A DNA stretch of 64,000 bases from an uncultured Candidatus Saccharibacteria bacterium (GTDB lineage Bacteria > Patescibacteriota > Minisyncoccia > Phycocordibacterales > UBA9973). Made by a program: the position numbers and the translations under genes. The DNA lies in contig CAYZYV010000001.1 in the NCBI GenBank assembly GCA_964482735.1, forward strand, positions 16,172 through 80,171. The letters run 5' to 3'. Under the pieces are notes generated by a model. The model made no database searches, was not told where the DNA came from, and saw only the letters and a program-made list of their open reading frames with translations. Shown here piece after piece: positions 1 to 64,000 of this stretch (position 1 is the stretch's first letter; each line of letters starts with the position of its first letter).

Positions 1-294
1 CCAAAATGTAAATTTATCAAGCAAGATGAAGAAGAGTTAAAAAAGAAAATGACTGACATTACTTGTCCTGTTTGTAACAAAGGTAAAATGATGGAAAGGC
101 GTGGAAGATTTGGAATTTTCTATTCATGTAGCAACTATCCTGATTGTAAGAATGCTATCAAAGCAAAACCAACTGGAAATATTTGTCACCTCTGTGGTGC
201 ATTAATGATGGATGGCACAAAAACTATTCCAGAGAGATGCAGTAACAACAAGTGCCCAAACAATCGACCTGATAAGCTTGAAAAAAATAAATAA
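1..294 (+). CDS. Partial CDS, C-terminal C4 zinc-ribbon repeats of topoisomerase type (likely C-terminus of DNA topoisomerase I). The reading frame is open from position 1.
   Basis: Frame 1 is open from nt 1 to the stop at 292-294. It has CPVCNKGKM...YSCSNYPDCKN and CHLCG...CSNNKCPN Cys4 motifs typical of topoisomerase I C-terminal Zn ribbons. Confidence 0.5.
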   Translation, partial: PKCKFIKQDEEELKKKMTDITCPVCNKGKMMERRGRFGIFYSCSNYPDCKNAIKAKPTGNICHLCGALMMDGTKTIPERCSNNKCPNNRPDKLEKNK

Positions 295-351
295 AAAAAC
301 TCCTAAAAAACATAAACTTTTAAAAAAAATAATAAAGTTTAAAAAAATAAT

Positions 352-1815
352 ATGATTCCCAAAATGGAAGACATCCTATCTCTTGTATTAGAGAAAACGA
401 TGGAAGATGAAAACTTAATAAGAAAGTCTTACAATTTTGCTGAGAAAGCTCATGCTGGGCAAAAAAGAAAAAGTGGAGAGCCGTATTTTATCCACCCAGC
501 TAATGTGGCTAAAATTTTAGCAGAATTAGGATTACCCCCTGTTGTTATAGCTACGGGGCTTGTTCACGATGTTATAGAAGAAACTAAATATTCAAAAGAA
601 GATATATCTAAATTACTAGGATGTGAAGTCGCAGAGTTAGCAGAAAGAGTTGTTAAACTAGGTGATATACGATATAAAGGAACTGAAAAAAATGTTGAAA
701 ATTTAAGAAAATTCTTCGTTTATGAAACAAAAGACTTACGAGCTTTAGTGGTTCGTCTCGCAGACAGATTACATAATGTTGAAACACTTGAATTCGTAGA
801 AAAAAATAAACAAAAAAGAATCGCTTTAGAAACGTTGGAAATATATGCTCACCTAGCGAACAGATTGTCTATGGGGCAATTAAAAAGCAGACTAGAAGAT
901 GCGTCTTTTGAATATGCATACCCCGAAGAATACCAGAAAATTAAAAGTTCTTTAGAAAATAAAAAGGATGTTGGAAAAGAGTATTTAATAGAAACTACAA
1001 CTAGATTAGGGGAAATGATCGAAAGTTCTGGTATAAAAAATGTAACGATAGATTCTCGTCAAAAACATTTATATTCTCTATGGAACAAATTAAACAAATA
1101 TGATTTAACTATTAACAATATCTACGACATTATCGCAATCAGAGTAGTCGTTGAAACAGTAGAAGATTGTTATAAGGTTCTTGGATTAATACATGGACAG
1201 TGGAGACCTATGATGAACAGGATTAGAGATTATATAGCCTCTCCTAAATCAAACGGATATCAAAGTATTCATACTATAATTTACACTGAATCAGGCGGAA
1301 TCGTAGAGATTCAGATACGAACCCAAGATATGCACAACAGAGCGGAAAATGGAGTAGCTGCTCACTTTGCCTATAAAGAAAAAGGTAGTGCTGAAAAAGC
1401 TTTATCTAAAGAAGTAGAATGGTCACACCAGCTTCACGAACTTAATCTATCAAAAAATTACCGAAAAAACTTTGAGCACAAAATAGATTTGGACTTTTTT
1501 GAAGATAGAATCTTTGCCTTCACCCCTAAGGGAGATATTATTGACTTACCCAAAGGAGCTAGTGTTATTGATTTTGCCTATGCTATTCATACAAGCATTG
1601 GAGACCACGCCTTAAGTGGTGTAGTGAACGGCAAAAACTCTTCTCTAAGCACGATTCTAAAAACCAACGATATTGTTGAAATAAAAACAAATAAAAATGG
1701 TAAACCATCTCAAAAATGGCTAGAGTATGCAAAAACAAACCTCGCCAAAAAACATATAAACAGTTATTTTAAAGACAATAGTTTGCTTTCGAAATATATT
1801 TCTTTCGGTAAATAA
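352..1815 (+). CDS. rel: RelA/SpoT-family (p)ppGpp synthetase/hydrolase, short form with HD, synthetase and TGS domains.
   Basis: It has HD-domain motifs (HDVIEE, RLHN), a synthetase core (DIIAIRVVV, GYQSIHT) and a TGS-like C-terminus (FTPKGDIIDLPKGASVIDFAYAIHT). Confidence 0.85.
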   Translation: MIPKMEDILSLVLEKTMEDENLIRKSYNFAEKAHAGQKRKSGEPYFIHPANVAKILAELGLPPVVIATGLVHDVIEETKYSKEDISKLLGCEVAELAERVVKLGDIRYKGTEKNVENLRKFFVYETKDLRALVVRLADRLHNVETLEFVEKNKQKRIALETLEIYAHLANRLSMGQLKSRLEDASFEYAYPEEYQKIKSSLENKKDVGKEYLIETTTRLGEMIESSGIKNVTIDSRQKHLYSLWNKLNKYDLTINNIYDIIAIRVVVETVEDCYKVLGLIHGQWRPMMNRIRDYIASPKSNGYQSIHTIIYTESGGIVEIQIRTQDMHNRAENGVAAHFAYKEKGSAEKALSKEVEWSHQLHELNLSKNYRKNFEHKIDLDFFEDRIFAFTPKGDIIDLPKGASVIDFAYAIHTSIGDHALSGVVNGKNSSLSTILKTNDIVEIKTNKNGKPSQKWLEYAKTNLAKKHINSYFKDNSLLSKYISFGK

Positions 1816-1817
1816 AT

Positions 1818-1850
1818 TAAACCCCACAATTTCATTGTGGGGTTTAATTT
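1818..1850. terminator. Bidirectional hairpin between the convergent rel and parB genes.
   Basis: aaccccacaat-ttc-attgtggggtt is a perfect 11-bp stem flanked by A/T runs. Confidence 0.55.
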
Positions 1851-2863
1851 TAGATTGAGAAATTTTTTATATTATACAAGTCTATGTCTTCTTCTGTTTT
1901 CTTAATTTCTTCTTCTGTCCTATCGTCTATTAAGTGAAGGTTTTCTTCTTCACTAGTTTCTTCTTGTTTAGTAACTTCTTTTTGTTCTGGTTGAGAGATG
2001 GAGATAAATTTATCGAGCATTTCTGTTGGGTTACGATTCTCGTTATTTTTAATGATTTCTAAAATAGTATGTAAATCATCATTGGTAAAGAAATCGATAG
2101 TAATATATCCTCCGTTTTCTTTTTTCTCTATATGAACTCTCGTTCCTAGAGATTCTTGCAATTTTTCTTCCATTTCTGCAATTTCTGGATCTACCAAATA
2201 CTCTTTCTTTCGAACTCTATCATAAGCAATTCTTCTAGCAGCTTTTTCTGCATCTCGAACAGTCATCTTTTTAAAGACTATTTCCTTGAATAAAACATTT
2301 TGCTCTTCAGGTCTATCAGCTAGCATTAGAATTGGTCTTGTATGACCTTCACTAATTTTCCCTTCTGACAACGCATCTAGAATTTCTTGAGGTAATGATA
2401 GTAGTCGTAGTGTGTTTGAAACATACTCACGGCTTTTACCAACTTTTTGCCCCACCTGAGCATGAGTAAATTTAAACTCTTCTACGAGACGCATGAAGGC
2501 TCTCGCCCTCTCTACCGCATTTAAGTCTTCTCTTTGTAAGTTTTCTATTATGGCAAGTTCTAGTTTTGCCATGTTGTCATCACCCACTCGGATAATTACA
2601 GGAATCTCTTTTAGACCTGCAATTTTAGAAGCACGTAACCTACGTTCTCCTGCGATCAATTCATATTCAACTGACATACCTCCATCTTCTCTGGTCATTT
2701 CAATTCTTGAAACTACGAGGGGTTGAAGCACTCCATACTGTCGAATAGAATCGGCTAAATCCTTTAATCGTTCTTCATCAAACTCTCTTCTAGGTTGAAA
2801 AGGGTTTGGTTTTATTTTTTCTATATCTACCCAAAAAATTGAATTATTATAAAGCTGTGACAT
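1850..2863 (-). CDS. parB: ParB/Spo0J chromosome partitioning protein.
   Basis: It has the ParB N-terminal box (KPNPFQPRREFDEERLKDLADSIRQYGVLQPLVV) and GERRLRASKIAGLKEIPVII. Confidence 0.85.
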   Translation of the reverse strand: MSQLYNNSIFWVDIEKIKPNPFQPRREFDEERLKDLADSIRQYGVLQPLVVSRIEMTREDGGMSVEYELIAGERRLRASKIAGLKEIPVIIRVGDDNMAKLELAIIENLQREDLNAVERARAFMRLVEEFKFTHAQVGQKVGKSREYVSNTLRLLSLPQEILDALSEGKISEGHTRPILMLADRPEEQNVLFKEIVFKKMTVRDAEKAARRIAYDRVRKKEYLVDPEIAEMEEKLQESLGTRVHIEKKENGGYITIDFFTNDDLHTILEIIKNNENRNPTEMLDKFISISQPEQKEVTKQEETSEEENLHLIDDRTEEEIKKTEEDIDLYNIKNFSI

Positions 2864-2970
2864 GCTTCTATTTTATCACAATTCAATTAAGATGAAAAAT
2901 AACTACTATTGACATAATAAAGTTAGAGTGTTAATCTTAAATAAAATAACCCATAAAAATTTAAGAAGAA

Positions 2971-3297
2971 ATGGGAACGAAAGCTCAGGAACTGTTATCT
3001 TTCTTTGGATTTACAGGAGAAGGATATGACGATCTTGCTAACGTAATTGCAGAAATTGCGAATGAATCTGACAGTAGTCAGGTGATTACTAAGGATATAA
3101 AATCTTTACCGTTCGGTTTTGGTCTACAAGATGAAGCCGATGAATTTGTGATAATAGATATTATTCAATTTATTCTAGCTGACATAGTTCCTAAAACAAG
3201 TAAAAAAAACTTCATTGTCAGCCATTTTCATTTAGATACTGACCACATCAAGAAGAAGACCTGTGGAAAGATAACCGTTGAAGTTGAAACATTATAA
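2971..3297 (+). CDS. Hypothetical acidic protein.
   Basis: It is an ORF with no recognisable motif, followed by a hairpin plus T-run at 3321-3353. Confidence 0.3.
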   Translation: MGTKAQELLSFFGFTGEGYDDLANVIAEIANESDSSQVITKDIKSLPFGFGLQDEADEFVIIDIIQFILADIVPKTSKKNFIVSHFHLDTDHIKKKTCGKITVEVETL

Positions 3298-3320
3298 TTT
3301 CTTTCCCCTATAGTAATTTT

Positions 3321-3353
3321 AAAAAACCCGGCAATCAAAAGCTGGGGTTTTTA
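3321..3353 (+). terminator. Rho-independent terminator-like hairpin after the hypothetical gene.
   Basis: cccggc-aatcaaaa-gctggggttttt. Confidence 0.4.
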
Positions 3354-3375
3354 TTTGTGCGCCGGGAGGGATTCG
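3354..3375. repeat. Duplicated 3'-end fragment of tRNA-Tyr. It is a direct repeat of 3540-3561 and looks like an att-like scar.
   Basis: tttgtgcgccgggagggattcg occurs at 3354-3375 and 3540-3561. The second copy is the genuine 3' acceptor/T-arm of the tRNA-Tyr on the minus strand. Confidence 0.6.
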
Positions 3376-3543
3376 GTCACTCTCGTGGATATTTTATTTC
3401 GTTATTACTCATAAAATATCTCACTCGCTCGACCCCCACTCGCTCCGGCCGCTTCGCGGACTTCGTCGGAGCTCGGTTCGAATCCTCCCGCTAGCTACAA
3501 AATAAAATCACCCAGTATTCCATACTGGGTTCATTTATTTTTG

Positions 3544-3626
3544 TGCGCCGGGAGGGATTCGAACCCCCGTAGCCCGAAGGCGTTTGATTTACAGTCAAAT
3601 GCAATTGACCACTCTGCCACCGACGC
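3544..3626 (-). tRNA. tRNA-Tyr (anticodon GTA), class II with a long variable arm. CCA is not encoded.
   Basis: Manual fold of the reverse complement gives GCGTCGG acceptor pairing with CCGGCGC, a D-arm, anticodon stem TTTGA/TCAAA with loop CTGTAAA, a 14-nt variable arm and T-arm GGGGG-TTCGAAT-CCCTC. Confidence 0.8.
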
Positions 3627-3686
3627 ATATTGTAAAACTTACACTAACATCTAACCAAACTTATATTGTAAACACTGCTCTATAAT

Positions 3687-3728
3687 TTGTGCGCCCCGTA
3701 GCTTTACTATTCTGGGGCCACCGACGCA
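3687..3728 (-). pseudogene. Internally deleted, degenerate copy of the tRNA-Tyr gene with conserved flanks.
   Basis: It shares ttgtgcgcc...ccccgtagc...ccaccgacgcatattgtaaaact with the intact locus but lacks the T-arm and anticodon arm. The same 3' flank (atattgtaaaact) follows both copies. Confidence 0.45.
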
Positions 3729-3775
3729 TATTGTAAAACTAATACTAACTACAATAGTATACACATTTTTTCTTT

Positions 3776-3812
3776 TTTTTCAAATACAAAAAAATAGAGG
3801 CCAAGCCTCTAT
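3776..3812 (-). terminator. Terminator hairpin downstream of the S51 peptidase gene.
   Basis: atagaggc-caa-gcctctat stem followed by a T-run on the minus strand. Confidence 0.5.
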
Positions 3813-3830
3813 TAATTTATTAGATTATCA

Positions 3831-4448
3831 CTATCCTCCCTGTATCACTTCTCCTCCTGCTATTTTCAACCAATTACTTTTTGAAAGGTAGCAGAGCGGC
3901 AAGTCATAGAATTTACGAAACCATCTTGCGATAGATTCGTCAGGTTTTACTTCGTAATTCTGATGAATTTGAAAGTCTACCAGATTCAATCCTTCAACTG
4001 CCCAAGGAATTGTCATAGAGATACTACCTTGAAAAATAAATGGACAGGCGATTAATACTCCGTCTTTGATTCCGATGTACTTCTTTTGCCCATTCATAAC
4101 CAAGTTCGCAATCGTATCAAAGATATCTCTTTGCTTAAGAAAACGGACTAGATTATAAATATCATTACCTTCTACAAAGAAGGCTTTGACCTCGGGTTGG
4201 AACAATAGTGTCTTAGACTTAACCACTTCTTCAATTGGAATAACACTATATCCAATCTTTGAGAAAAAGTGTTCCGCTTTATCAGAAGGAAGACCAACAG
4301 CGTCGGTTTCTTCTGCGTTTACATAAACAATGATTTCCCCTTTTTTTGCCGGCCCCAAGAATTTTATCAACTGTTGAGAACAGTGATCCAAATAGTGAGC
4401 CCCAGTGCCACAGAAAGGGTCTCCGATTAAAAACAGTTCCTTGTTCAT
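3831..4448 (-). CDS. Peptidase S51 family (PepE / cyanophycinase-like dipeptidase).
   Basis: The length and motifs (FVEGNDIYNL...IGIKDGVLIACPFI) resemble the S51 fold. The call is moderate. Confidence 0.5.
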   Translation of the reverse strand: MNKELFLIGDPFCGTGAHYLDHCSQQLIKFLGPAKKGEIIVYVNAEETDAVGLPSDKAEHFFSKIGYSVIPIEEVVKSKTLLFQPEVKAFFVEGNDIYNLVRFLKQRDIFDTIANLVMNGQKKYIGIKDGVLIACPFIFQGSISMTIPWAVEGLNLVDFQIHQNYEVKPDESIARWFRKFYDLPLCYLSKSNWLKIAGGEVIQGG

Positions 4449-4566
4449 AATTGTATGATTTTAGAGTGAATATTCAATTTCAACATAAATCTATCACATT
4501 AAGGCTTTTTGTCAAATATAACACAAGAATAAAAACGAAGGTTTTACCTTCGTTTTTATTCTTGTG

Positions 4567-7239
4567 TTACTTGGTTTTTTTAGAAACTTTAGTTTTCTTC
4601 TTTTTGTTTTCTACTAAAATTTCTTCATTTTTAACAGTAACTGAGATAACATCTCCTTTTTTTACACCCTTAGTAATTATGAGCATTGCTATTGGATTAA
4701 GTATCTTTTCTTGAATTAACCTAGATAGGGGTCTTGCTCCAAAATGAGGATCGTAACCTTCTTTGGCTAAATGATCGAGAGAACTTTCGGTTATTTCCAT
4801 CGTAATACCCTTCTCAAGTAATCTCTTTTCTGTGATCTTAATTTTTAGGTCGACTATTTGTCTAATCGCTTTTTCTGAAAGTATATCAAAGACAATTACA
4901 TCATCTAATCTATTTAAAAATTCTGGTTTAAAGAAATCTTTTAGAGCCCCCATGACTTTATCTTTAGTGATATCGTATTCATCTCGTTCTCCGTTATTAC
5001 TAAAACCCAACGATTCCATCTTTTGTATCAAGTGTGAACCAAGATTGGAAGTTAGAATAATAACAGTGTTTTTGAAATTTATTACTCTTCCCTTGCCGTC
5101 TGTTAGTCGTCCATCGTCTAAGACTTGTAATAAAACGTTTAAAACTTCAGGGTGAGCTTTTTCAACTTCATCAAACAATACCACAGAATAAGGTCTATGC
5201 TTTACGGCTTCTGTTAGGCTCCCAGATTCATCATACCCAACATATCCTGGTGGAGAACCAATAAGCTTAGACACACTATGTCTTTCTCCGTATTCACTCA
5301 TGTCTACTCTAACTAGAGCCTTATCATCATTAAACATAAACTCAGCTAAAGCTTTGGTTAATTCTGTCTTACCCACTCCTGTAGGTCCCAAGAATATGAA
5401 TGAACCAATTGGTTTATTTGGATCTCCAATACCAGCACGATTGCGTCTTACAACATCAGAAATCTTTTTAATAGCTTCATCCTGACCTATAACTCGTTTA
5501 TGCAATTCATCTTCCATGTGTGCTAGCTTTTCCATCTCTTCCTCGAGCATTTTTTGCAAAGGAATTCCAGTCCACCTTGAGACAACAGCCGCAACATCCT
5601 CCTCCGTTATTTCTTCTTTTAGTATTCTTCTAGACTTCTGTAGTTTTTTTAGACGAGAAAGCTTTTGATTTAGTTTATTTTGTAAATCTGGAATTCGTCC
5701 ATAGCGAATTTCCGCTGCCCTTCCTAGGTCAGCATGCATCTCAGCATTTTCAGCTTCTAATCTAAGAGATTCTAATTCTTTTTTAATGTTTCTAATTTCT
5801 ACAACAGTTTCTTTCTCGTTTTTCCACTTTAATTCCAATTCATAAGTTTTTTCTTTTAGATTAGCAATTTCTTTTTCGATATCTTTCAATCTAGATTTTT
5901 CTACCTTATGATTATTGCTTCCTTTTTCTCTTTCTATTTCTTTTGTTAACGCAGCTTTTTCTACTTCAAAACGCATTATCTTTCGATCTGCATCTTCCAA
6001 TATCTCAGGTTTATTTTCAAGCGCCAAACGTAGAGAAGATGAGGCTTCGTCAATCAAGTCAACTGCTTTATCTGGCAAAAAACGATTCGTTATATATCTA
6101 GCACTCAAATTGACCGCGGACAAAATAGCGTCATCTGTAATTCTTACTCCGTGGAATAATTCATACTTTTCTTTTAATCCCCGAAGAATTGCAACAGCAT
6201 CTTCTATGCTTGGTTCATCAATATAAACAGGCTGGAATCTTCTGGCTAGAGCTGGGTCTTTTTCAATATATTTCTGATATTCTTTTAAGGTTGTTGCCCC
6301 AATGGCTCGAAGCTCGCCTCTTGCAAGTGCTGGTTTTAGCATATTAGAAGCATCTAGAGATCCTTCAGAAGAACCAGCCCCGACGATTGTATGTATTTCA
6401 TCTATAAATAAAATTATCTGACCACTAGACCTTTCAATTTCTTTCATTATGCCTCTTAGCCTTTCTTCGAATTCCCCTCTGTATTTTGTTCCAGACAAAA
6501 GAAGTCCGAGGTCTAGCGAAACAACTTCTTTGTCTTTTAGACTCTCTGGAACATCATTTTTTGCGATACGAATAGCCAAGGCTTCTGCCACTGCAGTTTT
6601 ACCAGTTCCAGCTTCTCCTATGAGAATAGGATTATTTTTTGTTCGGCGAGAAAGAATTTGCATCATTCTCATTATCTCTGTATCTCTTCCGATAACAGGA
6701 TCAAGTTTATCCTCCCTAGCTAAAGCCGTCAGATTGCGAGTAAATTTAGCTAGAAGTTTAGGTTTCTTGGAGATGTTCATATCATTAATGTTTTCATCTC
6801 TGAGCTGTTTTAAAACTTCTATTACCTTATTTCTTTCTATTCTAAATCTCAAAAGCAAATCTCTTGCCTCTCCTTCGGTATCAAGCAAAGAAACGAATAG
6901 GTGTTCGGTGGATACAAATTCATCTTTTAAGGAAACAGCGACTTTGGCTGAATTTTCAATAATTTGAGCTAGGTCAGGAGTTAGGTAAATCTGAAACGAA
7001 GGAGAAATTGTATTACGATTCTCTGGTGACTCAATCATTTCTATCAAATTGTCAGTTAGTAAAACAGTATCAACGTCCATCTTGTCCAAGATAGAAACAA
7101 TAAGAGAATTTTCTTGAACCATCAGAGCCGTCAAAAGATGTAAGGAATTAACATGATTCTGCCCCCTTTCGACGGCTAGTTCATGGGACTTCCTGATAAC
7201 CTCCTTAGCTTTAGTTGTAAAATTATTAAATGGTGGCAT
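4567..7239 (-). CDS. clpB: ClpB chaperone (AAA+ disaggregase).
   Basis: It has a Clp_N domain, two AAA modules ([12 protein letters not shown] and [15 protein letters not shown]) and a long coiled-coil M-domain between them. Confidence 0.9.
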
Positions 7240-7295
7240 ATATTTTTATTTAAAGATTAATTTTATATACTTACAAGTTTTATTATACTTTCTCT

Positions 7296-7395
7296 TGCCC
7301 TGTAGTAAGCTTTGCTTTATTACCGAGGTCTCGTCCCGTAGTAAATTTAAAAAGCATCTTGTCCTGTAGTAAGCTTTGCTTTACTACTGGGGTCG
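7296..7395. repeat. Two copies of a ~37-nt hairpin repeat family (cctgtagtaagctttgctttactactgggg). A third copy lies at 30268-30306.
   Basis: Near-identical direct repeats at 7296-7332 and 7359-7395 each form a 9-bp stem. The second copy is followed by a T-run. Confidence 0.5.
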
Positions 7396-7450
7396 TTTTT
7401 AAATTTTACTACCGGGATTAGCAAAATAGGTGGCAGAGAGTAAATTTAGT

Positions 7451-7987
7451 CTAGTTATTATTTTGAGTTTCTGTTTCAGTAGTTTCTTCAACAGGTTTTT
7501 GACTAGATTTATCTTCACCTATCTTTAAAATAGCAAAACCATTATCAAAATTTTTAAGAGTATAAACACTAAACATATCTTCACCTAACTGAACTTCATA
7601 TTTATCTTTATTATCTATAATGTTTGTATTTACCAGAATTAATCCTTCATCAGAAATAATAACACCTTGTCCTATTTCTTTATCTTTTTCTTCTAAACTG
7701 TTCTCACCGGTCGCAACACTTGGTATTTTCTTAAATATAGACACTAGCTGATTACCACTATTTATATTTAATGTATCACCTGATTTTGATTCTTGATCTT
7801 TAGTTTCTTCAACTGTAGTAACTTTTTCTATCGTTCTTTGTATGACATTATTAATCGTCTGAGGAACTGTTGGTGGCATTTGCTTCATTAGAGATACAGT
7901 TACAATTCCTGTACCTATAGAGACTACAAAAGTGATTAACAATGTTAATAAAATCAATTGTTTTTTGTTTAATTCGTTTATATCCAT
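7451..7987 (-). CDS. Membrane-anchored protein with a degenerate trypsin/HtrA-like segment.
   Basis: It has an N-terminal TM helix. The C-terminal GQGVIISDEGLILVNTNII...ILKIGED resembles the HtrA N-lobe but has Asn where the catalytic His is expected. Confidence 0.35.
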   Translation of the reverse strand: MDINELNKKQLILLTLLITFVVSIGTGIVTVSLMKQMPPTVPQTINNVIQRTIEKVTTVEETKDQESKSGDTLNINSGNQLVSIFKKIPSVATGENSLEEKDKEIGQGVIISDEGLILVNTNIIDNKDKYEVQLGEDMFSVYTLKNFDNGFAILKIGEDKSSQKPVEETTETETQNNN

Positions 7988-8071
7988 CCCGTACGAAAAT
8001 AATTAATACTAATAGTTACATTATATACTATCTGTGCATAATAATAAACTCATCAAATTAAACAATATATG

Positions 8072-8362
8072 TTATTTTTGTACGGGATCCATTCCTTCAA
8101 AATGCCTTTTTAATCTTGATTTTAAAAATAACTTTCCTCTTCCTGGTTTTAGATAAATTTCTCTAGCTTTAGCATCAAACTCATTAAGGCAGGCTTCATA
8201 GTATACAAGCTCATAAGGACCTCTATACTTAGTATAGGTTGAAAATCCACTTTTATGCTCTTTTATACGCCTCTTTAGATCATTCGTATACCCAGTATAT
8301 AAATTCCTATCTTTAGTACTTTTTAATACATAAGTATAAAACATAATAATTAATTTTATCAC
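8072..8362 (-). CDS. GIY-YIG nuclease superfamily small protein (UPF0213/YhbQ-like).
   Basis: YVLKS...LYTGYTNDLKRRIKEH GIY-YIG motif, ~96 aa. Confidence 0.7.
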   Translation of the reverse strand: MIKLIIMFYTYVLKSTKDRNLYTGYTNDLKRRIKEHKSGFSTYTKYRGPYELVYYEACLNEFDAKAREIYLKPGRGKLFLKSRLKRHFEGMDPVQK

Positions 8363-8372
8363 TATTCGTTTA

Positions 8373-9632
8373 TTATTTCCACTCGCTATATTTTGACAAA
8401 ATTCTGGAAAGTCCTTTTACTAAAGCATCTAAATTACTTTTCACTGTCTGTCTTCCTAACGTGATTCGGATAGACCCAATAGTTTGATCTTTATTTCCAT
8501 TTATCGCTTTAATTACGTATGACCCTTTATCATCTTCACTCTTGCAAGCACTTTTTTCTGAAACATAAGCACCGAGTGCAGATAATTCTATGACAACCAG
8601 CTCGCTTGGTAACCCATCTATAGTTATGTTTATGTTGTTTGGTAATCTATTTTCTTTATCTCCATTTAATTTAATTTCGAAAGGATATTTTTTTGATAAA
8701 TCTAAAATTTTATCTATCCCATAATTTCTTAATTTTATTAATCGAAGTGATTCTTTTTCTTTTATTTTATTAGTTATCTCATGCGCAAGGTTTAAACTGT
8801 TTATCAAAGAAACACTCTCCGTGCCTGATCGTAATCCAAATTCCTGCCCTCCTCCGTTATAGATTGGAGTAATATCAACATTTCTTTTTTTAATAAGAAC
8901 ACCTATTCCTTTTGGTCCATAAATCTTAGAACTATTGAAAGTCATTAAATCAACCCCTAATTTATCTATGTTTTCTGTGAACAAATAATTCATTGCCTGG
9001 CAAGCATCAGTGTGAAAGAGAGGAAAATCGACTAAGTAAGGTCTTGCCTTAAGGGAGTCCAAGGCAAGATCTTGAGAAGTCGATTTTCCCTTTTTAAATC
9101 TCCTAATAATTTTTGCTATTTCTTCTATTGGTTCTATAGTACCTATTTCGTTATTTGCATACATCACAGAAACCAACACGGTATTTTCCTTGAGAGACTC
9201 TTTTAAAATTTTTAAATCAATTACACCGTTTTCTAGTACTGGAATATAAGAAGCTTCTATTATTTTCTTGCTTTCTAAATTTCTGATATTCTCTAGGACT
9301 GCAGGATGTTCTATCTCTGAAGTAATTACATGAGGGATAACATCTGGGAAACGATTAATAAAGGAATTAACAGTTCCAATTATAGCTAGCGCATCACTCT
9401 CTGTTCCGCTTCCTGTAAAAATTATTTCATCGGCATGAGCGTTCAATCTTTTTGCTATTTCTGATCTAGCACGTTCAACTACACTCCTGGTTTCTATCCC
9501 CTTTTTATATATAGTACTAGCATTGGCATAAAATTTTTTTTCTGTTTTGTGTAAAATTTTCAAAACTCTCCTGTCGATAGGAGTAGCACTTGCATAATCT
9601 AAGTAGATATCTTTTTGTGGTCTTAATCTCAT
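8373..9632 (-). CDS. Class V aminotransferase / cysteine desulfurase (IscS/NifS-like).
   Basis: It has a PLP-fold (HTDACQA) and an S-x-x-K lysine region (FNSSKIYGPKGIGVL). Confidence 0.8.
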   Translation of the reverse strand: MRLRPQKDIYLDYASATPIDRRVLKILHKTEKKFYANASTIYKKGIETRSVVERARSEIAKRLNAHADEIIFTGSGTESDALAIIGTVNSFINRFPDVIPHVITSEIEHPAVLENIRNLESKKIIEASYIPVLENGVIDLKILKESLKENTVLVSVMYANNEIGTIEPIEEIAKIIRRFKKGKSTSQDLALDSLKARPYLVDFPLFHTDACQAMNYLFTENIDKLGVDLMTFNSSKIYGPKGIGVLIKKRNVDITPIYNGGGQEFGLRSGTESVSLINSLNLAHEITNKIKEKESLRLIKLRNYGIDKILDLSKKYPFEIKLNGDKENRLPNNINITIDGLPSELVVIELSALGAYVSEKSACKSEDDKGSYVIKAINGNKDQTIGSIRITLGRQTVKSNLDALVKGLSRILSKYSEWK

Positions 9633-9675
9633 ATTTTATATAATATCATATTTAGGGATTGTAAAAAAAGCTTTA

Positions 9676-10143
9676 TTGTTATATACTCTTCTTGTTATGA
9701 GTACCACTATCTTATTTTATATAGTTTCAATAATCGTGTTGATAATACTTTTGTGGGTATTAATTATTGAAATCAGACTAAAAAGGATTTTCGCTGGTAT
9801 CAAAGCAAAAAACTTAGAGGAAGCTCTTGTAATAGCTGGTAAGAAATTACAAGCACTAGAAGAGACAGAATCCAAGATAGAAAAACACTTGGGAGTTATA
9901 GACGAAAGATTAAATAAATCTATCAGAAATGTTGAAACATTAAGATTTAATCCTTTTGTAGAAGCTGGTGGAAATCAAAGCTTCGCTATAGCATTTCTAA
10001 ACGATGAAGGAAATGGAGTTATACTCTCCAGCCTTTATGCGAGAGATAGGATGAGCGTTTTTGCAAAACCTATCTCTGGAGGAAAATCTACTTTTGAATT
10101 AACAGAAGAAGAAAAGGCCGTTTTAAATAAAACTAAAAAATAG
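9676..10143 (+). CDS. DUF4446-like small membrane protein.
   Basis: It has an N-terminal TM and an RFNPF...GGNQSFAIAFL...ARDRMSVFAK pattern recalled from DUF4446. Confidence 0.4.
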   Translation: MLYTLLVMSTTILFYIVSIIVLIILLWVLIIEIRLKRIFAGIKAKNLEEALVIAGKKLQALEETESKIEKHLGVIDERLNKSIRNVETLRFNPFVEAGGNQSFAIAFLNDEGNGVILSSLYARDRMSVFAKPISGGKSTFELTEEEKAVLNKTKK

Positions 10144-10232
10144 ATTATTTGAGCAGAAAATAAGATTTTATTTATCTTAGATGAAAGCATCTTGGATAAA
10201 ATTTTATTTTCTGAGTAAATAATAAAAAAATT

Positions 10233-11738
10233 ATGACTACTTCTAAAGATAACATTAAAAAAAGACCACCAGTCGTGGTAGTGATGGGACACGTTGATCA
10301 TGGTAAATCAACGCTTTTAGACTATATCAGAAAAACCAAAATTGTTGATGGAGAAGCTGGAGGAATAACTCAGCACATAAGTGCTTACGAAGTATGCACC
10401 AAAGATGAAAATAATAATGACAGATTAATAACATTTTTGGATACTCCAGGTCACGAAGCCTTTACAAAAATGAGGTGTCGCGGTGCTCAAGCTGCAGACA
10501 TTGCAATCCTGGTTGTCTCTGCAGAAGACGGAGTAAAAGCTCAAACAATGGAAGCCTACAACACAATCATAGAAAATAAAATTCCTTATGTTGTGGCAAT
10601 CAATAAAATAGATAGACCAAATGCAAACATAGATAGAACCAAAATGGATTTAGTTGAGAAAGGTATCTACTTGGAAGGATTAGGTGGAAATATACCATTT
10701 GCTTTAATATCTGCAAAAGAAGGAACTGGAATAAATGAACTCATGGAATTAATTATCCTTTTGTCTGATATGGAAAATCTAGAAGGAAATTCATCTTTGA
10801 ACGCAAGCGGTGTTATTATCGAAGCAAAAAGAGATCCAAAAAGAGGAATTAGTGCCACTTGTATTATAAAAGACGGAACTATCAGATCAGGAATGTTTGT
10901 AGCCTGTGGAGAATCTTTAGTGAGCACAAGAATGCTAGAAAATTTCTTAGGAAAACCAATCAAAGAAGCAACCTTCTCATCACCTATCCATCTTGTAGGC
11001 TTCGAAAGCATGCCAGAAGTAGGAAATGTTTTTGAATCTTTTGATACAAAAAAAGAAGCTGAAGCTTATATCAAAATTGTTAAAGAAGAAAACAGTAATA
11101 ACAAAACAACTAATTGCCAAAAAGACCAAAATATAAAAACTATTCCAATCGTTATAAAGACTGATGTTGTTGGAACTATTGATGCTATCGAAAAAGAAAT
11201 TGAAAAATTAAACAAAGAAGAAATTGCTTTCAAAATTATAGGTAAAGGAGTTGGTGCTATTAATGAATCTGATTTAAAAATGGCTTGTATTGATAAAGAC
11301 AGCATAATTGTTGGGTTTAATACAAAAATAGATTCTACCGCTAGAGACTTAAATGAATCTTTGAAAGTAAAAGTAGAAACTTTTGACATTATTTATAAAC
11401 TAATAGACTGGTTGAGAGATTTGATAGAAGAAAGAAGACCTAGACAAGAGGTAAAAGAAGTCATCGGTAGTTTAAAAATCCTAAAAACTTTTGGTACTAC
11501 AAAAGACAGGCACGTCGTTGGGGGTAAGGTTATAAGTGGTAAAATAAGCTTACACGGTAATGTTAAAATAATGCGAAGAGATTTTGAGATCGGCACAGGA
11601 AAAATAACAGAACTTCAGACCAATAAGATAAAAGCCAAGGATGTATTTGATGGAGATGAATGTGGAATTCAAGTTGAAACCAGAGTGGACGTTGCTTCTG
11701 GCGATGTCTTAGAAGCGTTTGAATTAGTTATTAAATAA
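10233..11738 (+). CDS. infB: Translation initiation factor IF-2 (short, GTPase plus C-terminal domains only).
   Basis: G1 VMGHVDHGKSTLLD, G3 DTPGHEAF and NKID motifs. It lies immediately upstream of rbfA, as in the infB-rbfA operon. Confidence 0.85.
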   Translation: MTTSKDNIKKRPPVVVVMGHVDHGKSTLLDYIRKTKIVDGEAGGITQHISAYEVCTKDENNNDRLITFLDTPGHEAFTKMRCRGAQAADIAILVVSAEDGVKAQTMEAYNTIIENKIPYVVAINKIDRPNANIDRTKMDLVEKGIYLEGLGGNIPFALISAKEGTGINELMELIILLSDMENLEGNSSLNASGVIIEAKRDPKRGISATCIIKDGTIRSGMFVACGESLVSTRMLENFLGKPIKEATFSSPIHLVGFESMPEVGNVFESFDTKKEAEAYIKIVKEENSNNKTTNCQKDQNIKTIPIVIKTDVVGTIDAIEKEIEKLNKEEIAFKIIGKGVGAINESDLKMACIDKDSIIVGFNTKIDSTARDLNESLKVKVETFDIIYKLIDWLRDLIEERRPRQEVKEVIGSLKILKTFGTTKDRHVVGGKVISGKISLHGNVKIMRRDFEIGTGKITELQTNKIKAKDVFDGDECGIQVETRVDVASGDVLEAFELVIK

Positions 11739-11770
11739 AAAAATCGTATTAACAAGTAATCAAGAATTTT

Positions 11771-12097
11771 ATGTCAGAATTTAGAAATGAAAAAATAAAA
11801 AATATGATTAAAGAGCATTCTGCTCTTTTCATTGAAAAAGAATCTGGTAACACTTCCCTGATTACGGTTACTAGAGTATTACTATCTGAAGATGGTAAAA
11901 GAGCAACGATCATGATCAGTGTCTTACCTAAAGACAAAGAAAGTGCAGCTTATGGTTTTATCAAAAGAAACCTGGGAGAACTTCGAAAAGAAATCATGAA
12001 AAATCTAAAAATAAACCCCGTCCCATTTTTAGATGTTAAAATTGATGAAGGAGAAAAAAACAGACAAAAAATTGACGAACTTTTAATAAATGGTTAG
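11771..12097 (+). CDS. rbfA: Ribosome-binding factor A.
   Basis: 108 aa immediately after infB, with the SLITVTRV...ATIMISV RbfA pattern. Confidence 0.7.
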   Translation: MSEFRNEKIKNMIKEHSALFIEKESGNTSLITVTRVLLSEDGKRATIMISVLPKDKESAAYGFIKRNLGELRKEIMKNLKINPVPFLDVKIDEGEKNRQKIDELLING

Positions 12098-12251
12098 TAT
12101 AGAAGAAGCTATTTGATTAATCAAACAATCAAAATAGCCTTTGATAAAAACACTTGATTGATTTTTGTATATGAGATATTTTTATCCGTGTAGGGCCCCT
12201 TTGGGGTAAAGCGGGAAAAATATCCCATATACAAAAATTATTAATTCGTTA

Positions 12252-12323
12252 GGCCTAGTCGCCAAGTGGTAAGGCAAGAGTCTGCAAAACTCTTATACGG
12301 CGGTTCGATTCCGCCCTAGGCCT
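12252..12323 (+). tRNA. tRNA-Cys (anticodon GCA).
   Basis: Manual fold gives acceptor GGCCTAG/CTAGGCC, anticodon loop CTGCAAA and T-arm GGCGG-TTCGATT-CCGCC. Confidence 0.8.
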
Positions 12324-12380
12324 CAGTGGAAAATTTAAAAATTTTCTGCTAATATATAAAGTGGTTTTACAAAGTAATAT

Positions 12381-12462
12381 GCCCAGGTGGCGGAATTGGT
12401 ATACGCGCTAGTCTTAGGAACTAGTGGAGCAATCCTTGGAGGTTCAAGTCCTCTCCTGGGCA
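12381..12462 (+). tRNA. tRNA-Leu (anticodon TAG), class II.
   Basis: Acceptor GCCCAGG/CCTGGGC, anticodon stem CTAGT/ACTAG with loop CTTAGGA, a long variable arm and T-arm GGAGG-TTCAAGT-CCTCT. Confidence 0.8.
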
Positions 12463-12477
12463 CAAAAGCATGGTTTT

Positions 12478-12508
12478 AAAAAGAGCAAACTTCTTTGCTC
12501 TTTTTTGC
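12478..12508 (+). terminator. Rho-independent terminator after the tRNA pair.
   Basis: aagagcaaa-cttc-tttgctctt followed by tttt. Confidence 0.6.
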
Positions 12509-12837
12509 TTTTGTGAGGCGGAGTGATAGTTTCGCCAACAGGCGAAACCACGAGCCGGGGTCGCGAAAATTTCGAGCGACGGCGAGAAATTATTTGTGAC
12601 CAAAAAGGTGTACAAAAAAGAGATAATGTTATTATCTCTTTTTTAAGGAGAGGGCTTGAAAGCCGGAGGCCGACAGGCCGAGGCGGGTGAGAAAGCGAAC
12701 ACCTGGAGCTTTCGCAAGACCTTGAGCGTTTTGTAATCAAAATGCGAAAGGTGTACAGAATCTGTAAGATTCGCAAGATTTTTCAGCAGAAAAATACTTG
12801 TGACCAAGTCCTCTTTCAAGAATTATAGGCAAAAGTA

Positions 12838-13704
12838 CTATCGAACACATCGGACATAGCTCTCGTTAGTCTGGTTATGGTTAACCAAGTTACCATTGTA
12901 CATGAACTGTTCGTAAGCGAGCGAAGTAGGCGAAGATGGGACGGTGGTAGAAGACCAATAGATGTTCGCCACGAATCCCAAAGGTGCCCAAGGGTCTGTG
13001 TCACCATCTGTACTTGCCTTAGAATACCATGCGTGAGATAGGGTTCTTGATTCTTCGATAGAAGGAAGTCTTCCTCCGTTGGTAGCACAAGCAGTTTTTG
13101 CAGTAGACCAGTTCATTGTATTACTACCAGATACATCATCTCCGGGTAGAGAGACTCCGGCTGAAGTTACGCTTCTTGTATCCCATTTGACTACTCCATT
13201 TTCATCCACAGACCATGCTTTGAGTTCACCTGTGTCATAAATGAGAGCGGTGGCACCGAAGCGTTGGTAGTCGTCACCGATATATGGAGTAGAACCTATA
13301 CCTGTCCCATAAAAACTAAAGCATTTAACAACTATTCCTTGATCAGTGAGTGATTTAGCTATTGGGGCTAGGTTTCCAGTACAAGCGAGATCCGTGTATG
13401 AAGTATTTGATCCAGTAAAACTACCATTTTCGAGTTGGTTTAAAGACGCTTGATTATATAGCTGTTTTAATGTTGATTTGACAGTTGCAATCTTTCCTTT
13501 TTCTCTTGCACTATTTAGTGAAGCAACAACTACAGCAGATAATATTCCGATGATAGCGATAACTACAAGAAGTTCAATAAGGGTAAAACCTCCACACCCA
13601 CTTTTACAATGTGATTTCATCACGCACGTTTCGTGCTTTGTAAAAGTAGGTGTGGGGGTGAAGCCTTTTGTAATTTTATTAGATTTTATGAATTCCTTTT
13701 TCAC
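12838..13704 (-). CDS. Type IV pilin-like protein with a long leader and a C-terminal DUF1566/Lcl-like domain (paralog 1).
   Basis: It has a prepilin motif ([21 protein letters not shown]) and a conserved C-terminus ([27 protein letters not shown]...[10 protein letters not shown]...YWSS...VRCVR). The start was chosen at GTG 13704 by homology to paralog 3. The ORF-track ATG at 13761 is the alternative. Confidence 0.65.
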
Positions 13705-13710
13705 TTTTTT

Positions 13711-13716
13711 ATTATA
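13711..13716 (-). promoter_or_regulatory. TATAAT -10 box 6 nt upstream of the pilin-1 start codon, suggesting a leaderless mRNA.
   Basis: An identical TATAAT at identical spacing is present before all three pilin paralogs. Confidence 0.4.
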
Positions 13717-13745
13717 CCATAGTAGTTTCAAAATTAAACCGTTTT

Positions 13746-13842
13746 CCCCTAGGTCCGACATAGGGGAAAGGAAGATTACTTAATAAGCCGAGGTCTTTCC
13801 TCGTACGAGGTCGGACCTAGTACAAGGTCCGACCTCGGCTGT
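13746..13842. repeat. GC-rich palindromic elements upstream of pilin 1.
   Basis: cccctaggtccgacatagggg and gaggtcggacc-tagtacaa-ggtccgacctc (11-bp perfect arms) lie in the divergent pilin1/secG intergenic region. Confidence 0.6.
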
Positions 13843-13986
13843 TATCCACAGTTTTTGTAGAGTATCTTAGCCCGCTCAAACCTGGAGTTTAAGTTAGTAA
13901 AAAGATATTTTTTCACTCTTTAGTGTAATATAGTTAACCAAACACCTTATTGCTTATTCTCTCAAAATATAGTATACTCTTTTTAT

Positions 13987-14220
13987 ATGACGATTTTCAC
14001 TAATATGTTACCTTATTTACAGATAATTCTGTCCATAATTTTAATAGTTACTATTTTACTACAACAATCTTCAGCTGGAGTCGGAGGCGCTTTTGGTGGA
14101 GGCGAAGGTGGTGGTCTTTATAACACACGTCGTGGTTTTGAAAAGTTTCTCTTTATTTTTACTATAGTAATAGCGATACTCTTTGCTGTTTTTGCTTTTA
14201 TTGCTATTTTTGTAAAATAG
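13987..14220 (+). CDS. secG: Preprotein translocase subunit SecG.
   Basis: 77 aa with two TM helices and a glycine-rich loop (LLQQSSAGVGGAFGGGEGGGLYNTRRG). Confidence 0.7.
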   Translation: MTIFTNMLPYLQIILSIILIVTILLQQSSAGVGGAFGGGEGGGLYNTRRGFEKFLFIFTIVIAILFAVFAFIAIFVK

Positions 14221-14251
14221 GCTTCTTTTCCCGATACGGCAACAGTTTTCT

Positions 14252-16063
14252 ATGCGTAAAACCAAAAATATATTAAAGTTTTTAAAAGAATTTCGTTTTT
14301 ATAAAAAAAGAGAGCTAGCATTAGCTGCATCTTCCCTTTCCAGTAAACAATTTTTATTGTTTGTAGGACTACTTTTAGTAACCATTATTTCACTTGTTGG
14401 AATCATCGGTAAGATTAATAGTATGTTTTTAGTGGATGTTCCTTCAAATGGAGGAGAAATTACCGAAGGTATTGTCGGTTTTCCAACATTGGTTAACCCA
14501 GTTATTGCTTTTTCAGACGCAGACAAAGATTTAACTTCTTTGATTTATTCTGGACTAATGAGAAAAACTCCAGATGGTGATTATATCCCCGATTTAGCAA
14601 AAACAATGGATGTCTCAGGAAATGGAACAGTTTACACTTTTACCCTAAAAGATGGCATTGAATTTCATAATGGAAAAGATATTACCGTAGATGATATTAT
14701 TTTTACAATAGACAAGATCAAGGATCCTCTAACCAAGAGTCCTAAAAAGTCTAGCTGGGATGGAGTTATCGTTAACAAAATAGACGAAAAGACAATAGAG
14801 TTTAGACTTCCACAACCATATATTTCATTTATGGATAATACCACCTTAGGAATTTTACCTTCTCAATTGTGGAAAAACGTTAGCACAAAAGAATTTAATC
14901 TTTCTACCCTAAATTCTAAAGCTGTCGGTTCTGGTCCTTTTAAAGTTAGAAAGGTAATAAAAAACAGTGATGGCTTGTCTGAAAGATATGAGCTTGTCAG
15001 ATTTAATGGTTTTGCTCTTGGAAAACCATTAATCAAGAAATTAAACATTGTTTCTTTTGCCAGTGAAAAAGAATTAATTAAATCTTTTCAAGGTGGATCG
15101 ATAGACCAAGCTGGAGGAATTAGCCCAGAAAACGCTTCATCTATTTTAAAAGGTGGAAATAAGATAAACTCTGTGAATCTACCTAGAGTTTTCGGAATCT
15201 TCTTCAATAGCTCAAAAAATAAACTTTTTTCAGATGAAGAACTTGTGAAGCTTTTGAATAAGGCTATCGACAGACAAGAAATAGTCGACAAGGTCTTGAG
15301 TGGTTACGGAGAAATCATAGACTCCCCTATTCCAAAGAAGATTCTCGACAAAGAAATCAGCGAGAAATTCACAGCCACAACCATAGAAGAGATAAACGCA
15401 TCTTTGGATAAAGCTGGATGGAAACTTGGAGACGACGGGATTAGAGTAAAAGGTGGAAAGACAACCAAAACAGTGACCAAGAAAGTTAATGGAAAGACTG
15501 TTAAACAAAACGTTACGACAAGCTCTCCAGAAACTAGATTGTCTTTTTCTTTGACCACAGGAGACGCACCTGAATTAAAACAGGCTGTTTCAATAATAAA
15601 AGAGCAGTTGTTAAAAATAGGAGTAGAAGTAGATATTAAAAAGGTTTATGAGACTGGACAGGTAAACCAACTGATTCACGCTAGAGAATATGAAGCTTTA
15701 TTCTTTGGACAAATTATTTATCATGAATCTGATTTATATTCTTACTGGCACTCTTCCCAAAAGATGGGACCTGGTTTAAACATTGGACTTTATGACAATA
15801 AAAAAGCAGACTCTATACTAGAGTCTGCTCAGAAGATGATGTCTCGAGAAGACCGATTGCAAAAGTATGAGGACCTAAGTAATGAATTTAAAAATGATAT
15901 CCCAGCAATTATGGTTTATTCTCCTCTATACCTTTATGCAACTTCTAACAATTTAGTTAATTTAAATCTTTCAAATATTACAACCCCATCTGATAGATTC
16001 TTATCTTCGTATTTGTGGTCTGCAGATACAGATAAGGTCTACAAAATCTTTATAAAAAAATAA
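14252..16063 (+). CDS. ABC transporter substrate-binding protein, family 5 (peptide/nickel type). It has an N-terminal TM anchor.
   Basis: ~600 aa with a signal/TM and SBP_bac_5-like blocks (DIIFTIDKIKDP, GPFKV, NPEN). Confidence 0.65.
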   Translation: MRKTKNILKFLKEFRFYKKRELALAASSLSSKQFLLFVGLLLVTIISLVGIIGKINSMFLVDVPSNGGEITEGIVGFPTLVNPVIAFSDADKDLTSLIYSGLMRKTPDGDYIPDLAKTMDVSGNGTVYTFTLKDGIEFHNGKDITVDDIIFTIDKIKDPLTKSPKKSSWDGVIVNKIDEKTIEFRLPQPYISFMDNTTLGILPSQLWKNVSTKEFNLSTLNSKAVGSGPFKVRKVIKNSDGLSERYELVRFNGFALGKPLIKKLNIVSFASEKELIKSFQGGSIDQAGGISPENASSILKGGNKINSVNLPRVFGIFFNSSKNKLFSDEELVKLLNKAIDRQEIVDKVLSGYGEIIDSPIPKKILDKEISEKFTATTIEEINASLDKAGWKLGDDGIRVKGGKTTKTVTKKVNGKTVKQNVTTSSPETRLSFSLTTGDAPELKQAVSIIKEQLLKIGVEVDIKKVYETGQVNQLIHAREYEALFFGQIIYHESDLYSYWHSSQKMGPGLNIGLYDNKKADSILESAQKMMSREDRLQKYEDLSNEFKNDIPAIMVYSPLYLYATSNNLVNLNLSNITTPSDRFLSSYLWSADTDKVYKIFIKK

Positions 16064-16067
16064 AAAT

Positions 16068-18053
16068 ATGACAGAAATAAACAAAAAAAATCAAAACTCT
16101 AAAACAAGAGTTTCTAATAGATTTTCTTATGAGAAGCATGGGAGCATTCGTGTTTTACACAAACCACAATCCCCATCAGCTACAAAGAAAACGACTCAAA
16201 AAAATCCAATAGCAAATACTGCTAATAAAAGCTCAGATAATAGAGTAAAGAAAATTAGCCGAGGAAGTTATCAGTACGGTAGTAAAAAAATGCCTAAAAA
16301 GCCAAAAATGGAAGCTTCCGTGGCACAACCTAAAACTTTTAACACTAGAAAATCTAGCCCCATTCCTGCTCCTGAAAGAGATGTGATTAGAATAATACCC
16401 CTTGGAGGTGTTGAAGAAATCGGCAAGAACATGACCGCTATTGAAATCAATGACGACATCATAGTCATTGATGCCGGAATGCAATTTAAAACAGAAGATA
16501 CTCCAGGAATTGATTACATTATTCCAAACACTACTTACCTAGAAGAAAGAAAGGATAAGATAAGAGGAGTCTTTATTACCCACGCCCACCTAGACCACAT
16601 AGGAGGTGTGCCTTTGGTAATGAGCCGTATCGGTAATCCTCCAATCTATTCGAGAAATCTAACTGTTTTAATGATGAAAAAGAGACAAGAAGATTTTTCT
16701 CACCTACCCGCTTTAAAATTAAATGTCGTAGAGAAAGACAGTGTAATTTATGCTGGAGAAATGAAAATCAGATTCTTTGGTGTGACCCACACTGTGCCTG
16801 ATTCAATGGGTATAATCATAGAGACACCTTATGGATTGATTGTTAATCCTGGAGACTACAAATTGGATCAAGTAGATGGCAAAACCACCGAAAGCGAAGA
16901 AAAAGAATATGCATTTTTTGATAAAGAAAAAGTTCTTCTTTTAATGGCAGACTCGACCAACGTAGAAAATGATGGGTTTGCTCTTCCCGAAGTAAAAGTA
17001 CATGAGGGACTAGCTCATTTAATCAAACAAATTTCAGGGCGTATTATTATTGCCGCTTTTGCCTCTCACATAACAAGACTTGTTAAAATAATTGAGATAG
17101 CAGAATCATTAAATAAAAAAGTTGCGCTAGACGGTCGCTCTCTTAAAACCAACATGGAAGTTTGTGAGTTAGCTGGATTATATAAACCCAAAAAAGGAAC
17201 AATCATACCGATTGAAGATGCAGACAGCTACCCTCCTAACAAGGTGATCGTTCTAATGACCGGAGCTCAAGGAGAAGAATTCGCCGCGCTAGGACGTGCT
17301 GCAAATAAAACCCACAGAAAATTTACTATTAAAAAGGGAGATACAATAATTCTTTCAGCATCTATTGTTCCTGGTAACGAAATATCAGTTCAACACTTAA
17401 AAGATAACCTGACCAGACACGGAGTTCGTATAATTAGTTACAGAACAAGTGAGGAATATGTTCACGCTACCGGGCACGGCAACAAAGAAGATATTAAGTG
17501 GCTACACAGAAAGTTAAAACCTAAATTTTTTGTACCAATTCACGGACATCATTCAATGCTTGTTGCTCACAAAGAAATAGCTACTACTTTGGGAATGTCA
17601 GAAGAGAATATCATAGTCCCAGACAATGGCTCTATTATTGAAATAGCCGACAAGGGACAAAAAATTGTATTACGAAAAGAAAAAGCTCCTTCTGGACCAA
17701 TGCTAGTTGACGGTTTTTCAATCGGAGACGAGCAGGACGTGGTTATCAGAGACCGAGTTATGCTAGCAAAAGACGGAATGTTCGTTTTAATTGCTACGAT
17801 TGATCAAGCTTCTGGTAAACTTAGAAAATCCCCTGATATTATTTCTCGAGGATTCATATATCTTAAAGAAAACCAGGAATTATTACACCAAGTCCGTCTA
17901 ATCATCAAGAAAACGATTGAAGACGAAGCTCTTGGAAGAAATCCTATTAACTTCGATAGTGTAAAAACTGCTCTAGGCGATAACATCTCAAAGTTTTTAT
18001 TCCAAAAAACTGCAAAGAGGCCTATTGTTATCCCAGTATTATTAAGTATTTAA
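16068..18053 (+). CDS. rnj: Ribonuclease J (beta-CASP metallo-beta-lactamase) with a basic low-complexity N-terminal extension.
   Basis: HAHLDHIGG, GDYKLDQ and later H/D motifs. The first ~110 aa are K/S-rich. Confidence 0.85.
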   Translation: MTEINKKNQNSKTRVSNRFSYEKHGSIRVLHKPQSPSATKKTTQKNPIANTANKSSDNRVKKISRGSYQYGSKKMPKKPKMEASVAQPKTFNTRKSSPIPAPERDVIRIIPLGGVEEIGKNMTAIEINDDIIVIDAGMQFKTEDTPGIDYIIPNTTYLEERKDKIRGVFITHAHLDHIGGVPLVMSRIGNPPIYSRNLTVLMMKKRQEDFSHLPALKLNVVEKDSVIYAGEMKIRFFGVTHTVPDSMGIIIETPYGLIVNPGDYKLDQVDGKTTESEEKEYAFFDKEKVLLLMADSTNVENDGFALPEVKVHEGLAHLIKQISGRIIIAAFASHITRLVKIIEIAESLNKKVALDGRSLKTNMEVCELAGLYKPKKGTIIPIEDADSYPPNKVIVLMTGAQGEEFAALGRAANKTHRKFTIKKGDTIILSASIVPGNEISVQHLKDNLTRHGVRIISYRTSEEYVHATGHGNKEDIKWLHRKLKPKFFVPIHGHHSMLVAHKEIATTLGMSEENIIVPDNGSIIEIADKGQKIVLRKEKAPSGPMLVDGFSIGDEQDVVIRDRVMLAKDGMFVLIATIDQASGKLRKSPDIISRGFIYLKENQELLHQVRLIIKKTIEDEALGRNPINFDSVKTALGDNISKFLFQKTAKRPIVIPVLLSI

Positions 18054-18066
18054 TTAAATCTTAAAA

Positions 18067-19236
18067 ATGGATAGTCATAAACTAAAAATAAGAAGAATGT
18101 ATTTGCTCTCATTCCTGTTTACTTTTCACATTGCATTATCTTCATATATCAACTCTACGTTCTTAACGAACATCATATCTGAAAAATATGTTGGTATGCT
18201 TTATACCCTATCTTCCCTTTTAGCTTTAGCCCTCCTTTCAAGAAGTGTTAATATCTTAAAATATTTTGGAAACAAAAAATTAACTTTATCATTTTTGCTT
18301 TTAAATATGTTGGCCTTGGTTGGAATTATTTCTTCCTCAAGTCCGATTCTAACTAGTGTTTCCTTTATTATTTTCTCAGCAACCAACACCTTGGTTCTAT
18401 TTTGCATAGATATATTTATAGAGCATTTTAGTGACCCTTCAAAGACTGGTAAAACAAGAGGATTATACCTAACCATCATAAACATAGCCTGGATGTTGTC
18501 TCCTTTAATTTCTGCAATGTTAATTACTAAGACAGGCGGATACACATCTATCTATGTCTTAGCTTTTATAATGGTCGCCCTTATGACTATAGGTTTAGTC
18601 TTCTCTGTTAAAACATTTAAAGATAAGGTTTATATCAAAACACCTTTTATTCAAACTTTTAAATACCTTTTGACCAATAGACACATGCTGGCTATTGTTT
18701 CAATCAATTTCCTCTTACAATTCTTCTATGCTTGGATGGTTGTTTATACCCCTATTTATCTTTATGACCACTTGGGCTTTACTTGGGATCAAATAGGTAT
18801 TGCCTTCACGGCAATGTTAGCTCCATTTGTTATATTAGGATATCCATTAGGAATCTTAGTTGATAAATATCATGTTAAGAGAAGAAATATCTTGAAGTTA
18901 GGTTTTGCAATTGCAATAATTTCAACCGTTTCAATATTCTTCATAACTTCGATGAACGTTCTTTTGTGGGCGTTGGTTTTGTTTATGACAAGAGTCGGAG
19001 CTAGTATGATAGAAACAGCTGGAGAAATATATTTCTTCGATCATATCGATGATCAAGATGCTAATCTGTTGAGTATTTATCGAGACATGTATCCTATCGC
19101 TTATATCATAGCTCCTACGATAGCCACACTTATATTCCTTGTACTTCCATTTAAATATCTTTTCATTATTCTCGGACTAATCCTATCTGTTGGTTTTTAT
19201 ATTATTCCTAAACTTAAAAAAATAAAAAATGCTTAA
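18067..19236 (+). CDS. Polytopic membrane transporter (MFS-like).
   Basis: About 10-12 predicted TM segments. No specific family signature was seen. Confidence 0.45.
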   Translation: MDSHKLKIRRMYLLSFLFTFHIALSSYINSTFLTNIISEKYVGMLYTLSSLLALALLSRSVNILKYFGNKKLTLSFLLLNMLALVGIISSSSPILTSVSFIIFSATNTLVLFCIDIFIEHFSDPSKTGKTRGLYLTIINIAWMLSPLISAMLITKTGGYTSIYVLAFIMVALMTIGLVFSVKTFKDKVYIKTPFIQTFKYLLTNRHMLAIVSINFLLQFFYAWMVVYTPIYLYDHLGFTWDQIGIAFTAMLAPFVILGYPLGILVDKYHVKRRNILKLGFAIAIISTVSIFFITSMNVLLWALVLFMTRVGASMIETAGEIYFFDHIDDQDANLLSIYRDMYPIAYIIAPTIATLIFLVLPFKYLFIILGLILSVGFYIIPKLKKIKNA

Positions 19237-19942
19237 AACTGAATATCCTATTAGGATTAATAAATATCTAGCTTTAAAAAACTACTCTACTAGAACTGGA
19301 GGAGACGATCTAATCAAAAAGGGATTAGTTTTTATAAACGGCAAAAAAGCCAAATTGGGAGACAAAGTTTTTGAAGAAGACACCGTAACCGTAAATACAA
19401 CCAAGAATCAAAAACAATTGGTCTACTATGCATACAATAAAAAAACAAATGTTTCTACCAACAAAGAACCCGGAGCCAAAGACATACTATCCGTGACCAA
19501 ATTCCCCGAAAGAGTTTTCCCTGTAGGTAGATTAGACAAAGATTCTCATGGATTAATTATTTTAACCAACGATGGAAGGATTACAGACCGATTATTATCA
19601 CCTCGTTATGTTCACGAAAAAGAATACATTGTAAAAGTTGAACCAGCTTTTAGTTCAAAATTTATTGAACTAATGTCAAAGGGGGTTAGGTTCGATGGAT
19701 ACACTAGTAAAAGATGTGAGATCTGGGCAAAAGGTAAATCAACCGATACTTTTCATATTATTTTAACCGAGGGTAAGAAGAGACAAATCAGAAGAATGTG
19801 TGAAGCTCTACATCATGAAGTGATAGATCTAAAAAGAATTCGAGTAATGAACATAGAATTAGGAAAAATAAAAGAAGGAGAATACAAAAAGATAGAAGGA
19901 CTAGAATTAGACATTTTCTTAAAATCATTGAACCTAAAATAA
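19229..19942 (+). CDS. Pseudouridine synthase, RsuA/RluB family (S4 domain plus catalytic domain).
   Basis: S4-like N-terminus (RINKYLALKNYSTRTGGDDLIKKGLVFINGK) and the catalytic Asp motif VGRLDKDSHGLIILTNDG. Confidence 0.8.
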   Translation: MLKTEYPIRINKYLALKNYSTRTGGDDLIKKGLVFINGKKAKLGDKVFEEDTVTVNTTKNQKQLVYYAYNKKTNVSTNKEPGAKDILSVTKFPERVFPVGRLDKDSHGLIILTNDGRITDRLLSPRYVHEKEYIVKVEPAFSSKFIELMSKGVRFDGYTSKRCEIWAKGKSTDTFHIILTEGKKRQIRRMCEALHHEVIDLKRIRVMNIELGKIKEGEYKKIEGLELDIFLKSLNLK

Positions 19943-20043
19943 AAACACCCCGACCAAAGTCGAAGTGTTTTTATTTTAAGTTAACAATATAGGGCTTGCC
20001 CGATTGCTATTTGGCAATGTAGGGCTTGCGCCCCCCCCGATCG

Positions 20044-20244
20044 CTATTTAGCGATATAGGGCAATAGACCCATAAATCTTGCTCTCTTGATAGCTTCTGC
20101 AAGTTTTCTTTGATTCTTTGCAGTTACATCAGTTCTTCTTCTTGAAAGAATACGAGCATTAGGAGTTAAAAATCTTTTTAGAAGTTCAACGTCCTTATAG
20201 TCTATATGCTTTATATTATTTGATGAGAAATAATCTTGTTTCAT
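20044..20244 (-). CDS. rpsR: Ribosomal protein S18.
   Basis: [12 protein letters not shown]...[28 protein letters not shown]. The start was taken at the internal ATG (20244). The ORF track extends to 20280. Confidence 0.8.
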
Positions 20245-20308
20245 TTTAGCGACAAGGGAATAGTGAAAAGCGAATAGCAAATCAGTAAACCCTAGTTAAA
20301 TTTAAAAT

Positions 20309-20653
20309 TTATTTTAATTTTTTAATAATAACCGATAACAATTTCTCCACCTCTGTAACTAACGTTAATGATTTTTCAACATTAATTTTTGGATATAGAG
20401 AATTACATAACATTAATTGTGTTTCTAACTCTGCAGATGAACCATACGCAATTATGAGAAATCTTATAAAATCTTTTGTGCCTCTTTTGTGCCCTTCTGC
20501 AATGTTACTAGGGATAGATATTGCACTTCTTTTTAGTTGGGAACTCAAACTATACATTTCTTCTGGCGGTAATTTTCTAGCTACCCAATAAACCTCTTTG
20601 GTTAAATCCATAGCTTTTTGCCAGACTATTAAATCTTTAAAAGAATTAATCAT
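20309..20653 (-). CDS. Four-helix-bundle protein of the TIGR02436 family (the family often encoded within 23S rRNA intervening sequences).
   Basis: DLIVWQKAMDL...QLKRSAISIPSNIAEG...DFIRFLIIAYGSSAELETQL. The real start is probably ATG 20653. The ORF-track N-terminus (GIGKIQKFNSLGVRVR twice) is a translation of the 48-bp tandem repeat. Confidence 0.7.
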   Translation of the reverse strand: MINSFKDLIVWQKAMDLTKEVYWVARKLPPEEMYSLSSQLKRSAISIPSNIAEGHKRGTKDFIRFLIIAYGSSAELETQLMLCNSLYPKINVEKSLTLVTEVEKLLSVIIKKLK

Positions 20654-20672
20654 GATATATTTTATTCTCCAC

Positions 20673-20768
20673 CCCCTTACTCTAACCCCCAGGGAATTGA
20701 ATTTTTGTATTTTCCCTATTCCCCTTACTCTAACCCCCAGGGAATTGAATTTTTGTATTTTCCCTATT
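20673..20768. repeat. Perfect 48-bp tandem duplication (two copies plus partial flanks) in the ssb/4HB intergenic region.
   Basis: ccccttactctaacccccagggaattgaatttttgtattttccctatt occurs at 20673-20720 and 20721-20768. Confidence 0.85.
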
Positions 20769-20791
20769 CCCTTTACACTATTCACTACCCC

Positions 20792-21244
20792 CTAGAAAGG
20801 AATATCTTCAACATTAATTTGTTCATCTGGATATTCTATTGTGTCCAAATTGTCATCAGATTCTTCGGGTGCAGAATTTGTAGAGGTTTCTTGACCTTGA
20901 GGTCTAGAACCACCACCGTTTGTACCAAATTGTACTCTATCTGCTATTATTTCAGTTCGGTATTTTTTGGTTCCAGTAGCTTGATCATCCCAGCTTCTAG
21001 TTTGCATTCTACCTTCTACCATAACCTGACTGCCCTTTTTCATATACTGAGCAACCGTCTCAGCTTGTCGTCCAAAGACCACAATGTTGTGATAATCAGC
21101 CGATTCTTGCTTTGCTCCATTTTTATCTTTCCAAACACGGTTAGTCGCAACTGAAAACGAGCAAACCTTTACCCCTGATGGGATTGCCTTTAACTCTGGA
21201 TCTCTTGTTAGATTTCCAATTATTAATGCTTTGTTAAGATACAT
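20792..21244 (-). CDS. ssb: Single-stranded DNA-binding protein.
   Basis: OB-fold N-terminus, G/Q-rich linker and acidic tail ending DIPF. Confidence 0.9.
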   Translation of the reverse strand: MYLNKALIIGNLTRDPELKAIPSGVKVCSFSVATNRVWKDKNGAKQESADYHNIVVFGRQAETVAQYMKKGSQVMVEGRMQTRSWDDQATGTKKYRTEIIADRVQFGTNGGGSRPQGQETSTNSAPEESDDNLDTIEYPDEQINVEDIPF

Positions 21245-21366
21245 ATAATTAGTTTCTAGTTTAAAGTTTCTAGTTTAAAGTGAAATCTTCACCAAAATAG
21301 ATACTGAAACTATTTATTATAATGATAATTTTCTAGAACACTGAATGTTTCTAGAGACTAACCTAA

Positions 21367-21888
21367 TTATACCACTAGAGCGTCAATTTCCTTATCAATC
21401 TCTTCTTCGTTGACTTCCTCAACTGGTTCAGATGATTCTACTACTTCAGAAACTTCTTTTATTCTTGAAGGAGTTCTTTTTTTGTTATCTTGTTTTGTAT
21501 AAGTTCTCTTAGGAGACATGGTATTCTCTCTAACAGTCTTTATCAAAAGATAACGAACCAACTTCTCGTTTTTATCTAGAAGTTCTTTGATTGTTTTAGC
21601 TTCCAAAGAAGTACATTCAAACTTAATCCATCCGAAATATCCTGTTGTAAATTTTTGCTTCTTGTTAGCAATTGACCTAGTCATTTCGTAAGCCAATTCC
21701 ATTAAACGAGGATACTCATCTGAGATAAAGTTAGCTCCATTACCTGCTAGTAAATCTTTAAGAGCTGTTACTTCTTCACCTAAATTTTCTTCTGCGATAG
21801 TTGGAACCATGTGGAAACCAACTTCGTAGACTCCCTTTCGAGCTATTGATTGTTCTTCAGGGATTACTTCTGCTACTTTTTTAGCCAT
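21367..21888 (-). CDS. rpsF: Ribosomal protein S6 with an acidic C-terminal extension.
   Basis: S6-like core (YEVGFHMVP...GYFGWIKFECTSLEAKTIKEL). It sits upstream of ssb and rpsR, matching the conserved rpsF-ssb-rpsR order. Confidence 0.7.
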   Translation of the reverse strand: MAKKVAEVIPEEQSIARKGVYEVGFHMVPTIAEENLGEEVTALKDLLAGNGANFISDEYPRLMELAYEMTRSIANKKQKFTTGYFGWIKFECTSLEAKTIKELLDKNEKLVRYLLIKTVRENTMSPKRTYTKQDNKKRTPSRIKEVSEVVESSEPVEEVNEEEIDKEIDALVV

Positions 21889-22012
21889 TGTAAAAATATT
21901 ATTTTAAATATTATAAAATCTCGCTCCGGACCTAAGTATCCCGATGTCAGTATCGGGATAAACGAGACTCCATCATATTAACAAAAAATAAGGCTTATGT
22001 CAAAGCCGATTT

Positions 22013-22825
22013 TTATCGAACGCAGCGAACATGATATCCATTGGCATGACTACCATCACCAAAGTTTCCGGTACCCATATACTGGAAGTAAGTATGCGTG
22101 GTGGGTGAAGACGGAACGAGATTAGAAGACCAGTAGTGAAGTGCTGCAAAACCAAACGGTGCCCAAGGGTCAGTATCTTCAGTGGAAGCTTTTGAATACC
22201 AGGCATGAGACAGTGTTCGAAGCTGTTCAATAGATGGAAGACGCCCACCATTTTTGGCACATGCATCTGCTGCAATGTATACACCATTGTTATCTTTCCA
22301 TGCCATAGTGATATCTGTTGAACTATTTGTTCCATCTATGTTTACTCCATGAGTATCCCATTTAACTACCCCATTTTCATCGACAGACCAAGCTTTAAGT
22401 TCACCTGAATCATAGATGAGAGCAGTGGCACCGAAACGTAAGTAGATATCACTATACGGAGTTCCATAGTAACTAAAACACTTAACAGCAACACCTTGGT
22501 CGATTAATGGTTGAGCAATCTTGGCTAGATTACCGGTAGTAATATCACCCGGAGATCCGTCTTCCTTTAAACCAGTACAATCTAAATTATAATATGAAAC
22601 ATTAGAATTAACAAAACTACCTTTTGTAACCTGATTTATCGCAGCTTGATTATATAGTTGTTTTAAAGTTGATTTGATAGTAGCTATCTTCCCCTTCTCT
22701 CTTGCAGAGTTTAATGAAGCAATAACAACAGCAGAAAGTATTCCAATGATAGCAATAACGACAAGTAATTCGATTAGTGTGAATCCTCTGGTTTTTTTGT
22801 CTGATTTTAAGAGTTTCTTTTTCAT
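22013..22825 (-). CDS. Type IV pilin-like protein with a C-terminal DUF1566/Lcl-like domain (paralog 2).
   Basis: [34 protein letters not shown] prepilin N-terminus and the conserved C-terminal block ending VRCVR. Confidence 0.7.
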   Translation of the reverse strand: MKKKLLKSDKKTRGFTLIELLVVIAIIGILSAVVIASLNSAREKGKIATIKSTLKQLYNQAAINQVTKGSFVNSNVSYYNLDCTGLKEDGSPGDITTGNLAKIAQPLIDQGVAVKCFSYYGTPYSDIYLRFGATALIYDSGELKAWSVDENGVVKWDTHGVNIDGTNSSTDITMAWKDNNGVYIAADACAKNGGRLPSIEQLRTLSHAWYSKASTEDTDPWAPFGFAALHYWSSNLVPSSPTTHTYFQYMGTGNFGDGSHANGYHVRCVR

Positions 22826-22831
22826 TTTTTT

Positions 22832-22837
22832 ATTATA
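22832..22837 (-). promoter_or_regulatory. TATAAT box 6 nt upstream of the pilin-2 ATG.
   Basis: Same spacing as in paralogs 1 and 3. Confidence 0.4.
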
Positions 22838-22852
22838 ACATAATTCTTACCT

Positions 22853-22908
22853 GTGGATAACTGTTCGAGGTCTTGCCTGTGCAGGCAAGACCTCGAACAG
22901 TTATCCAC
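22853..22908. repeat. 56-bp perfect palindrome (25-bp arms) between tatD and pilin 2.
   Basis: gtggataactgttcgaggtcttgcc-tgtgca-ggcaagacctcgaacagttatccac. Confidence 0.8.
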
Positions 22909-22913
22909 AATTT

Positions 22914-23777
22914 TTATATATGAAATAGTTTTTTAGCGTTTTTTACTATTTGTGAAGCAACTTCATCAAGTGGTAACCCTTTAATTTCTGCAATTTTTGC
23001 CACGATATCCTTCACATTGATTGGTTCATTTGTTTTACCCCTATTGGGCACTGGAGCAACATAAGGACTGTCAGTATCAGCCATGATCATATCGAGTGGG
23101 ACAGCTTTAATTATTTCTTCCGTGTTTATATTCCTAGGATTTATTTTTTTAGGAGGATAAGTAATAACTCCTGCAAAAGAAATATAAAAACCAAAACCTA
23201 CAAAATCTATTGCATCCTTTAATTCACCAGCAAAAAAATGAACCACTCCTTTAACCTTTGCGTATTTTTTCAAAATATCTAGCGCGTCTTGATATGCACT
23301 AGTTGATAAATCTTCCTCGCTATTTCTCAAGTGAAGCATAAGTGGAATGTTTAACTCATTGGCTAATTCTATCTGTGCGATAAAAGCCTCTTTTTGTTTT
23401 TCTTTGTCCCCATCTTTAAGATGAAAATAATCCAGCCCGCACTCACCTATTGCTACCACTTTCCCAGGTTCAAAAAGTCCTCGATATTTTTCTTTATCAA
23501 AAATTTCTCCATGTGTAGAAAATTCTTTTGAATAAACACCAAGTTCGTCTTGATCAGCAAAAGATGAAGATGTATGTGTAGGATGAAGGCCTATCGTTGA
23601 ATAAATTCCCTCTTTATAATCTTTCGTTACTTGTACAGCTTTTAGAGAAGTATCAAATTGTGTACCAATGTTGATTACCCAAGTATCATTATCCAAAGCA
23701 CGGCGAAGAATCAAATCTCGATTCTCATCAAAAATAGAGAAATTTATATGGGCGTGAATATCTATGTATTTAGGCAT
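22914..23777 (-). CDS. tatD: TatD-family metal-dependent DNase/hydrolase.
   Basis: IDIHAHINF...GLHP...GECGLDY...LHLR...HFF motifs of the TIM-barrel TatD family. Confidence 0.8.
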   Translation of the reverse strand: MPKYIDIHAHINFSIFDENRDLILRRALDNDTWVINIGTQFDTSLKAVQVTKDYKEGIYSTIGLHPTHTSSSFADQDELGVYSKEFSTHGEIFDKEKYRGLFEPGKVVAIGECGLDYFHLKDGDKEKQKEAFIAQIELANELNIPLMLHLRNSEEDLSTSAYQDALDILKKYAKVKGVVHFFAGELKDAIDFVGFGFYISFAGVITYPPKKINPRNINTEEIIKAVPLDMIMADTDSPYVAPVPNRGKTNEPINVKDIVAKIAEIKGLPLDEVASQIVKNAKKLFHI

Positions 23778-23779
23778 TT

Positions 23780-25249
23780 TTATTTTCTCAAAAACAAAGG
23801 TACTTCTGGTTTTTTGTTTTCTTTAATTAGTTCTTGAATTTTCTTTGAAGTTTCTGGCAAGAACGGCTCTATTGCAAGAGCACTTCCATACAAATGGTAT
23901 AACAAATAATGAACATCATTCTTTGCACCTTCTTCATCAACCTTAATCTTTTTAAAAGGTTCTGTTTTTTGTATGTATTCATCCAAGCCTCTTAAATCAA
24001 GCCAAATTTTATTTATGAATTTATTTATATCAAAAGACTCTAAGTCAGGAATTTCTTCTGTGTAATATTTAATGGATAATTCCTCTTCGTTTAATTTAAC
24101 TCCGTAGTTTGTCGCCATAGCCATCACACGACTTGTCAGATTACCCAACCCGTTTGCCAATCCTGAATTATATGCATCTTTAAATCTCTCTATCGTAAAT
24201 GGACTATCTTCAAAACTGCTAATTTCTTTCAACATAAAGAAACGAAGTGCATCTATTCCATATTCTTCTACCACGTCTCTTGGATCATAAGAAGTACCTA
24301 ATGATTTAGACATACGGACCCCACCCTCTCCTGTCACAAATCCATTAACAACTATCTGGTGAGAATTAGAAAGTCCAGCAGCCATAAGCATAGCTTGCCA
24401 CATTGCACTTTGAAAACGAGTGTTGTCTTTCCCGCAATATTGAGTAGGTGTACCATTCTGCCAATATTTTATAAATTTTTCTGATTTCAATAAATCATCG
24501 ATACTGTTCACGTTTTCCTCCGCCAAGGTGGAGACATAGTTTGATAAAGCATCAAACCACACGTACATCACTTGGGTATCGTCATTAGGAACAGATATTC
24601 CCCATGGCATCTTTTCTTTTAGTCGAGAGATAGAAAAATCTTGTAGTCCATTATTAACAAAATTTTTAATTTCATTTAATCTAAACTCGGGTATAACAAA
24701 ACTAGGATTATTTTCATAAAATTTCATGAGTTTATCACCAAAAGCTGAGTATTTGAAAAAATAATTTTCCTCATTTATCTCTTTTAAATCCATGTTTGGG
24801 TGATCCTTACATCGCCCATTTTCTATTTCCGAATCTGTTTTTTCGCTCTCACAACCAACGCAATATTTAGCAGTATAGTTTTTCTTGTAAATATAACCAT
24901 TTTCAAAAACCTTAGTCCAAAAGCTTTGAGCTATTTTGACGTGTTTTTCATCCGTCGTCCTTATAAAATTAATATCCTCTGTAAGACCAAAAATTTTAAT
25001 TTGTTCTTTAAAGATAGCAAAATTTTTATTTAAGAAATCTTGAACGTCTAATCCTTCTTCTTTTGCTTTCTCAAAAATCTTTACTCCATGTTCATCTGTT
25101 CCTGAATTAAAGTAAACATCATATCCAAGTAATTTTTTATATCGAGCAATACTATCCGCTCGTATAAATTCCAAAGCATGCCCCATGTGAAGTGGAGCAT
25201 TTATATATGGTAATGTTGTTGTTAAATAAAATGGTTTTTTGTTATTCAT
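23780..25249 (-). CDS. metG: Methionyl-tRNA synthetase.
   Basis: YINAPLHMGH (HIGH-type), a zinc knuckle and KMSKS (RMSKSLGT). Confidence 0.9.
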   Translation of the reverse strand: MNNKKPFYLTTTLPYINAPLHMGHALEFIRADSIARYKKLLGYDVYFNSGTDEHGVKIFEKAKEEGLDVQDFLNKNFAIFKEQIKIFGLTEDINFIRTTDEKHVKIAQSFWTKVFENGYIYKKNYTAKYCVGCESEKTDSEIENGRCKDHPNMDLKEINEENYFFKYSAFGDKLMKFYENNPSFVIPEFRLNEIKNFVNNGLQDFSISRLKEKMPWGISVPNDDTQVMYVWFDALSNYVSTLAEENVNSIDDLLKSEKFIKYWQNGTPTQYCGKDNTRFQSAMWQAMLMAAGLSNSHQIVVNGFVTGEGGVRMSKSLGTSYDPRDVVEEYGIDALRFFMLKEISSFEDSPFTIERFKDAYNSGLANGLGNLTSRVMAMATNYGVKLNEEELSIKYYTEEIPDLESFDINKFINKIWLDLRGLDEYIQKTEPFKKIKVDEEGAKNDVHYLLYHLYGSALAIEPFLPETSKKIQELIKENKKPEVPLFLRK

Positions 25250-25250
25250 A

Positions 25251-26339
25251 TTAAATATTTTTTTGTTCTATTTTCTTTTTTTCTAAATCATCTAAGAATT
25301 CTAGTAAACATACCGAGACAGGAATAGCGAGAACAACTCCGAGGAATCCAGCTAAAGCATAACCAATAATAATAGATAAAACTACAACCAAAGGTGATAT
25401 ACCGATAACTTTTTTAATAATTAATGGATATATCAAATAGGTTTCAAATTGATGCAAAATAAAGTACAAAGCAAACGATAATATGGCCATAGTGATACCT
25501 CCATCGAGAAATCCAAACAAAACAACAGGAACTACAGCGATAAAGATACCGTAAGGAACTAATTCGAACAATGCTGTTAAGATCGCTAGTACCAAGGAGT
25601 ATTTAACTCCTAAAATTGTAAGTCCGAGATAAGCTAGAACTCCAATAATCAATCCTAGAAGCATTTGTCCTTGCATCCACAACCCGATCTTATGTTCTGT
25701 TCTTTGCCACAAGCTAATTACATATTCTTCTTGTTTACGAGGAGTAACTATTCTCAAGAAGTTCTCTATACCCTTCTCTGTGATAGATAAGTAAAAAGAA
25801 ATTATTAAGATAAAACCAAAGTTAACAACCCCACCAAATGCTCCACCAAAAACATCCATGAATCCTCCGGACATGCTATCTATAAGATTTTTGAAACTTG
25901 ACACCACTTCTCCGATAGATGCATTTTTTGATATGCTTGAAAAAACATTTTTAGCCCCCGTTAAAGTATCTGGCTGAAATGTGTTAAGCACACTACTGTT
26001 CGGTATATATTGGCTTAATGAAGAGACAAGGGCAGACATTTCTCTGATAAATACCGGCATGAAAACTGAAGACAACCCGACAATCAAAGCTATCGCTATA
26101 GCATAAACTACAAAAACAGCAAAAGATCTATTTTTGATATAAGGTTTTAATCTTCTAACGGCTGATTCCACAAAAGAAGCTATGACTATTGCCACTAAAA
26201 TGATTAGAATGATGTTATAAAGCTTATACAAAGCTAAACAAATCAGTAAAAAAATCAAAATTTTAAGGAATGTCTTGTTCGAAATATTTATTTGTGGCGT
26301 ATTTATCTTTTCCTCCATAATAAAACAATAATACCACAT
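25251..26339 (-). CDS. AI-2E family (PerM/UPF0118) membrane transporter.
   Basis: Eight TM segments and the characteristic C-terminal block (ILHQFETYLIYPLIIKKVIGISPLVVVLS...AIPV). Confidence 0.65.
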   Translation of the reverse strand: MWYYCFIMEEKINTPQINISNKTFLKILIFLLICLALYKLYNIILIILVAIVIASFVESAVRRLKPYIKNRSFAVFVVYAIAIALIVGLSSVFMPVFIREMSALVSSLSQYIPNSSVLNTFQPDTLTGAKNVFSSISKNASIGEVVSSFKNLIDSMSGGFMDVFGGAFGGVVNFGFILIISFYLSITEKGIENFLRIVTPRKQEEYVISLWQRTEHKIGLWMQGQMLLGLIIGVLAYLGLTILGVKYSLVLAILTALFELVPYGIFIAVVPVVLFGFLDGGITMAILSFALYFILHQFETYLIYPLIIKKVIGISPLVVVLSIIIGYALAGFLGVVLAIPVSVCLLEFLDDLEKKKIEQKNI

Positions 26340-26373
26340 TTTAATGATAATTTAAATGTAGTATTTATTGGTG

Positions 26374-27714
26374 TTACTGATTCAATTTTTCTTTTATATA
26401 GCTAACAATATCATCTTTTTTAATTCTCTCTTGGAATGCGGTATTTCTGTCTCGGATGGTTACGGTATCATTTTCCAAAGTTTCAAAATCGATAACAATA
26501 CACCAAGGAGTTCCTATTTCATCCTGTCGTCTATATCTCTTACCAATGTTCCCATTGTCATCCCACATTACCCTTCCGAATTCATCTTTTAGGTTTCGAT
26601 AAACCAGTCTAGCATAATCTTTTAATTCGGGTTTATTTTTTAGCAAAGGAGAAACTGCGCATACAACTGGAGCTATCGCTGGTTTAAAAGCAAGATATGG
26701 TCTAGGTTCTTCTCCGTTTAAATCTTCTTTATAAGCACCGAGCAAAATTGCTAGGACAGTTCTATCTACACCCAAAGAAGGTTCAATAACATGTGGTACT
26801 ATTTTCTCATTTGTCTCCTTGCCTGCCATAGCTATACCATCGGTATTGCGGGCAGGTTCGTCTTGGTAAGTAAGTTTATGTCTACTTAAATCAAAGTCTG
26901 TTCTATATGCCAAACCATACAATTCTTTTCTACCAAAAGGAAAATCAAATTCGAAATCTATCGTTCGTTTAGAATAATGGGCTAAGCTGTCTTTTGGAAC
27001 TTCTAATTCGTGAACCTTTGACATATCCAAACCTATCTCCTCCATCCATTCAATCATCTCTGTTCTCCAATACTCAAAATAATTTTCCCAATTATCACCT
27101 TTCAAGAAGTATTCTATCTCCATCTGTTCAAATTCTCGAACTCTGAAAATAAAATCTCGAGGGGTTATTTCATTACGAAATGCCTTACCTATCTGAGCAA
27201 GTCCAAAAGGAAGTTTTGGATGAAAAGAATCAACAACATTCTTGAAGTTCACAAACATACCCTGTGCGGTCTCTGGTCTTAAATAAATAGTTGCAGAAGT
27301 GTCCTCTACGGCCCCTATTTGAGTCTTAAACATCATATTGAAGGCTTTAGGGGTTCCTACAGCACTGCCACATTCATCACATATTCCAGGCTCTTTTAGG
27401 GCATCTTCTCTAAAACGCCTCTTGCATTTAGTACATTCAACCAACGGATCTGTAAAAGTATCTACGTGCCCTGAAGCTTTCCAAACATCTGGATGCATCA
27501 GTATCGCAGCATCTACTCCGTACATGTCTTCTCTCGATTCTACAAATTTTTTCCACCAAGAATTCTTGATATTATTTTTCAAGGCAACCCCCAGTGGTCC
27601 GTAATCCCAAGTTCCAGCTAGCCCACCATAAATTTCTGAACCTTGATAAATAAAACCCCTTCTCTTTGATAGAGAAATAATTGATTCCATAATTTTATTT
27701 TCTTCCTTTTTCAT
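26374..27714 (-). CDS. glyQS: Glycyl-tRNA synthetase, dimeric class II type.
   Basis: RGFIYQGSEIYGGLAGTWDYGPLG motif 1 region and class II motifs 2/3 (FRNE, GLDRT). Confidence 0.9.
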   Translation of the reverse strand: MKKEENKIMESIISLSKRRGFIYQGSEIYGGLAGTWDYGPLGVALKNNIKNSWWKKFVESREDMYGVDAAILMHPDVWKASGHVDTFTDPLVECTKCKRRFREDALKEPGICDECGSAVGTPKAFNMMFKTQIGAVEDTSATIYLRPETAQGMFVNFKNVVDSFHPKLPFGLAQIGKAFRNEITPRDFIFRVREFEQMEIEYFLKGDNWENYFEYWRTEMIEWMEEIGLDMSKVHELEVPKDSLAHYSKRTIDFEFDFPFGRKELYGLAYRTDFDLSRHKLTYQDEPARNTDGIAMAGKETNEKIVPHVIEPSLGVDRTVLAILLGAYKEDLNGEEPRPYLAFKPAIAPVVCAVSPLLKNKPELKDYARLVYRNLKDEFGRVMWDDNGNIGKRYRRQDEIGTPWCIVIDFETLENDTVTIRDRNTAFQERIKKDDIVSYIKEKLNQ

Positions 27715-27734
27715 CTTTGTAATTTTATAATCTT

Positions 27735-29618
27735 CTAATTAGATACCCTACCGTTCCCTTCTCCAGCTGACGCCCCACTGATTGATGAGATGTATAAGTT
27801 ATTCATCGTGCTTCCAACCTGTGCACCAGAGTAGGAATCTGTTCCTGACAATGAGATGTTTTGTATCAAAAGTGGAGAGAGTCCTACTTGTGATATTGAT
27901 GGCTTAAAGTTCACAATAAAAGAAACTTCTCGGTTTGAATCCACCCCTGTTCCTGGTGGAACTGATCCTATCTTCCATGTAATTTCTCTTTTTTCTTTAT
28001 TGTAAGAAATATTTTCTTTTGTACCTGCAACAAATCCTACCCAATCAGTATAAATAGGTAAACTTGCTGTTACAAGAGCCTGACTAACACTGTTAGTAGA
28101 ATTGGATAATGTCCATGTCACCATATAATTAGTACTACCTTCTGCCCTAGGCGGCAAATCTCCAGTCAAATAAGATAATGATGAAGCCACTTGAAAATCA
28201 GTTTTTAATTTTATTTTTTTCTCTGTGAAATTATCTATATTAGAGAAGCTACTTCCGTATAATGGTTGGTTACCCTTTATACTTACGCTTATCACAGCCT
28301 GCGGATTCTTAATTCCAGAAAGTCCGGTTAAGCTCATAGGTGTGAAATCGAAAGAAACTTTCCCTGTTCCACCTGGCTCTATGGACGCAAGCTCTTTTAG
28401 AGTACTCTTATTCCAAATAATCTGCCCATTGAGAGAATCATAATAACCAGAAGTTTCTTTTATATTATTCTTATCAAGAATATTTCCAGTAATTTTTGCC
28501 ACTATTTCTGCATCGTTAATACTAGAAGAAAGATTATTTTTCCAAGTAATATCTACACTGACTTCTTGTCCACCCTTAACTGCATATTCTTCTTGGTCTT
28601 GATTGTTTACCAAAACTTTAATATCAAGAAACGGATTTTCTATAACCATCTTTTGTAAGATAGAACTGTAAACAACCCCCATTTTAGAAGTATCATTATT
28701 ATCTAACGTTCCTGCATAAGCATGGAAAACTTGTTCATCTCCAGTCTGCCCCATCAATTTACCTTTAAGCTCTATTGTTATTGGAGTGGTTTGAGTAATT
28801 GAAGATAAATCCCAAATATAATTATCGTTCATTGGCAACGGCTCAGCTGTTTCAAAAATAAAATTGCTAGGGTGTTTTAGTTGTAACACTAGATGATCAC
28901 TTGGCTGAGTTGTATTTAGGGTTGTAGTGATCTTGATAGAAACTGTTTGATTGGCAATTATACTATTAGGAGCTTCTACTTTTAGAGAAACAGGAGCTAG
29001 ACTAATAGTTACAGGGTAATACTTTTCTTTAGCAAAGGTAGCGTTAGATCCTTCTGGGCGATATTCTAAACTGGCCTTAATGTTCTTTATTGATTTTTCT
29101 GATCCATAAAGTTTTACTCTGATATTTCGAATAACAGTCTCTCCTGATTTTATGGTTCCAATCTCATCTTTATCTAAACGAATTATTTCAGAATCGTCAT
29201 TTGCCCCCTTAGGGTACTCGATCGTTAAAGACGCAGACTCTAAGCTTGCACTATTACGATTAGTTATCTCTATCTCTAAGGGTAAATCCTCACCCCCCTT
29301 AGTAAACGAGCTACCAATTATTTCCAAATCTATTTTATTTCCTGAAACAGTCGAGTCATCTAGGAAAAATTTATAAGCAGAATAACCAACTGCTCCGATG
29401 AAGAATATAATGGACAGTATAAAAAATTTTTTAAAAAAAGAAGTTTTTATTTTTTTATTTTTATTAGGCATTTCTTCTGTTTTTGGTTTATCCCATTCAT
29501 CTTTTACATCATATCTTTGTTCTCTTAAAGCCCCTCTTCTATAACTAGTTGACTCGTCGTAATTGGGATCATATAGTTTTCTTTTTAAATCTTCAATTTT
29601 TCCTTTGTTTTCTGACAT
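27735..29618 (-). CDS. Large single-pass membrane protein with a beta-rich extracytoplasmic repeat region. A surface protein is likely.
   Basis: ~60-aa charged cytoplasmic N-terminus, one TM (FFILSIIFFIGAVGYSAY), then ~550 aa rich in T/S/N/V with repeated strand-like segments. Confidence 0.4.
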   Translation of the reverse strand: MSENKGKIEDLKRKLYDPNYDESTSYRRGALREQRYDVKDEWDKPKTEEMPNKNKKIKTSFFKKFFILSIIFFIGAVGYSAYKFFLDDSTVSGNKIDLEIIGSSFTKGGEDLPLEIEITNRNSASLESASLTIEYPKGANDDSEIIRLDKDEIGTIKSGETVIRNIRVKLYGSEKSIKNIKASLEYRPEGSNATFAKEKYYPVTISLAPVSLKVEAPNSIIANQTVSIKITTTLNTTQPSDHLVLQLKHPSNFIFETAEPLPMNDNYIWDLSSITQTTPITIELKGKLMGQTGDEQVFHAYAGTLDNNDTSKMGVVYSSILQKMVIENPFLDIKVLVNNQDQEEYAVKGGQEVSVDITWKNNLSSSINDAEIVAKITGNILDKNNIKETSGYYDSLNGQIIWNKSTLKELASIEPGGTGKVSFDFTPMSLTGLSGIKNPQAVISVSIKGNQPLYGSSFSNIDNFTEKKIKLKTDFQVASSLSYLTGDLPPRAEGSTNYMVTWTLSNSTNSVSQALVTASLPIYTDWVGFVAGTKENISYNKEKREITWKIGSVPPGTGVDSNREVSFIVNFKPSISQVGLSPLLIQNISLSGTDSYSGAQVGSTMNNLYISSISGASAGEGNGRVSN

Positions 29619-29645
29619 AAAAACATTATATCATAAAAATACTTT

Positions 29646-30230
29646 TTATAATTGGCTCTCCAAAAGAGCTTTATTTATATGGGCTATAATTGACTGCCTT
29701 TCTCTTAGAAGATCATTCGTTTTATCTTTATTAAAGGGAGAACCTAGATACTTTGATAAAAGCGACGAATCCCCAATATAACCAAGCTCATTCATGATTC
29801 TTAGGACAAGGTGAAGTTCTAGTGCTTCTCTCGTGTCATTTTCAACCTCATCATCTAATATATAAATTGACTGAATAAGTTCATCAAAAATTTTTTGATT
29901 TACCGATTCCGCTCCGCAAAATCTGTCTATGAGAGATGAAATGCGAGCAATCAAAAGCAAAGAGTCTTTATTGGCTCTAGCTAGTGGAAAAGTATTTATA
30001 CTTTTTGCAGAGGTCACTCTCCAGATTTCTTTTCCTTTTACAAAATCAACATTAGCATATGAAAAATCTTGGAGTATATATTTTAGCTTCGATTTATTTA
30101 GTCTTATTCCCTGCACCATCGCGCGCACAAGCCCCAATTCCCTAGTAAAAATTGTGACCATTTTATTAGCTTCGCCCACGTTACGCGAAGACAGAATAAA
30201 TCCTTGTGTGTGATAAATATGATGATGCAT
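29646..30230 (-). CDS. recO: DNA repair protein RecO (short form).
   Basis: N-terminal OB-fold pattern (GFILSSRNVGEANKMVTIFTRELGLVRAMVQG) and a helical C-terminal half. The call is moderate. Confidence 0.5.
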   Translation of the reverse strand: MHHHIYHTQGFILSSRNVGEANKMVTIFTRELGLVRAMVQGIRLNKSKLKYILQDFSYANVDFVKGKEIWRVTSAKSINTFPLARANKDSLLLIARISSLIDRFCGAESVNQKIFDELIQSIYILDDEVENDTREALELHLVLRIMNELGYIGDSSLLSKYLGSPFNKDKTNDLLRERQSIIAHINKALLESQL

Positions 30231-30267
30231 ATTGAATACGTTACTTATAAATAATTATTGATATGTA

Positions 30268-30306
30268 GTTATATTTGGCACTTCTTGCCCCGTAGTAAGC
30301 TATTGT
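30268..30306. repeat. Third copy of the gtagtaagc...ttactctgggg hairpin repeat (see 7296-7395).
   Basis: cttgccccgtagtaagctattgttttactctggggtg. Confidence 0.45.
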
Positions 30307-30345
30307 TTTACTCTGGGGTGATAAATATGGTGATACATTACACTT

Positions 30346-33300
30346 TTATTTTACCACCTTAATTACAAAAGTTAAATCTGCAATTTTTACTTCTATCCCA
30401 TCATTGTCTTCATACTCTATCGTCTTAGCAGATACTAATTTTTGAATATTTTCCTTAAAGAGGTTTACTAGATTTTTACCACTCTCATCGGTTTTGACTA
30501 CAAGAGTAATCACATCATTAGGATTCAACTCGTTTTTCTTTCTTATGTCTTGAATAGCCCTAACAAGTTCTCGATAATAACCCTCAAGTTTCAAATCTTC
30601 AGTGATATTTGTATCGAGAATAACCTCAAGTTCTTGTCCTTCTTCAAATTTTACATTTTTGATATTTAATTCATCTTTTAGAATAGAAACATATTCTTCT
30701 TTTAGGTTGTATTTTTTAAGTGTTATTTCACGAAGAGGTTGTCTAACAGGAATTCCTGCTTTTTGTCGGTTTTGTAAACCTAGTGTAACTATTTCTCTTA
30801 ATTCTTTCATTTCCTCTATGACTTTCTCTTCATAGCTAATAGCCTCTGGCCAGCTAGAGAAATGGACACTCTCCGGATCACCTTCTAATTTTAACTTCTG
30901 CCATATATCCTCGGCTGAAAATGGAGCGAACGGAGCAAATAGTCTCGCCATTGTTTTAAATACAAAATAGATGGTTTGTTTAGCTTCTGTGTCTCCATCT
31001 TTAATTCTGTCTCTTGAACGGCGTAAATACCATGTAGATAAATCATCTATAAAATTTCTAGCTGCCCTTACAGGCTCAAGTAATTTGTAATCTTCTGTGT
31101 TATCTGTCATAACTTTGATTAATTCTCCGAGCTTAGCCATAATCCAGATGTCCAGCACATTTTTACTTTTTGGCATATCGTTCGATTCAATTTTTGTATC
31201 TCTGTATAGTTCATAAAAAGCCAAAACATTATAGAACAAATTGAAAAACTTATTATTTAATTCTGCAACGGTTTTCTCATCAAAATTTTTCGGTTCACCA
31301 GGTTGATTGATTGAATACATCCAGAGACGAAGAGCATCCACTCCATATTTATCTATCATAAGCCACGGGTCTACTCCATTACCAAGCGACTTAGACATTT
31401 TCTTGCCATTAGCATCAAGCACAAGTCCGAGACAAATTACGTTCTTGAACGCTTTACCTTTGTTCATAATTGTTCCAACAGCATGAAGAGTATAGAACCA
31501 ACCTCTTGTTTGGTCTATTCCCTCACTAATAAAATCAGCAGGGTAAGAAATATCCTTTGTGCTAAATGGGTAATGACTCTGAGCAAAAGGCATGGACCCT
31601 GAATCAAGCCAAACATCCATAACTTCTTTTGTTCTTTCTAATTTACCACCACAATCACAAGTAAGATGAATATCATCAATATATGGTCTGTGTAGGTCTA
31701 ATTCATAATTTTCATCATGAGGAATTAGTTTGAAATCAAGTTCTCTAATTTCCGAATTGGTAAGACAAGAAAAGTTCTTTAACATTGAGAGAGATTCTTT
31801 TGCTCCGTAACCATTTATTCCTGCAATCATAAGCCAGGCTGGCCCTCCGTGGGTTACGATTAATATATTTTTATCTTGATATTTGTTTTCTAAATCGTAC
31901 AAGAAATCCATTGATCTTTTTCTCAACTCATTCCATGTCTCACTACCTTCTTCTGTTTTATAGAAATTTTCTTCTGTATTAGGATAATCATTGTGATAAT
32001 CTTGCCATGTTTTTCCTTCGTATTTAGAAACTTTGTATTCTGTTAAATTCTCATCTATCAAAATCTTTTCAGTATCGTATCCTAAAATTTTTGCAACTTC
32101 ATTTGCTGTTTCTTTTGCTCTTGTTACAGGAGAAGATATTATTAAGTCTATTTTTTCATCTTTGATTTTTTCTGCGTTATTTCTAGATTCAGTTATACCT
32201 TTCTCTGTTAGGTGACTTACTCGATATTCATCTTTTGTATTTATCTTTCCATCAATATTGTTTTCTGCCTCTCCATGACGCATAACAAAATACTTATTGC
32301 CAGAAGTTTTTGCTTTAGATTTTATATCTTCTAAACTTCCAAGTACTTCTATCTTGCCACAAGTATCACACTTCCAAACAGGAAGTGGTGTCCCCCAATA
32401 TCTTTCTCGTGATATTGCCCAATCTTTAATATCTTTTAGCCATTCACCAAATCTCCCCTCTTTTATGTAAGATGGTTCCCAGTTAATGTCTTCATTCTCT
32501 TTCATCATTTTGTCACGGAGAGCCGACATTTTTATATACCAAGAATCTCGAGCGTAGTAGACAAGGGCTGTTTTACATCTCCAGCAGTGAGGATATGTGT
32601 GTTCGTATTTTTCTTTTTTAAACAAGAGGTTTCTTCCTGATAAATCTTTCATTATATCTATTGCAACATCTTCATTTCTGACGAACCTTCCAGTCAAGAA
32701 ATCTGTTCCTTCTAAGAATTTTCCATCAAGCCCAACAAGGTGGCATTTAGGAAGCCCAACCTTATTACCCAAGTCGAAGTCATCTTGTCCATACATTGGA
32801 GCTATGTGTACAACACCTGTTCCATCTTCTGTTGTCACAAAATCTGCTCCATAAATTTTATAAGCATTTTCTAACTTTTGTTCTTCTTCTTTGTTAACCA
32901 AAGATTTTGTATATGGATATAGAGGCTCATAAGAAAGGCCAAGTAAGTCTTTACCTTTTAATTCCTTAACAATTTTATATTCACCATCCAAGATTGATAG
33001 ACGAGACTTCGCAAGAATCAAAAGTTCTCCGTTCTGTTCTACCAAAACATAATCAATATCTTCTCCAACAGCCAATGCAACATTCGAAGGAAGTGTCCAC
33101 GGCGTTGTTGTCCAAACTAAAACACAGATTTCTTCGCTCGCATGCTTCCCTGAAGAAATTTTAGAACACGAATCTCCTGTTAATTTAAATTTCACATACA
33201 CTGTAATATCTTTAACATCTTGGTATCCTTGAGCTAATTCGTGTGAAGAAAGCCCCGTTCCACATCTTGGACACCATGGCACAATTTTGTAATCTTTAAA

Positions 33301-33813
33301 AAGTAAATCTTGCTTGGAAGCTTCTTTAATAACATTCCAAACTGATTCAATGTAATCATTGTGATAAGTAACGTAAGGATTTTCTTGATCTACCCAAAAA
33401 CCTATTCTGTCTGTAAATTTATGCCACAAATCTGTGTAGTTCCATACGCTCTTCTTGCATTCTTTATTAAATTTATCTATTCCGTATTCTTCAATTTCCT
33501 TTTTCGATTCTAGGTTTAATTTTTTCTCAACTTCAATTTCTACAGGAAGACCATGAGTGTCCCATCCGCCTTTTCTGGTAACATGGTAACCTTGCATTGT
33601 CTTATAACGTAAAATAGCATCCTTAAAAGCCCTCGCTTCCAAGTGGTGAATTCCAGGCTTGCCATTAGCAGTTGGGGGACCTTCATAGAAAACATATTCC
33701 CCTTTTGGAGAATCTTTTTCTAAACTCTTTTCGAAAATTTTGTTCTCTTGCCAAAATTCTAAAACTTTTTCTTCCCGAAGTGTATTATTTGATTTTTCTT
33801 TTTCTTCATTCAT
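30346..33813 (-). CDS. ileS: Isoleucyl-tRNA synthetase carrying an inserted histidine-phosphatase (PGAM-like) domain within the zinc knuckle.
   Basis: IleRS signatures (GWDTHGLPVE, CP1 editing region, KMSKSLGN). Between CDTCGK (aa ~482) and HLTCDCGG (aa ~717) lies a ~165-aa module. It begins FVMRHGEAENN (RHGE at nt 32269-32280) and ends ILIVTHGGPAWLM, the two catalytic hallmarks of the histidine phosphatase superfamily. Confidence 0.9.
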   Translation of the reverse strand: MNEEKEKSNNTLREEKVLEFWQENKIFEKSLEKDSPKGEYVFYEGPPTANGKPGIHHLEARAFKDAILRYKTMQGYHVTRKGGWDTHGLPVEIEVEKKLNLESKKEIEEYGIDKFNKECKKSVWNYTDLWHKFTDRIGFWVDQENPYVTYHNDYIESVWNVIKEASKQDLLFKDYKIVPWCPRCGTGLSSHELAQGYQDVKDITVYVKFKLTGDSCSKISSGKHASEEICVLVWTTTPWTLPSNVALAVGEDIDYVLVEQNGELLILAKSRLSILDGEYKIVKELKGKDLLGLSYEPLYPYTKSLVNKEEEQKLENAYKIYGADFVTTEDGTGVVHIAPMYGQDDFDLGNKVGLPKCHLVGLDGKFLEGTDFLTGRFVRNEDVAIDIMKDLSGRNLLFKKEKYEHTYPHCWRCKTALVYYARDSWYIKMSALRDKMMKENEDINWEPSYIKEGRFGEWLKDIKDWAISRERYWGTPLPVWKCDTCGKIEVLGSLEDIKSKAKTSGNKYFVMRHGEAENNIDGKINTKDEYRVSHLTEKGITESRNNAEKIKDEKIDLIISSPVTRAKETANEVAKILGYDTEKILIDENLTEYKVSKYEGKTWQDYHNDYPNTEENFYKTEEGSETWNELRKRSMDFLYDLENKYQDKNILIVTHGGPAWLMIAGINGYGAKESLSMLKNFSCLTNSEIRELDFKLIPHDENYELDLHRPYIDDIHLTCDCGGKLERTKEVMDVWLDSGSMPFAQSHYPFSTKDISYPADFISEGIDQTRGWFYTLHAVGTIMNKGKAFKNVICLGLVLDANGKKMSKSLGNGVDPWLMIDKYGVDALRLWMYSINQPGEPKNFDEKTVAELNNKFFNLFYNVLAFYELYRDTKIESNDMPKSKNVLDIWIMAKLGELIKVMTDNTEDYKLLEPVRAARNFIDDLSTWYLRRSRDRIKDGDTEAKQTIYFVFKTMARLFAPFAPFSAEDIWQKLKLEGDPESVHFSSWPEAISYEEKVIEEMKELREIVTLGLQNRQKAGIPVRQPLREITLKKYNLKEEYVSILKDELNIKNVKFEEGQELEVILDTNITEDLKLEGYYRELVRAIQDIRKKNELNPNDVITLVVKTDESGKNLVNLFKENIQKLVSAKTIEYEDNDGIEVKIADLTFVIKVVK

Positions 33814-34208
33814 ATGTTTTCTATTTAATTAATAAGTTTAATAATCATTTTAGAAAATAAAAATAAGTCTTTGGGAAACGCCTTGCACAGAGCGACGGCT
33901 CGAGCAGAGAAATTTTTCAGCAGAAAAATATTCGTGCATTTCGAGAAGAGCTTATTTTTGTTTTCTCCTAACAAAAAAACTCGTCCTTGTATAACAATCA
34001 CAAAATTGTTACATAAGGACGAGTTTCAAAAAATTCTCGTGGTACCACCTTAATTCCCCCAAAAGGGCTTATTTTACAGCTTTTACGGGCTTACCCGCTA
34101 AGTTCTAATTTCCTTTTATGGATTTCTTCTTAGTGCTCAGAGGTGATATCCTCTTCAACGCTTCTTTATATATTATAACATATTTACCTTAAAATTAAAA
34201 GTTTGTTT

Positions 34209-35003
34209 TTATCGAACACATCGAACCTTATAAAGGTCTGAGGCCTTATAAGCATAATCAATTCTACCACTAACCGTATTAATTAAATAAGCCAAACTAG
34301 AATTTTTAATAGATGTATTATTAGTCCAGTAAAAGTAACCGTTAGAAAAACCCGTAGGATAATAAACGGTACTTCCTGAACCTTGATACCATGCATGAAA
34401 TAAAGTCCGTATTTGTTCAAAGGATGGAAGTCGTCCGCCGTTCGTAGCACAAGCAGTATTTGCCGTATTCCAACTCATTGTAGAGTCAGGGGTAACTGTA
34501 TCACCTAAAGAGGTAACACCTTGTGTATCCCATTTAACTATTCCGTTTTCATCAACAGACCAAGCCTTGAGTTCACCCGTGTCATATATTAAAGCCGTAG
34601 CTCCGAAACGTTGATAATCATCGCCAGGGTAGATTCCACCGCTTCCCGTTCCATAAAGACTAAAACATTTAACAATTACACCTTGATCAATTAGAGGTTT
34701 AGCAATTTTAGCTAAGTTGCCGGTAGTAGTATCACCTTGTGAGTCGTCTGAATTTAACCCCGTACATGCTAAATCGGTATCTGAAGAATTCGAATAAATA
34801 AAACTACCTTTGTTTAATTGGTTTAATGCAGCCTGATTGTATAGTTGTTTTAAAGTTGATTTAATTGTGGCTATCTTTCCCTTTTCTCTTGCAGAGTTCA
34901 GAGAAGCAATAACTACAGCAGAAAGAATACCAATGATAGCAATTACAACCAATAACTCTATCAACGTGAATGCTTTATTAGATTTTAGAGATTCCTTTTT
35001 CAC
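34209..35003 (-). CDS. Type IV pilin-like protein with a C-terminal DUF1566/Lcl-like domain (paralog 3). It starts at GTG.
   Basis: [31 protein letters not shown] and a conserved C-terminus ([27 protein letters not shown]...NGGRLPSFEQ...VRCVR). Confidence 0.7.
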   Translation of the reverse strand: MKKESLKSNKAFTLIELLVVIAIIGILSAVVIASLNSAREKGKIATIKSTLKQLYNQAALNQLNKGSFIYSNSSDTDLACTGLNSDDSQGDTTTGNLAKIAKPLIDQGVIVKCFSLYGTGSGGIYPGDDYQRFGATALIYDTGELKAWSVDENGIVKWDTQGVTSLGDTVTPDSTMSWNTANTACATNGGRLPSFEQIRTLFHAWYQGSGSTVYYPTGFSNGYFYWTNNTSIKNSSLAYLINTVSGRIDYAYKASDLYKVRCVR

Positions 35004-35009
35004 TTTTTT

Positions 35010-35015
35010 ATTATA
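35010..35015 (-). promoter_or_regulatory. TATAAT box 6 nt upstream of the pilin-3 GTG.
   Basis: cacttttttattatacca is conserved with paralog 1 over ~90 bp. Confidence 0.4.
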
Positions 35016-35043
35016 CCACAGTAGCTTTAAAACTAAACAGTTT

Positions 35044-35062
35044 CCCTAGGTCGGACCTAGGG
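35044..35062. repeat. Palindrome ccctaggtc-g-gacctaggg, shared with the pilin-1 upstream region.
   Basis: Perfect 9-bp arms. The homologous element sits at 13748-13768. Confidence 0.7.
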
Positions 35063-35121
35063 GAATACTTTACCCTCTCAAACCCATAGGTTTGGATGGG
35101 TAAAGAACTGTTATAACGACC

Positions 35122-35163
35122 ATTTACATGTTTTGTAAGCTATCGCTTACAAAACATGTAAAT
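35122..35163. repeat. Perfect palindrome with 19-bp arms (atttacatgttttgtaagc-tatc-gcttacaaaacatgtaaat).
   Basis: Seen directly in the sequence. Confidence 0.8.
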
Positions 35164-35276
35164 TGCAAAGTCTTGCCCATTCAGGTAAAAACACTCCCCC
35201 TTCTTATCTTTGGGATAAGGGGAATGATTATTTTACAAGCCGATATTCTGAAATCTTTTTTATTTTTACATTTACA

Positions 35277-35304
35277 TATTTGTGCGCGATCGCGCACAAA
35301 TATG
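35277..35304. repeat. 28-bp fully self-complementary palindrome atatttgtgcgcgatcgcgcacaaatat.
   Basis: It contains a GC-rich core, gcgcgatcgcgc, in an AT-rich context. Confidence 0.8.
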
Positions 35305-35333
35305 ACAACTCCTCACAAACAAAATAATCTTTA

Positions 35334-35365
35334 GTAAGTATTGTAATACGTATTACAATACTTAC
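35334..35365. repeat. 32-bp perfect palindrome gtaagtattgtaatacgtattacaatacttac.
   Basis: Seen directly in the sequence. Confidence 0.8.
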
Positions 35366-35412
35366 CACACGTAATTAAAAAATAGTCTACAACGGTTCGA
35401 GTAAGGACATAA

Positions 35413-35448
35413 TAAGAGTCCGGGCCTGTGCACAGGCCCGGACTCTTA
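35413..35448. repeat. 36-bp perfect palindrome taagagtccgggcctgtgcacaggcccggactctta.
   Basis: Its centre, cctgtgca...cagg, resembles the centre of the pilin-2 palindrome. Confidence 0.8.
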
Positions 35449-35515
35449 TTATCATATTTGCTTTCTATTCGTATCATTCGCATTCATTCGTGTATTTGTG
35501 TCGTGTTTGATTCCT

Positions 35516-37240
35516 TTACATTTTGTCTGGAATTTTTATACCAAGAAGCCATAGGCCATTCTCCATTGTTTGGTAAAAAGCTTTTATGAGGTCTAGATGA
35601 TATTTGGCACACTTGTTGTCATCAACTAAAATTCTTGTATTCCCATAGAAGGCGTTAAAGGTGCTTGCTAGTTCTGTCAGATATTTAACTATATGATGAG
35701 GCTCTAAGTTAAGATATGATTTTTCAACAACTTCACCAAATTGATATAGGTTCTTTTCTAATTCAAAAATTTCATCTGGTATTTCTTCTTTATCACTCAA
35801 ATCAAAATCTTTTGATTTTTCTAAAATCGAATTAGCACGAACTGCAGTGTACTGTAAATAAGGGCCTGAATCACCATCAAAAGAAATAGATTTTTCAAAG
35901 TCATAAGCAATATCAGAACCAAGTGATGATTTTAAAATAGAATAGCGAAGTGCTGAGACACCAACCCTCTCCGAAATTTGATTCTTTTCTTCATCGCTAA
36001 ATTCACGTTCTCTAATTTTTTCTCGAACGACAGAAATAGAATCGTTTATTAGAGACTCCCCAGTGATTATGTTTCCTTTTCGTGATGACATTTTACCTGT
36101 TGAAAGCTTCATCATTCCATGCGTTACATGCTTCATTTTCTTTTCCATTTCTGGATACATTAAAGATATGGCCTTTCTGACAACCTTCATATACTCAGCT
36201 TGTTCTATTGCAGTTGTAACGATTGAGATATCAAGGTCTTTTTCTTTTTCAAACTTAGTTAGAGTAAGACCGATCTCTTTTGTTTCATAAGTAGGAACTC
36301 CATGAGAATTGATAAAGACACGAGTGTGTAATTTTGGATCATAATTTTCTCCATGGAAAATAACGGCTCCGTCTGATTCCTCAAAAATTTTACCAATATT
36401 TTCTCGAACAATTTTCTCTCCTATGTGAACCATATCACTTTCAAAAAAGTAATACTTAAATTTCGTATCAAGAAGTTTATAAATTATTTCAAAAGCTTCG
36501 AGAGTAATTTCCCTCCCCCAATTATAAACATCTTTTATACTTTCATCCTTCAAAAAGATTTTCTTGTTTAATTCGTCTATTTCTTTCTTAACCGTCTCGT
36601 CATCGTCATAAATATTACTTGCCTTTGAATAGCATTCACCTATGTAAATCGCTTTCTCTGAAACATTTTTATTTTCATCGGGTAAGCCAAATTTATTAAG
36701 ACCATAAATAGCTTTGGCAACGTGAAGGCCTATATCTCCTTGATAGTTTGCTCTTATAGTTTCAGCACCAGAAAATTCAACGATTCTAGAAACCGATTCC
36801 CCTACAGCGTTGGCCATTAAGTGTCCTATGTGAAATGGCTTAAATGGATTTGGATCTGTATATTCAACCATGACCTTCTTACCTGCCAAAATTTCATTTT
36901 TGCCCCAATTCTCTTTCTTGTCTAATATCTCTTTTATCTTGTTTGTAAAAAACTCACGAGATAAATAAAAGTTTATAAACCCAGGACCAGCAATTTCTAT
37001 TTTCTCAATGCCTGATGATAAACTTTTTTCTATTTCTACTTTAATTTCCTCCGATAATTGTCTAGGGTTCTTTCCTGTTCTCTTCGCACAGACCATCGCC
37101 ACATTCGTCGAATAATCTCCATGGCTAAAATCATCAGGATGTTCAACCGTGAAATCTACATCTTTTATTCCAAGATTTTCTAAAACTTCTTTAATTTTAT
37201 TTTCTATTATTTTTTTCATTTTATTTTCCTGTTGAACCAA
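35516..37240 (-). CDS. argS: Arginyl-tRNA synthetase.
   Basis: Class I HIGH (PFHIGHLMANAVGES) and an MSSRKG (MSTR-like) motif. Length and domain order fit ArgRS. Confidence 0.9.
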   Translation of the reverse strand: MVQQENKMKKIIENKIKEVLENLGIKDVDFTVEHPDDFSHGDYSTNVAMVCAKRTGKNPRQLSEEIKVEIEKSLSSGIEKIEIAGPGFINFYLSREFFTNKIKEILDKKENWGKNEILAGKKVMVEYTDPNPFKPFHIGHLMANAVGESVSRIVEFSGAETIRANYQGDIGLHVAKAIYGLNKFGLPDENKNVSEKAIYIGECYSKASNIYDDDETVKKEIDELNKKIFLKDESIKDVYNWGREITLEAFEIIYKLLDTKFKYYFFESDMVHIGEKIVRENIGKIFEESDGAVIFHGENYDPKLHTRVFINSHGVPTYETKEIGLTLTKFEKEKDLDISIVTTAIEQAEYMKVVRKAISLMYPEMEKKMKHVTHGMMKLSTGKMSSRKGNIITGESLINDSISVVREKIREREFSDEEKNQISERVGVSALRYSILKSSLGSDIAYDFEKSISFDGDSGPYLQYTAVRANSILEKSKDFDLSDKEEIPDEIFELEKNLYQFGEVVEKSYLNLEPHHIVKYLTELASTFNAFYGNTRILVDDNKCAKYHLDLIKAFYQTMENGLWLLGIKIPDKM

Positions 37241-37643
37241 ACCCCTGCTCTCCCCTTACTGTATTTGATAATTCTTCGCTTTCTACAATATCACAATCTT
37301 CAAATTTTTGAATTATTAACTGGGCTATTTTATCTCCTTTTTTAATTTCTACTTCTTCATCATTTGTATTAAAAAGATGAAATAGCATTTCTCCTCGATA
37401 ACCTGCATCTATCACTCCACCCATCGTTTTTAATCCTTTTTTAAAAGCAATGCTTGATTTATCCCAGACCAAACCAACAAAGCCTTCAGGAATTTCAATA
37501 GCTACTCCTGAAAAAACATCCATCGTTTCTTTTGGCGGGAAAATGACATCTTCACTAGAATAAAAATCTATACCAGCATCTCCTGGATGACCTTTGGTCG
37601 GCAACTTAGCATCTTCTTTTAATTTTTTCACTCTTAATTTCAT
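37221..37643 (-). CDS. dut: dUTP diphosphatase.
   Basis: GDAGIDFYS, GLVWDKSSIAFKKGL and GGVIDAGYRGE dUTPase motifs. Its 3' end overlaps the argS start by 20 nt. Confidence 0.85.
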   Translation of the reverse strand: MKLRVKKLKEDAKLPTKGHPGDAGIDFYSSEDVIFPPKETMDVFSGVAIEIPEGFVGLVWDKSSIAFKKGLKTMGGVIDAGYRGEMLFHLFNTNDEEVEIKKGDKIAQLIIQKFEDCDIVESEELSNTVRGEQGFGSTGK

Positions 37644-37709
37644 GGTTTTATCTTAACATTTTTATAAAAAATTCAGAAATTAGTTATTTTATCTATACAT
37701 AGTAATTTT

Positions 37710-38882
37710 TTATTTTCTTAGTGTTTTATCTATCTTCCTAGCTAGAGTAATCATATCTTTTTCTTTCTTTCCACGAGTGGTTTCCGCACAAGTTCCAAGA
37801 CGAATTCCCGAGGGATCCATTGGACTACGTGAGTCGCCTGGAATTGTGTTCATGTTAACAATTATTCCAGCTTCTTCTAATTTTTCACTCGCCACTTTAC
37901 CAGGCAGTCCATCACCTTGCATCCATGTATCCATAAGAATCAAATGAGAGTCTGTTCCCCCAGAAATTATACGCCATCCAAGTTTTTTTAACCCGTTAGC
38001 TAACGTTCTTGCATTTTTAACCACCTGCTTTGCATACTGTTTAAATTCTAAACAATTTGCTTCTGCCAATGCTACAGCAACAGCTCCTATGGTATTCTCA
38101 TGCGGACCTCCATATAATCCAGGAATAATCGTCTTATCTATCTTATTATCAAAGCCACGATTATCTTTACGAACAAAGATTAAAGCATGTCTTGGTCCAC
38201 GAAGAGACTTATGGGTAGTGGTGACAACAGAATCGGCGTACGGAAAAGGCGATGGATATGCGCCTCCAGCTACAAGTCCTGAAAAATGAGACATATCCAC
38301 ATGAAGAAGAGAACCACATGCATCAGCTATCTCTCGAAATTTTTTAAAATCTACGATTCTCGGATACGCCGTAAAACCGCAAACAATAATATCTGGTTTT
38401 TCCTTAATAGCCAACTTTTTTAATTCATCATAATTAATTACTTCTGTTTTTGGGTCAAGTTCAAATTGAATTGGCTTCCAAAGTTTCCCAGTCATAGATG
38501 CTGGATGTCCGTGAGTCAAATGACCACCAGAAGAAAGTTTCATTCCCATTATTTTACCCCCGAGAGGAATTAGTGCGGAATACACTGCAAAATTAGCCGG
38601 GCTCCCGGATAATGCTTGAACATTTACATGCCAATCTTTATTTTTTAATTTAAAAAGTTTTAGAGCTCTTTCTATGCAAAGATTTTCTATCTTATCAATA
38701 ATTTTATTACCTCCATAATATCTTCGTCCTGGGTACCCTTCTGCATACTTATTGGTTAGCTTAGAACCAAGTGTTTTTAAAACATCTTCAGATACATAGT
38801 TTTCAGAGGCTATAAGATTTATTACACTTTTTTGTCTTTTTTCCTCTTCTTTAATTAGTTTCTCTACTTGTTTATCTTTCAT
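37710..38882 (-). CDS. glyA: Serine hydroxymethyltransferase.
   Basis: LIASENYVSEDVL, YAEGYPGRRYYGG and TTTHKSLRGPR (PLP lysine). Confidence 0.9.
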   Translation of the reverse strand: MKDKQVEKLIKEEEKRQKSVINLIASENYVSEDVLKTLGSKLTNKYAEGYPGRRYYGGNKIIDKIENLCIERALKLFKLKNKDWHVNVQALSGSPANFAVYSALIPLGGKIMGMKLSSGGHLTHGHPASMTGKLWKPIQFELDPKTEVINYDELKKLAIKEKPDIIVCGFTAYPRIVDFKKFREIADACGSLLHVDMSHFSGLVAGGAYPSPFPYADSVVTTTHKSLRGPRHALIFVRKDNRGFDNKIDKTIIPGLYGGPHENTIGAVAVALAEANCLEFKQYAKQVVKNARTLANGLKKLGWRIISGGTDSHLILMDTWMQGDGLPGKVASEKLEEAGIIVNMNTIPGDSRSPMDPSGIRLGTCAETTRGKKEKDMITLARKIDKTLRK

Positions 38883-38989
38883 TATAATTAGTGTGATATT
38901 TTAATTAATATCTAGTATTTTATCACGTTTGGAAAAAAACAAGAAAAGGTTATAATTATAAAGTTAAACCTTTACTATTAATTTAGTTT

Positions 38990-40063
38990 GTGTTAATTTT
39001 ATTAAAAATAACCTTAGAATTAAATAAAATGGAAAAACAATCAAACTTTAAAGCATTAAATATTTTCACTAAAATCTTTAATGAAATTAGGTACACCCTT
39101 AAAACCCTAATCAAAAAACACCACTTCAACAAACATGTGGATGTACAATATCTAAGACTACTCAAGAAAATCATGAAGAATGGAAACAATAAAGGAGACA
39201 GGACAGGAACCGGGACTAAATCTATTTTTGGTTACCAGATGAGATTTGACCTAAGTGAAGGGTTCCCTTTGCTAACCACAAAAAAACTTCCAATCAAAAC
39301 AATTATCCACGAACTTTTATGGTTTTTAAAAGGAGACACAAACCTAAAGTATTTAGTAGACAACAATGTCCACATCTGGGATGAATGGCCCTACAAAGCG
39401 TACTTAAATAAAAACAAAATTGCTATCCCTAAAACAGATAGTGAAGAGTGGAAAAACGGAATTAAAGAGTTTGTGGAAAGAATAAAGACAGATGCTAACT
39501 TCGCTAAAGAGTACGGAGACCTAGGTCCAATCTATGGGTATCAATGGAGAAATTGGCCAACACCAAACGGAGAAAAGATTGATCAAATAAAAGACATTAT
39601 TGATCAAATAAAAAAGACCCCGGATTCTCGTAGAATGATAATTTCCGCCTGGAACGTTTCTGATATAAACGAAATGGCGAAATCAGGACTTCCTCCGTGT
39701 CATTGTTTGTTCCAATTTTATGTAGCAAATGGAAAACTGTCTTGTCAGTTGTACCAAAGAAGTTGTGATACTTTTTTGGGAGTTCCTTTTAATATCGCTT
39801 CATATGCACTGTTAACCATGATGGTTGCTCAAGTCGCAGGTTTGGAACCTGGAGAGTTTATTTGGGTAGGTGGCGACACACACCTATATAACAATCATTT
39901 TAATCAGGTTAAAGAACAGTTAGGGCGAAGAACAAAAATTAGCCCCATGCCTATTATGAGGATAAACCCTGAGGTAAAAGAAATTGATCAATTTACAATC
40001 GACGACTTTGAACTCGTTGGATACAATCCTTGCGATTCAATCAAAGCACCAATCGCTGTATAG
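38990..40063 (+). CDS. thyA: Thymidylate synthase (ThyA type) with an N-terminal extension. The real start may be ATG 39029.
   Basis: [21 protein letters not shown] and the [11 protein letters not shown] catalytic Cys region. Confidence 0.9.
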
Positions 40064-40068
40064 ATTTA

Positions 40069-40106
40069 AAAAATTTCCTTGTCATAAAGACAAGGAAATT
40101 TTTATT
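40069..40106 (+). terminator. Terminator hairpin after thyA.
   Basis: aaatttccttgtc-ataaa-gacaaggaaattt plus a T-run. Confidence 0.6.
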
Positions 40107-40123
40107 TATGTTATAATATAAAT

Positions 40124-40633
40124 ATGATTTTATCGATTATATCTGCAATAGGAGAAAACAGAGAGATTGGAGAAAAAAACAATCTATTGTGGAATTTACC
40201 TGCGGACATGAAGCATTTTAAAGAAACAACTTCTGGTCATGTAGTTATCATGGGACTAAAAACATTTGAATCAATTGGCAGACCTCTACCAAATAGAAGA
40301 AATATCGTATTAGCTCAAAACTATAATATTCAACTAGAAGGGGTGGAAATTTTTAACAGTGTAGAATCTTTATTAGACAACCTAGATAAAAGCTTAAACA
40401 AAGATGAGGAGGTTTTTGTTATAGGAGGTGGTCAAATATACAAACTTTTTATTAACATGGCTGATAGACTTTATATAACGCACGTTAATAAAAGCTTCCC
40501 TAATGCCGATGTCTTTTTCCCAGAGATAGATTCATCTTGGAGTGTTGTATCTAAAACAAATGTTATGACTGACAGTAAAAATAATTATGATTTTTACTTT
40601 TCCTTATATGAAAGATTGAACAAAAAAACTTGA
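40124..40633 (+). CDS. folA: Dihydrofolate reductase.
   Basis: ISAIGENREIGEKNNLLWNLPADMKHFKETTSGHVVIMG and the GGGQIY motif. Confidence 0.85.
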   Translation: MILSIISAIGENREIGEKNNLLWNLPADMKHFKETTSGHVVIMGLKTFESIGRPLPNRRNIVLAQNYNIQLEGVEIFNSVESLLDNLDKSLNKDEEVFVIGGGQIYKLFINMADRLYITHVNKSFPNADVFFPEIDSSWSVVSKTNVMTDSKNNYDFYFSLYERLNKKT

Positions 40634-40651
40634 GCTAGCTCAAGTTTTTTT
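40622..40651. terminator. Bidirectional terminator (A-run, palindrome, T-run) between folA and the convergent kinase gene.
   Basis: aaaaaaacttgagctagctcaagttttttt. Confidence 0.65.
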
Positions 40652-40655
40652 ATTT

Positions 40656-41213
40656 TTAATTATTTAACTCCAATAAAACTTCATCAAGACTTTCATATAA
40701 TTCCTTTTTTGTCTTTTCATTTATTATTGTCCAATCAGCTCTAGCTATCGGACCAGCCTGGTGTAAATTTTCTATTTGAGAATAATCTCTTGAAATTAAT
40801 TCTTCTTTTGTTAATGGTCTAATAGGTCTATCAGATAACCTTTTTATCCTTGTGTCGGGAGAAGCATAAATTGCCAATACTTTAAAAGAGTTTCCAAACT
40901 CTTTTTTCATTTCTAGGTATTCTTCCCAGCTGTATAAACTTTCAACCAAAACACTATTTTCTTGATAAAAATCTTTAACCTTTTGTAGGCTTAGAATAGC
41001 ATAAGCACCCATTCCATACTTGTTTCTTATTTCTTCCCTTGTCTTTCTCTCGTTCGCCTCGTTTATCTCTAACCCGTTTTTTCTCATTTCATCAAAAGTT
41101 GCATCTCCAAAATACACCTTTGGACATTTTAATTTCTCAACCAAATACTCCATTGCTTCTGTCTTACCAGAACCAGCCAATCCTACTAAAGCTAATACTA
41201 TTTTATTTTTCAT
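40656..41213 (-). CDS. P-loop nucleotide/nucleoside monophosphate kinase-like protein.
   Basis: Walker A (LVGLAGSGKTEA) in a ~185-aa NMP-kinase-sized protein. It overlaps the dCMP deaminase gene and is embedded in the thymidylate cluster. Confidence 0.45.
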   Translation of the reverse strand: MKNKIVLALVGLAGSGKTEAMEYLVEKLKCPKVYFGDATFDEMRKNGLEINEANERKTREEIRNKYGMGAYAILSLQKVKDFYQENSVLVESLYSWEEYLEMKKEFGNSFKVLAIYASPDTRIKRLSDRPIRPLTKEELISRDYSQIENLHQAGPIARADWTIINEKTKKELYESLDEVLLELNN

Positions 41214-41700
41214 TTTTTTTCTTAAGATTATACTGTCTCATTTTGACCTTGGCTAAAGTAAAAAGTTTACGACTAGCATTATTCCCTGGAGTTCCATTGT
41301 ATTTGTCGCTATCGTAAACAACTTCTTTGATTCCATTTTGAATTATCGTTTTAGCACATTCGTTACACGGAAAAAGCGTGCAATAAATTTTACATCCATG
41401 TGTAGAATTATTGGCATTATAAACAGCATTTTCTTCTGCATGGCAGACGTATGGATATTTAGTATCTTCAAAGTTACCCTCTCTAGCCCACGACAGAGCA
41501 TTAGCTTCTACACCTCTAGGCCAGCCATTATACCCAGCTCCTACCATTATGTTATTGTCGCTAACAATTATTGCTCCAGCTTGTGTAGATGGATCTGGTG
41601 ACCTTTCTGCCATCACATATGCCATTTGCATAAAACATTCATCCCAGGTGATACGATTCTCTCGTGGTTTTATTTTTGGTGTTGTTTTTTTATTTGCCAT
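41203..41700 (-). CDS. dCMP deaminase (cytidine/deoxycytidylate deaminase zinc-binding family).
   Basis: CHAEENAV and CTLFPCNECAK zinc ligand motifs. Confidence 0.8.
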   Translation of the reverse strand: MANKKTTPKIKPRENRITWDECFMQMAYVMAERSPDPSTQAGAIIVSDNNIMVGAGYNGWPRGVEANALSWAREGNFEDTKYPYVCHAEENAVYNANNSTHGCKIYCTLFPCNECAKTIIQNGIKEVVYDSDKYNGTPGNNASRKLFTLAKVKMRQYNLKKKNEK

Positions 41701-41779
41701 TTTGTTTTTAAAAATTAGTAAACAAAGTAATGCTTACATTATATTAAAAAACAACCAATAAGGAAATAGCGGTTATAAT

Positions 41780-43003
41780 CTATTCATAACGTAAGGCATC
41801 TATCGGATTTAGGTTCGCTGCTCTGTGTGCTGGATAATACCCGAATGTAATTCCTATTAGGGCAGATACTCCGAATGATAAGAATACAGAACCTATGGAG
41901 ACCTGTGTGTTTACTACTTCAAAATAATTCAAAACAAAAGATATTCCCCAACCTAAAATCACACCAATCACCCCTCCAGTAAGAGTAAGCATGGTGGCTT
42001 CTATCAAAAATTGACTATTTATATCTTTTCTTTTAGCTCCAATCGCTTTTCTTAAACCAATTTCTCTCGTCCTCTCTGTTACTGTAGTCAACATCATATT
42101 CATGATTCCTATTCCCCCAACGATTAAAGAAATAGCGGCAACCGCAGCAAGGAAAGTAGTAAATGTTCCAATAACTTCAGAAACGGTTTCTATCATATCG
42201 GCTTGGTTAGAAGTTGTGAAATCATCTGTACCGTTTTCTGCAATTTTATGTCTTTTCCTTAATAACGTTTCCACATCGCTTTGGACAAGAGATGAATAAT
42301 CCGAGCTTTCTGTTGATATGTAAATGTTTGAAAGATATTTGTTCCCTGTTAAATACCTTTGGGCTGTTGTATATGGGATATAAACAGTGTCATCACTACT
42401 CATTGGACCTGTTCCACCCTTAGACAATGCTACTCCTATGATTTTATATTCTGTCCCAGAAATTCTTATCATTTCTCCAACAACATTATCTGTATTTTCT
42501 CCAAAGAGATCATCTCTTACTGTTGAACCAAGGACAACTACTTTTGATGTTTTTTCAACATTTTGATCAGATAGAAAATCACCCTCTCTAAGTTCTATGT
42601 TCCTAACAACAGCATAATTTGGTTCTGTACCAACAATACTCGTATTGGTATTATTACCAGAAAATACTAATTGTTGTTGAGAACTTACTACTTTAACAAC
42701 AGCAGAAACGTGACTAATACTCTCAGATATGGCGTCTGCATCTTCTAGTGTTAGAGTTTTAGCAGAACCTCGTTGACCTTGCGGTCCGCCAAACGATCTA
42801 ACAGCTCCAGGAGAAACAGTGACTAGATTTGCTCCTATAGATTCTATACTCTCTGTAACTTGCTGTTTTGCTCCATTACCAATAGCCGTCATTGTAATAA
42901 CTGAAGCTATACCTATTATGATACCGAGCATCGTCAAACCTGTTCGTGCTTTGTTAGATTTAAGAGCTATAAATGTTTCTAATAAAATATCTCGAATTTT
43001 CAT
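41780..43003 (-). CDS. ABC transporter permease, MacB/FtsX-like.
   Basis: N-terminal TM, a large periplasmic domain and the C-terminal FtsX 3-TM bundle. Confidence 0.8.
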   Translation of the reverse strand: MKIRDILLETFIALKSNKARTGLTMLGIIIGIASVITMTAIGNGAKQQVTESIESIGANLVTVSPGAVRSFGGPQGQRGSAKTLTLEDADAISESISHVSAVVKVVSSQQQLVFSGNNTNTSIVGTEPNYAVVRNIELREGDFLSDQNVEKTSKVVVLGSTVRDDLFGENTDNVVGEMIRISGTEYKIIGVALSKGGTGPMSSDDTVYIPYTTAQRYLTGNKYLSNIYISTESSDYSSLVQSDVETLLRKRHKIAENGTDDFTTSNQADMIETVSEVIGTFTTFLAAVAAISLIVGGIGIMNMMLTTVTERTREIGLRKAIGAKRKDINSQFLIEATMLTLTGGVIGVILGWGISFVLNYFEVVNTQVSIGSVFLSFGVSALIGITFGYYPAHRAANLNPIDALRYE

Positions 43004-43006
43004 AGA

Positions 43007-43714
43007 TTATATTTTCGCTTCCCTTTTCGTATGACGAATAGGATTTTCCGTTAAGAGACCATCTCGAATAAATAAAATTCTATCTGCGTGCTCGGCAACT
43101 TCTTGTTCGTGGGTAATCAAAACTATCGTCCGACCACTTTCTTTATTTAATTTTTGAAAAGTAGCCAATACAATATTCCCTGTTTTTGTATCCAGGTTTC
43201 CAGTTGGTTCATCAGCAAGTATTATTGATGGATTATTAACCAAGGCTCGAGCTATTGCCACTCTTTGAATTTGACCTCCAGAAAGTTGATTTGATAAGTG
43301 ACCAAAATGTGATTCATCTAATCCTGCTTCCTTAAGAGCCTCTTTTGCTCTTCTTTCTCTTTCAGAAAATGTGACACCTTCGTATACAAGTGGTAACATT
43401 ACATTTTTTAAAACAGTTGTTCTCGGTAAAAGATTAAACGACTGAAAGACGAAGCCGATATTTTTCTGTCTTATTTCAGATAATTCATCATCTGATAACT
43501 TTGAGACATCTTTACCATCTAAAAAATATTTCCCTGACGTAGGATTGTCTAGTGCCCCCAGGATATGCATGAGAGTAGATTTACCAGAACCAGAAGGTCC
43601 CATGATTGCTACAAATTCTCCATCTTCAACCTTAAAACTTACTCCATTTAAAGCTGGATATGGTTCATCACTATTTTGGTTATAAACCTTTTTTATATTT
43701 TTAACTTCAATCAT
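43007..43714 (-). CDS. ABC transporter ATP-binding protein (MacB/LolD-like).
   Basis: Walker A GPSGSGKST, signature LSGGQIQRVAIARAL and Walker B ILADEPTGNLD. Confidence 0.85.
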   Translation of the reverse strand: MIEVKNIKKVYNQNSDEPYPALNGVSFKVEDGEFVAIMGPSGSGKSTLMHILGALDNPTSGKYFLDGKDVSKLSDDELSEIRQKNIGFVFQSFNLLPRTTVLKNVMLPLVYEGVTFSERERRAKEALKEAGLDESHFGHLSNQLSGGQIQRVAIARALVNNPSIILADEPTGNLDTKTGNIVLATFQKLNKESGRTIVLITHEQEVAEHADRILFIRDGLLTENPIRHTKREAKI

Positions 43715-43715
43715 A

Positions 43716-45362
43716 TTATCGCATCATTGCCCCCATGGCAGAGCCACCCATAGGAGGAACTCCGCCCATTACATTCTTATTGTTATTTGATCCTTGTGTT
43801 TTGCTATTTTGAGATGTTGTACTTTGAGTGCTAGACGACATTACCGTCTTAGAAATTATTTGATCACCATTATTCAAACCAGAAACTATTTCTATTAAAG
43901 TATCATCTGTAATCCCAGTAACCACTTCTTTTCTTATTATCTTCGAAGTAGCCAAAACTGCTTCAGACTTGTCTTTCAAAGTAACAGGGATTTCAAAAGC
44001 TTCTACATATGATTTTCCATTTTTGGTCTTAACTGCATTGTTTGAAACGGTTAATATATTCTTTTTCTCGTTAGTAATGATAGAAGCATTGACACTCATT
44101 CCTGGTTTAACACGAGCATCATCTTTACTAAAAACAATTTTTACTCCATAAGTCACCACCCCCGAATTAACTTCTCCCACAGAATCTATTTCTATTACCT
44201 TTCCTGGCAAGGTTAGATCTTCTAACGCGTCAAAAGTTAAAGTAACCTCTTGTCCTTCTTTTATAGATGCAACATCTACTTCATTTAAAGAAATAACTGC
44301 AACCTTGGAGGTAGTTATGATTGTACCAACAGAAGAACCAGATGATTCACCAATTTTTGCTGTGATAGAAGAAACTATTCCATCTATCGGAGCATAAATA
44401 AAGCAATCTTGATAAGACTGTTGCTTGTTTTCAAGAGTAAGTAAGGCACTTTTAATATCTATTTCATCAGCCGGGTTAATAGTTTCATTGAGTGATTCTT
44501 TATTTTTCTTTATCTCATTTTTACTAGACAACAAACTATTCACGGAATTATTTGTTTCTTCTACCCAAGAAGAAACATCATCCTTGGTAGTTTTGGATAG
44601 GGTTGTAGAATCTTCCAGATATAACGAGACATAATTGACGGCTGTCTGTAAATCTTTTGTTGCATTAGCATACAAGATTGCAATTTGGTGTGCATCATCT
44701 ATTGTTTTTTCTATTTCCTCCCTTGAGCTATTTCTAGATAAATTTTTATAAACTTTTACAAAGTCATCAAAAGATCTTTTTGCTTTATAAAAACTATTCT
44801 CTGCCGTTTCTACTTTTTGTCGGCCACTACTATTTAATTTTAGATTTTTTTCTGGACCAAGGTATCCATCTTTATCAAATACTTCACTTATATTTTCTTG
44901 TAATAACGTGGTATCGGAAACAAAAGAGGAAACATTATTCCAGCCGTTGTCATATGACACATTCAAACCATTTTCTGATTTTAAAACAGAAAGAGAATCT
45001 GGTGATACAGTTTTTTGGTAATCTAATTTGGCAATCTCTAAAGCCCTCTTGGCTTCTCTGGAATCTACTTCTGCTATCAAAGTCCCTTTCTCTACTCGTT
45101 GTCCTTCCTTTACTGCTACACGGGTTATTGTACCCGATGATTTAGCCTGTATGGTAATTGAATCTTCTGCTTCTACTTGGCCGGTCTCGGTTACATATGT
45201 AGTTATATTTTTCAATTCTGCATTTTCTAATACGTATTTTGCCTCACTCTTATCCCTATTAAAAAATAATAAAAAGACAACTGACAATAGCACAACAGCC
45301 AAGATTATACTTATAACCTTATGCCTAAGCACAAGATTTTTTATTTTTTTAACTTTATTCAT
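43716..45362 (-). CDS. Membrane fusion / periplasmic adaptor protein (HlyD/MacA-like). It has a long coiled coil and a G/M-rich C-terminal tail.
   Basis: N-terminal TM, beta-barrel/lipoyl-like segments flanking a ~250-aa coiled coil. It lies upstream of and adjacent to the ABC ATPase/permease. Confidence 0.6.
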   Translation of the reverse strand: MNKVKKIKNLVLRHKVISIILAVVLLSVVFLLFFNRDKSEAKYVLENAELKNITTYVTETGQVEAEDSITIQAKSSGTITRVAVKEGQRVEKGTLIAEVDSREAKRALEIAKLDYQKTVSPDSLSVLKSENGLNVSYDNGWNNVSSFVSDTTLLQENISEVFDKDGYLGPEKNLKLNSSGRQKVETAENSFYKAKRSFDDFVKVYKNLSRNSSREEIEKTIDDAHQIAILYANATKDLQTAVNYVSLYLEDSTTLSKTTKDDVSSWVEETNNSVNSLLSSKNEIKKNKESLNETINPADEIDIKSALLTLENKQQSYQDCFIYAPIDGIVSSITAKIGESSGSSVGTIITTSKVAVISLNEVDVASIKEGQEVTLTFDALEDLTLPGKVIEIDSVGEVNSGVVTYGVKIVFSKDDARVKPGMSVNASIITNEKKNILTVSNNAVKTKNGKSYVEAFEIPVTLKDKSEAVLATSKIIRKEVVTGITDDTLIEIVSGLNNGDQIISKTVMSSSTQSTTSQNSKTQGSNNNKNVMGGVPPMGGSAMGAMMR

Positions 45363-45364
45363 TT

Positions 45365-45856
45365 TTAGTTAAAAGAATCCTCTAGTGGTACTGGTAATAC
45401 GCGAATTAATTTCGCCTCTATCTGACCTTTGTCATTGGGATTTCCAACCACCACAATAGCATCTTCCAATTTTAATTCTTCTTTTGTTATGGTTTCTCTT
45501 GCTTTTCTAATTTGTGTTTTTTCATCAATAACAACTACTTTTTCAGTAGATTCTTTGTCATCAAAAACTATAACATTTGGTAAGGAAATTTTTATTATTT
45601 TACCAATAGACCCATTTGCGTTAGGAAAATTCCTAAATTCGCCTCTTCCTTTATTTGGCGGAAGAGGATTCATTCTCGGAGCCCCAAAGTTAGCTTCATA
45701 ATTTCTTCCCCAATTACAATTAAACATGGCTCTTTTGTGACCAGCAATAGTACCTAGATGAAAGATACAAAAAAGAACCGCTAGGGATAATGTTGTATAT
45801 AATACAATCCTAAAGTCTCTTGAATTTAAAATATTCTTGATTTTTTCTTTATTCAT
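45365..45856 (-). CDS. Hypothetical membrane-anchored protein in the ECF-sigma/efflux operon.
   Basis: N-terminal TM. No other motif was recognised. Confidence 0.3.
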   Translation of the reverse strand: MNKEKIKNILNSRDFRIVLYTTLSLAVLFCIFHLGTIAGHKRAMFNCNWGRNYEANFGAPRMNPLPPNKGRGEFRNFPNANGSIGKIIKISLPNVIVFDDKESTEKVVVIDEKTQIRKARETITKEELKLEDAIVVVGNPNDKGQIEAKLIRVLPVPLEDSFN

Positions 45857-45869
45857 ATTTTTTAAAAAA

Positions 45870-46268
45870 TTACGCTATTAATAATCTATTTTTAAGATAG
45901 TAGAAGGTCTTTTTTGTTGAAAAGAATAATGCAAAGACTAAGAATAAAGTAACTCCTAGACTAGCAAATGGAATTGAATCCGCTAGTGTCAAAGTGTACT
46001 CTTTCCAGTAGGTTGCCAAGAAACTACCATCAGAGAACAACAATGAAACATATTCAAAGAACCCCAACTTTTCGAACTCAGAAACCAAACTTACTATTGA
46101 AACAATCAAACCTACAAATGAAAACAATCCAAAAGAAGCAAAACCAATAGATTTGAATTTCACTTTTCTGTCTATTTTTCTTGAGATTTCAGTCCAAATA
46201 TCCAAAGATAGTTGATCTCTTGAAGTATTTGCTGTTTTTATAAAAATCTCTTTAATATCTGTTTCCAT
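45870..46268 (-). CDS. Putative anti-sigma factor (small polytopic membrane protein immediately downstream of the ECF sigma).
   Basis: Assigned by position and by a cytoplasmic N-terminus followed by TM segments. This is inference only. Confidence 0.3.
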   Translation of the reverse strand: METDIKEIFIKTANTSRDQLSLDIWTEISRKIDRKVKFKSIGFASFGLFSFVGLIVSIVSLVSEFEKLGFFEYVSLLFSDGSFLATYWKEYTLTLADSIPFASLGVTLFLVFALFFSTKKTFYYLKNRLLIA

Positions 46269-46311
46269 GTGTAGTTTATACGATTTAAAATTAGTTTTGG
46301 TGCAAAGTGTT

Positions 46312-46926
46312 TTAATTATTTTTTCCTTTTAATTCTTGTTTCAATTTAATAATTGCTCGCCGATGATAACTTTTGACTGTGTTTAATGGTTTGTCGAGTA
46401 ACTCTCCTATCTCTTTGAAGGTCATCTCGTTTTCATAATATAAAACAAGTATTTCTTTGTAGTGAGCTGGGAGTAATGAAATTGCCTCTTTTAAAAAATT
46501 TACATCTTCATTTTTAATAAAAATATTTTCTTGATCTGTTAAATCATCTGGTATGTTTTCCACTAAATCTTTGTCTTCTTCATAAAGCGAAGAAAAACTA
46601 ATGGATTTTTTCTTTCTTAGATAATCTATCGTAGTATTCCTCGCTATATTGTATATCCAAGTTTTAAAACTTGCTCTTTTGGTGTCAAAATTTTTGAGAT
46701 TCTTCCAAACTTTTATAAACACATCTTGAGTGAGATCTTCCGCGCTATCTTTCCCCGCTAGCCTAGAGATATAACTATATATCAGCTGAGTATATTTATC
46801 TATAATAAGTTTCAGAGATAAATCATCTCCGCCCAAATAGTTTTCTATAAGATTTTCGTCTTTCTTATCCATCTGTAATATCATATCATTTTGAGACTTC
46901 GGAGAAAATATCGTTTTGTAAATCAA
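46312..46926 (-). CDS. ECF-type RNA polymerase sigma-70 factor.
   Basis: Region 2 (DLTQDVFIKVWKNLKNFD...FKTWIYNIARN) and region 4 (LPAHYKEILVLYYENEMTFKEIGELLDKPLNTVKSYHRRA). The real start is probably an internal Met (~46884). Confidence 0.8.
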   Translation of the reverse strand: MIYKTIFSPKSQNDMILQMDKKDENLIENYLGGDDLSLKLIIDKYTQLIYSYISRLAGKDSAEDLTQDVFIKVWKNLKNFDTKRASFKTWIYNIARNTTIDYLRKKKSISFSSLYEEDKDLVENIPDDLTDQENIFIKNEDVNFLKEAISLLPAHYKEILVLYYENEMTFKEIGELLDKPLNTVKSYHRRAIIKLKQELKGKNN

Positions 46927-46994
46927 AAAAATGATTTTACTGGCACTCTTGACTTTTAGAACTGATTAAGTATAATAGTATCGAAAAGTTCCTA

Positions 46995-47408
46995 TTGTTA
47001 AACGAACAAAAAACTTTATACGTTATGTGCAGAAATTCAGTCCTCGTCGTCACAACAAAGAGACCGTCTAAACAAGACGAAAATACTTATGCCCAAGAAG
47101 TCAAAAAGGAAATCTTTTCTTCTGGAAAAACGCTAAAAGACGGAGAATTCAAGGTTGAAGTCAGCTTTATTGACCACAATGGGCACATTGACTACCAATC
47201 AAAGAAAGGGTCTCATATAAAAAGGGTAGTCTTTGATCTCGGTGGTTTCCGCGACGAAGGAAAAACAATCGCCAATGTGAAAAAAGGCTTAGCCAAGGTA
47301 AACAAGGTTGAGAACCCTCTCATGTTGAGAATCAGTACCGGAGATAATCTACATGGTTGCAAGAGCATTTCAAAATTGAAACATGTCGCATGCGACTTTG
47401 CGGATTAA
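46995..47408 (+). CDS. Hypothetical protein.
   Basis: It is an ORF followed by a strong GC-stem bidirectional terminator. Confidence 0.3.
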   Translation: MLNEQKTLYVMCRNSVLVVTTKRPSKQDENTYAQEVKKEIFSSGKTLKDGEFKVEVSFIDHNGHIDYQSKKGSHIKRVVFDLGGFRDEGKTIANVKKGLAKVNKVENPLMLRISTGDNLHGCKSISKLKHVACDFAD

Positions 47409-47435
47409 AAGAAACGCACACGTAAGAAAAAACAA

Positions 47436-47475
47436 AAAGAACGGCGCCCACAAGGCGCCGTGTTTTTTATTTTTC
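47436..47475. terminator. Bidirectional terminator between convergent genes.
   Basis: acggcgcc-cacaa-ggcgccgt flanked by A-run and T-run. Confidence 0.65.
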
Positions 47476-47871
47476 TTATTCAGTTGTTACTCCGTCAAAT
47501 TCTGCTTCGTTTTGTTCTGCTTCATTTTTAGTTGATCTCACTATTCCGTCTTTGTGATGAGCAGGAGAATATATTGTATACATCTTTAATCCATCATCTC
47601 CAGCTATAACATTGTGTCTTGAACCTTTAGGGACAACCACTGCATCACCGTCCTTAACTTCATATTCTGTTTCATCTATCACCACCCTTCCACTACCCTT
47701 TTCGAATCTAAAGAATTGATCATTTTCATCATGGACTTCCATTCCAATATCTTCATTAGGAAGAAGACTCATAAGTACGAGCTGGCTCATTTCTCCAGTG
47801 TATAAAACTTTTCTAAAGTTATTGTTATCTTCTGTTAACTTTTCTATGTTATCTTTAAAACCCTTTTTCAT
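47476..47871 (-). CDS. Cupin-2 domain protein.
   Basis: G(x)5HxH(x)nE-like cupin motif region (HDENDQFFRFEKGSGRVVIDE...GDAVVVPKGSRHNV). Confidence 0.6.
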   Translation of the reverse strand: MKKGFKDNIEKLTEDNNNFRKVLYTGEMSQLVLMSLLPNEDIGMEVHDENDQFFRFEKGSGRVVIDETEYEVKDGDAVVVPKGSRHNVIAGDDGLKMYTIYSPAHHKDGIVRSTKNEAEQNEAEFDGVTTE

Positions 47872-47906
47872 ACGTTTTATATTTTTTAATTAAACTAATA
47901 ATAACT

Positions 47907-48572
47907 TTAATTGTTGACCTCCGTTTCTTGAACTTTATCTTCAGATTCATCACCTTCTTCTTTAGTGTCTTTTTTCTCATCTTTGATTTGGGATTGATAT
48001 GCTCTATACATCCTAGACATTACTAAGTATCCTACTGGGAAAGTAAACAATACTCCTACCCCAAAGAAGATAAAACCAGAAATCATAAATAATCCAATGA
48101 GTAAGTTTTTCCAAAATAGTCTCCACCCATTTTTCTTTGTCATCACCCAAGAATCAGAGAGACTATCTATAGCTCCTTGGTTTTTTTCTATTGAAAGATA
48201 CAAAGCAAAAGCTAGTCTTCCGGAAAAATAAAAAGCTGGCAAAAGTAAAAACGGCAAGCTTACTATGAAGATGATAAAAAATAGAACCGAAGTTTTTAGT
48301 ACGTTCCAATATTGCAAAAGCGTTGGAAATGTTTTTTTGCTAAAAAAATCATAACCCTTTTTATCTATCAAACATAGAGTATATTTTATCCAAACGAAAA
48401 CAAGTAGGAAGCTTATGGCAAAAGAAAGAACAGCTGGTCCAAAACCGTTTTCTTGGCTAAAAGCATTAACTATGGCTGTTACCGCCGTCAAAAGGATTAA
48501 AACGCCAAAGTTCTCTTTGTAGATAGGCCAAGATTGTTTAATTGAATCCCAAATTTTAAATTTAAAAATCAT
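47907..48572 (-). CDS. Hypothetical polytopic membrane protein with a charged C-terminal tail.
   Basis: About 5 predicted TM helices. No motif was recognised. Confidence 0.35.
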   Translation of the reverse strand: MIFKFKIWDSIKQSWPIYKENFGVLILLTAVTAIVNAFSQENGFGPAVLSFAISFLLVFVWIKYTLCLIDKKGYDFFSKKTFPTLLQYWNVLKTSVLFFIIFIVSLPFLLLPAFYFSGRLAFALYLSIEKNQGAIDSLSDSWVMTKKNGWRLFWKNLLIGLFMISGFIFFGVGVLFTFPVGYLVMSRMYRAYQSQIKDEKKDTKEEGDESEDKVQETEVNN

Positions 48573-48719
48573 GTTTTTTAAAAAATAAAACTAATAATTA
48601 ACTACTTTTTTATTATAACAATTAAACCTCAAAAACCACAATAGGGGGAGCAAATTGACAAAAATTGCTAAAAGTCTAGTATAATATGAAATATAGAACA
48701 AAACTAAAAAACAAAAATT

Positions 48720-49412
48720 ATGAGAAAACATAAATTGATAGTGATAGAGGGTACCGACGGATCGGGAAAAGCCACTCAAACAAAAATGATCCGCGAAAGG
48801 CTAGAGGCTGAGGGTTTAAAAGTAGAAACTCGAGACTTTCCTAATTATAAAAATTTCTATGGAAAAATGATTGGGAAGTTCCTTTCAGATCCGGTCTATG
48901 ATTGGGTTCACGTTCACCCATTGATAGCATCAACATTCTATGCCTTAAATAGAGATGAGGATAAGGAAGAAATCGAGAAGCTCATCCGTAGTAACGATAT
49001 TGTAGTTTTTGACCGCTATGTATCTGCAAATCAGATACACCAGGGTGGTAAAATTAAAGATATCGGAAAAAGAAGAGAGTTCTTAAAAGAATTAGAGTTG
49101 TATGAGTACGACAAACTCGGATTGCCAAAGCCAAACCTTGTTTTCTTTTTGGATCTATCTCCTGCCCTATCCCAGAAGCTTATTGAAAAAAGAGATGAAG
49201 AGACTAAGCGAAGTTATCTTAATGGTAAAAAAGACGTGCATGAAACCAACGACGAATTCAAAAAGAATTCTTACGAAGCAGCTGTCTGGCTTGCCAAAAT
49301 GGAACCTAACTGGATAAGGATCAACTGTGAAAAAGATGGAGATATTAAATCCGTCGAAGAAATTCACGAAGAAATCTATTCCAAGCTCACAGCTTTCTTA
49401 AAAACCCATTAA
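48720..49412 (+). CDS. tmk: Thymidylate kinase.
   Basis: IVIEGTDGSGKATQ P-loop, DRYVSANQIHQG and lid region. Confidence 0.8.
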   Translation: MRKHKLIVIEGTDGSGKATQTKMIRERLEAEGLKVETRDFPNYKNFYGKMIGKFLSDPVYDWVHVHPLIASTFYALNRDEDKEEIEKLIRSNDIVVFDRYVSANQIHQGGKIKDIGKRREFLKELELYEYDKLGLPKPNLVFFLDLSPALSQKLIEKRDEETKRSYLNGKKDVHETNDEFKKNSYEAAVWLAKMEPNWIRINCEKDGDIKSVEEIHEEIYSKLTAFLKTH

Positions 49413-49426
49413 TGAACAAAAAACGA

Positions 49427-49458
49427 AGGACTCCGTCAAAACACGGAGCCTTTTTGTT
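49427..49458 (+). terminator. Terminator after tmk.
   Basis: ctccg-tcaaaaca-cggag followed by tttttgtttg. Confidence 0.5.
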
Positions 49459-49551
49459 TGCTGGCGTCCTTGAGCCAGAACGGTGGTCAGTCAAGCCCTG
49501 TAAGGACATTTCTAATACTTCTATCTTATCATTTTGACGGTCTTTGAGCAT

Positions 49552-49743
49552 CTATAAAATTACTTGATTTCCGTCTTGATCTAAAACTGATCCTTTTGGT
49601 GGTTTATACCTATCTGGATTTTGTTTTCTATCCTGATCAAGTAGCCATTGAAAAACTGCCACCACTCTATCAGTCTCTTCCTTGGTCCAATTTTTAGGAT
49701 CTCGTTTATCTTCATTATTCATAAAAAGTGACAAAAGTGACAC
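49552..49743 (-). CDS. Small charged hypothetical protein at the 3' end of the lexA-Thoeris operon.
   Basis: 63-aa ORF, same strand, 36 nt after the upstream gene. Confidence 0.25.
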   Translation of the reverse strand: MSLLSLFMNNEDKRDPKNWTKEETDRVVAVFQWLLDQDRKQNPDRYKPPKGSVLDQDGNQVIL

Positions 49744-49779
49744 AGGTTTGAGTATAAAAGTTACAAACTACTGTAACTT

Positions 49780-50322
49780 TCATAAACCCCAACTGGTGTA
49801 TGCCTCTGCCGAGTAATAATTTAAGGTTGTCTTTGGGTGGTTATTCATATCAAACTGAGAAATAGCATCTGCTATAGGCTCTTTTTTAAACGGAACATGA
49901 ATAATACCTACTGTTTCATTTTTAATTGCCTTAGCCAATTCGGCTGGCCATAAATGAGAAAGTTCAGATGGAGCCATTATCTTGTTGTATCCCGTATACA
50001 CAACTATGATTGGAATATTGCAGGTTTCAACAGCATATTTAATTTCAAAAGGAACCCAATCTGTATCATTTTTTGTTGTTGATCCTATTATCAATAGTAA
50101 ATTTTTAGAATTATTCATTCTTGATATTAACGACCTACGCAAAGTATCTTTTTTACTTGAATCCTTTACAGCTCCAGTTTTTTCATGACTGTTTACAAAA
50201 TTAAAGTCATCATCTCTCACTTTCCAACCCTTTAACAAACTATAATATTTCATATCAGAAGCTGTCGGATTTGTTTCTCCGTCAGCATGAAAAGCTATGT
50301 ATGTTCCGCTTCTATATGCCAT
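49780..50322 (-). CDS. thsB: TIR-like (DUF1863/MTH538-type) protein, ThsB-like.
   Basis: N-terminal TYIAFHADGE...D..YY..L..W pattern of the TIR-like flavodoxin-fold family. It is a paralog of 51168-51680. Confidence 0.6.
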   Translation of the reverse strand: MAYRSGTYIAFHADGETNPTASDMKYYSLLKGWKVRDDDFNFVNSHEKTGAVKDSSKKDTLRRSLISRMNNSKNLLLIIGSTTKNDTDWVPFEIKYAVETCNIPIIVVYTGYNKIMAPSELSHLWPAELAKAIKNETVGIIHVPFKKEPIADAISQFDMNNHPKTTLNYYSAEAYTSWGL

Positions 50323-50325
50323 ATA

Positions 50326-51171
50326 TTAGTTGTGAAGAGATTTTAGAAAATCTTGAATTTCTAATAAATTAACTTTCTCCTTATCTTCCTCTCGTATAAT
50401 AAGAACTAATTCTTTCGATATTGGTTCTACTCTTGAATTAATAATAAACGAGAGAAGGATAAGATTTATAGGTAATTTAAATGAAATACCAGGAACTCTA
50501 GCTAAATTAGTACCAATGACTGGCATTACAATAGTTTTCTGTTCTCCCTCCACTCTAATTTTATTCCAAAGATTTTGGAGTGAAGACCATAAATTATTAA
50601 TGTCAGATGTTGCCTTGAGATCGGATCCCATACGACTATAGGCACAACAAAAGAATTTTCTATTTAACCCAGACAGTGCTACAACGGTACCAATTTTATA
50701 TCTCTTATTTTTACCACGAGTCTTCGTACTATCTTCTTCTGACTCTTCATTTTTTAATAGTGCATCAAGATCATTATCAAGTTTATTTTGATTATTCTCA
50801 TACATAGAAACCAAAAATTGACCTTGCATACTATCCTTACTTACAACATCACCTATCTCTGTATCAAATGTGTCGCTGAAACCAATAACAAGGTGTCCAG
50901 ACTGGTCGAATATGTTTCCAATCTTAATCCCAATTTTTACATCTGGATTTGAAAAGTTTTCAGAGAAACTTCTTTTAGGCCAGGATCTTACAAAAGCAAA
51001 TACTAGACAAACAAAAACAGATATAAACCACCCCTTCCATTTATAGTTGGAAATAAAATCTGGGTAACTTGAGGTGATTATTTGAATAAATGAACTTATT
51101 ACACCTAGAGAGACGAAAAAATTCACACTCAATTTAACCACCATTCTTTTTGAGAAAATACTATTCATCAT
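50326..51171 (-). CDS. thsA: Two-TM plus Macro-like domain protein, ThsA of the type II Thoeris architecture.
   Basis: Two N-terminal TM helices. The C-terminal domain has IKIGNIFDQSGHLVIGFSDTF and IVMPVIGTNLARVP, which match the Macro-domain blocks (xAxVNAAN and IAFPAISTGxYGYP). Confidence 0.5.
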   Translation of the reverse strand: MMNSIFSKRMVVKLSVNFFVSLGVISSFIQIITSSYPDFISNYKWKGWFISVFVCLVFAFVRSWPKRSFSENFSNPDVKIGIKIGNIFDQSGHLVIGFSDTFDTEIGDVVSKDSMQGQFLVSMYENNQNKLDNDLDALLKNEESEEDSTKTRGKNKRYKIGTVVALSGLNRKFFCCAYSRMGSDLKATSDINNLWSSLQNLWNKIRVEGEQKTIVMPVIGTNLARVPGISFKLPINLILLSFIINSRVEPISKELVLIIREEDKEKVNLLEIQDFLKSLHN

Positions 51172-51680
51172 ATGCCGAGTTGGTTATAGGTTGCGTCTGT
51201 ATAGATATACCTATGGTCTTGATAATCAGGATGATTTTTCCATTTATGATAATTATCTGGGAAATGATCTAAAGCATATTGAATCGCCTTTAATTTAAAA
51301 GGTACTGAAATAGTGTACTTCCAGTCTTTAATAGCGGACGGACAAAGATTATCATCATAACCTTTTTTATTATTCAAATTAACAATTATGATTGGTATAT
51401 CTTTCTTTCTAGCAAGTTCTATTTCCCATGGTAAAAATTTTCTTAAGTACTTAGTATTATCTCCAACCAACAAAAGCATTTGCTTTGAGTTTGCCATTCG
51501 TACTCTAAGTTGAGCTTTTATCGACTCTTCGGTACTTGTATCTCTAGCACTATTTAGGTCGTGGGCATTTAAAAAATCAAATTCAATATGATCATGTTCT
51601 TTCCATGCAGTCATTAAACGATAATATTTCATATCATTGTCTCCATCAAAAGCAACATATGTTTTATTTTTGTAAGACAT
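51168..51680 (-). CDS. thsB: TIR-like (DUF1863-type) protein, second ThsB-like gene.
   Basis: KTYVAFDGDNDMKYYRLMTAWK N-terminus parallel to 49780-50322. It overlaps the downstream gene by 4 nt. Confidence 0.6.
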   Translation of the reverse strand: MSYKNKTYVAFDGDNDMKYYRLMTAWKEHDHIEFDFLNAHDLNSARDTSTEESIKAQLRVRMANSKQMLLLVGDNTKYLRKFLPWEIELARKKDIPIIIVNLNNKKGYDDNLCPSAIKDWKYTISVPFKLKAIQYALDHFPDNYHKWKNHPDYQDHRYIYTDATYNQLGI

Positions 51681-51685
51681 AATTT

Positions 51686-52303
51686 TTAATACAAATCACC
51701 AGGAAGTACGGCAACGACTACTCCTTGAATGATACAGTTATCTGTTAATATAATCGGCCTATGGTTTTTGTTTGTTGACTTCGGTTGAAGTACAACAGCA
51801 CCATTCGCTTTCTTGAACACTTTGACGGTTGCTTCGTCATTTATAAGAGCAACAACTTTATCATTATCTTCTGCTGTGTCTTGCTGTCGAATCAAAAGCA
51901 GATCACCGCTATTAATTCCTGCAAGATTCATAGAGTCTCCAATTGCACGCAAAAGAAAATATTTCGAACCCTTTTTAGCTAGACCTGTTGATACAGGAAT
52001 CAAAGCTTGAATATTTTCTTCAGCAAGAACAGGGGTACCACATGTCACAGCACCTACCAAGGGAACATCAACAGTGCTTATTGAAGCTGTTGTTTGTGAT
52101 CCGGTAAGGATAAGCTGTCGACCGATTTTCTTTATAAGTCCTGCATCGATTAGTCGATTAATTACAAGGCTTGCAGATCGTGGAGAAGCTCCACCTGTAA
52201 CCTCATTAATCTCGCTAAGCGTAGGGCTTTTGCCATAATGAACAATCTTATTACGGATAAGGGCAAATGCTTTTTTGTCTTTGTCGCTAAGGTTATTTTT
52301 CAT
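51686..52303 (-). CDS. lexA: LexA repressor (winged HTH plus S24 autopeptidase).
   Basis: Block-by-block similarity to LexA: LIRNKIVHYGKSPTLSEINE...LIKKIGR, VPLVGAVTCGTP, FLLRAIGDSMNLAGINSGD (Ser) and ATVKVFKK (Lys). The start was taken at ATG 52303. The ORF track uses TTG 52333. Confidence 0.85.
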   Translation of the reverse strand: MKNNLSDKDKKAFALIRNKIVHYGKSPTLSEINEVTGGASPRSASLVINRLIDAGLIKKIGRQLILTGSQTTASISTVDVPLVGAVTCGTPVLAEENIQALIPVSTGLAKKGSKYFLLRAIGDSMNLAGINSGDLLLIRQQDTAEDNDKVVALINDEATVKVFKKANGAVVLQPKSTNKNHRPIILTDNCIIQGVVVAVLPGDLY

Positions 52304-52361
52304 GGTATAAATAGTATAAATTACTCTATACAAAAAAGCAAGTATTTGCTATGATGTCCTT

Positions 52362-52985
52362 ATGGAAAATGACCAGAAAAAACCAATGACCGTCGGTGAA
52401 CTGGTGGCAAAGATACACCCTCCTGCTTTGAGTGAGAGGCAGATTTCTCAGTTCCAAGAAATTGGAAGAAAACACGCAGAAGCAATTGAAAATGTGAGGA
52501 AAATTGCTCAACCAATCATTGAGCAAATGAATCGCGTTCGAGAACAAGTAAAACTTTTTGAACCAGTAGAGTACCCTGAGATTGTATATCGTCGTCCTGT
52601 TGAATATGATATCCTGGAAGAACTTCAAGAGTTAAATAAAAACCACAAGCGACTTTTATCTTCAAGCCAAGACAGCAATGTAATTATTTATGACACAAGA
52701 AATGGATCACTCGATAAACATTTGGGAGGTAAACTTTTCTCATACGATCTCACTGAGAACGGTAAAAGAAAACAGTTGCTTGAGATACTTCTCGATCGTG
52801 GCACATATGTAAAAACAAAAGAACTTGAATCTATGCTTTCATCGTCAGCCGTAGCAAAAATAGTTCAGACTTTTAATGATTATGCGATCAATACCTTGAG
52901 ACTTCCAAAGAAAACAAAACTCATTCAAGGAAAGAAAGGATCTGGGTATCGTATCAATCCTAAAATACACATAGAAAAAGAATAA
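52362..52985 (+). CDS. Coiled-coil protein with an OmpR/PhoB-type winged-helix C-terminus but no receiver domain. It is divergent from lexA.
   Basis: C-terminal RKQLLEILLDRGTYVKTKELE...INTLRLPKKTKLIQGKKGSGYRI resembles the trans_reg_C wHTH. Confidence 0.4.
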   Translation: MENDQKKPMTVGELVAKIHPPALSERQISQFQEIGRKHAEAIENVRKIAQPIIEQMNRVREQVKLFEPVEYPEIVYRRPVEYDILEELQELNKNHKRLLSSSQDSNVIIYDTRNGSLDKHLGGKLFSYDLTENGKRKQLLEILLDRGTYVKTKELESMLSSSAVAKIVQTFNDYAINTLRLPKKTKLIQGKKGSGYRINPKIHIEKE

Positions 52986-53159
52986 ATTCCTAAGTTGACA
53001 CCAAGTTGAGTGGATAACTTTGAAAAATCGCCTTTAAATAGGCGTTTTTTCTTTATGCTACTCAATTTTATGCCAATTACATGCCTATGTACCTTTTTGA
53101 TTTCATAGAGTTAGTAGATTAGTCATCTACAAATTTATAAGTAATCAAATAACAACTCT

Positions 53160-54437
53160 ATGAATAAAAAACCTTCATGGAAAACAGGAGTTCGAGAGGT
53201 CAAAGACCTACTCCCTTGGAAAGAAAATCCAAGAAAAATCTCAAAGATCGCTATGGAAAAATTAAAAGAGAAAATCATTCAAAATGGTTTTCATAGTGTA
53301 ATTGTCATTGATACGGATAACACCATTATCTCAGGCAACCAAAGAAAAACTGCTTTGATACAGCTTGGTATCAAACAAGTAAATGTATTAATCCCTGATC
53401 GTAAACTATCAGACGACGAGCGTCGCAAGATTGCAATTGAAAGCAATATTAATGATGGTGAATGGGATTTTAAAAAGCTTAAATCTTTTGACCTAGAGCT
53501 TTTGCAGTTTGCTGGATTCAACGAAAAAGAACTGGTTAAGTTCTGGGACGAGGAAAAAGATACAAAAGACGACAAATTCGATGTCGATAAAGAGTTAAAG
53601 AAAATAGAAACACCACAAACAAAGCCGGGTGATCTTATCATCATGGGTGGTCATAAGTTGCTATGTGCCAGTTCTACCGATATGAATGCTGTCACCAAGC
53701 TATTCGGAAATGATAAAGCCACGGCTATCTATAATGATCCACCTTTTAATATCGGGCTTTCATACGACAAAGGTGTTGGTAATAAATCCAACTACGGAGG
53801 AACTTTTGACGATAACCAATCACCTGAAGAATATAAAGAATTTATTCGCAAGGTTCTAAAATCTTCACTAACCGTATCTACCAAAGATGTACACGTCGCT
53901 TTCTGGTGTGATGAAGCCTGGGTGTGGGTTTTTCAAACGCTCTATATGGAAAATGGAGTTAAGAACCGAAGACTTAATGTCTGGGTTAAAAACAATTCAT
54001 CACCGACACCAACTGTTGCGTTCAATAAGTGCCTTGAGTATTGCGTGTATGGCACGAAAGGATCTCCATATATTTCAGATCTCGTAAGAAATCTAAATGA
54101 AGTTCAAAACAAAGATTACGGAACTGGTAATCAACTTCTAGAAGATGTTTCAAACATTTGGGCGACAAAACGACTACCTTCAAATCAAATGGAACACGCA
54201 ACGAGTAAAAATCCTGAACTTCATCACAAGTTTATAATGCGTTGCACTAAACCAGGAGACATCATTTTTGATGCCTTCTCGGGTTCGGCAAGCACTATGA
54301 TCTGTGCAGAACAATTGGGTCGAAAAGTTTATTCCCTAGAGATAGAGCCTGTGTTTTGTGATTTAGCGATTCGTCGTTACGAAAAATTAACTGGTCACAA
54401 AGCACAAGTAATCAAGAACTTCTATGAAAAAGAATAA
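53160..54437 (+). CDS. ParB-like nuclease domain fused to a beta-class N6-adenine/N4-cytosine DNA methyltransferase (phage-type orphan MTase).
   Basis: ParBc N-terminus (IISGNQRKTALIQLGIKQVNVLI), motif IV DPPF (NDPPFNIGLSY) preceding motif I (FDAFSGSASTMICAEQLGRKVYSLE). Confidence 0.8.
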   Translation: MNKKPSWKTGVREVKDLLPWKENPRKISKIAMEKLKEKIIQNGFHSVIVIDTDNTIISGNQRKTALIQLGIKQVNVLIPDRKLSDDERRKIAIESNINDGEWDFKKLKSFDLELLQFAGFNEKELVKFWDEEKDTKDDKFDVDKELKKIETPQTKPGDLIIMGGHKLLCASSTDMNAVTKLFGNDKATAIYNDPPFNIGLSYDKGVGNKSNYGGTFDDNQSPEEYKEFIRKVLKSSLTVSTKDVHVAFWCDEAWVWVFQTLYMENGVKNRRLNVWVKNNSSPTPTVAFNKCLEYCVYGTKGSPYISDLVRNLNEVQNKDYGTGNQLLEDVSNIWATKRLPSNQMEHATSKNPELHHKFIMRCTKPGDIIFDAFSGSASTMICAEQLGRKVYSLEIEPVFCDLAIRRYEKLTGHKAQVIKNFYEKE

Positions 54438-54831
54438 ATTTCAAGATCAGTTTCTTGATGAATTACGGAAAGTGCCAATTGTTCAAGTAGCTTGTGAAAA
54501 AACAGGATTATCTCGCAACAGTGTTTATCGGTGGCGAAAGGAAGATAAAGATTTTCTCAAGAAAATGGAAGATGCAATTTCTGAGGGTGTTGCTCTGGTA
54601 AATGACATGAGTGAAAGTCAATTACTTACGCTTATTAAAGAGAAAAACTATCCTGCAATTAGTTTTTGGCTTCGTCATCGAAATGATAATTACAAAAACA
54701 AACTTGAGATTACTACTAAAGATGATAACGAGGAACTAACACCGTCACAAGCGAAAATTGTAAAGCAGGCACTTAAACTCGCAAAAATTACCAAGTCGAA
54801 ATCTATTAAAAATATTAATCGCAAAAAATAA
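54424..54831 (+). CDS. Putative terminase small subunit (HTH protein overlapping and preceding terL).
   Basis: HTH segment (VACEKTGLSRNSVYRWRKED). It is positioned immediately upstream of the large terminase. Confidence 0.45.
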   Translation: MKKNKFQDQFLDELRKVPIVQVACEKTGLSRNSVYRWRKEDKDFLKKMEDAISEGVALVNDMSESQLLTLIKEKNYPAISFWLRHRNDNYKNKLEITTKDDNEELTPSQAKIVKQALKLAKITKSKSIKNINRKK

Positions 54832-54833
54832 TT

Positions 54834-56330
54834 ATGACCAAAATAATTCCAAAAGCACTGGTTAATACGATGATAAAAGATCGTTCAGTGCGAACATCAA
54901 TTACAAAAGATAGCTTCCTGTATTTTTTCCATTTCTATTATGCACACTATGTGAAGTACGAAACGGCAGACTTTCAAAAAGAGATTATCCATAATCTCGA
55001 AAAGAGCACCACTGAAAACTTATATGTGGTGGCGTTTCGTGGATCAGGAAAATCTACCATGGTGACAACTGCATATCCGATTTGGGCAATCCTCGGAAAA
55101 CAGCAAAAGAAGTTTTGTATTATCTTTTGCCAAACACGAGCACAAGCAAAACAACACATGATGAATATTCGTACCGAACTTGAAGGTAATGATGTTCTTA
55201 AAAAAGACCTCGGACCTTTTCAAGAAGAAAGTGACGAATGGGGTTCTTTCTCTCTTGTATTCAAAAAGCACGGAGCAAGAATTACTGTAGCTTCTGCCGA
55301 GCAAAGTATTCGTGGTATTCGCCATAACGAACACCGCCCAGACTTAATAATCTGTGACGACGTTGAGGATGTGCAATCGACCAAAACTCGTGAGGGTCGA
55401 GAGAAGACCTATAACTGGCTCCGTGGTGAAGTTATACCTGCTGGAGATAGGAATACTCGACTAATAATTGTTGGAAACTTACTCCACGAAGATTCGTTGT
55501 TAATGCGTATCAAAGACGAAATTGCAAAAGGTAAAGCAAAAGGAATATTTAAAGAATATCCATTGATTGATAAGAACAGCGTTTGTTTGTGGTCTGGGAA
55601 GTACGCAACAGAAAAAGATCTTGAGGATGAGAAGTTAAAAGTCGCTAGTGAAATATCTTGGCAGCGAGAATACTTGCTCCGTATTATTCCGAGCGATGAT
55701 CAGGTTATCTACCCAGAATGGATTCAATTTTATGACGAACTGCCAGGAGAAAAACACCGAGGCTATCGTGGTACTTATGCAGGTGTAGATCTTGCGATTT
55801 CAGCTTCAGAAACAGCCGATGATACTGCTGTGGTATTTGCTCATATTTATTCACGACGTGAGAAATTGCGAATCTATATTCTACCTAACCCTATTGCAAA
55901 GAAACTTAACTTTCCTGCACAGGTGGATCTTATGAAAGATATTCGTAACACCTTACTTACAAGAAGTTCTGATGAATTGTTTGTTGAAAGTGTTGCATAT
56001 CAAGAAGCCCTACCACAAATGCTTGAACATCATGGAGTTAAAGCAACTGCAATCAAACCCAAAGGAGATAAACGAACACGACTTGCTCTTACTTCTACTG
56101 CAATAAAATCAGCAAAGATTTTATTCCCAAGACAAGGGTGTGAAAGACTTATCGAGCAACTTGTTGGATTTGGAGTAGAAAAGCATGACGACTTAGCAGA
56201 TGCATTTTCTCTCTTGATTAACTCAACCATGGACAAGCATTCAGGAGAATCAACATGGCTCATGTACTGGATGGGAGACGATGAACCTTTGTACTTTAGG
56301 GATTATGTAGATATGGATCAAAAAAAGTAG
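54834..56330 (+). CDS. Phage terminase large subunit.
   Basis: Walker A (VVAFRGSGKSTMV), Walker B (LIICDDVED) and C-terminal RNaseH-like nuclease residues (YAGVDLAISASETADDTAV). Confidence 0.85.
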   Translation: MTKIIPKALVNTMIKDRSVRTSITKDSFLYFFHFYYAHYVKYETADFQKEIIHNLEKSTTENLYVVAFRGSGKSTMVTTAYPIWAILGKQQKKFCIIFCQTRAQAKQHMMNIRTELEGNDVLKKDLGPFQEESDEWGSFSLVFKKHGARITVASAEQSIRGIRHNEHRPDLIICDDVEDVQSTKTREGREKTYNWLRGEVIPAGDRNTRLIIVGNLLHEDSLLMRIKDEIAKGKAKGIFKEYPLIDKNSVCLWSGKYATEKDLEDEKLKVASEISWQREYLLRIIPSDDQVIYPEWIQFYDELPGEKHRGYRGTYAGVDLAISASETADDTAVVFAHIYSRREKLRIYILPNPIAKKLNFPAQVDLMKDIRNTLLTRSSDELFVESVAYQEALPQMLEHHGVKATAIKPKGDKRTRLALTSTAIKSAKILFPRQGCERLIEQLVGFGVEKHDDLADAFSLLINSTMDKHSGESTWLMYWMGDDEPLYFRDYVDMDQKK

Positions 56331-56357
56331 TCGCGAGTATGCAATATTTCGCTAGTT

Positions 56358-57722
56358 TTGCATAGACTTAGCAAAACGCTCAAATTGCGTCATCAATATA
56401 ATATGGAGACGCAATATATAAGCAATTTAGGAGTAAGGACAGAGGTACCCAAAACCAAGATTCGGTATGTCCTGTACGCTCGAAAATCAACCGAATCAGA
56501 CGAAAAACAAGCCCTGTCTATCGAATCACAGGTTAAGGAAATGCTTGCTATAGCCGACCGTGATAGTTTAACAGTTGTTGATATTAGACGTGAATCTCAC
56601 TCGGCTAAAGAATCTGGGCAACGACCAGTGTTTAGAGAGGTATTAGAGGATGTAAGACGTGGCAGGTATAACGGTATACTCACCTGGGCACCTGATCGTC
56701 TATCTAGAAACGCAGGCGACCTCGGATCGGTTGTTGATCTAATGGACGAAACAAAACTTTTAGAAATTCGTACATACGGTCAACATTTCAAAAATTCACC
56801 AAACGAGAAATTCCTTTTGATGATTTTGTGTTCCCAGGCTAAACTCGAAAACGACAATAAAAGTATCAACGTAAAGCGAGGCTTACGAACGAGATGCGAA
56901 ATGGGACTTCGCCCTGGTCCTGCTGTTGTTGGATATCTCAACGAAAAACGAATGGATAAAAAATGTGAGGTTGTGATAGACCCAGAACGAGCACCGATAG
57001 TTAAACAAATGTTTGAAAAAGTGGCATACGAAAAATGGTCAGGCAGAAAACTATATCATTGGCTTAAGTTTGATCTTAATTTCAAAACTCGTAGTGGTAA
57101 CAAAGGTCTTACTCTTAGTAATATTTATCTCATACTTCAAAATCCATTTTATTATGGGGTTTTTGAATATCCACGAAAAAGCGGAAACTTTTATACAGGT
57201 AGACATGAACCAATAATCAATAAAGAACTTTTTGAATTGGTTCAAGAGCAAGTTAAAAGCCAAGCATTACGGACCCAAGAACCAAAAGAATTTGCTTTTA
57301 CAAAAATGATGACTTGTGGGCTTTGTGGATCAGGAATCTGTGCTGACGAAAAGTTTAAAAAGTTAAAAGACGGATCAGTGAATAGACATATCTATTATGG
57401 ATGTACTAGATCTAAAGATAAAAATTGTAAGTGTGGGTATATAAACGAGATTGAATTAATACAGCAATTTGAAAAGTTAATTGAACAAGTAAATATCAAT
57501 GAGATAGGAATGAAAGAGAAGATTAAATATGAAGTTGAGCGAATCAAACGCTTTAATCAATCTGTATTAAATACAAAACAGCAGATACAAATAAAAGACG
57601 TAGACATTAGAGACTACGCCAAATTTATTTTGAAAGAAGGTTTGATTGAGGAGAAACGAGAATTATTAACTTGTTTTAAGAGCAAGATTTTATTAAAGAA
57701 TAAAGAAATTTGTCTTAATTAA
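56358..57722 (+). CDS. Large serine recombinase (resolvase catalytic domain, recombinase domain and zinc ribbon).
   Basis: YVLYARKSTESDEKQALSIESQ (catalytic Ser), ILTWAPDRLSRN and the Cys cluster CGLCGS...YYGCTRSKDKNCKCGY. Confidence 0.85.
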   Translation: MHRLSKTLKLRHQYNMETQYISNLGVRTEVPKTKIRYVLYARKSTESDEKQALSIESQVKEMLAIADRDSLTVVDIRRESHSAKESGQRPVFREVLEDVRRGRYNGILTWAPDRLSRNAGDLGSVVDLMDETKLLEIRTYGQHFKNSPNEKFLLMILCSQAKLENDNKSINVKRGLRTRCEMGLRPGPAVVGYLNEKRMDKKCEVVIDPERAPIVKQMFEKVAYEKWSGRKLYHWLKFDLNFKTRSGNKGLTLSNIYLILQNPFYYGVFEYPRKSGNFYTGRHEPIINKELFELVQEQVKSQALRTQEPKEFAFTKMMTCGLCGSGICADEKFKKLKDGSVNRHIYYGCTRSKDKNCKCGYINEIELIQQFEKLIEQVNINEIGMKEKIKYEVERIKRFNQSVLNTKQQIQIKDVDIRDYAKFILKEGLIEEKRELLTCFKSKILLKNKEICLN

Positions 57723-60700
57723 GAATTGCGCACAATTTCTTTTTCTTCTTTATTTAAACCATACACTTCCATAACATAATCGTCTATCTGTTTTTCTAGG
57801 TTATCAGTATCTACAATTCCATCATTCTTTAATCTTATTACTTGTTCAACTAAATCAGATATCTTATTTACTAATTCTTCAGATTCAGAGGTAATTTTAG
57901 GAATAGGTAAAATCTTAAGTGTTGTAATTAGTATTTGTGGATGCAAATCTACACCCTTCAATCTTTTTGAATTATAATAATAATTTAAAACGGACGAATT
58001 CATACACGCAAGAATAAAAGACAACCTATATTTGTTTTTGAATTGATCCTTTAAATAGGTACTATGGATCGAGTTTGAAACAAAATATTGCGATCTATCA
58101 ATACTCCCTTTTAGTTGAGCACTATTTTGTGATGTTATAATTTTTTCAGGTTGTAAAAATATTTCTCTATCTCTAAGTTGCACCTTTCTTAATTCTTCGA
58201 CATCACTTATATATTTTCTTGCTTCATTTATATCGTAACAAAGGTACATCTCTTCTGCTGAAAAATGATATCTATCTAGCTTATAAGTACCAGAAACACC
58301 AGCAAACTTAACATACCGATCATCTATTTTTAGATTGCTAAGCATTTTTTCTCTAATATAAGGAACTATTCCATCTCGTACCTCACAAATATCAGCAAGT
58401 ATCTGTTGATCTTTTTCAATTTTTCTCAAAAGTGAATGATCAAATTTTGATATGTTAATGTTTATTTCCTCATTTTCTTCAAAAACGCTTTGCTGTACTT
58501 GAATAAAATCTAAGTTGCTGGATTTATAAAAATCTGGCTTATTACAAATTTTTATTGAATTACCAACTAAATGTTTTGAAAAAAGCACAATCATAAATTC
58601 GTCTTTTGCTGATTCAAAACCCGCATCCTTTCCTAAATATATTATTTCATTTATTGATAATCTTTTTAAAACATATTCCTGAAAGGCTCCATGATTTCTT
58701 TTTCGAGAAAAAAGTCGATAAGGAATTATATAGCAAATATTAAAATCTTCTTTTGCAACACGATGAGCCAACTCAACAAATATCGCCGCTGTATCCTGTC
58801 TACCAGATTTTACACTTTCATACGTATCCTTAAAGAATTTTCTCTCTTCATCATTTAGGTCCGCATTGTACGGAGGATTGCCGATTATAACATCAAATTT
58901 ATCTTGTAACCCAAACATCCACTCAGCATCAAACCAGTTATTTGAATGATTTCCGAACGGATTCCATGTTGTAAGTTTCAGGGTTAGTTCTCCTGTATTT
59001 TTTCCAAACGCTGATACTGTTTTCTCTAATATATCTTTTTGAGCATTAGTAAATCTAATTTTCAGTTCATTTTTTCTCTGACTATTACAAGAGAAGTACT
59101 CTGACATTATCTTTGATAGTTCTGTAATTCCTGAATGATCATCGAAAAGATTTGTTGCAGTTGATTTAGGTAGAGAAACAAGTGTATTTGCACATACGAA
59201 TTTAAAGTCCAGGTTTGGAAGTGGTTCTATCCCTCGATTTGGTTTATTGTCATCTATTTCAGATTCAACAACCAAGGTCAAAAAGCATCGCAGACGAGAT
59301 ACATCTACAGCGATTGGCTGAATATCTACTCCAAAGATTGAGTTCTTTATAACATCAAGTTTTCTGGTGTAATCAAATGGATTTTGCTTTACCTCATTGA
59401 TTATTTTTTGTTTATATAAATCTGGAACTCCTTTTAGTTTCCTTTCTAGCCAAAGAGTACAGTCAGGGTCAACTTGTTGTAGTATGTAAACTATCTTTTG
59501 AAGTGCACCGATAGGATAAGCTCCTGATCCACAAGCAGGGTCTAGAATTTTTAATGATTCAATAGCATCGATTATTTGCTCTTTTTCTTTTTGAACTAAC
59601 GGATATTCTGTATCGTCAGTAAGATCATAACTAACCAAAGCTGTTAACTTTTTCTCTTCGATGCCTGTCTTGGTCTTAAAATATTCAATCAAAGATTGAT
59701 CTACCATGTACTCAACAATCTGTCTTGGCGTATAGAAGCTACCTGTATCTTTCTGTTCATTTTTGCCAGTTTCAGAATCAATTTTCTTTGCGAGAAGGTT
59801 TTCAAAAATCTTTCCAAGCATTTCAGGATCAACTGAAAGCTCTTGATCAAAAACGGTGTTTTCATCAATAGTGAAATTGTATGTCTCTAGAAGTTCAAAA
59901 AACTCTTTAAACCACTTATCACTTATTTTAAGAGTATTGATGTATTTTGAAGCAAAGGTACCACGATCAAGTTCATAATAATCATCAGATTGTGGATTAA
60001 ACAAACCTCCGTTTAGATACGGCACCTTGTCAAAAAGCTCATTTCGAATATCACGAGCGTCGATACTTGTATTCAAAACGCCAAAGAAAAGAGGTTCAAG
60101 AGTATTGTGATAGTAATTATCAGATACAACTTTTGAAGATAAGATCTCGTCAGGAACAAGTTGTCCATTATCTGATTTTTTCTGCTTCAAAAACCAACAA
60201 AACATCGCACGACCAATAAGTCGAACAGCAAAGCTTTTTCGCGTATTTATATCTGTTTCTGATACTCCAGGAAGAATTAGGTTTTGATCTTCTATTGAAA
60301 CCAATTCATCAAAGAATTTTGCAACTTCTAGGTAGAATTGCTTATTTACAACTTCAACAGAAAACCGATTAAGCAGATCATCTACATCCTTAATTTTCCC
60401 TTTTTTAATAAGTTGTTGTTCTGGAGTTTTAACCTTTGCATTAGTTCCTAGATAAAAAGAATAGCGTCGTGCGTTTGAGTACTTTTTAACAACTTTATTC
60501 TTATCATTAAGATCGAGAGATATTGTAAGGTATGAAAAACGATAATTATCAGAATCTTTGTTTTTAAAGATGACTAATGCTCTATGGATCCAGTGATCAG
60601 CGAGAATTTTGAATGCATCAGTGGCGATAGCTACTCGGGGATCCTTATCGTGATTGTGATCCATTTCCAAAACATGCAAATCTAATGATTCACAAAAACC

Positions 60701-60841
60701 CAAAATCTTTGCTCTGGTTATCTCTTTATATCTATCTTTGTTAATTACAATATCCTCTTCTTTGAGATTAAAATCTTCAGGAAGAAAGTCTTGAATAAAA
60801 TTAACAAAAGATTCTGAATTGTATTTTTCGTTTAATTTCAT
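57719..60841 (-). CDS. Gamma-class N6-adenine DNA methyltransferase of the Eco57I/PglX/DrmMI type with a C-terminal target-recognition region.
   Basis: Motif X GSFYTPRQIVEYMV, motif I ILDPACGSGAYP and motif IV IIGNPPYNAD. A ~350-aa region follows motif IV. The start overlaps the upstream gene's stop (ATGA). Confidence 0.8.
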   Translation of the reverse strand: MKLNEKYNSESFVNFIQDFLPEDFNLKEEDIVINKDRYKEITRAKILGFCESLDLHVLEMDHNHDKDPRVAIATDAFKILADHWIHRALVIFKNKDSDNYRFSYLTISLDLNDKNKVVKKYSNARRYSFYLGTNAKVKTPEQQLIKKGKIKDVDDLLNRFSVEVVNKQFYLEVAKFFDELVSIEDQNLILPGVSETDINTRKSFAVRLIGRAMFCWFLKQKKSDNGQLVPDEILSSKVVSDNYYHNTLEPLFFGVLNTSIDARDIRNELFDKVPYLNGGLFNPQSDDYYELDRGTFASKYINTLKISDKWFKEFFELLETYNFTIDENTVFDQELSVDPEMLGKIFENLLAKKIDSETGKNEQKDTGSFYTPRQIVEYMVDQSLIEYFKTKTGIEEKKLTALVSYDLTDDTEYPLVQKEKEQIIDAIESLKILDPACGSGAYPIGALQKIVYILQQVDPDCTLWLERKLKGVPDLYKQKIINEVKQNPFDYTRKLDVIKNSIFGVDIQPIAVDVSRLRCFLTLVVESEIDDNKPNRGIEPLPNLDFKFVCANTLVSLPKSTATNLFDDHSGITELSKIMSEYFSCNSQRKNELKIRFTNAQKDILEKTVSAFGKNTGELTLKLTTWNPFGNHSNNWFDAEWMFGLQDKFDVIIGNPPYNADLNDEERKFFKDTYESVKSGRQDTAAIFVELAHRVAKEDFNICYIIPYRLFSRKRNHGAFQEYVLKRLSINEIIYLGKDAGFESAKDEFMIVLFSKHLVGNSIKICNKPDFYKSSNLDFIQVQQSVFEENEEININISKFDHSLLRKIEKDQQILADICEVRDGIVPYIREKMLSNLKIDDRYVKFAGVSGTYKLDRYHFSAEEMYLCYDINEARKYISDVEELRKVQLRDREIFLQPEKIITSQNSAQLKGSIDRSQYFVSNSIHSTYLKDQFKNKYRLSFILACMNSSVLNYYYNSKRLKGVDLHPQILITTLKILPIPKITSESEELVNKISDLVEQVIRLKNDGIVDTDNLEKQIDDYVMEVYGLNKEEKEIVRNS

Positions 60842-63800
60842 AGTGCGATTAATTCTTCAGAGAGAACAATGAGTTTTCCATCATCATTTGCTCTATCCGC
60901 AGTTTCAAAGATACTTTCAAGGTATTTGCTTGGAATAAGCTCTTTAAGTTCAAGGTACGCCTTCTCTGGATTAGTTTTATCAATACGAAGTTCTACAATC
61001 TCTTTAAGTACTCCATTTGGAAGAGCATCAAGATCCTTAATTGCTCTAATAATATCCAAACATAGGTCTTTTGCTTGAGGGTATAACTCACTAAGCAATT
61101 TAACCCTGTTGAGCGCATCTTGCTTTCGACCACCATCGACAGAAGCTTTTGTATTGTCTTTAAAGATATGCTCTTTAGCCATTTTATAGATTGGATCAAA
61201 GTTTACTGTTGTCTGTAGTGATTCTTCTGAATCAATAACTTGATTAAACAAAGGAAGTGCGGCTTGTGGAGATACTATTTGAACTGTTTCAGGAGTATTT
61301 CCAAATGCGAATACATAATTTCCGCTTTTCTTTGCAAAAGCGACCACACCACTGATATCTTTGGTATTTCGAGCAATTCTTGATCGGTGCGGAATTCGAG
61401 AAATCTGATCCATTATTTTCTTATCGTCCTTAATCTTGAGCCAGGTATTACGATATGGTGCATCCCAAGACAAACTTTCATTTTTACTATTTTCTTCTTT
61501 GTATTGCTTAGCAAAGTAGTTCTTCAGATCTTCTTCTGATGTAAGAGTTTTTGTATCTTCACCTAAAAGTGTATGGATCAAATCCATCTTAAGAGTTGAA
61601 ATTGCTTTTGTTCGAGTTTCAAGCTCTCCGGTAAGTGTCGGGAAGAAGTTGTAAATATACAATTCATCAAAAACTTTTCTGTTGATACGGTTGATACGAC
61701 CAACACGTTGAATAACACGAGTTGGGTTATATGGAATATCGTAGTTTATGATTGCTCCTGCTCTATGCAAGTTAAACCCTTCGGAAATTGCATCAGTGGC
61801 AATAATGATATCGAAGTCATTAGACTGTTTTGGTTCTTCAAGTCCAGCATCAAAGTTTGATCTGATTATTTTCTTATTCTCATCTGAAGCATCTTCTGAG
61901 CTATATTTAAAGACGCGAGCAAATCCATCCTTTTGTAGTTTTTGGAATACATAGTTTGCAGTATCAGAGAACTCTGTAAATACAACAATCTTTCTGTTTG
62001 AATTTTCTGCTAGTGATGTTGCAATCTTTTGTTTAAAGAATTCAAACTTTGGATCACTCGTCTTATCAGACCAGTCTTCTTCAATCCCTTTAAGAAGTGC
62101 AATATCGTGTCGTAGATGATCACCAAATTGCGGTTGTAGTTCGCTTAATGGAATTCTAATAAGTCCTTTATCTTCAAGTTTGTTGAGAGTTTCTTCTAGT
62201 TCTTTTTCATCAAGTTCACTTAGATATTCTGAATCTGGCAATACACCTTTTTTAAATATTGGAACTTCCTGTCGATTTTCATACCAATCAAGCATAGCTT
62301 CAGAAGAAGTAATCATGTTTTTTAACGACAACTTAAATGCTCCAACAGAACTCTCAAATCGTCGAACTAAAAGTCTTCGCATAAACCGAGCAAGGTTGCT
62401 TTGTCCTTGTTGGATACGCTGAAGTTTCTCTTCTGCTGACATTCCATCTTCATCATCTTGCTCAATTAACTTTTCAAGGAATTTTGAACCTTGGTTAATA
62501 TATGAAGCTGGCTTATATCGTGCACCGATAAAACTAGTACTCCGATCTTCTGGGGCAATTTTCTCAAGAGTATTCACATAAAGATCAAACATATCACCAA
62601 GATCATACTCGAGAAGTTGTGGATCTTTCACTTTTGCAAAAGCAACACCTTGAGCTTTCAGGTCTTCCTTGTATTCTTCAATTTCCTCCAAATCAAGTCG
62701 TGATCTTCGAATAATCAACGGCTCAATCATTTTTCTTAATTCATCTGCAATCGAATGTAGCTCAACTTTGATTTCAGAATTATCTGATTCATCTTTTGTA
62801 CTCTTTCTTAGATCTCGACGGACGGCTTTGTATCGTTTAAAAAGCATATGGAAAGACATACTTAGGTTTTCCACTGTTCTAATCGTTGATTGTCCTGGAG
62901 TACTAAAGAGCTTAATCAAGGCGTAAATATCTTTTGGATCGTTATTGAAAGGAGTTGCAGATAGAGCCATTACATAGTTACCCGCACAGAGTCTGTGCAG
63001 AACTTTGTAATTGTCAGTATCTTCATTTCGATGTTTGTGGGCTTCGTCTAATATAACCAAAAGTCTACCCTCATCATCACCGTGTCGTTGTAATGCTTCT
63101 TCTATTTTTCCAGTTGAATATACAAAACCTTTAAAATCAAATTCAGACATGTAGTCTTTCCATTGATTCTCGAGGTGAGGTGGTGCAATAATGATTGTTT
63201 TATAACCAAGGTTGTGAGCAATCGCAGAAGCAATAATACTTTTTCCTAGACCTACCACATCGGCAATGATTACACCTCCGAACTTCTTAATACGATCAAT
63301 ACCTAGATTGATAGCATCTTTTTGATATTTAAGATCAGAAAATTTACCCCCTGTAATATGTTTTGGGGTTTTCATGTTTTCTATTTCAGTAACAGCAAAG
63401 TATTCATTAAGTACTTTGTAATACATCAAAAGTGGATTTGGCAAAGCATAAAGCCAAATCTTGTCTTTCACTTCCTTGATAAAGGTTTCTGCTGAATCAA
63501 GATCAGTAATGACTATGTTGTCAGGATCATTCCACACTGATTCAAATCGTTTAACATCATCTTCGTAATAATGTTTTTCCATTAAAATACGGTTATGTTC
63601 TCCTTGACCCTTTAATCCTGAAAAGGTTAGGTTGCTTGAACCTTCAATTACAATTCCTGGAGTAATTCCGTTAGTTGAAAATTCAAATTTGTTGTGAAGA
63701 ATATAAAACTTTGAGTGGTTTGCTTGTGCTGTTTTTTTAATCTGCAAGCTACCATCTTTGATTTTATCTAAAAATATCTCAAAAGCTTTCTGAGATTCAT

Positions 63801-64000
63801 CATTATCAAAAAAATCTGTGTCGTTAAAAATCCTTGAAAAGTTCTCAATGTAATCATCCTTTGCAATAGAGCGAGAAGATGTCTTTGTATCTGTTGTATA
63901 TGAGTCCAGGTTTAAATCTTTGAGTGTTGAGACTTTATCAATAATTTTCTTATCAATATCCATTCCAACCAAGATTCTAATTTGTTTATCTTTTAGTTCA
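60838..64000 (-). CDS. PLD-family (HKD) nuclease fused to an SNF2/DEAH-box superfamily-2 ATPase. The N-terminus may continue past the window edge.
   Basis: HSKFYIL...IEGSSNLT (HxK...GSxN), Walker A ADVVGLGKSIIA, DEAH (VILDEAHKHRN) and helicase C-terminal motifs (IIATDAISEGFNLHRA, QRVGRINR). The frame stays open to nt 64000. Candidate starts within the window are TTG 63972 and ATG 63963. Confidence 0.8.
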   Translation of the reverse strand, partial: ELKDKQIRILVGMDIDKKIIDKVSTLKDLNLDSYTTDTKTSSRSIAKDDYIENFSRIFNDTDFFDNDESQKAFEIFLDKIKDGSLQIKKTAQANHSKFYILHNKFEFSTNGITPGIVIEGSSNLTFSGLKGQGEHNRILMEKHYYEDDVKRFESVWNDPDNIVITDLDSAETFIKEVKDKIWLYALPNPLLMYYKVLNEYFAVTEIENMKTPKHITGGKFSDLKYQKDAINLGIDRIKKFGGVIIADVVGLGKSIIASAIAHNLGYKTIIIAPPHLENQWKDYMSEFDFKGFVYSTGKIEEALQRHGDDEGRLLVILDEAHKHRNEDTDNYKVLHRLCAGNYVMALSATPFNNDPKDIYALIKLFSTPGQSTIRTVENLSMSFHMLFKRYKAVRRDLRKSTKDESDNSEIKVELHSIADELRKMIEPLIIRRSRLDLEEIEEYKEDLKAQGVAFAKVKDPQLLEYDLGDMFDLYVNTLEKIAPEDRSTSFIGARYKPASYINQGSKFLEKLIEQDDEDGMSAEEKLQRIQQGQSNLARFMRRLLVRRFESSVGAFKLSLKNMITSSEAMLDWYENRQEVPIFKKGVLPDSEYLSELDEKELEETLNKLEDKGLIRIPLSELQPQFGDHLRHDIALLKGIEEDWSDKTSDPKFEFFKQKIATSLAENSNRKIVVFTEFSDTANYVFQKLQKDGFARVFKYSSEDASDENKKIIRSNFDAGLEEPKQSNDFDIIIATDAISEGFNLHRAGAIINYDIPYNPTRVIQRVGRINRINRKVFDELYIYNFFPTLTGELETRTKAISTLKMDLIHTLLGEDTKTLTSEEDLKNYFAKQYKEENSKNESLSWDAPYRNTWLKIKDDKKIMDQISRIPHRSRIARNTKDISGVVAFAKKSGNYVFAFGNTPETVQIVSPQAALPLFNQVIDSEESLQTTVNFDPIYKMAKEHIFKDNTKASVDGGRKQDALNRVKLLSELYPQAKDLCLDIIRAIKDLDALPNGVLKEIVELRIDKTNPEKAYLELKELIPSKYLESIFETADRANDDGKLIVLSEELIAL

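Follow-up and report, generated by a model that had tools for sequence, protein, structure and literature searches.

A two-gene PLD-SNF2 helicase and adenine methyltransferase module that looks like a stripped-down restriction system, at the edge of a phage-like element in a Patescibacteria chromosome

The analysis of a 64,000-nucleotide stretch of DNA (the window) from an uncultured Candidatus Saccharibacteria bacterium indicates that two translationally coupled genes at its end, encoding a PLD(HKD)-SNF2 helicase-nuclease (HEL) and a gamma-class N6-adenine methyltransferase (MT), quite probably constitute a self-contained, ATP-dependent defence module of the restriction-modification type. The pair resembles a reduced restriction system, with DISARM, BREX and MANTIS as its relatives. 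It is widespread and so far without a name; the pairing is listed in passing by one paper (PMC9881135), and neither a name nor a functional test for it was found in the literature. HEL comprises the following parts:

60838..64000, minus strand: HEL, PLD(HKD)-SNF2 helicase-nuclease gene, 5'-truncated by the window edge, stop TGA at 60838-60840
63505..64000, minus strand: N-terminal single-HKD PLD nuclease domain (partial), from PLDc_2, RE_NgoFVII in relatives, and invariant H, K and GSSN
61630..63357, minus strand: SNF2-type SF2 ATPase core, from Pfam, Foldseek and invariant motifs
60841..61629, minus strand: C-terminal region of about 260 aa, with helices and a small beta-sheet, conserved within the family

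The listed open reading frame of HEL spans 60838..63972 on the minus strand, and no stop interrupts its frame from 63972 to 64000, in agreement with the first-pass annotation, which had described the helicase frame as open to the window edge. Since full-length homologues measure 1095-1097 aa and the window copy aligns from homologue residue 43-45 onward, about 44 N-terminal codons lie beyond the window; the initial description of two genes of about 1040 aa holds for MT (1040 aa) and not for HEL. The proposed fusion of an HKD (PLD) nuclease to an SNF2 translocase was borne out. The ATPase core matched Pfam SNF2-rel_dom (46.7 bits), ResIII (30.4) and Helicase_C (59.2), and the top Foldseek matches of HEL were SNF2 remodellers and RapA (SWR1, SRCAP, RapA, Chd1, ISWI, Rad5). 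The PLD call is borderline, as PLDc_2 scored 26.5 bits, just under the Pfam cut-off of 27; relatives fall on both sides of it (26.8, 27.4, 29.8, 39.1 and 39.6), and two of them match the PLD nuclease domain RE_NgoFVII with 26-28 bits (cut-off 23.8). The HxK motif HSKFYIL (63697-63717), the GSSN motif GSSNLT (63625-63642), Walker A GLGKS (63238-63252), DEAH (63037-63048) and motif VI QRVGRINR (61687-61710) show no variation in 62 HEL homologues. The Pfam search gave no match for the C-terminal 260 or so residues, which may touch MT. The PADLOC 'HKD+Snf2' profile C3a139, perhaps the Gao_RL/MANTIS effector model, aligns collinearly with HEL in its full length (aa 4-833 on profile positions 3-743 of 948). 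The AlphaFold models were mediocre (pLDDT 74.8 and 69.1; pTM 0.47 and 0.42).

The second gene of the pair is divided as follows:

57719..60841, minus strand: MT, gamma-class N6-adenine methyltransferase with a C-terminal target-recognition domain (TRD), 1040 aa, ATGA overlap with HEL
58868..60841, minus strand: conserved N-terminal 658 aa, with an alpha/beta domain (aa 1-135), a helical spacer and the methylase core to motif IV
57827..58867, minus strand: hypervariable segment, aa 659-1005, including a TaqI_C-like TRD, delimited by identity, clustering and a DNA break
57722..57826, minus strand: conserved C-terminal tail, aa 1006-1040, downstream flank of the swappable cassette

The assignment of MT to the Eco57I-type gamma class was confirmed by its Pfam scores (Eco57I 92.7 bits with a cut-off of 25.3, N6_Mtase 45.1, TaqI_C 37.8 at aa 868-980) and by motif IV, NPPY (58868-58879), which, like motif I, DPACGSGAY (59516-59542), does not vary in 102 homologues. 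The Eco57I and N6_Mtase matches, together with SNF2-rel and Helicase_C in HEL, agree with the families that the first-pass annotation had named, PLDc_2 falling just short in the window copy. The fold resembles those of CamA, M.TaqI and M.BseCI and, along its full length, BrxX/PglX.

MT might instead be a single-chain Type IIG/IIL (MmeI/Eco57I-like) enzyme cutting by its own N-terminal domain, with HEL a separate or accessory protein, e.g., a booster or a SauUSI-like Type IV modification-dependent PLD-helicase. The best PADLOC match of MT is REase_MTase_IIG (244 bits), Pfam MmeI_hel and MmeI_Mtase match it weakly, below threshold, and the order of elements in the fold of its first 135 aa, alpha-beta-beta-beta-alpha-beta-beta-beta, would suit PD-(D/E)xK; moreover, PLD-SF2 fusions such as SauUSI act alone. 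However, the matches to the PADLOC type IIG profiles begin only at about profile position 110-200 and leave the N-terminal nuclease part of the profiles uncovered, and no D..(D/E)xK triad is conserved in this domain across 130 diverse family members, in which conservation falls on Arg, Ser, Thr and Lys. The PLD domain of HEL is therefore the likely nuclease and the only evident one. In HEL itself, neither a modified-base reader nor a TRD can be recognised, and HEL is always adjacent to MT, nearly always overlapping it, with an identity that tracks that of the MT N-terminus, so that a single-chain enzyme is unlikely.

Sequence conservation along MT is sharply divided: pairwise identity averages 0.62-0.92 in the N-terminal 658 aa and 0.09-0.33 in aa 659-1005, and clustering at 40% identity yields 38 clusters for the latter versus one for the former. 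This segment is 21%–28% identical to that of the window in 16 of 16 loci, regardless of backbone identity, and DNA similarity between loci breaks within it. Such swapping of aa 659-1005, among at least 38 types, is the signature of a specificity domain and bears out the target-recognition region of about 350 aa suggested earlier.

HEL and MT form a discrete DNA unit and an obligate pair. At their junction (...GCA CTA TGA AA...) the ATG of MT shares 4 nt (ATGA) with the TGA of HEL, exactly the overlap first reported. HEL is followed by MT, with overlapping or abutting frames, in each of the 20 loci long enough to show it, and the order is kept in three more loci in which MT is merely 43%–45% identical; the pair also occurs on a Parabacteroides plasmid (HEL full length, 43% identical) and on a Lactococcus plasmid. 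The conserved DNA block begins somewhere between the HEL start and a point about 400 nt before it, and ends inside MT, the extra 400 nt or so being the HTH/tRNA stretch of the closest relatives. The identity of the MT N-terminus to the window co-varies with that of HEL (r=0.69), and a physical complex with an interface between the two products may be conjectured. Pair conservation, N-terminal co-variation and TRD swapping all argue, at the level of sequence, for the compact two-gene translocating restriction system that had been offered as one of two readings.

Under the other reading, the pair would be the DrmD and DrmMI part that closes a class-1 DISARM operon, the PLD protein DrmC being fused on, and DrmA/DrmB (DUF1998) would be encoded past nt 64000. 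DrmD is among the best NCBIfam and PADLOC matches of HEL (148 and 119 bits), MT matches DrmMI weakly, and the window stops inside HEL. Nevertheless, the DrmD matches cover the C-terminal helicase half only and are far under the cut-off (148 versus 610). Near-identical copies of the module in four loci (L006, L010, L019 and L021; HEL 95%–99% identical in aa sequence) have nothing upstream of HEL but an HTH gene of 68 aa and tRNA-Gln, beyond which housekeeping genes begin (MFS transporter, Msr, thioredoxin), and the conserved DNA reaches at most about 400 nt upstream of HEL. Flanking genes were scanned over 147 ORFs from 15 non-redundant loci; since the 25 most-matched families reach down to 2 ORFs, any recurring partner would show among them. 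Drm, Brx, PglZ and Hma/DUF499 were not among these families, DUF1998 was not among the most-matched Pfam families listed, and the Pfam gene lists of the loci L001 and L003 contained no Drm/BREX/DUF499-type partner either. The upstream DNA of the relatives thus largely refutes a class-1 DISARM with unseen genes, which we consider extremely unlikely; the label DISARM-like holds for a helicase/methylase pair of the DrmD/DrmMI or BrxHII/PglX kind and not for a DISARM operon.

No recurrent DrmA/B/C, BREX or DUF499/DUF3780 partner was found at 20 related loci, and the neighbours of the pair are diverse and often housekeeping genes. HEL and MT themselves are always adjacent in these loci, with frames that overlap or abut, and on these grounds together the pair is a stand-alone module. 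In six relatives, 4-8 nt separate the end of the 68-aa HTH_3 gene (66.6 bits) from HEL, and a MerR-type HTH gene takes the same place in another locus (L025). Judging from the relatives with 95%–99% identical HEL, the module probably has a third gene just past the window, a small controller of the HTH type.

A BREX-related system (BR type 2/MANTIS/Gao_RL/Hma, or BREX type 3) in decayed or incomplete form, deprived of its AAA+ ATPase and accessory genes and non-functional alone, would agree with the collinearity of HEL with the 'HKD+Snf2' profile, with its PLD-helicase architecture, shared with the MANTIS effector MtsD, with its weak HmaA and BrxHII matches and with the PglX-like fold of MT. 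Yet among hundreds of diverged representatives of the family two genes are the norm and not an occasional remnant, and the invariant catalytic residues and actively diversifying TRDs argue for a function under selection. DUF499, DUF3780, PglZ and BrxC are missing from the flanks (among the matches listed, and in L001 and L003), and the MANTIS methylase MtsC is of the alpha class, with DPPY and a central TRD, in contrast to the gamma-class MT with NPPY and a C-terminal TRD. A BREX remnant is thus highly unlikely. The methylase activity of PglX in BREX needs other BREX proteins, and that of MANTIS needs the ATPase partners MtsA/B; such partners are absent beside MT, whose methylase is either autonomous or dependent on something encoded elsewhere. 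The split type-ISP-like label stands as a functional analogy and fails as a family assignment: HEL has a PLD instead of an Mrr nuclease and an SNF2-type motor, and the system consists of two polypeptides.

In the favoured reading, a self-contained restriction-modification module, MT would be the recognition and modification subunit: its variable TRD would read a short, probably asymmetric site, at which the NPPY methylase would mark an adenine; the analogy of PglX, MmeI and Type ISP enzymes makes it probable that a single strand is marked. HEL, as the restriction subunit, would combine a dsDNA translocase of the SNF2 type with one N-terminal HKD half-site nuclease and dock on the conserved, co-evolving N-terminal 650 or so residues of MT. 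At an unmethylated site ATP hydrolysis would power translocation or looping away from the site. Because one HKD motif supplies only half of a PLD active site, two HEL protomers would have to meet before DNA is cleaved, either as a standing dimer, as in SauUSI and in MtsD, where the PLD-SF2 dimer makes one active site (MANTIS preprint), or through convergence of two site-loaded complexes, as in Type ISP and Type III enzymes. Such a meeting would favour cutting of DNA with at least two unmodified, oppositely oriented sites, and the two-site requirement would spare hemimethylated host DNA after replication; hemimethylation and a preference for inverted sites are reported for MANTIS (MANTIS preprint). 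New specificities would arise when recombination exchanges aa 659-1005 between the conserved flanks. The module would protect the lysogen (and the element) against other phages, and addiction may be a further role.

The genes beyond MT belong to the carrier element:

56358..57722, plus strand: large serine recombinase (Pfam Resolvase, Recombinase and Zn_ribbon_recom), convergent with MT, 3' ends sharing 4 nt
53160..56330, plus strand: carrier-element backbone
53160-54437, plus strand: ParB-N6_N4 methylase
54424-54831, plus strand: small terminase TerS
54834-56330, plus strand: large terminase TerL
49780..52333, minus strand: second cargo slot and repressor of the carrier element
51686-52333, minus strand: S24/CI-like repressor
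51168-51680, minus strand: Thoeris ThsB, second copy
50326-51171, minus strand: Thoeris ThsA, Macro-type
49780-50322, minus strand: Thoeris ThsB

An integrated phage-like element in a Patescibacteria chromosome carries the pair as cargo at its edge, with a tRNA attachment site on one side and the serine recombinase on the other. The first-pass annotation had already placed the pair next to a recombinase/terminase block and called it defence cargo of a mobile element, and both statements are upheld. The recombinase is the likely integrase of the carrier, which would be a phage-like or satellite-like element; of 17 distinct loci (the window counted), 10 have a homologue of the recombinase near the pair, adjoining tRNA genes in two (L011 and L013), and ParB-methylase/terminase genes recur beside the pair in 5-8 of the 17. 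This company, and the presence of the pair on two IMG/VR viral contigs, would suit a service to the element itself, with an epigenetic or packaging-related methylase and a remodeller-nuclease acting in element replication, host-DNA degradation or excision. In L003 and L019, however, the pair sits amid housekeeping genes without element genes, elsewhere its settings include plasmids, and defence islands with GmrSD, TIR and Schlafen genes alongside, its hypervariable TRDs are typical of restriction-modification arms races, and an orphan ParB-methylase is already present in the element as a separate gene, all of which makes such a service most improbable. Synteny of the window with L006 and L010 extends to about 51.0-51.7 kb. 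The second cargo slot of L006 holds a weak, sub-threshold SMODS-like gene (24.5 bits, cut-off 26.5).

The pair at the end of the window consists of two minus-strand genes, referred to here as MT, a gamma-class N6-adenine methyltransferase gene, and HEL, a gene for an SNF2-type helicase carrying a PLD (HKD) nuclease domain:

57719..60841, minus strand, MT, an ORF of 1040 aa
60838..63972, minus strand, HEL as called, its frame open to the window edge

The junction reads GCA CTA TGA AA, with the start codon of MT and the stop codon of HEL sharing ATGA, so the 4-nt overlap reported in the first-pass annotation is real. The HEL frame has no stop from 63972 to the window edge, also in line with that annotation. 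Full-length HEL homologues are 1095–1097 aa long, and the alignment of the window copy starts at their residue 43–45. The open frame and the longer homologues together indicate that HEL is cut by the window end and falls about 44 codons short; the earlier description of two genes of ~1040 aa each is therefore correct for MT but slightly off for HEL.

HMM searches, which had been named as a check on the initial reading, gave Eco57I (92.7 bits) and N6_Mtase (45.1) for MT, and SNF2-rel_dom (46.7) and Helicase_C (59.2) for HEL; PLDc_2 fell just short, scoring 26.5 in the window HEL against a cut-off of 27. The SNF2 half of the proposed HKD/PLD–SNF2/DEAH fusion is thus confirmed by Pfam, while the PLD half is borderline in this copy. 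The top Foldseek matches of HEL (SWR1, SRCAP, RapA, Chd1, and ISWI) likewise identify an SNF2-type SF2 ATPase core, and an additional ResIII match (30.4) reflects the generic ATPase lobe only. Despite its borderline score, the PLD assignment appears sound, because PLDc_2 scores range from 26.8 to 41.7 in relatives, three relatives pass the NgoFVII PLD-nuclease model (RE_NgoFVII), and all 62 homologues compared retain the H and K of HxK and the GSSN of the HxK...GSxN motif, together with GLGKS (Walker A), DEAH, and QRxGR. Each HEL chain carries one HKD motif and hence half an active site. HEL is also collinear with the PADLOC profile C3a139 'HKD+Snf2' (aa 4–833 on profile positions 3–743 of 948), at a low score of 106 bits; this profile may be the Gao_RL/MANTIS effector model.

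In MT, the methylase matches are accompanied by TaqI_C (37.8; aa 868–980) and by weak matches to MmeI_hel and MmeI_Mtase. Since motif I, DPACGSGAY (aa 434–442), precedes NPPY (aa 655–658) and the target recognition domain (TRD) is C-terminal, MT belongs to the gamma class and is Eco57I/PglX-like, as initially proposed. Structure comparison revealed a fold resembling BrxX/PglX, and a sequence search of the PDB found no solved structure of a near relative, the matches being limited to CamA for the TRD/methylase part and to generic SF2 proteins. The best PADLOC model for MT is REase_MTase_IIG, a type IIG restriction-methylase profile (244 bits), and the methylase-TRD part is indeed of the same family as that of Type IIG/IIL enzymes (MmeI, Eco57I, and Cj0031), with an Eco57I/MmeI-type methylase followed by a C-terminal TRD. 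These enzymes, however, have an N-terminal PD-(D/E)xK nuclease, whereas the type IIG profiles align to MT only from profile position 110–200 on, leaving their N-terminal nuclease part unmatched, and when 130 diverse members of the family were aligned, the N-terminal part of MT showed no conserved D...(D/E)xK triad. The residues conserved there are Arg69, Arg101, Ser103, Thr106, Ser122, Asn123, Arg126, Ser128, and Lys136. The predicted order of elements in aa 1–135 (alpha-beta-beta-beta-alpha-beta-beta-beta) would be compatible with a degenerate nuclease fold, judged solely by this order in the model. MT thus seems to have no evident nuclease, and for that reason the PLD domain of HEL is taken as the probable cutting activity. 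Unlike Type IIG/IIL systems, MT always has a dedicated PLD-SNF2 partner beside it. Because the best model for MT is a type IIG profile, current defence finders are expected to score such loci as 'Type IIG R-M' and to leave the real nuclease gene unlabelled.

The two parts of MT differ sharply in conservation. Among 102 homologues, mean pairwise identity is 0.62–0.92 over residues 1–650, drops to 0.09–0.33 over residues 651–1000, and returns to 0.43 in the last 40 residues; clustering at 40% identity yields a single cluster for the N-terminal part and 38 for the variable segment. Across 16 loci, the identity of HEL to the window copy tracks that of the MT N-terminal part (r = 0.69), and the variable segment is 21%–28% identical to the window regardless of the backbone. 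The comparison with L006, one of the near-identical copies of the module, illustrates this: 97.9% for HEL, 94.2% for the MT N-terminal part, and 24.5% for the variable segment. Such a conserved-variable-conserved layout looks like the result of TRD cassette replacement, and swapping of TRDs is a route to new specificity also in the MmeI family. The layout implies that HEL would read the constant part of MT and not the DNA site. The first-pass annotation had considered the ~350-aa C-terminal region suited to target recognition, and both the hypervariability of residues 651–1000 and the TaqI_C match agree with this. A phase-variable shufflon in the window was considered and rejected, as the stretch from 49 to 64 kb contains neither long inverted repeats nor silent cassettes for the TRD. 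In a distant relative of the pair on the Lactococcus cremoris JM1 plasmid CP016750 (L031, 677–9170), composed of a 1233-aa PLD-SNF2 gene and a 1106-aa Eco57I methylase, specificity is probably phase-variable, because a silent TaqI_C cassette in inverted orientation and an invertase of the Mpi family lie beside the pair. This plasmid is named pJM1F in the database record and pJM1D in the lactococcal pan-plasmidome paper, which does not discuss the pair.

The order HEL–MT, with frames that overlap or abut, recurs in every related locus long enough to show it, namely L001–L004 and 16 of 17 genome loci. In the DNA comparison, conservation sets in at the HEL start and stops within MT; for the closest relatives, it already sets in ~400 nt upstream of HEL and takes in a small HTH gene and a tRNA. 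Clustering of all flanking ORFs revealed no third gene common to all loci, and the immediate neighbours of the pair can be housekeeping genes (MFS transporter, dihydroorotate dehydrogenase, Msr, or thioredoxin). A conserved gene 3' of MT was rejected, as the neighbours of 190, 301, 1165, and 495 aa are mutually unrelated. Some ORFs directly 3' of the pair are large (L012, 16304–21984; L018, 15985–19855): Pfam recognises no domain in the ORFs of 1165, 664, and 794 aa, and DUF2779 in that of 495 aa. With the N-terminal 420 aa of MT as a query, at least 796 representatives of 50%-identity clusters were retrieved (E ≤ 1e-30), nearly all of them 1000–1150 aa long and collinear from residue 1. Three members 43%–45% identical to MT are preceded by an SNF2 gene of ~1100 aa, with a 4-nt overlap where the upstream gene is complete, and PLDc_2 is recorded for one of these SNF2 genes. 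Cultured bacteria also have such pairs, as the lactococcal plasmid and a second case show: on a Parabacteroides distasonis plasmid, the gene order is HTH, Schlafen/AlbA_2, 'SNF2-related protein', 'N-6 DNA methylase'; the HEL of this plasmid is 43% identical over its full length (PLDc_2 41.7). HEL and MT form an obligate, stand-alone unit.

Two options had been put forward initially: a class 1 DISARM with its remaining genes beyond nt 64000, or a compact two-gene translocating restriction system. A helicase gene paired with a PglX-like methylase gene is a recognised core common to DISARM class 1, ARMADA, and BREX type 3 (PMC12458937). In DrmD+DrmMI (class 1 DISARM), ArmA+ArmB (ARMADA), and BrxHII+PglXI (BREX type 3), a RapA/SNF2-like helicase gene precedes a PglX-like gamma-class methylase gene, as it does here, and HEL partially matches DrmD and BrxHII. 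However, the pair stays below all family-specific NCBIfam thresholds, with 148 bits for DISARM_DrmD on the C-terminal half of HEL only (cut-off 610) and 72.5 for BREX_1_MTaseX on MT (cut-off 500); PADLOC DrmMI on MT reaches ~42 bits. The helicase pairs of DISARM, ARMADA, and BREX type 3 always work with more core genes (YprA-like helicase/DUF1998 and DrmC, or BrxC/PglZ etc.), none of which is among the matches listed for the flanks of HEL/MT, and in contrast to them the nuclease of HEL is fused to the helicase. The flanks were scanned with PADLOC and Pfam (147 ORFs from 15 non-redundant loci), and for either database none of the best 25 families by ORF count, which go down to 2 ORFs, is Drm, Brx, PglZ, Hma/DUF499, or DUF1998, a scope that would miss partners confined to one or two loci; the Pfam annotation of L001 and of L003 contains no Drm, BREX, or DUF499 partner either. 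The drmA (YprA-like)/drmB (DUF1998)/drmC (PLD) triplet is absent among the matches listed and in L001 and L003, and upstream of the near-identical modules, which served as proxies for the DNA past nt 64000, lie the HTH gene, tRNA-Gln, and housekeeping genes. The class 1 DISARM option was accordingly abandoned. The PglZ and BrxC/PglY of BREX types 1–6 were not found among the matches listed for the flanks or in L001 and L003. Two of the 147 flanking ORFs match models of MADS (mad3/mad8) and DRT (RT_UG29), which suggests defence islands.

The HKD-SNF2 effector itself is the defining trait of BREX-related (BR) type 2 systems (bioRxiv 10.64898/2026.09.23.753747; classification in PMC12839542), also called MANTIS (MtsA-D), Gao_RL, or Gao_29. 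Their effector likewise joins an N-terminal single-HKD PLD domain to an SF2/SNF2-like ATPase, and HEL has the HKD nuclease and SF2/SNF2 combination of BR type 2/MANTIS/Gao_RL/Hma effectors. MANTIS, though, has the DUF499 AAA+ loader MtsA (HmaC in Hma) and the DUF3780 protein MtsB. HEL/MT loci have neither: DUF499 and DUF3780 genes are absent among the matches listed for the 15 loci, in L001 and L003, and in the three 43%–45% identical relatives. The methylases also differ, as MtsC belongs to the alpha class (FAGGG ... DPPY, central TRD), whereas MT is a gamma-class, PglX/Eco57I-like NPPY enzyme with a C-terminal TRD, and the order of HEL then MT further sets the pair apart. HEL/MT differs from DISARM, ARMADA, BREX, and MANTIS in having no other core genes and in combining an HKD-SNF2 effector with a gamma-class, not alpha-class, methylase.

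Among classical restriction systems, Type ISP enzymes (LlaGI and LlaBIII; PMC3553950) combine the same four activities, namely nuclease, dsDNA motor, gamma-type N6A methylase, and TRD, and a single methylase-TRD unit directs both functions (PMC3553950). A Type ISP enzyme, however, unites an Mrr (PD-ExK) nuclease and a helicase of another lineage with the other parts in a single chain, whereas the pair comprises two ORFs separated by a stop codon within the ATGA overlap, with a PLD/HKD nuclease and an SNF2-type motor. Type III systems (Mod/Res) likewise consist of two subunits, one a TRD-bearing methylase and the other a helicase-nuclease, but Mod is a beta-class enzyme and Res carries a C-terminal PD-ExK nuclease, in contrast to the gamma-class MT and the N-terminal PLD domain of HEL. 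A PLD nuclease driven by an SF2 ATPase is found in CglI/NgoAVII and SauUSI (PMC5737866, PMC7913695), and RE_NgoFVII is matched in relatives. Unlike the pair, CglI relies for DNA recognition on a B3-like domain of its nuclease subunit, and SauUSI is methylation-dependent, with its own TRD and no methylase (PMC5737866, PMC7913695).

Gene pairing, co-variation of HEL with the MT backbone, the variable TRD, and the genomic context thus favour the second option, a compact restriction system of the translocating type, made of two genes and carried by a mobile element. In the mechanism we propose, MT would bind its site and methylate an adenine, and HEL would sit on the constant part of MT and use ATP to move DNA; two HKD domains would then meet and cut unmodified DNA. 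The two-site, collision logic is borrowed from Type ISP and Type III systems, and the translocation-collision logic of Type ISP would fit a half-site nuclease. The closest characterised counterpart of HEL is MtsD of MANTIS, a dimer of PLD-SF2 chains that share one active site. MtsD acts downstream of methylase-directed recognition, with hemimethylation of asymmetric 6-bp sites and with inverted site pairs preferred; reconstitution of cleavage by MtsD failed in the hands of its authors (bioRxiv 10.64898/2026.09.23.753747). By analogy, hemimethylation and effects of site orientation may be expected for the HEL/MT pair.

The earlier view of the pair as defence cargo of a mobile element is reinforced by its surroundings, with a recombinase, a ParB-methylase, TerS/TerL, and, in relatives, a tRNA nearby. 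The genes following MT in the window are:

51686–57722 (L006, 16383–22425; L010, 11590–17634), carrier element block with CI/LexA-like S24 repressor, ParB-N6_N4 methylase, TerS, TerL, and large serine recombinase
49780–51680, minus strand, Thoeris-like cassette ThsB-ThsA(Macro)-ThsB, complete, PADLOC 225–276 bits
51168–51680, minus strand, second ThsB of the cassette
50326–51171, minus strand, ThsA with Macro/SLOG, PF20016 E 2e-54, PADLOC ThsA 276 bits
49780–50322, minus strand, TIR-like ThsB of the cassette

The order in the window is Thoeris, CI/S24 repressor, one further gene, ParB-methylase, TerS, TerL, serine recombinase, MT, HEL, and then, presumably beyond the window, a tRNA. In six relatives (L006, 9604–9987; L010, L019, L021, L023, and L015), a 68-aa XRE/HTH_3 gene (66.6 bits) ends 4–8 nt before the HEL start, and one further relative has a MerR-type HTH gene at the same position. 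By its position, typical of R-M operons, the small gene is likely to encode a controller protein, and we infer that the genome of the window carries it just beyond nt 64000. A tRNA-Gln located ~110 nt upstream of the HTH gene in L006, L010, L019, and L021 is the likely attachment site, just outside the window. Of the 17 distinct loci (the window included), 10 have a large serine recombinase close to the pair, 8 a ParB-N6_N4 methylase, 7 TerS, and 5 TerL; in L011 and L013 the recombinase adjoins a tRNA, and two IMG/VR viral contigs carry the HEL/MT pair. No portal or capsid genes were found in the element stretch between the repressor and recombinase genes, and the carrier has the look of a patescibacterial satellite or cryptic phage that integrates beside tRNA genes. 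Given the element gene order and the tRNA/recombinase context, the pair is cargo of a small element of phage-like or satellite-like type, placed in the slot between integrase and att site. The slot past the repressor differs among close element copies: it holds Thoeris in the window and in L010 (as far as L010 extends), and in L006 (22666–23279) a gene that weakly matches SMODS, a CBASS-type cyclase (24.5 bits, below the cut-off of 26.5). This slot may be a second hotspot for defence cargo. In L019, a ~336-nt remnant of the serine recombinase 3' end (16633–16968) lies beside MT among otherwise housekeeping neighbours, which suggests that the element decayed and the HEL/MT pair was kept.

The pair is widespread, ordinary in logic, and uncharacterised in function. 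A HEL/MT-type pairing is already on record, only as the context of invertible genes (PMC9881135). In the limited set of literature searched, we found no name, census, or experiment for a PLD-SNF2 and methylase pair, and no report on two-gene HKD/SNF2/methyltransferase or Eco57I/SNF2/PLD systems; the MORC paper describes HKD fused to Rad25-like, not SNF2-type, helicases. Patescibacteria are said to be devoid of CRISPR and dependent on R-M in a paper on horizontal gene transfer in this group, which describes only a Type I system. Across MAGs that bear the names of several candidate phyla, HEL and the MT backbone share 68%–98% identity, and this identity, the dozens of TRD types, and the mobile element shared with Thoeris make the pair a plausible major route of immunity exchange in Patescibacteria, for which the module may matter considerably. 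The two-protein form bears on how BREX, DISARM, ARMADA, and MANTIS restrict and why their methylases need partner ATPases. A natural version made only of a helicase-nuclease and a methylase-TRD would be far simpler for biochemistry and cryo-EM, and could serve as a minimal model for the BREX/DISARM/MANTIS group. A broader, tentative reading, which we regard as rather doubtful when taken as a whole, is that the pair represents the minimal working form of the helicase and PglX-like methylase core of DISARM class 1/ARMADA/BREX type 3, in which a PglX-class methylase would be fully active with no AAA+ loader or PglZ, and a single HKD would gain activity only through the meeting of two SNF2 motors that set out from two unmethylated sites; carried about by satellite-like elements that integrate at tRNAs, the pair would act as a main, rapidly re-targetable antiviral barrier of CRISPR-poor Patescibacteria.

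By the organisms named for its closest homologues, among them Paceibacterota, Moranbacteria, and Nomurabacteria, the window belongs to the Patescibacteria/CPR. A promoter/terminator scan was uninformative, with fewer promoter-like sites than in shuffled controls. The first 49 kb of the window (1–49 kb) are ordinary chromosome, encoding ClpB, RNase J, IleRS, ArgRS, and MacB/FtsX, as well as tRNAs. The isoleucyl-tRNA synthetase-like ORF in this part (30346–33813, minus strand, 1155 aa) has a His_Phos_1 (histidine-phosphatase) domain inserted at aa 509–676.
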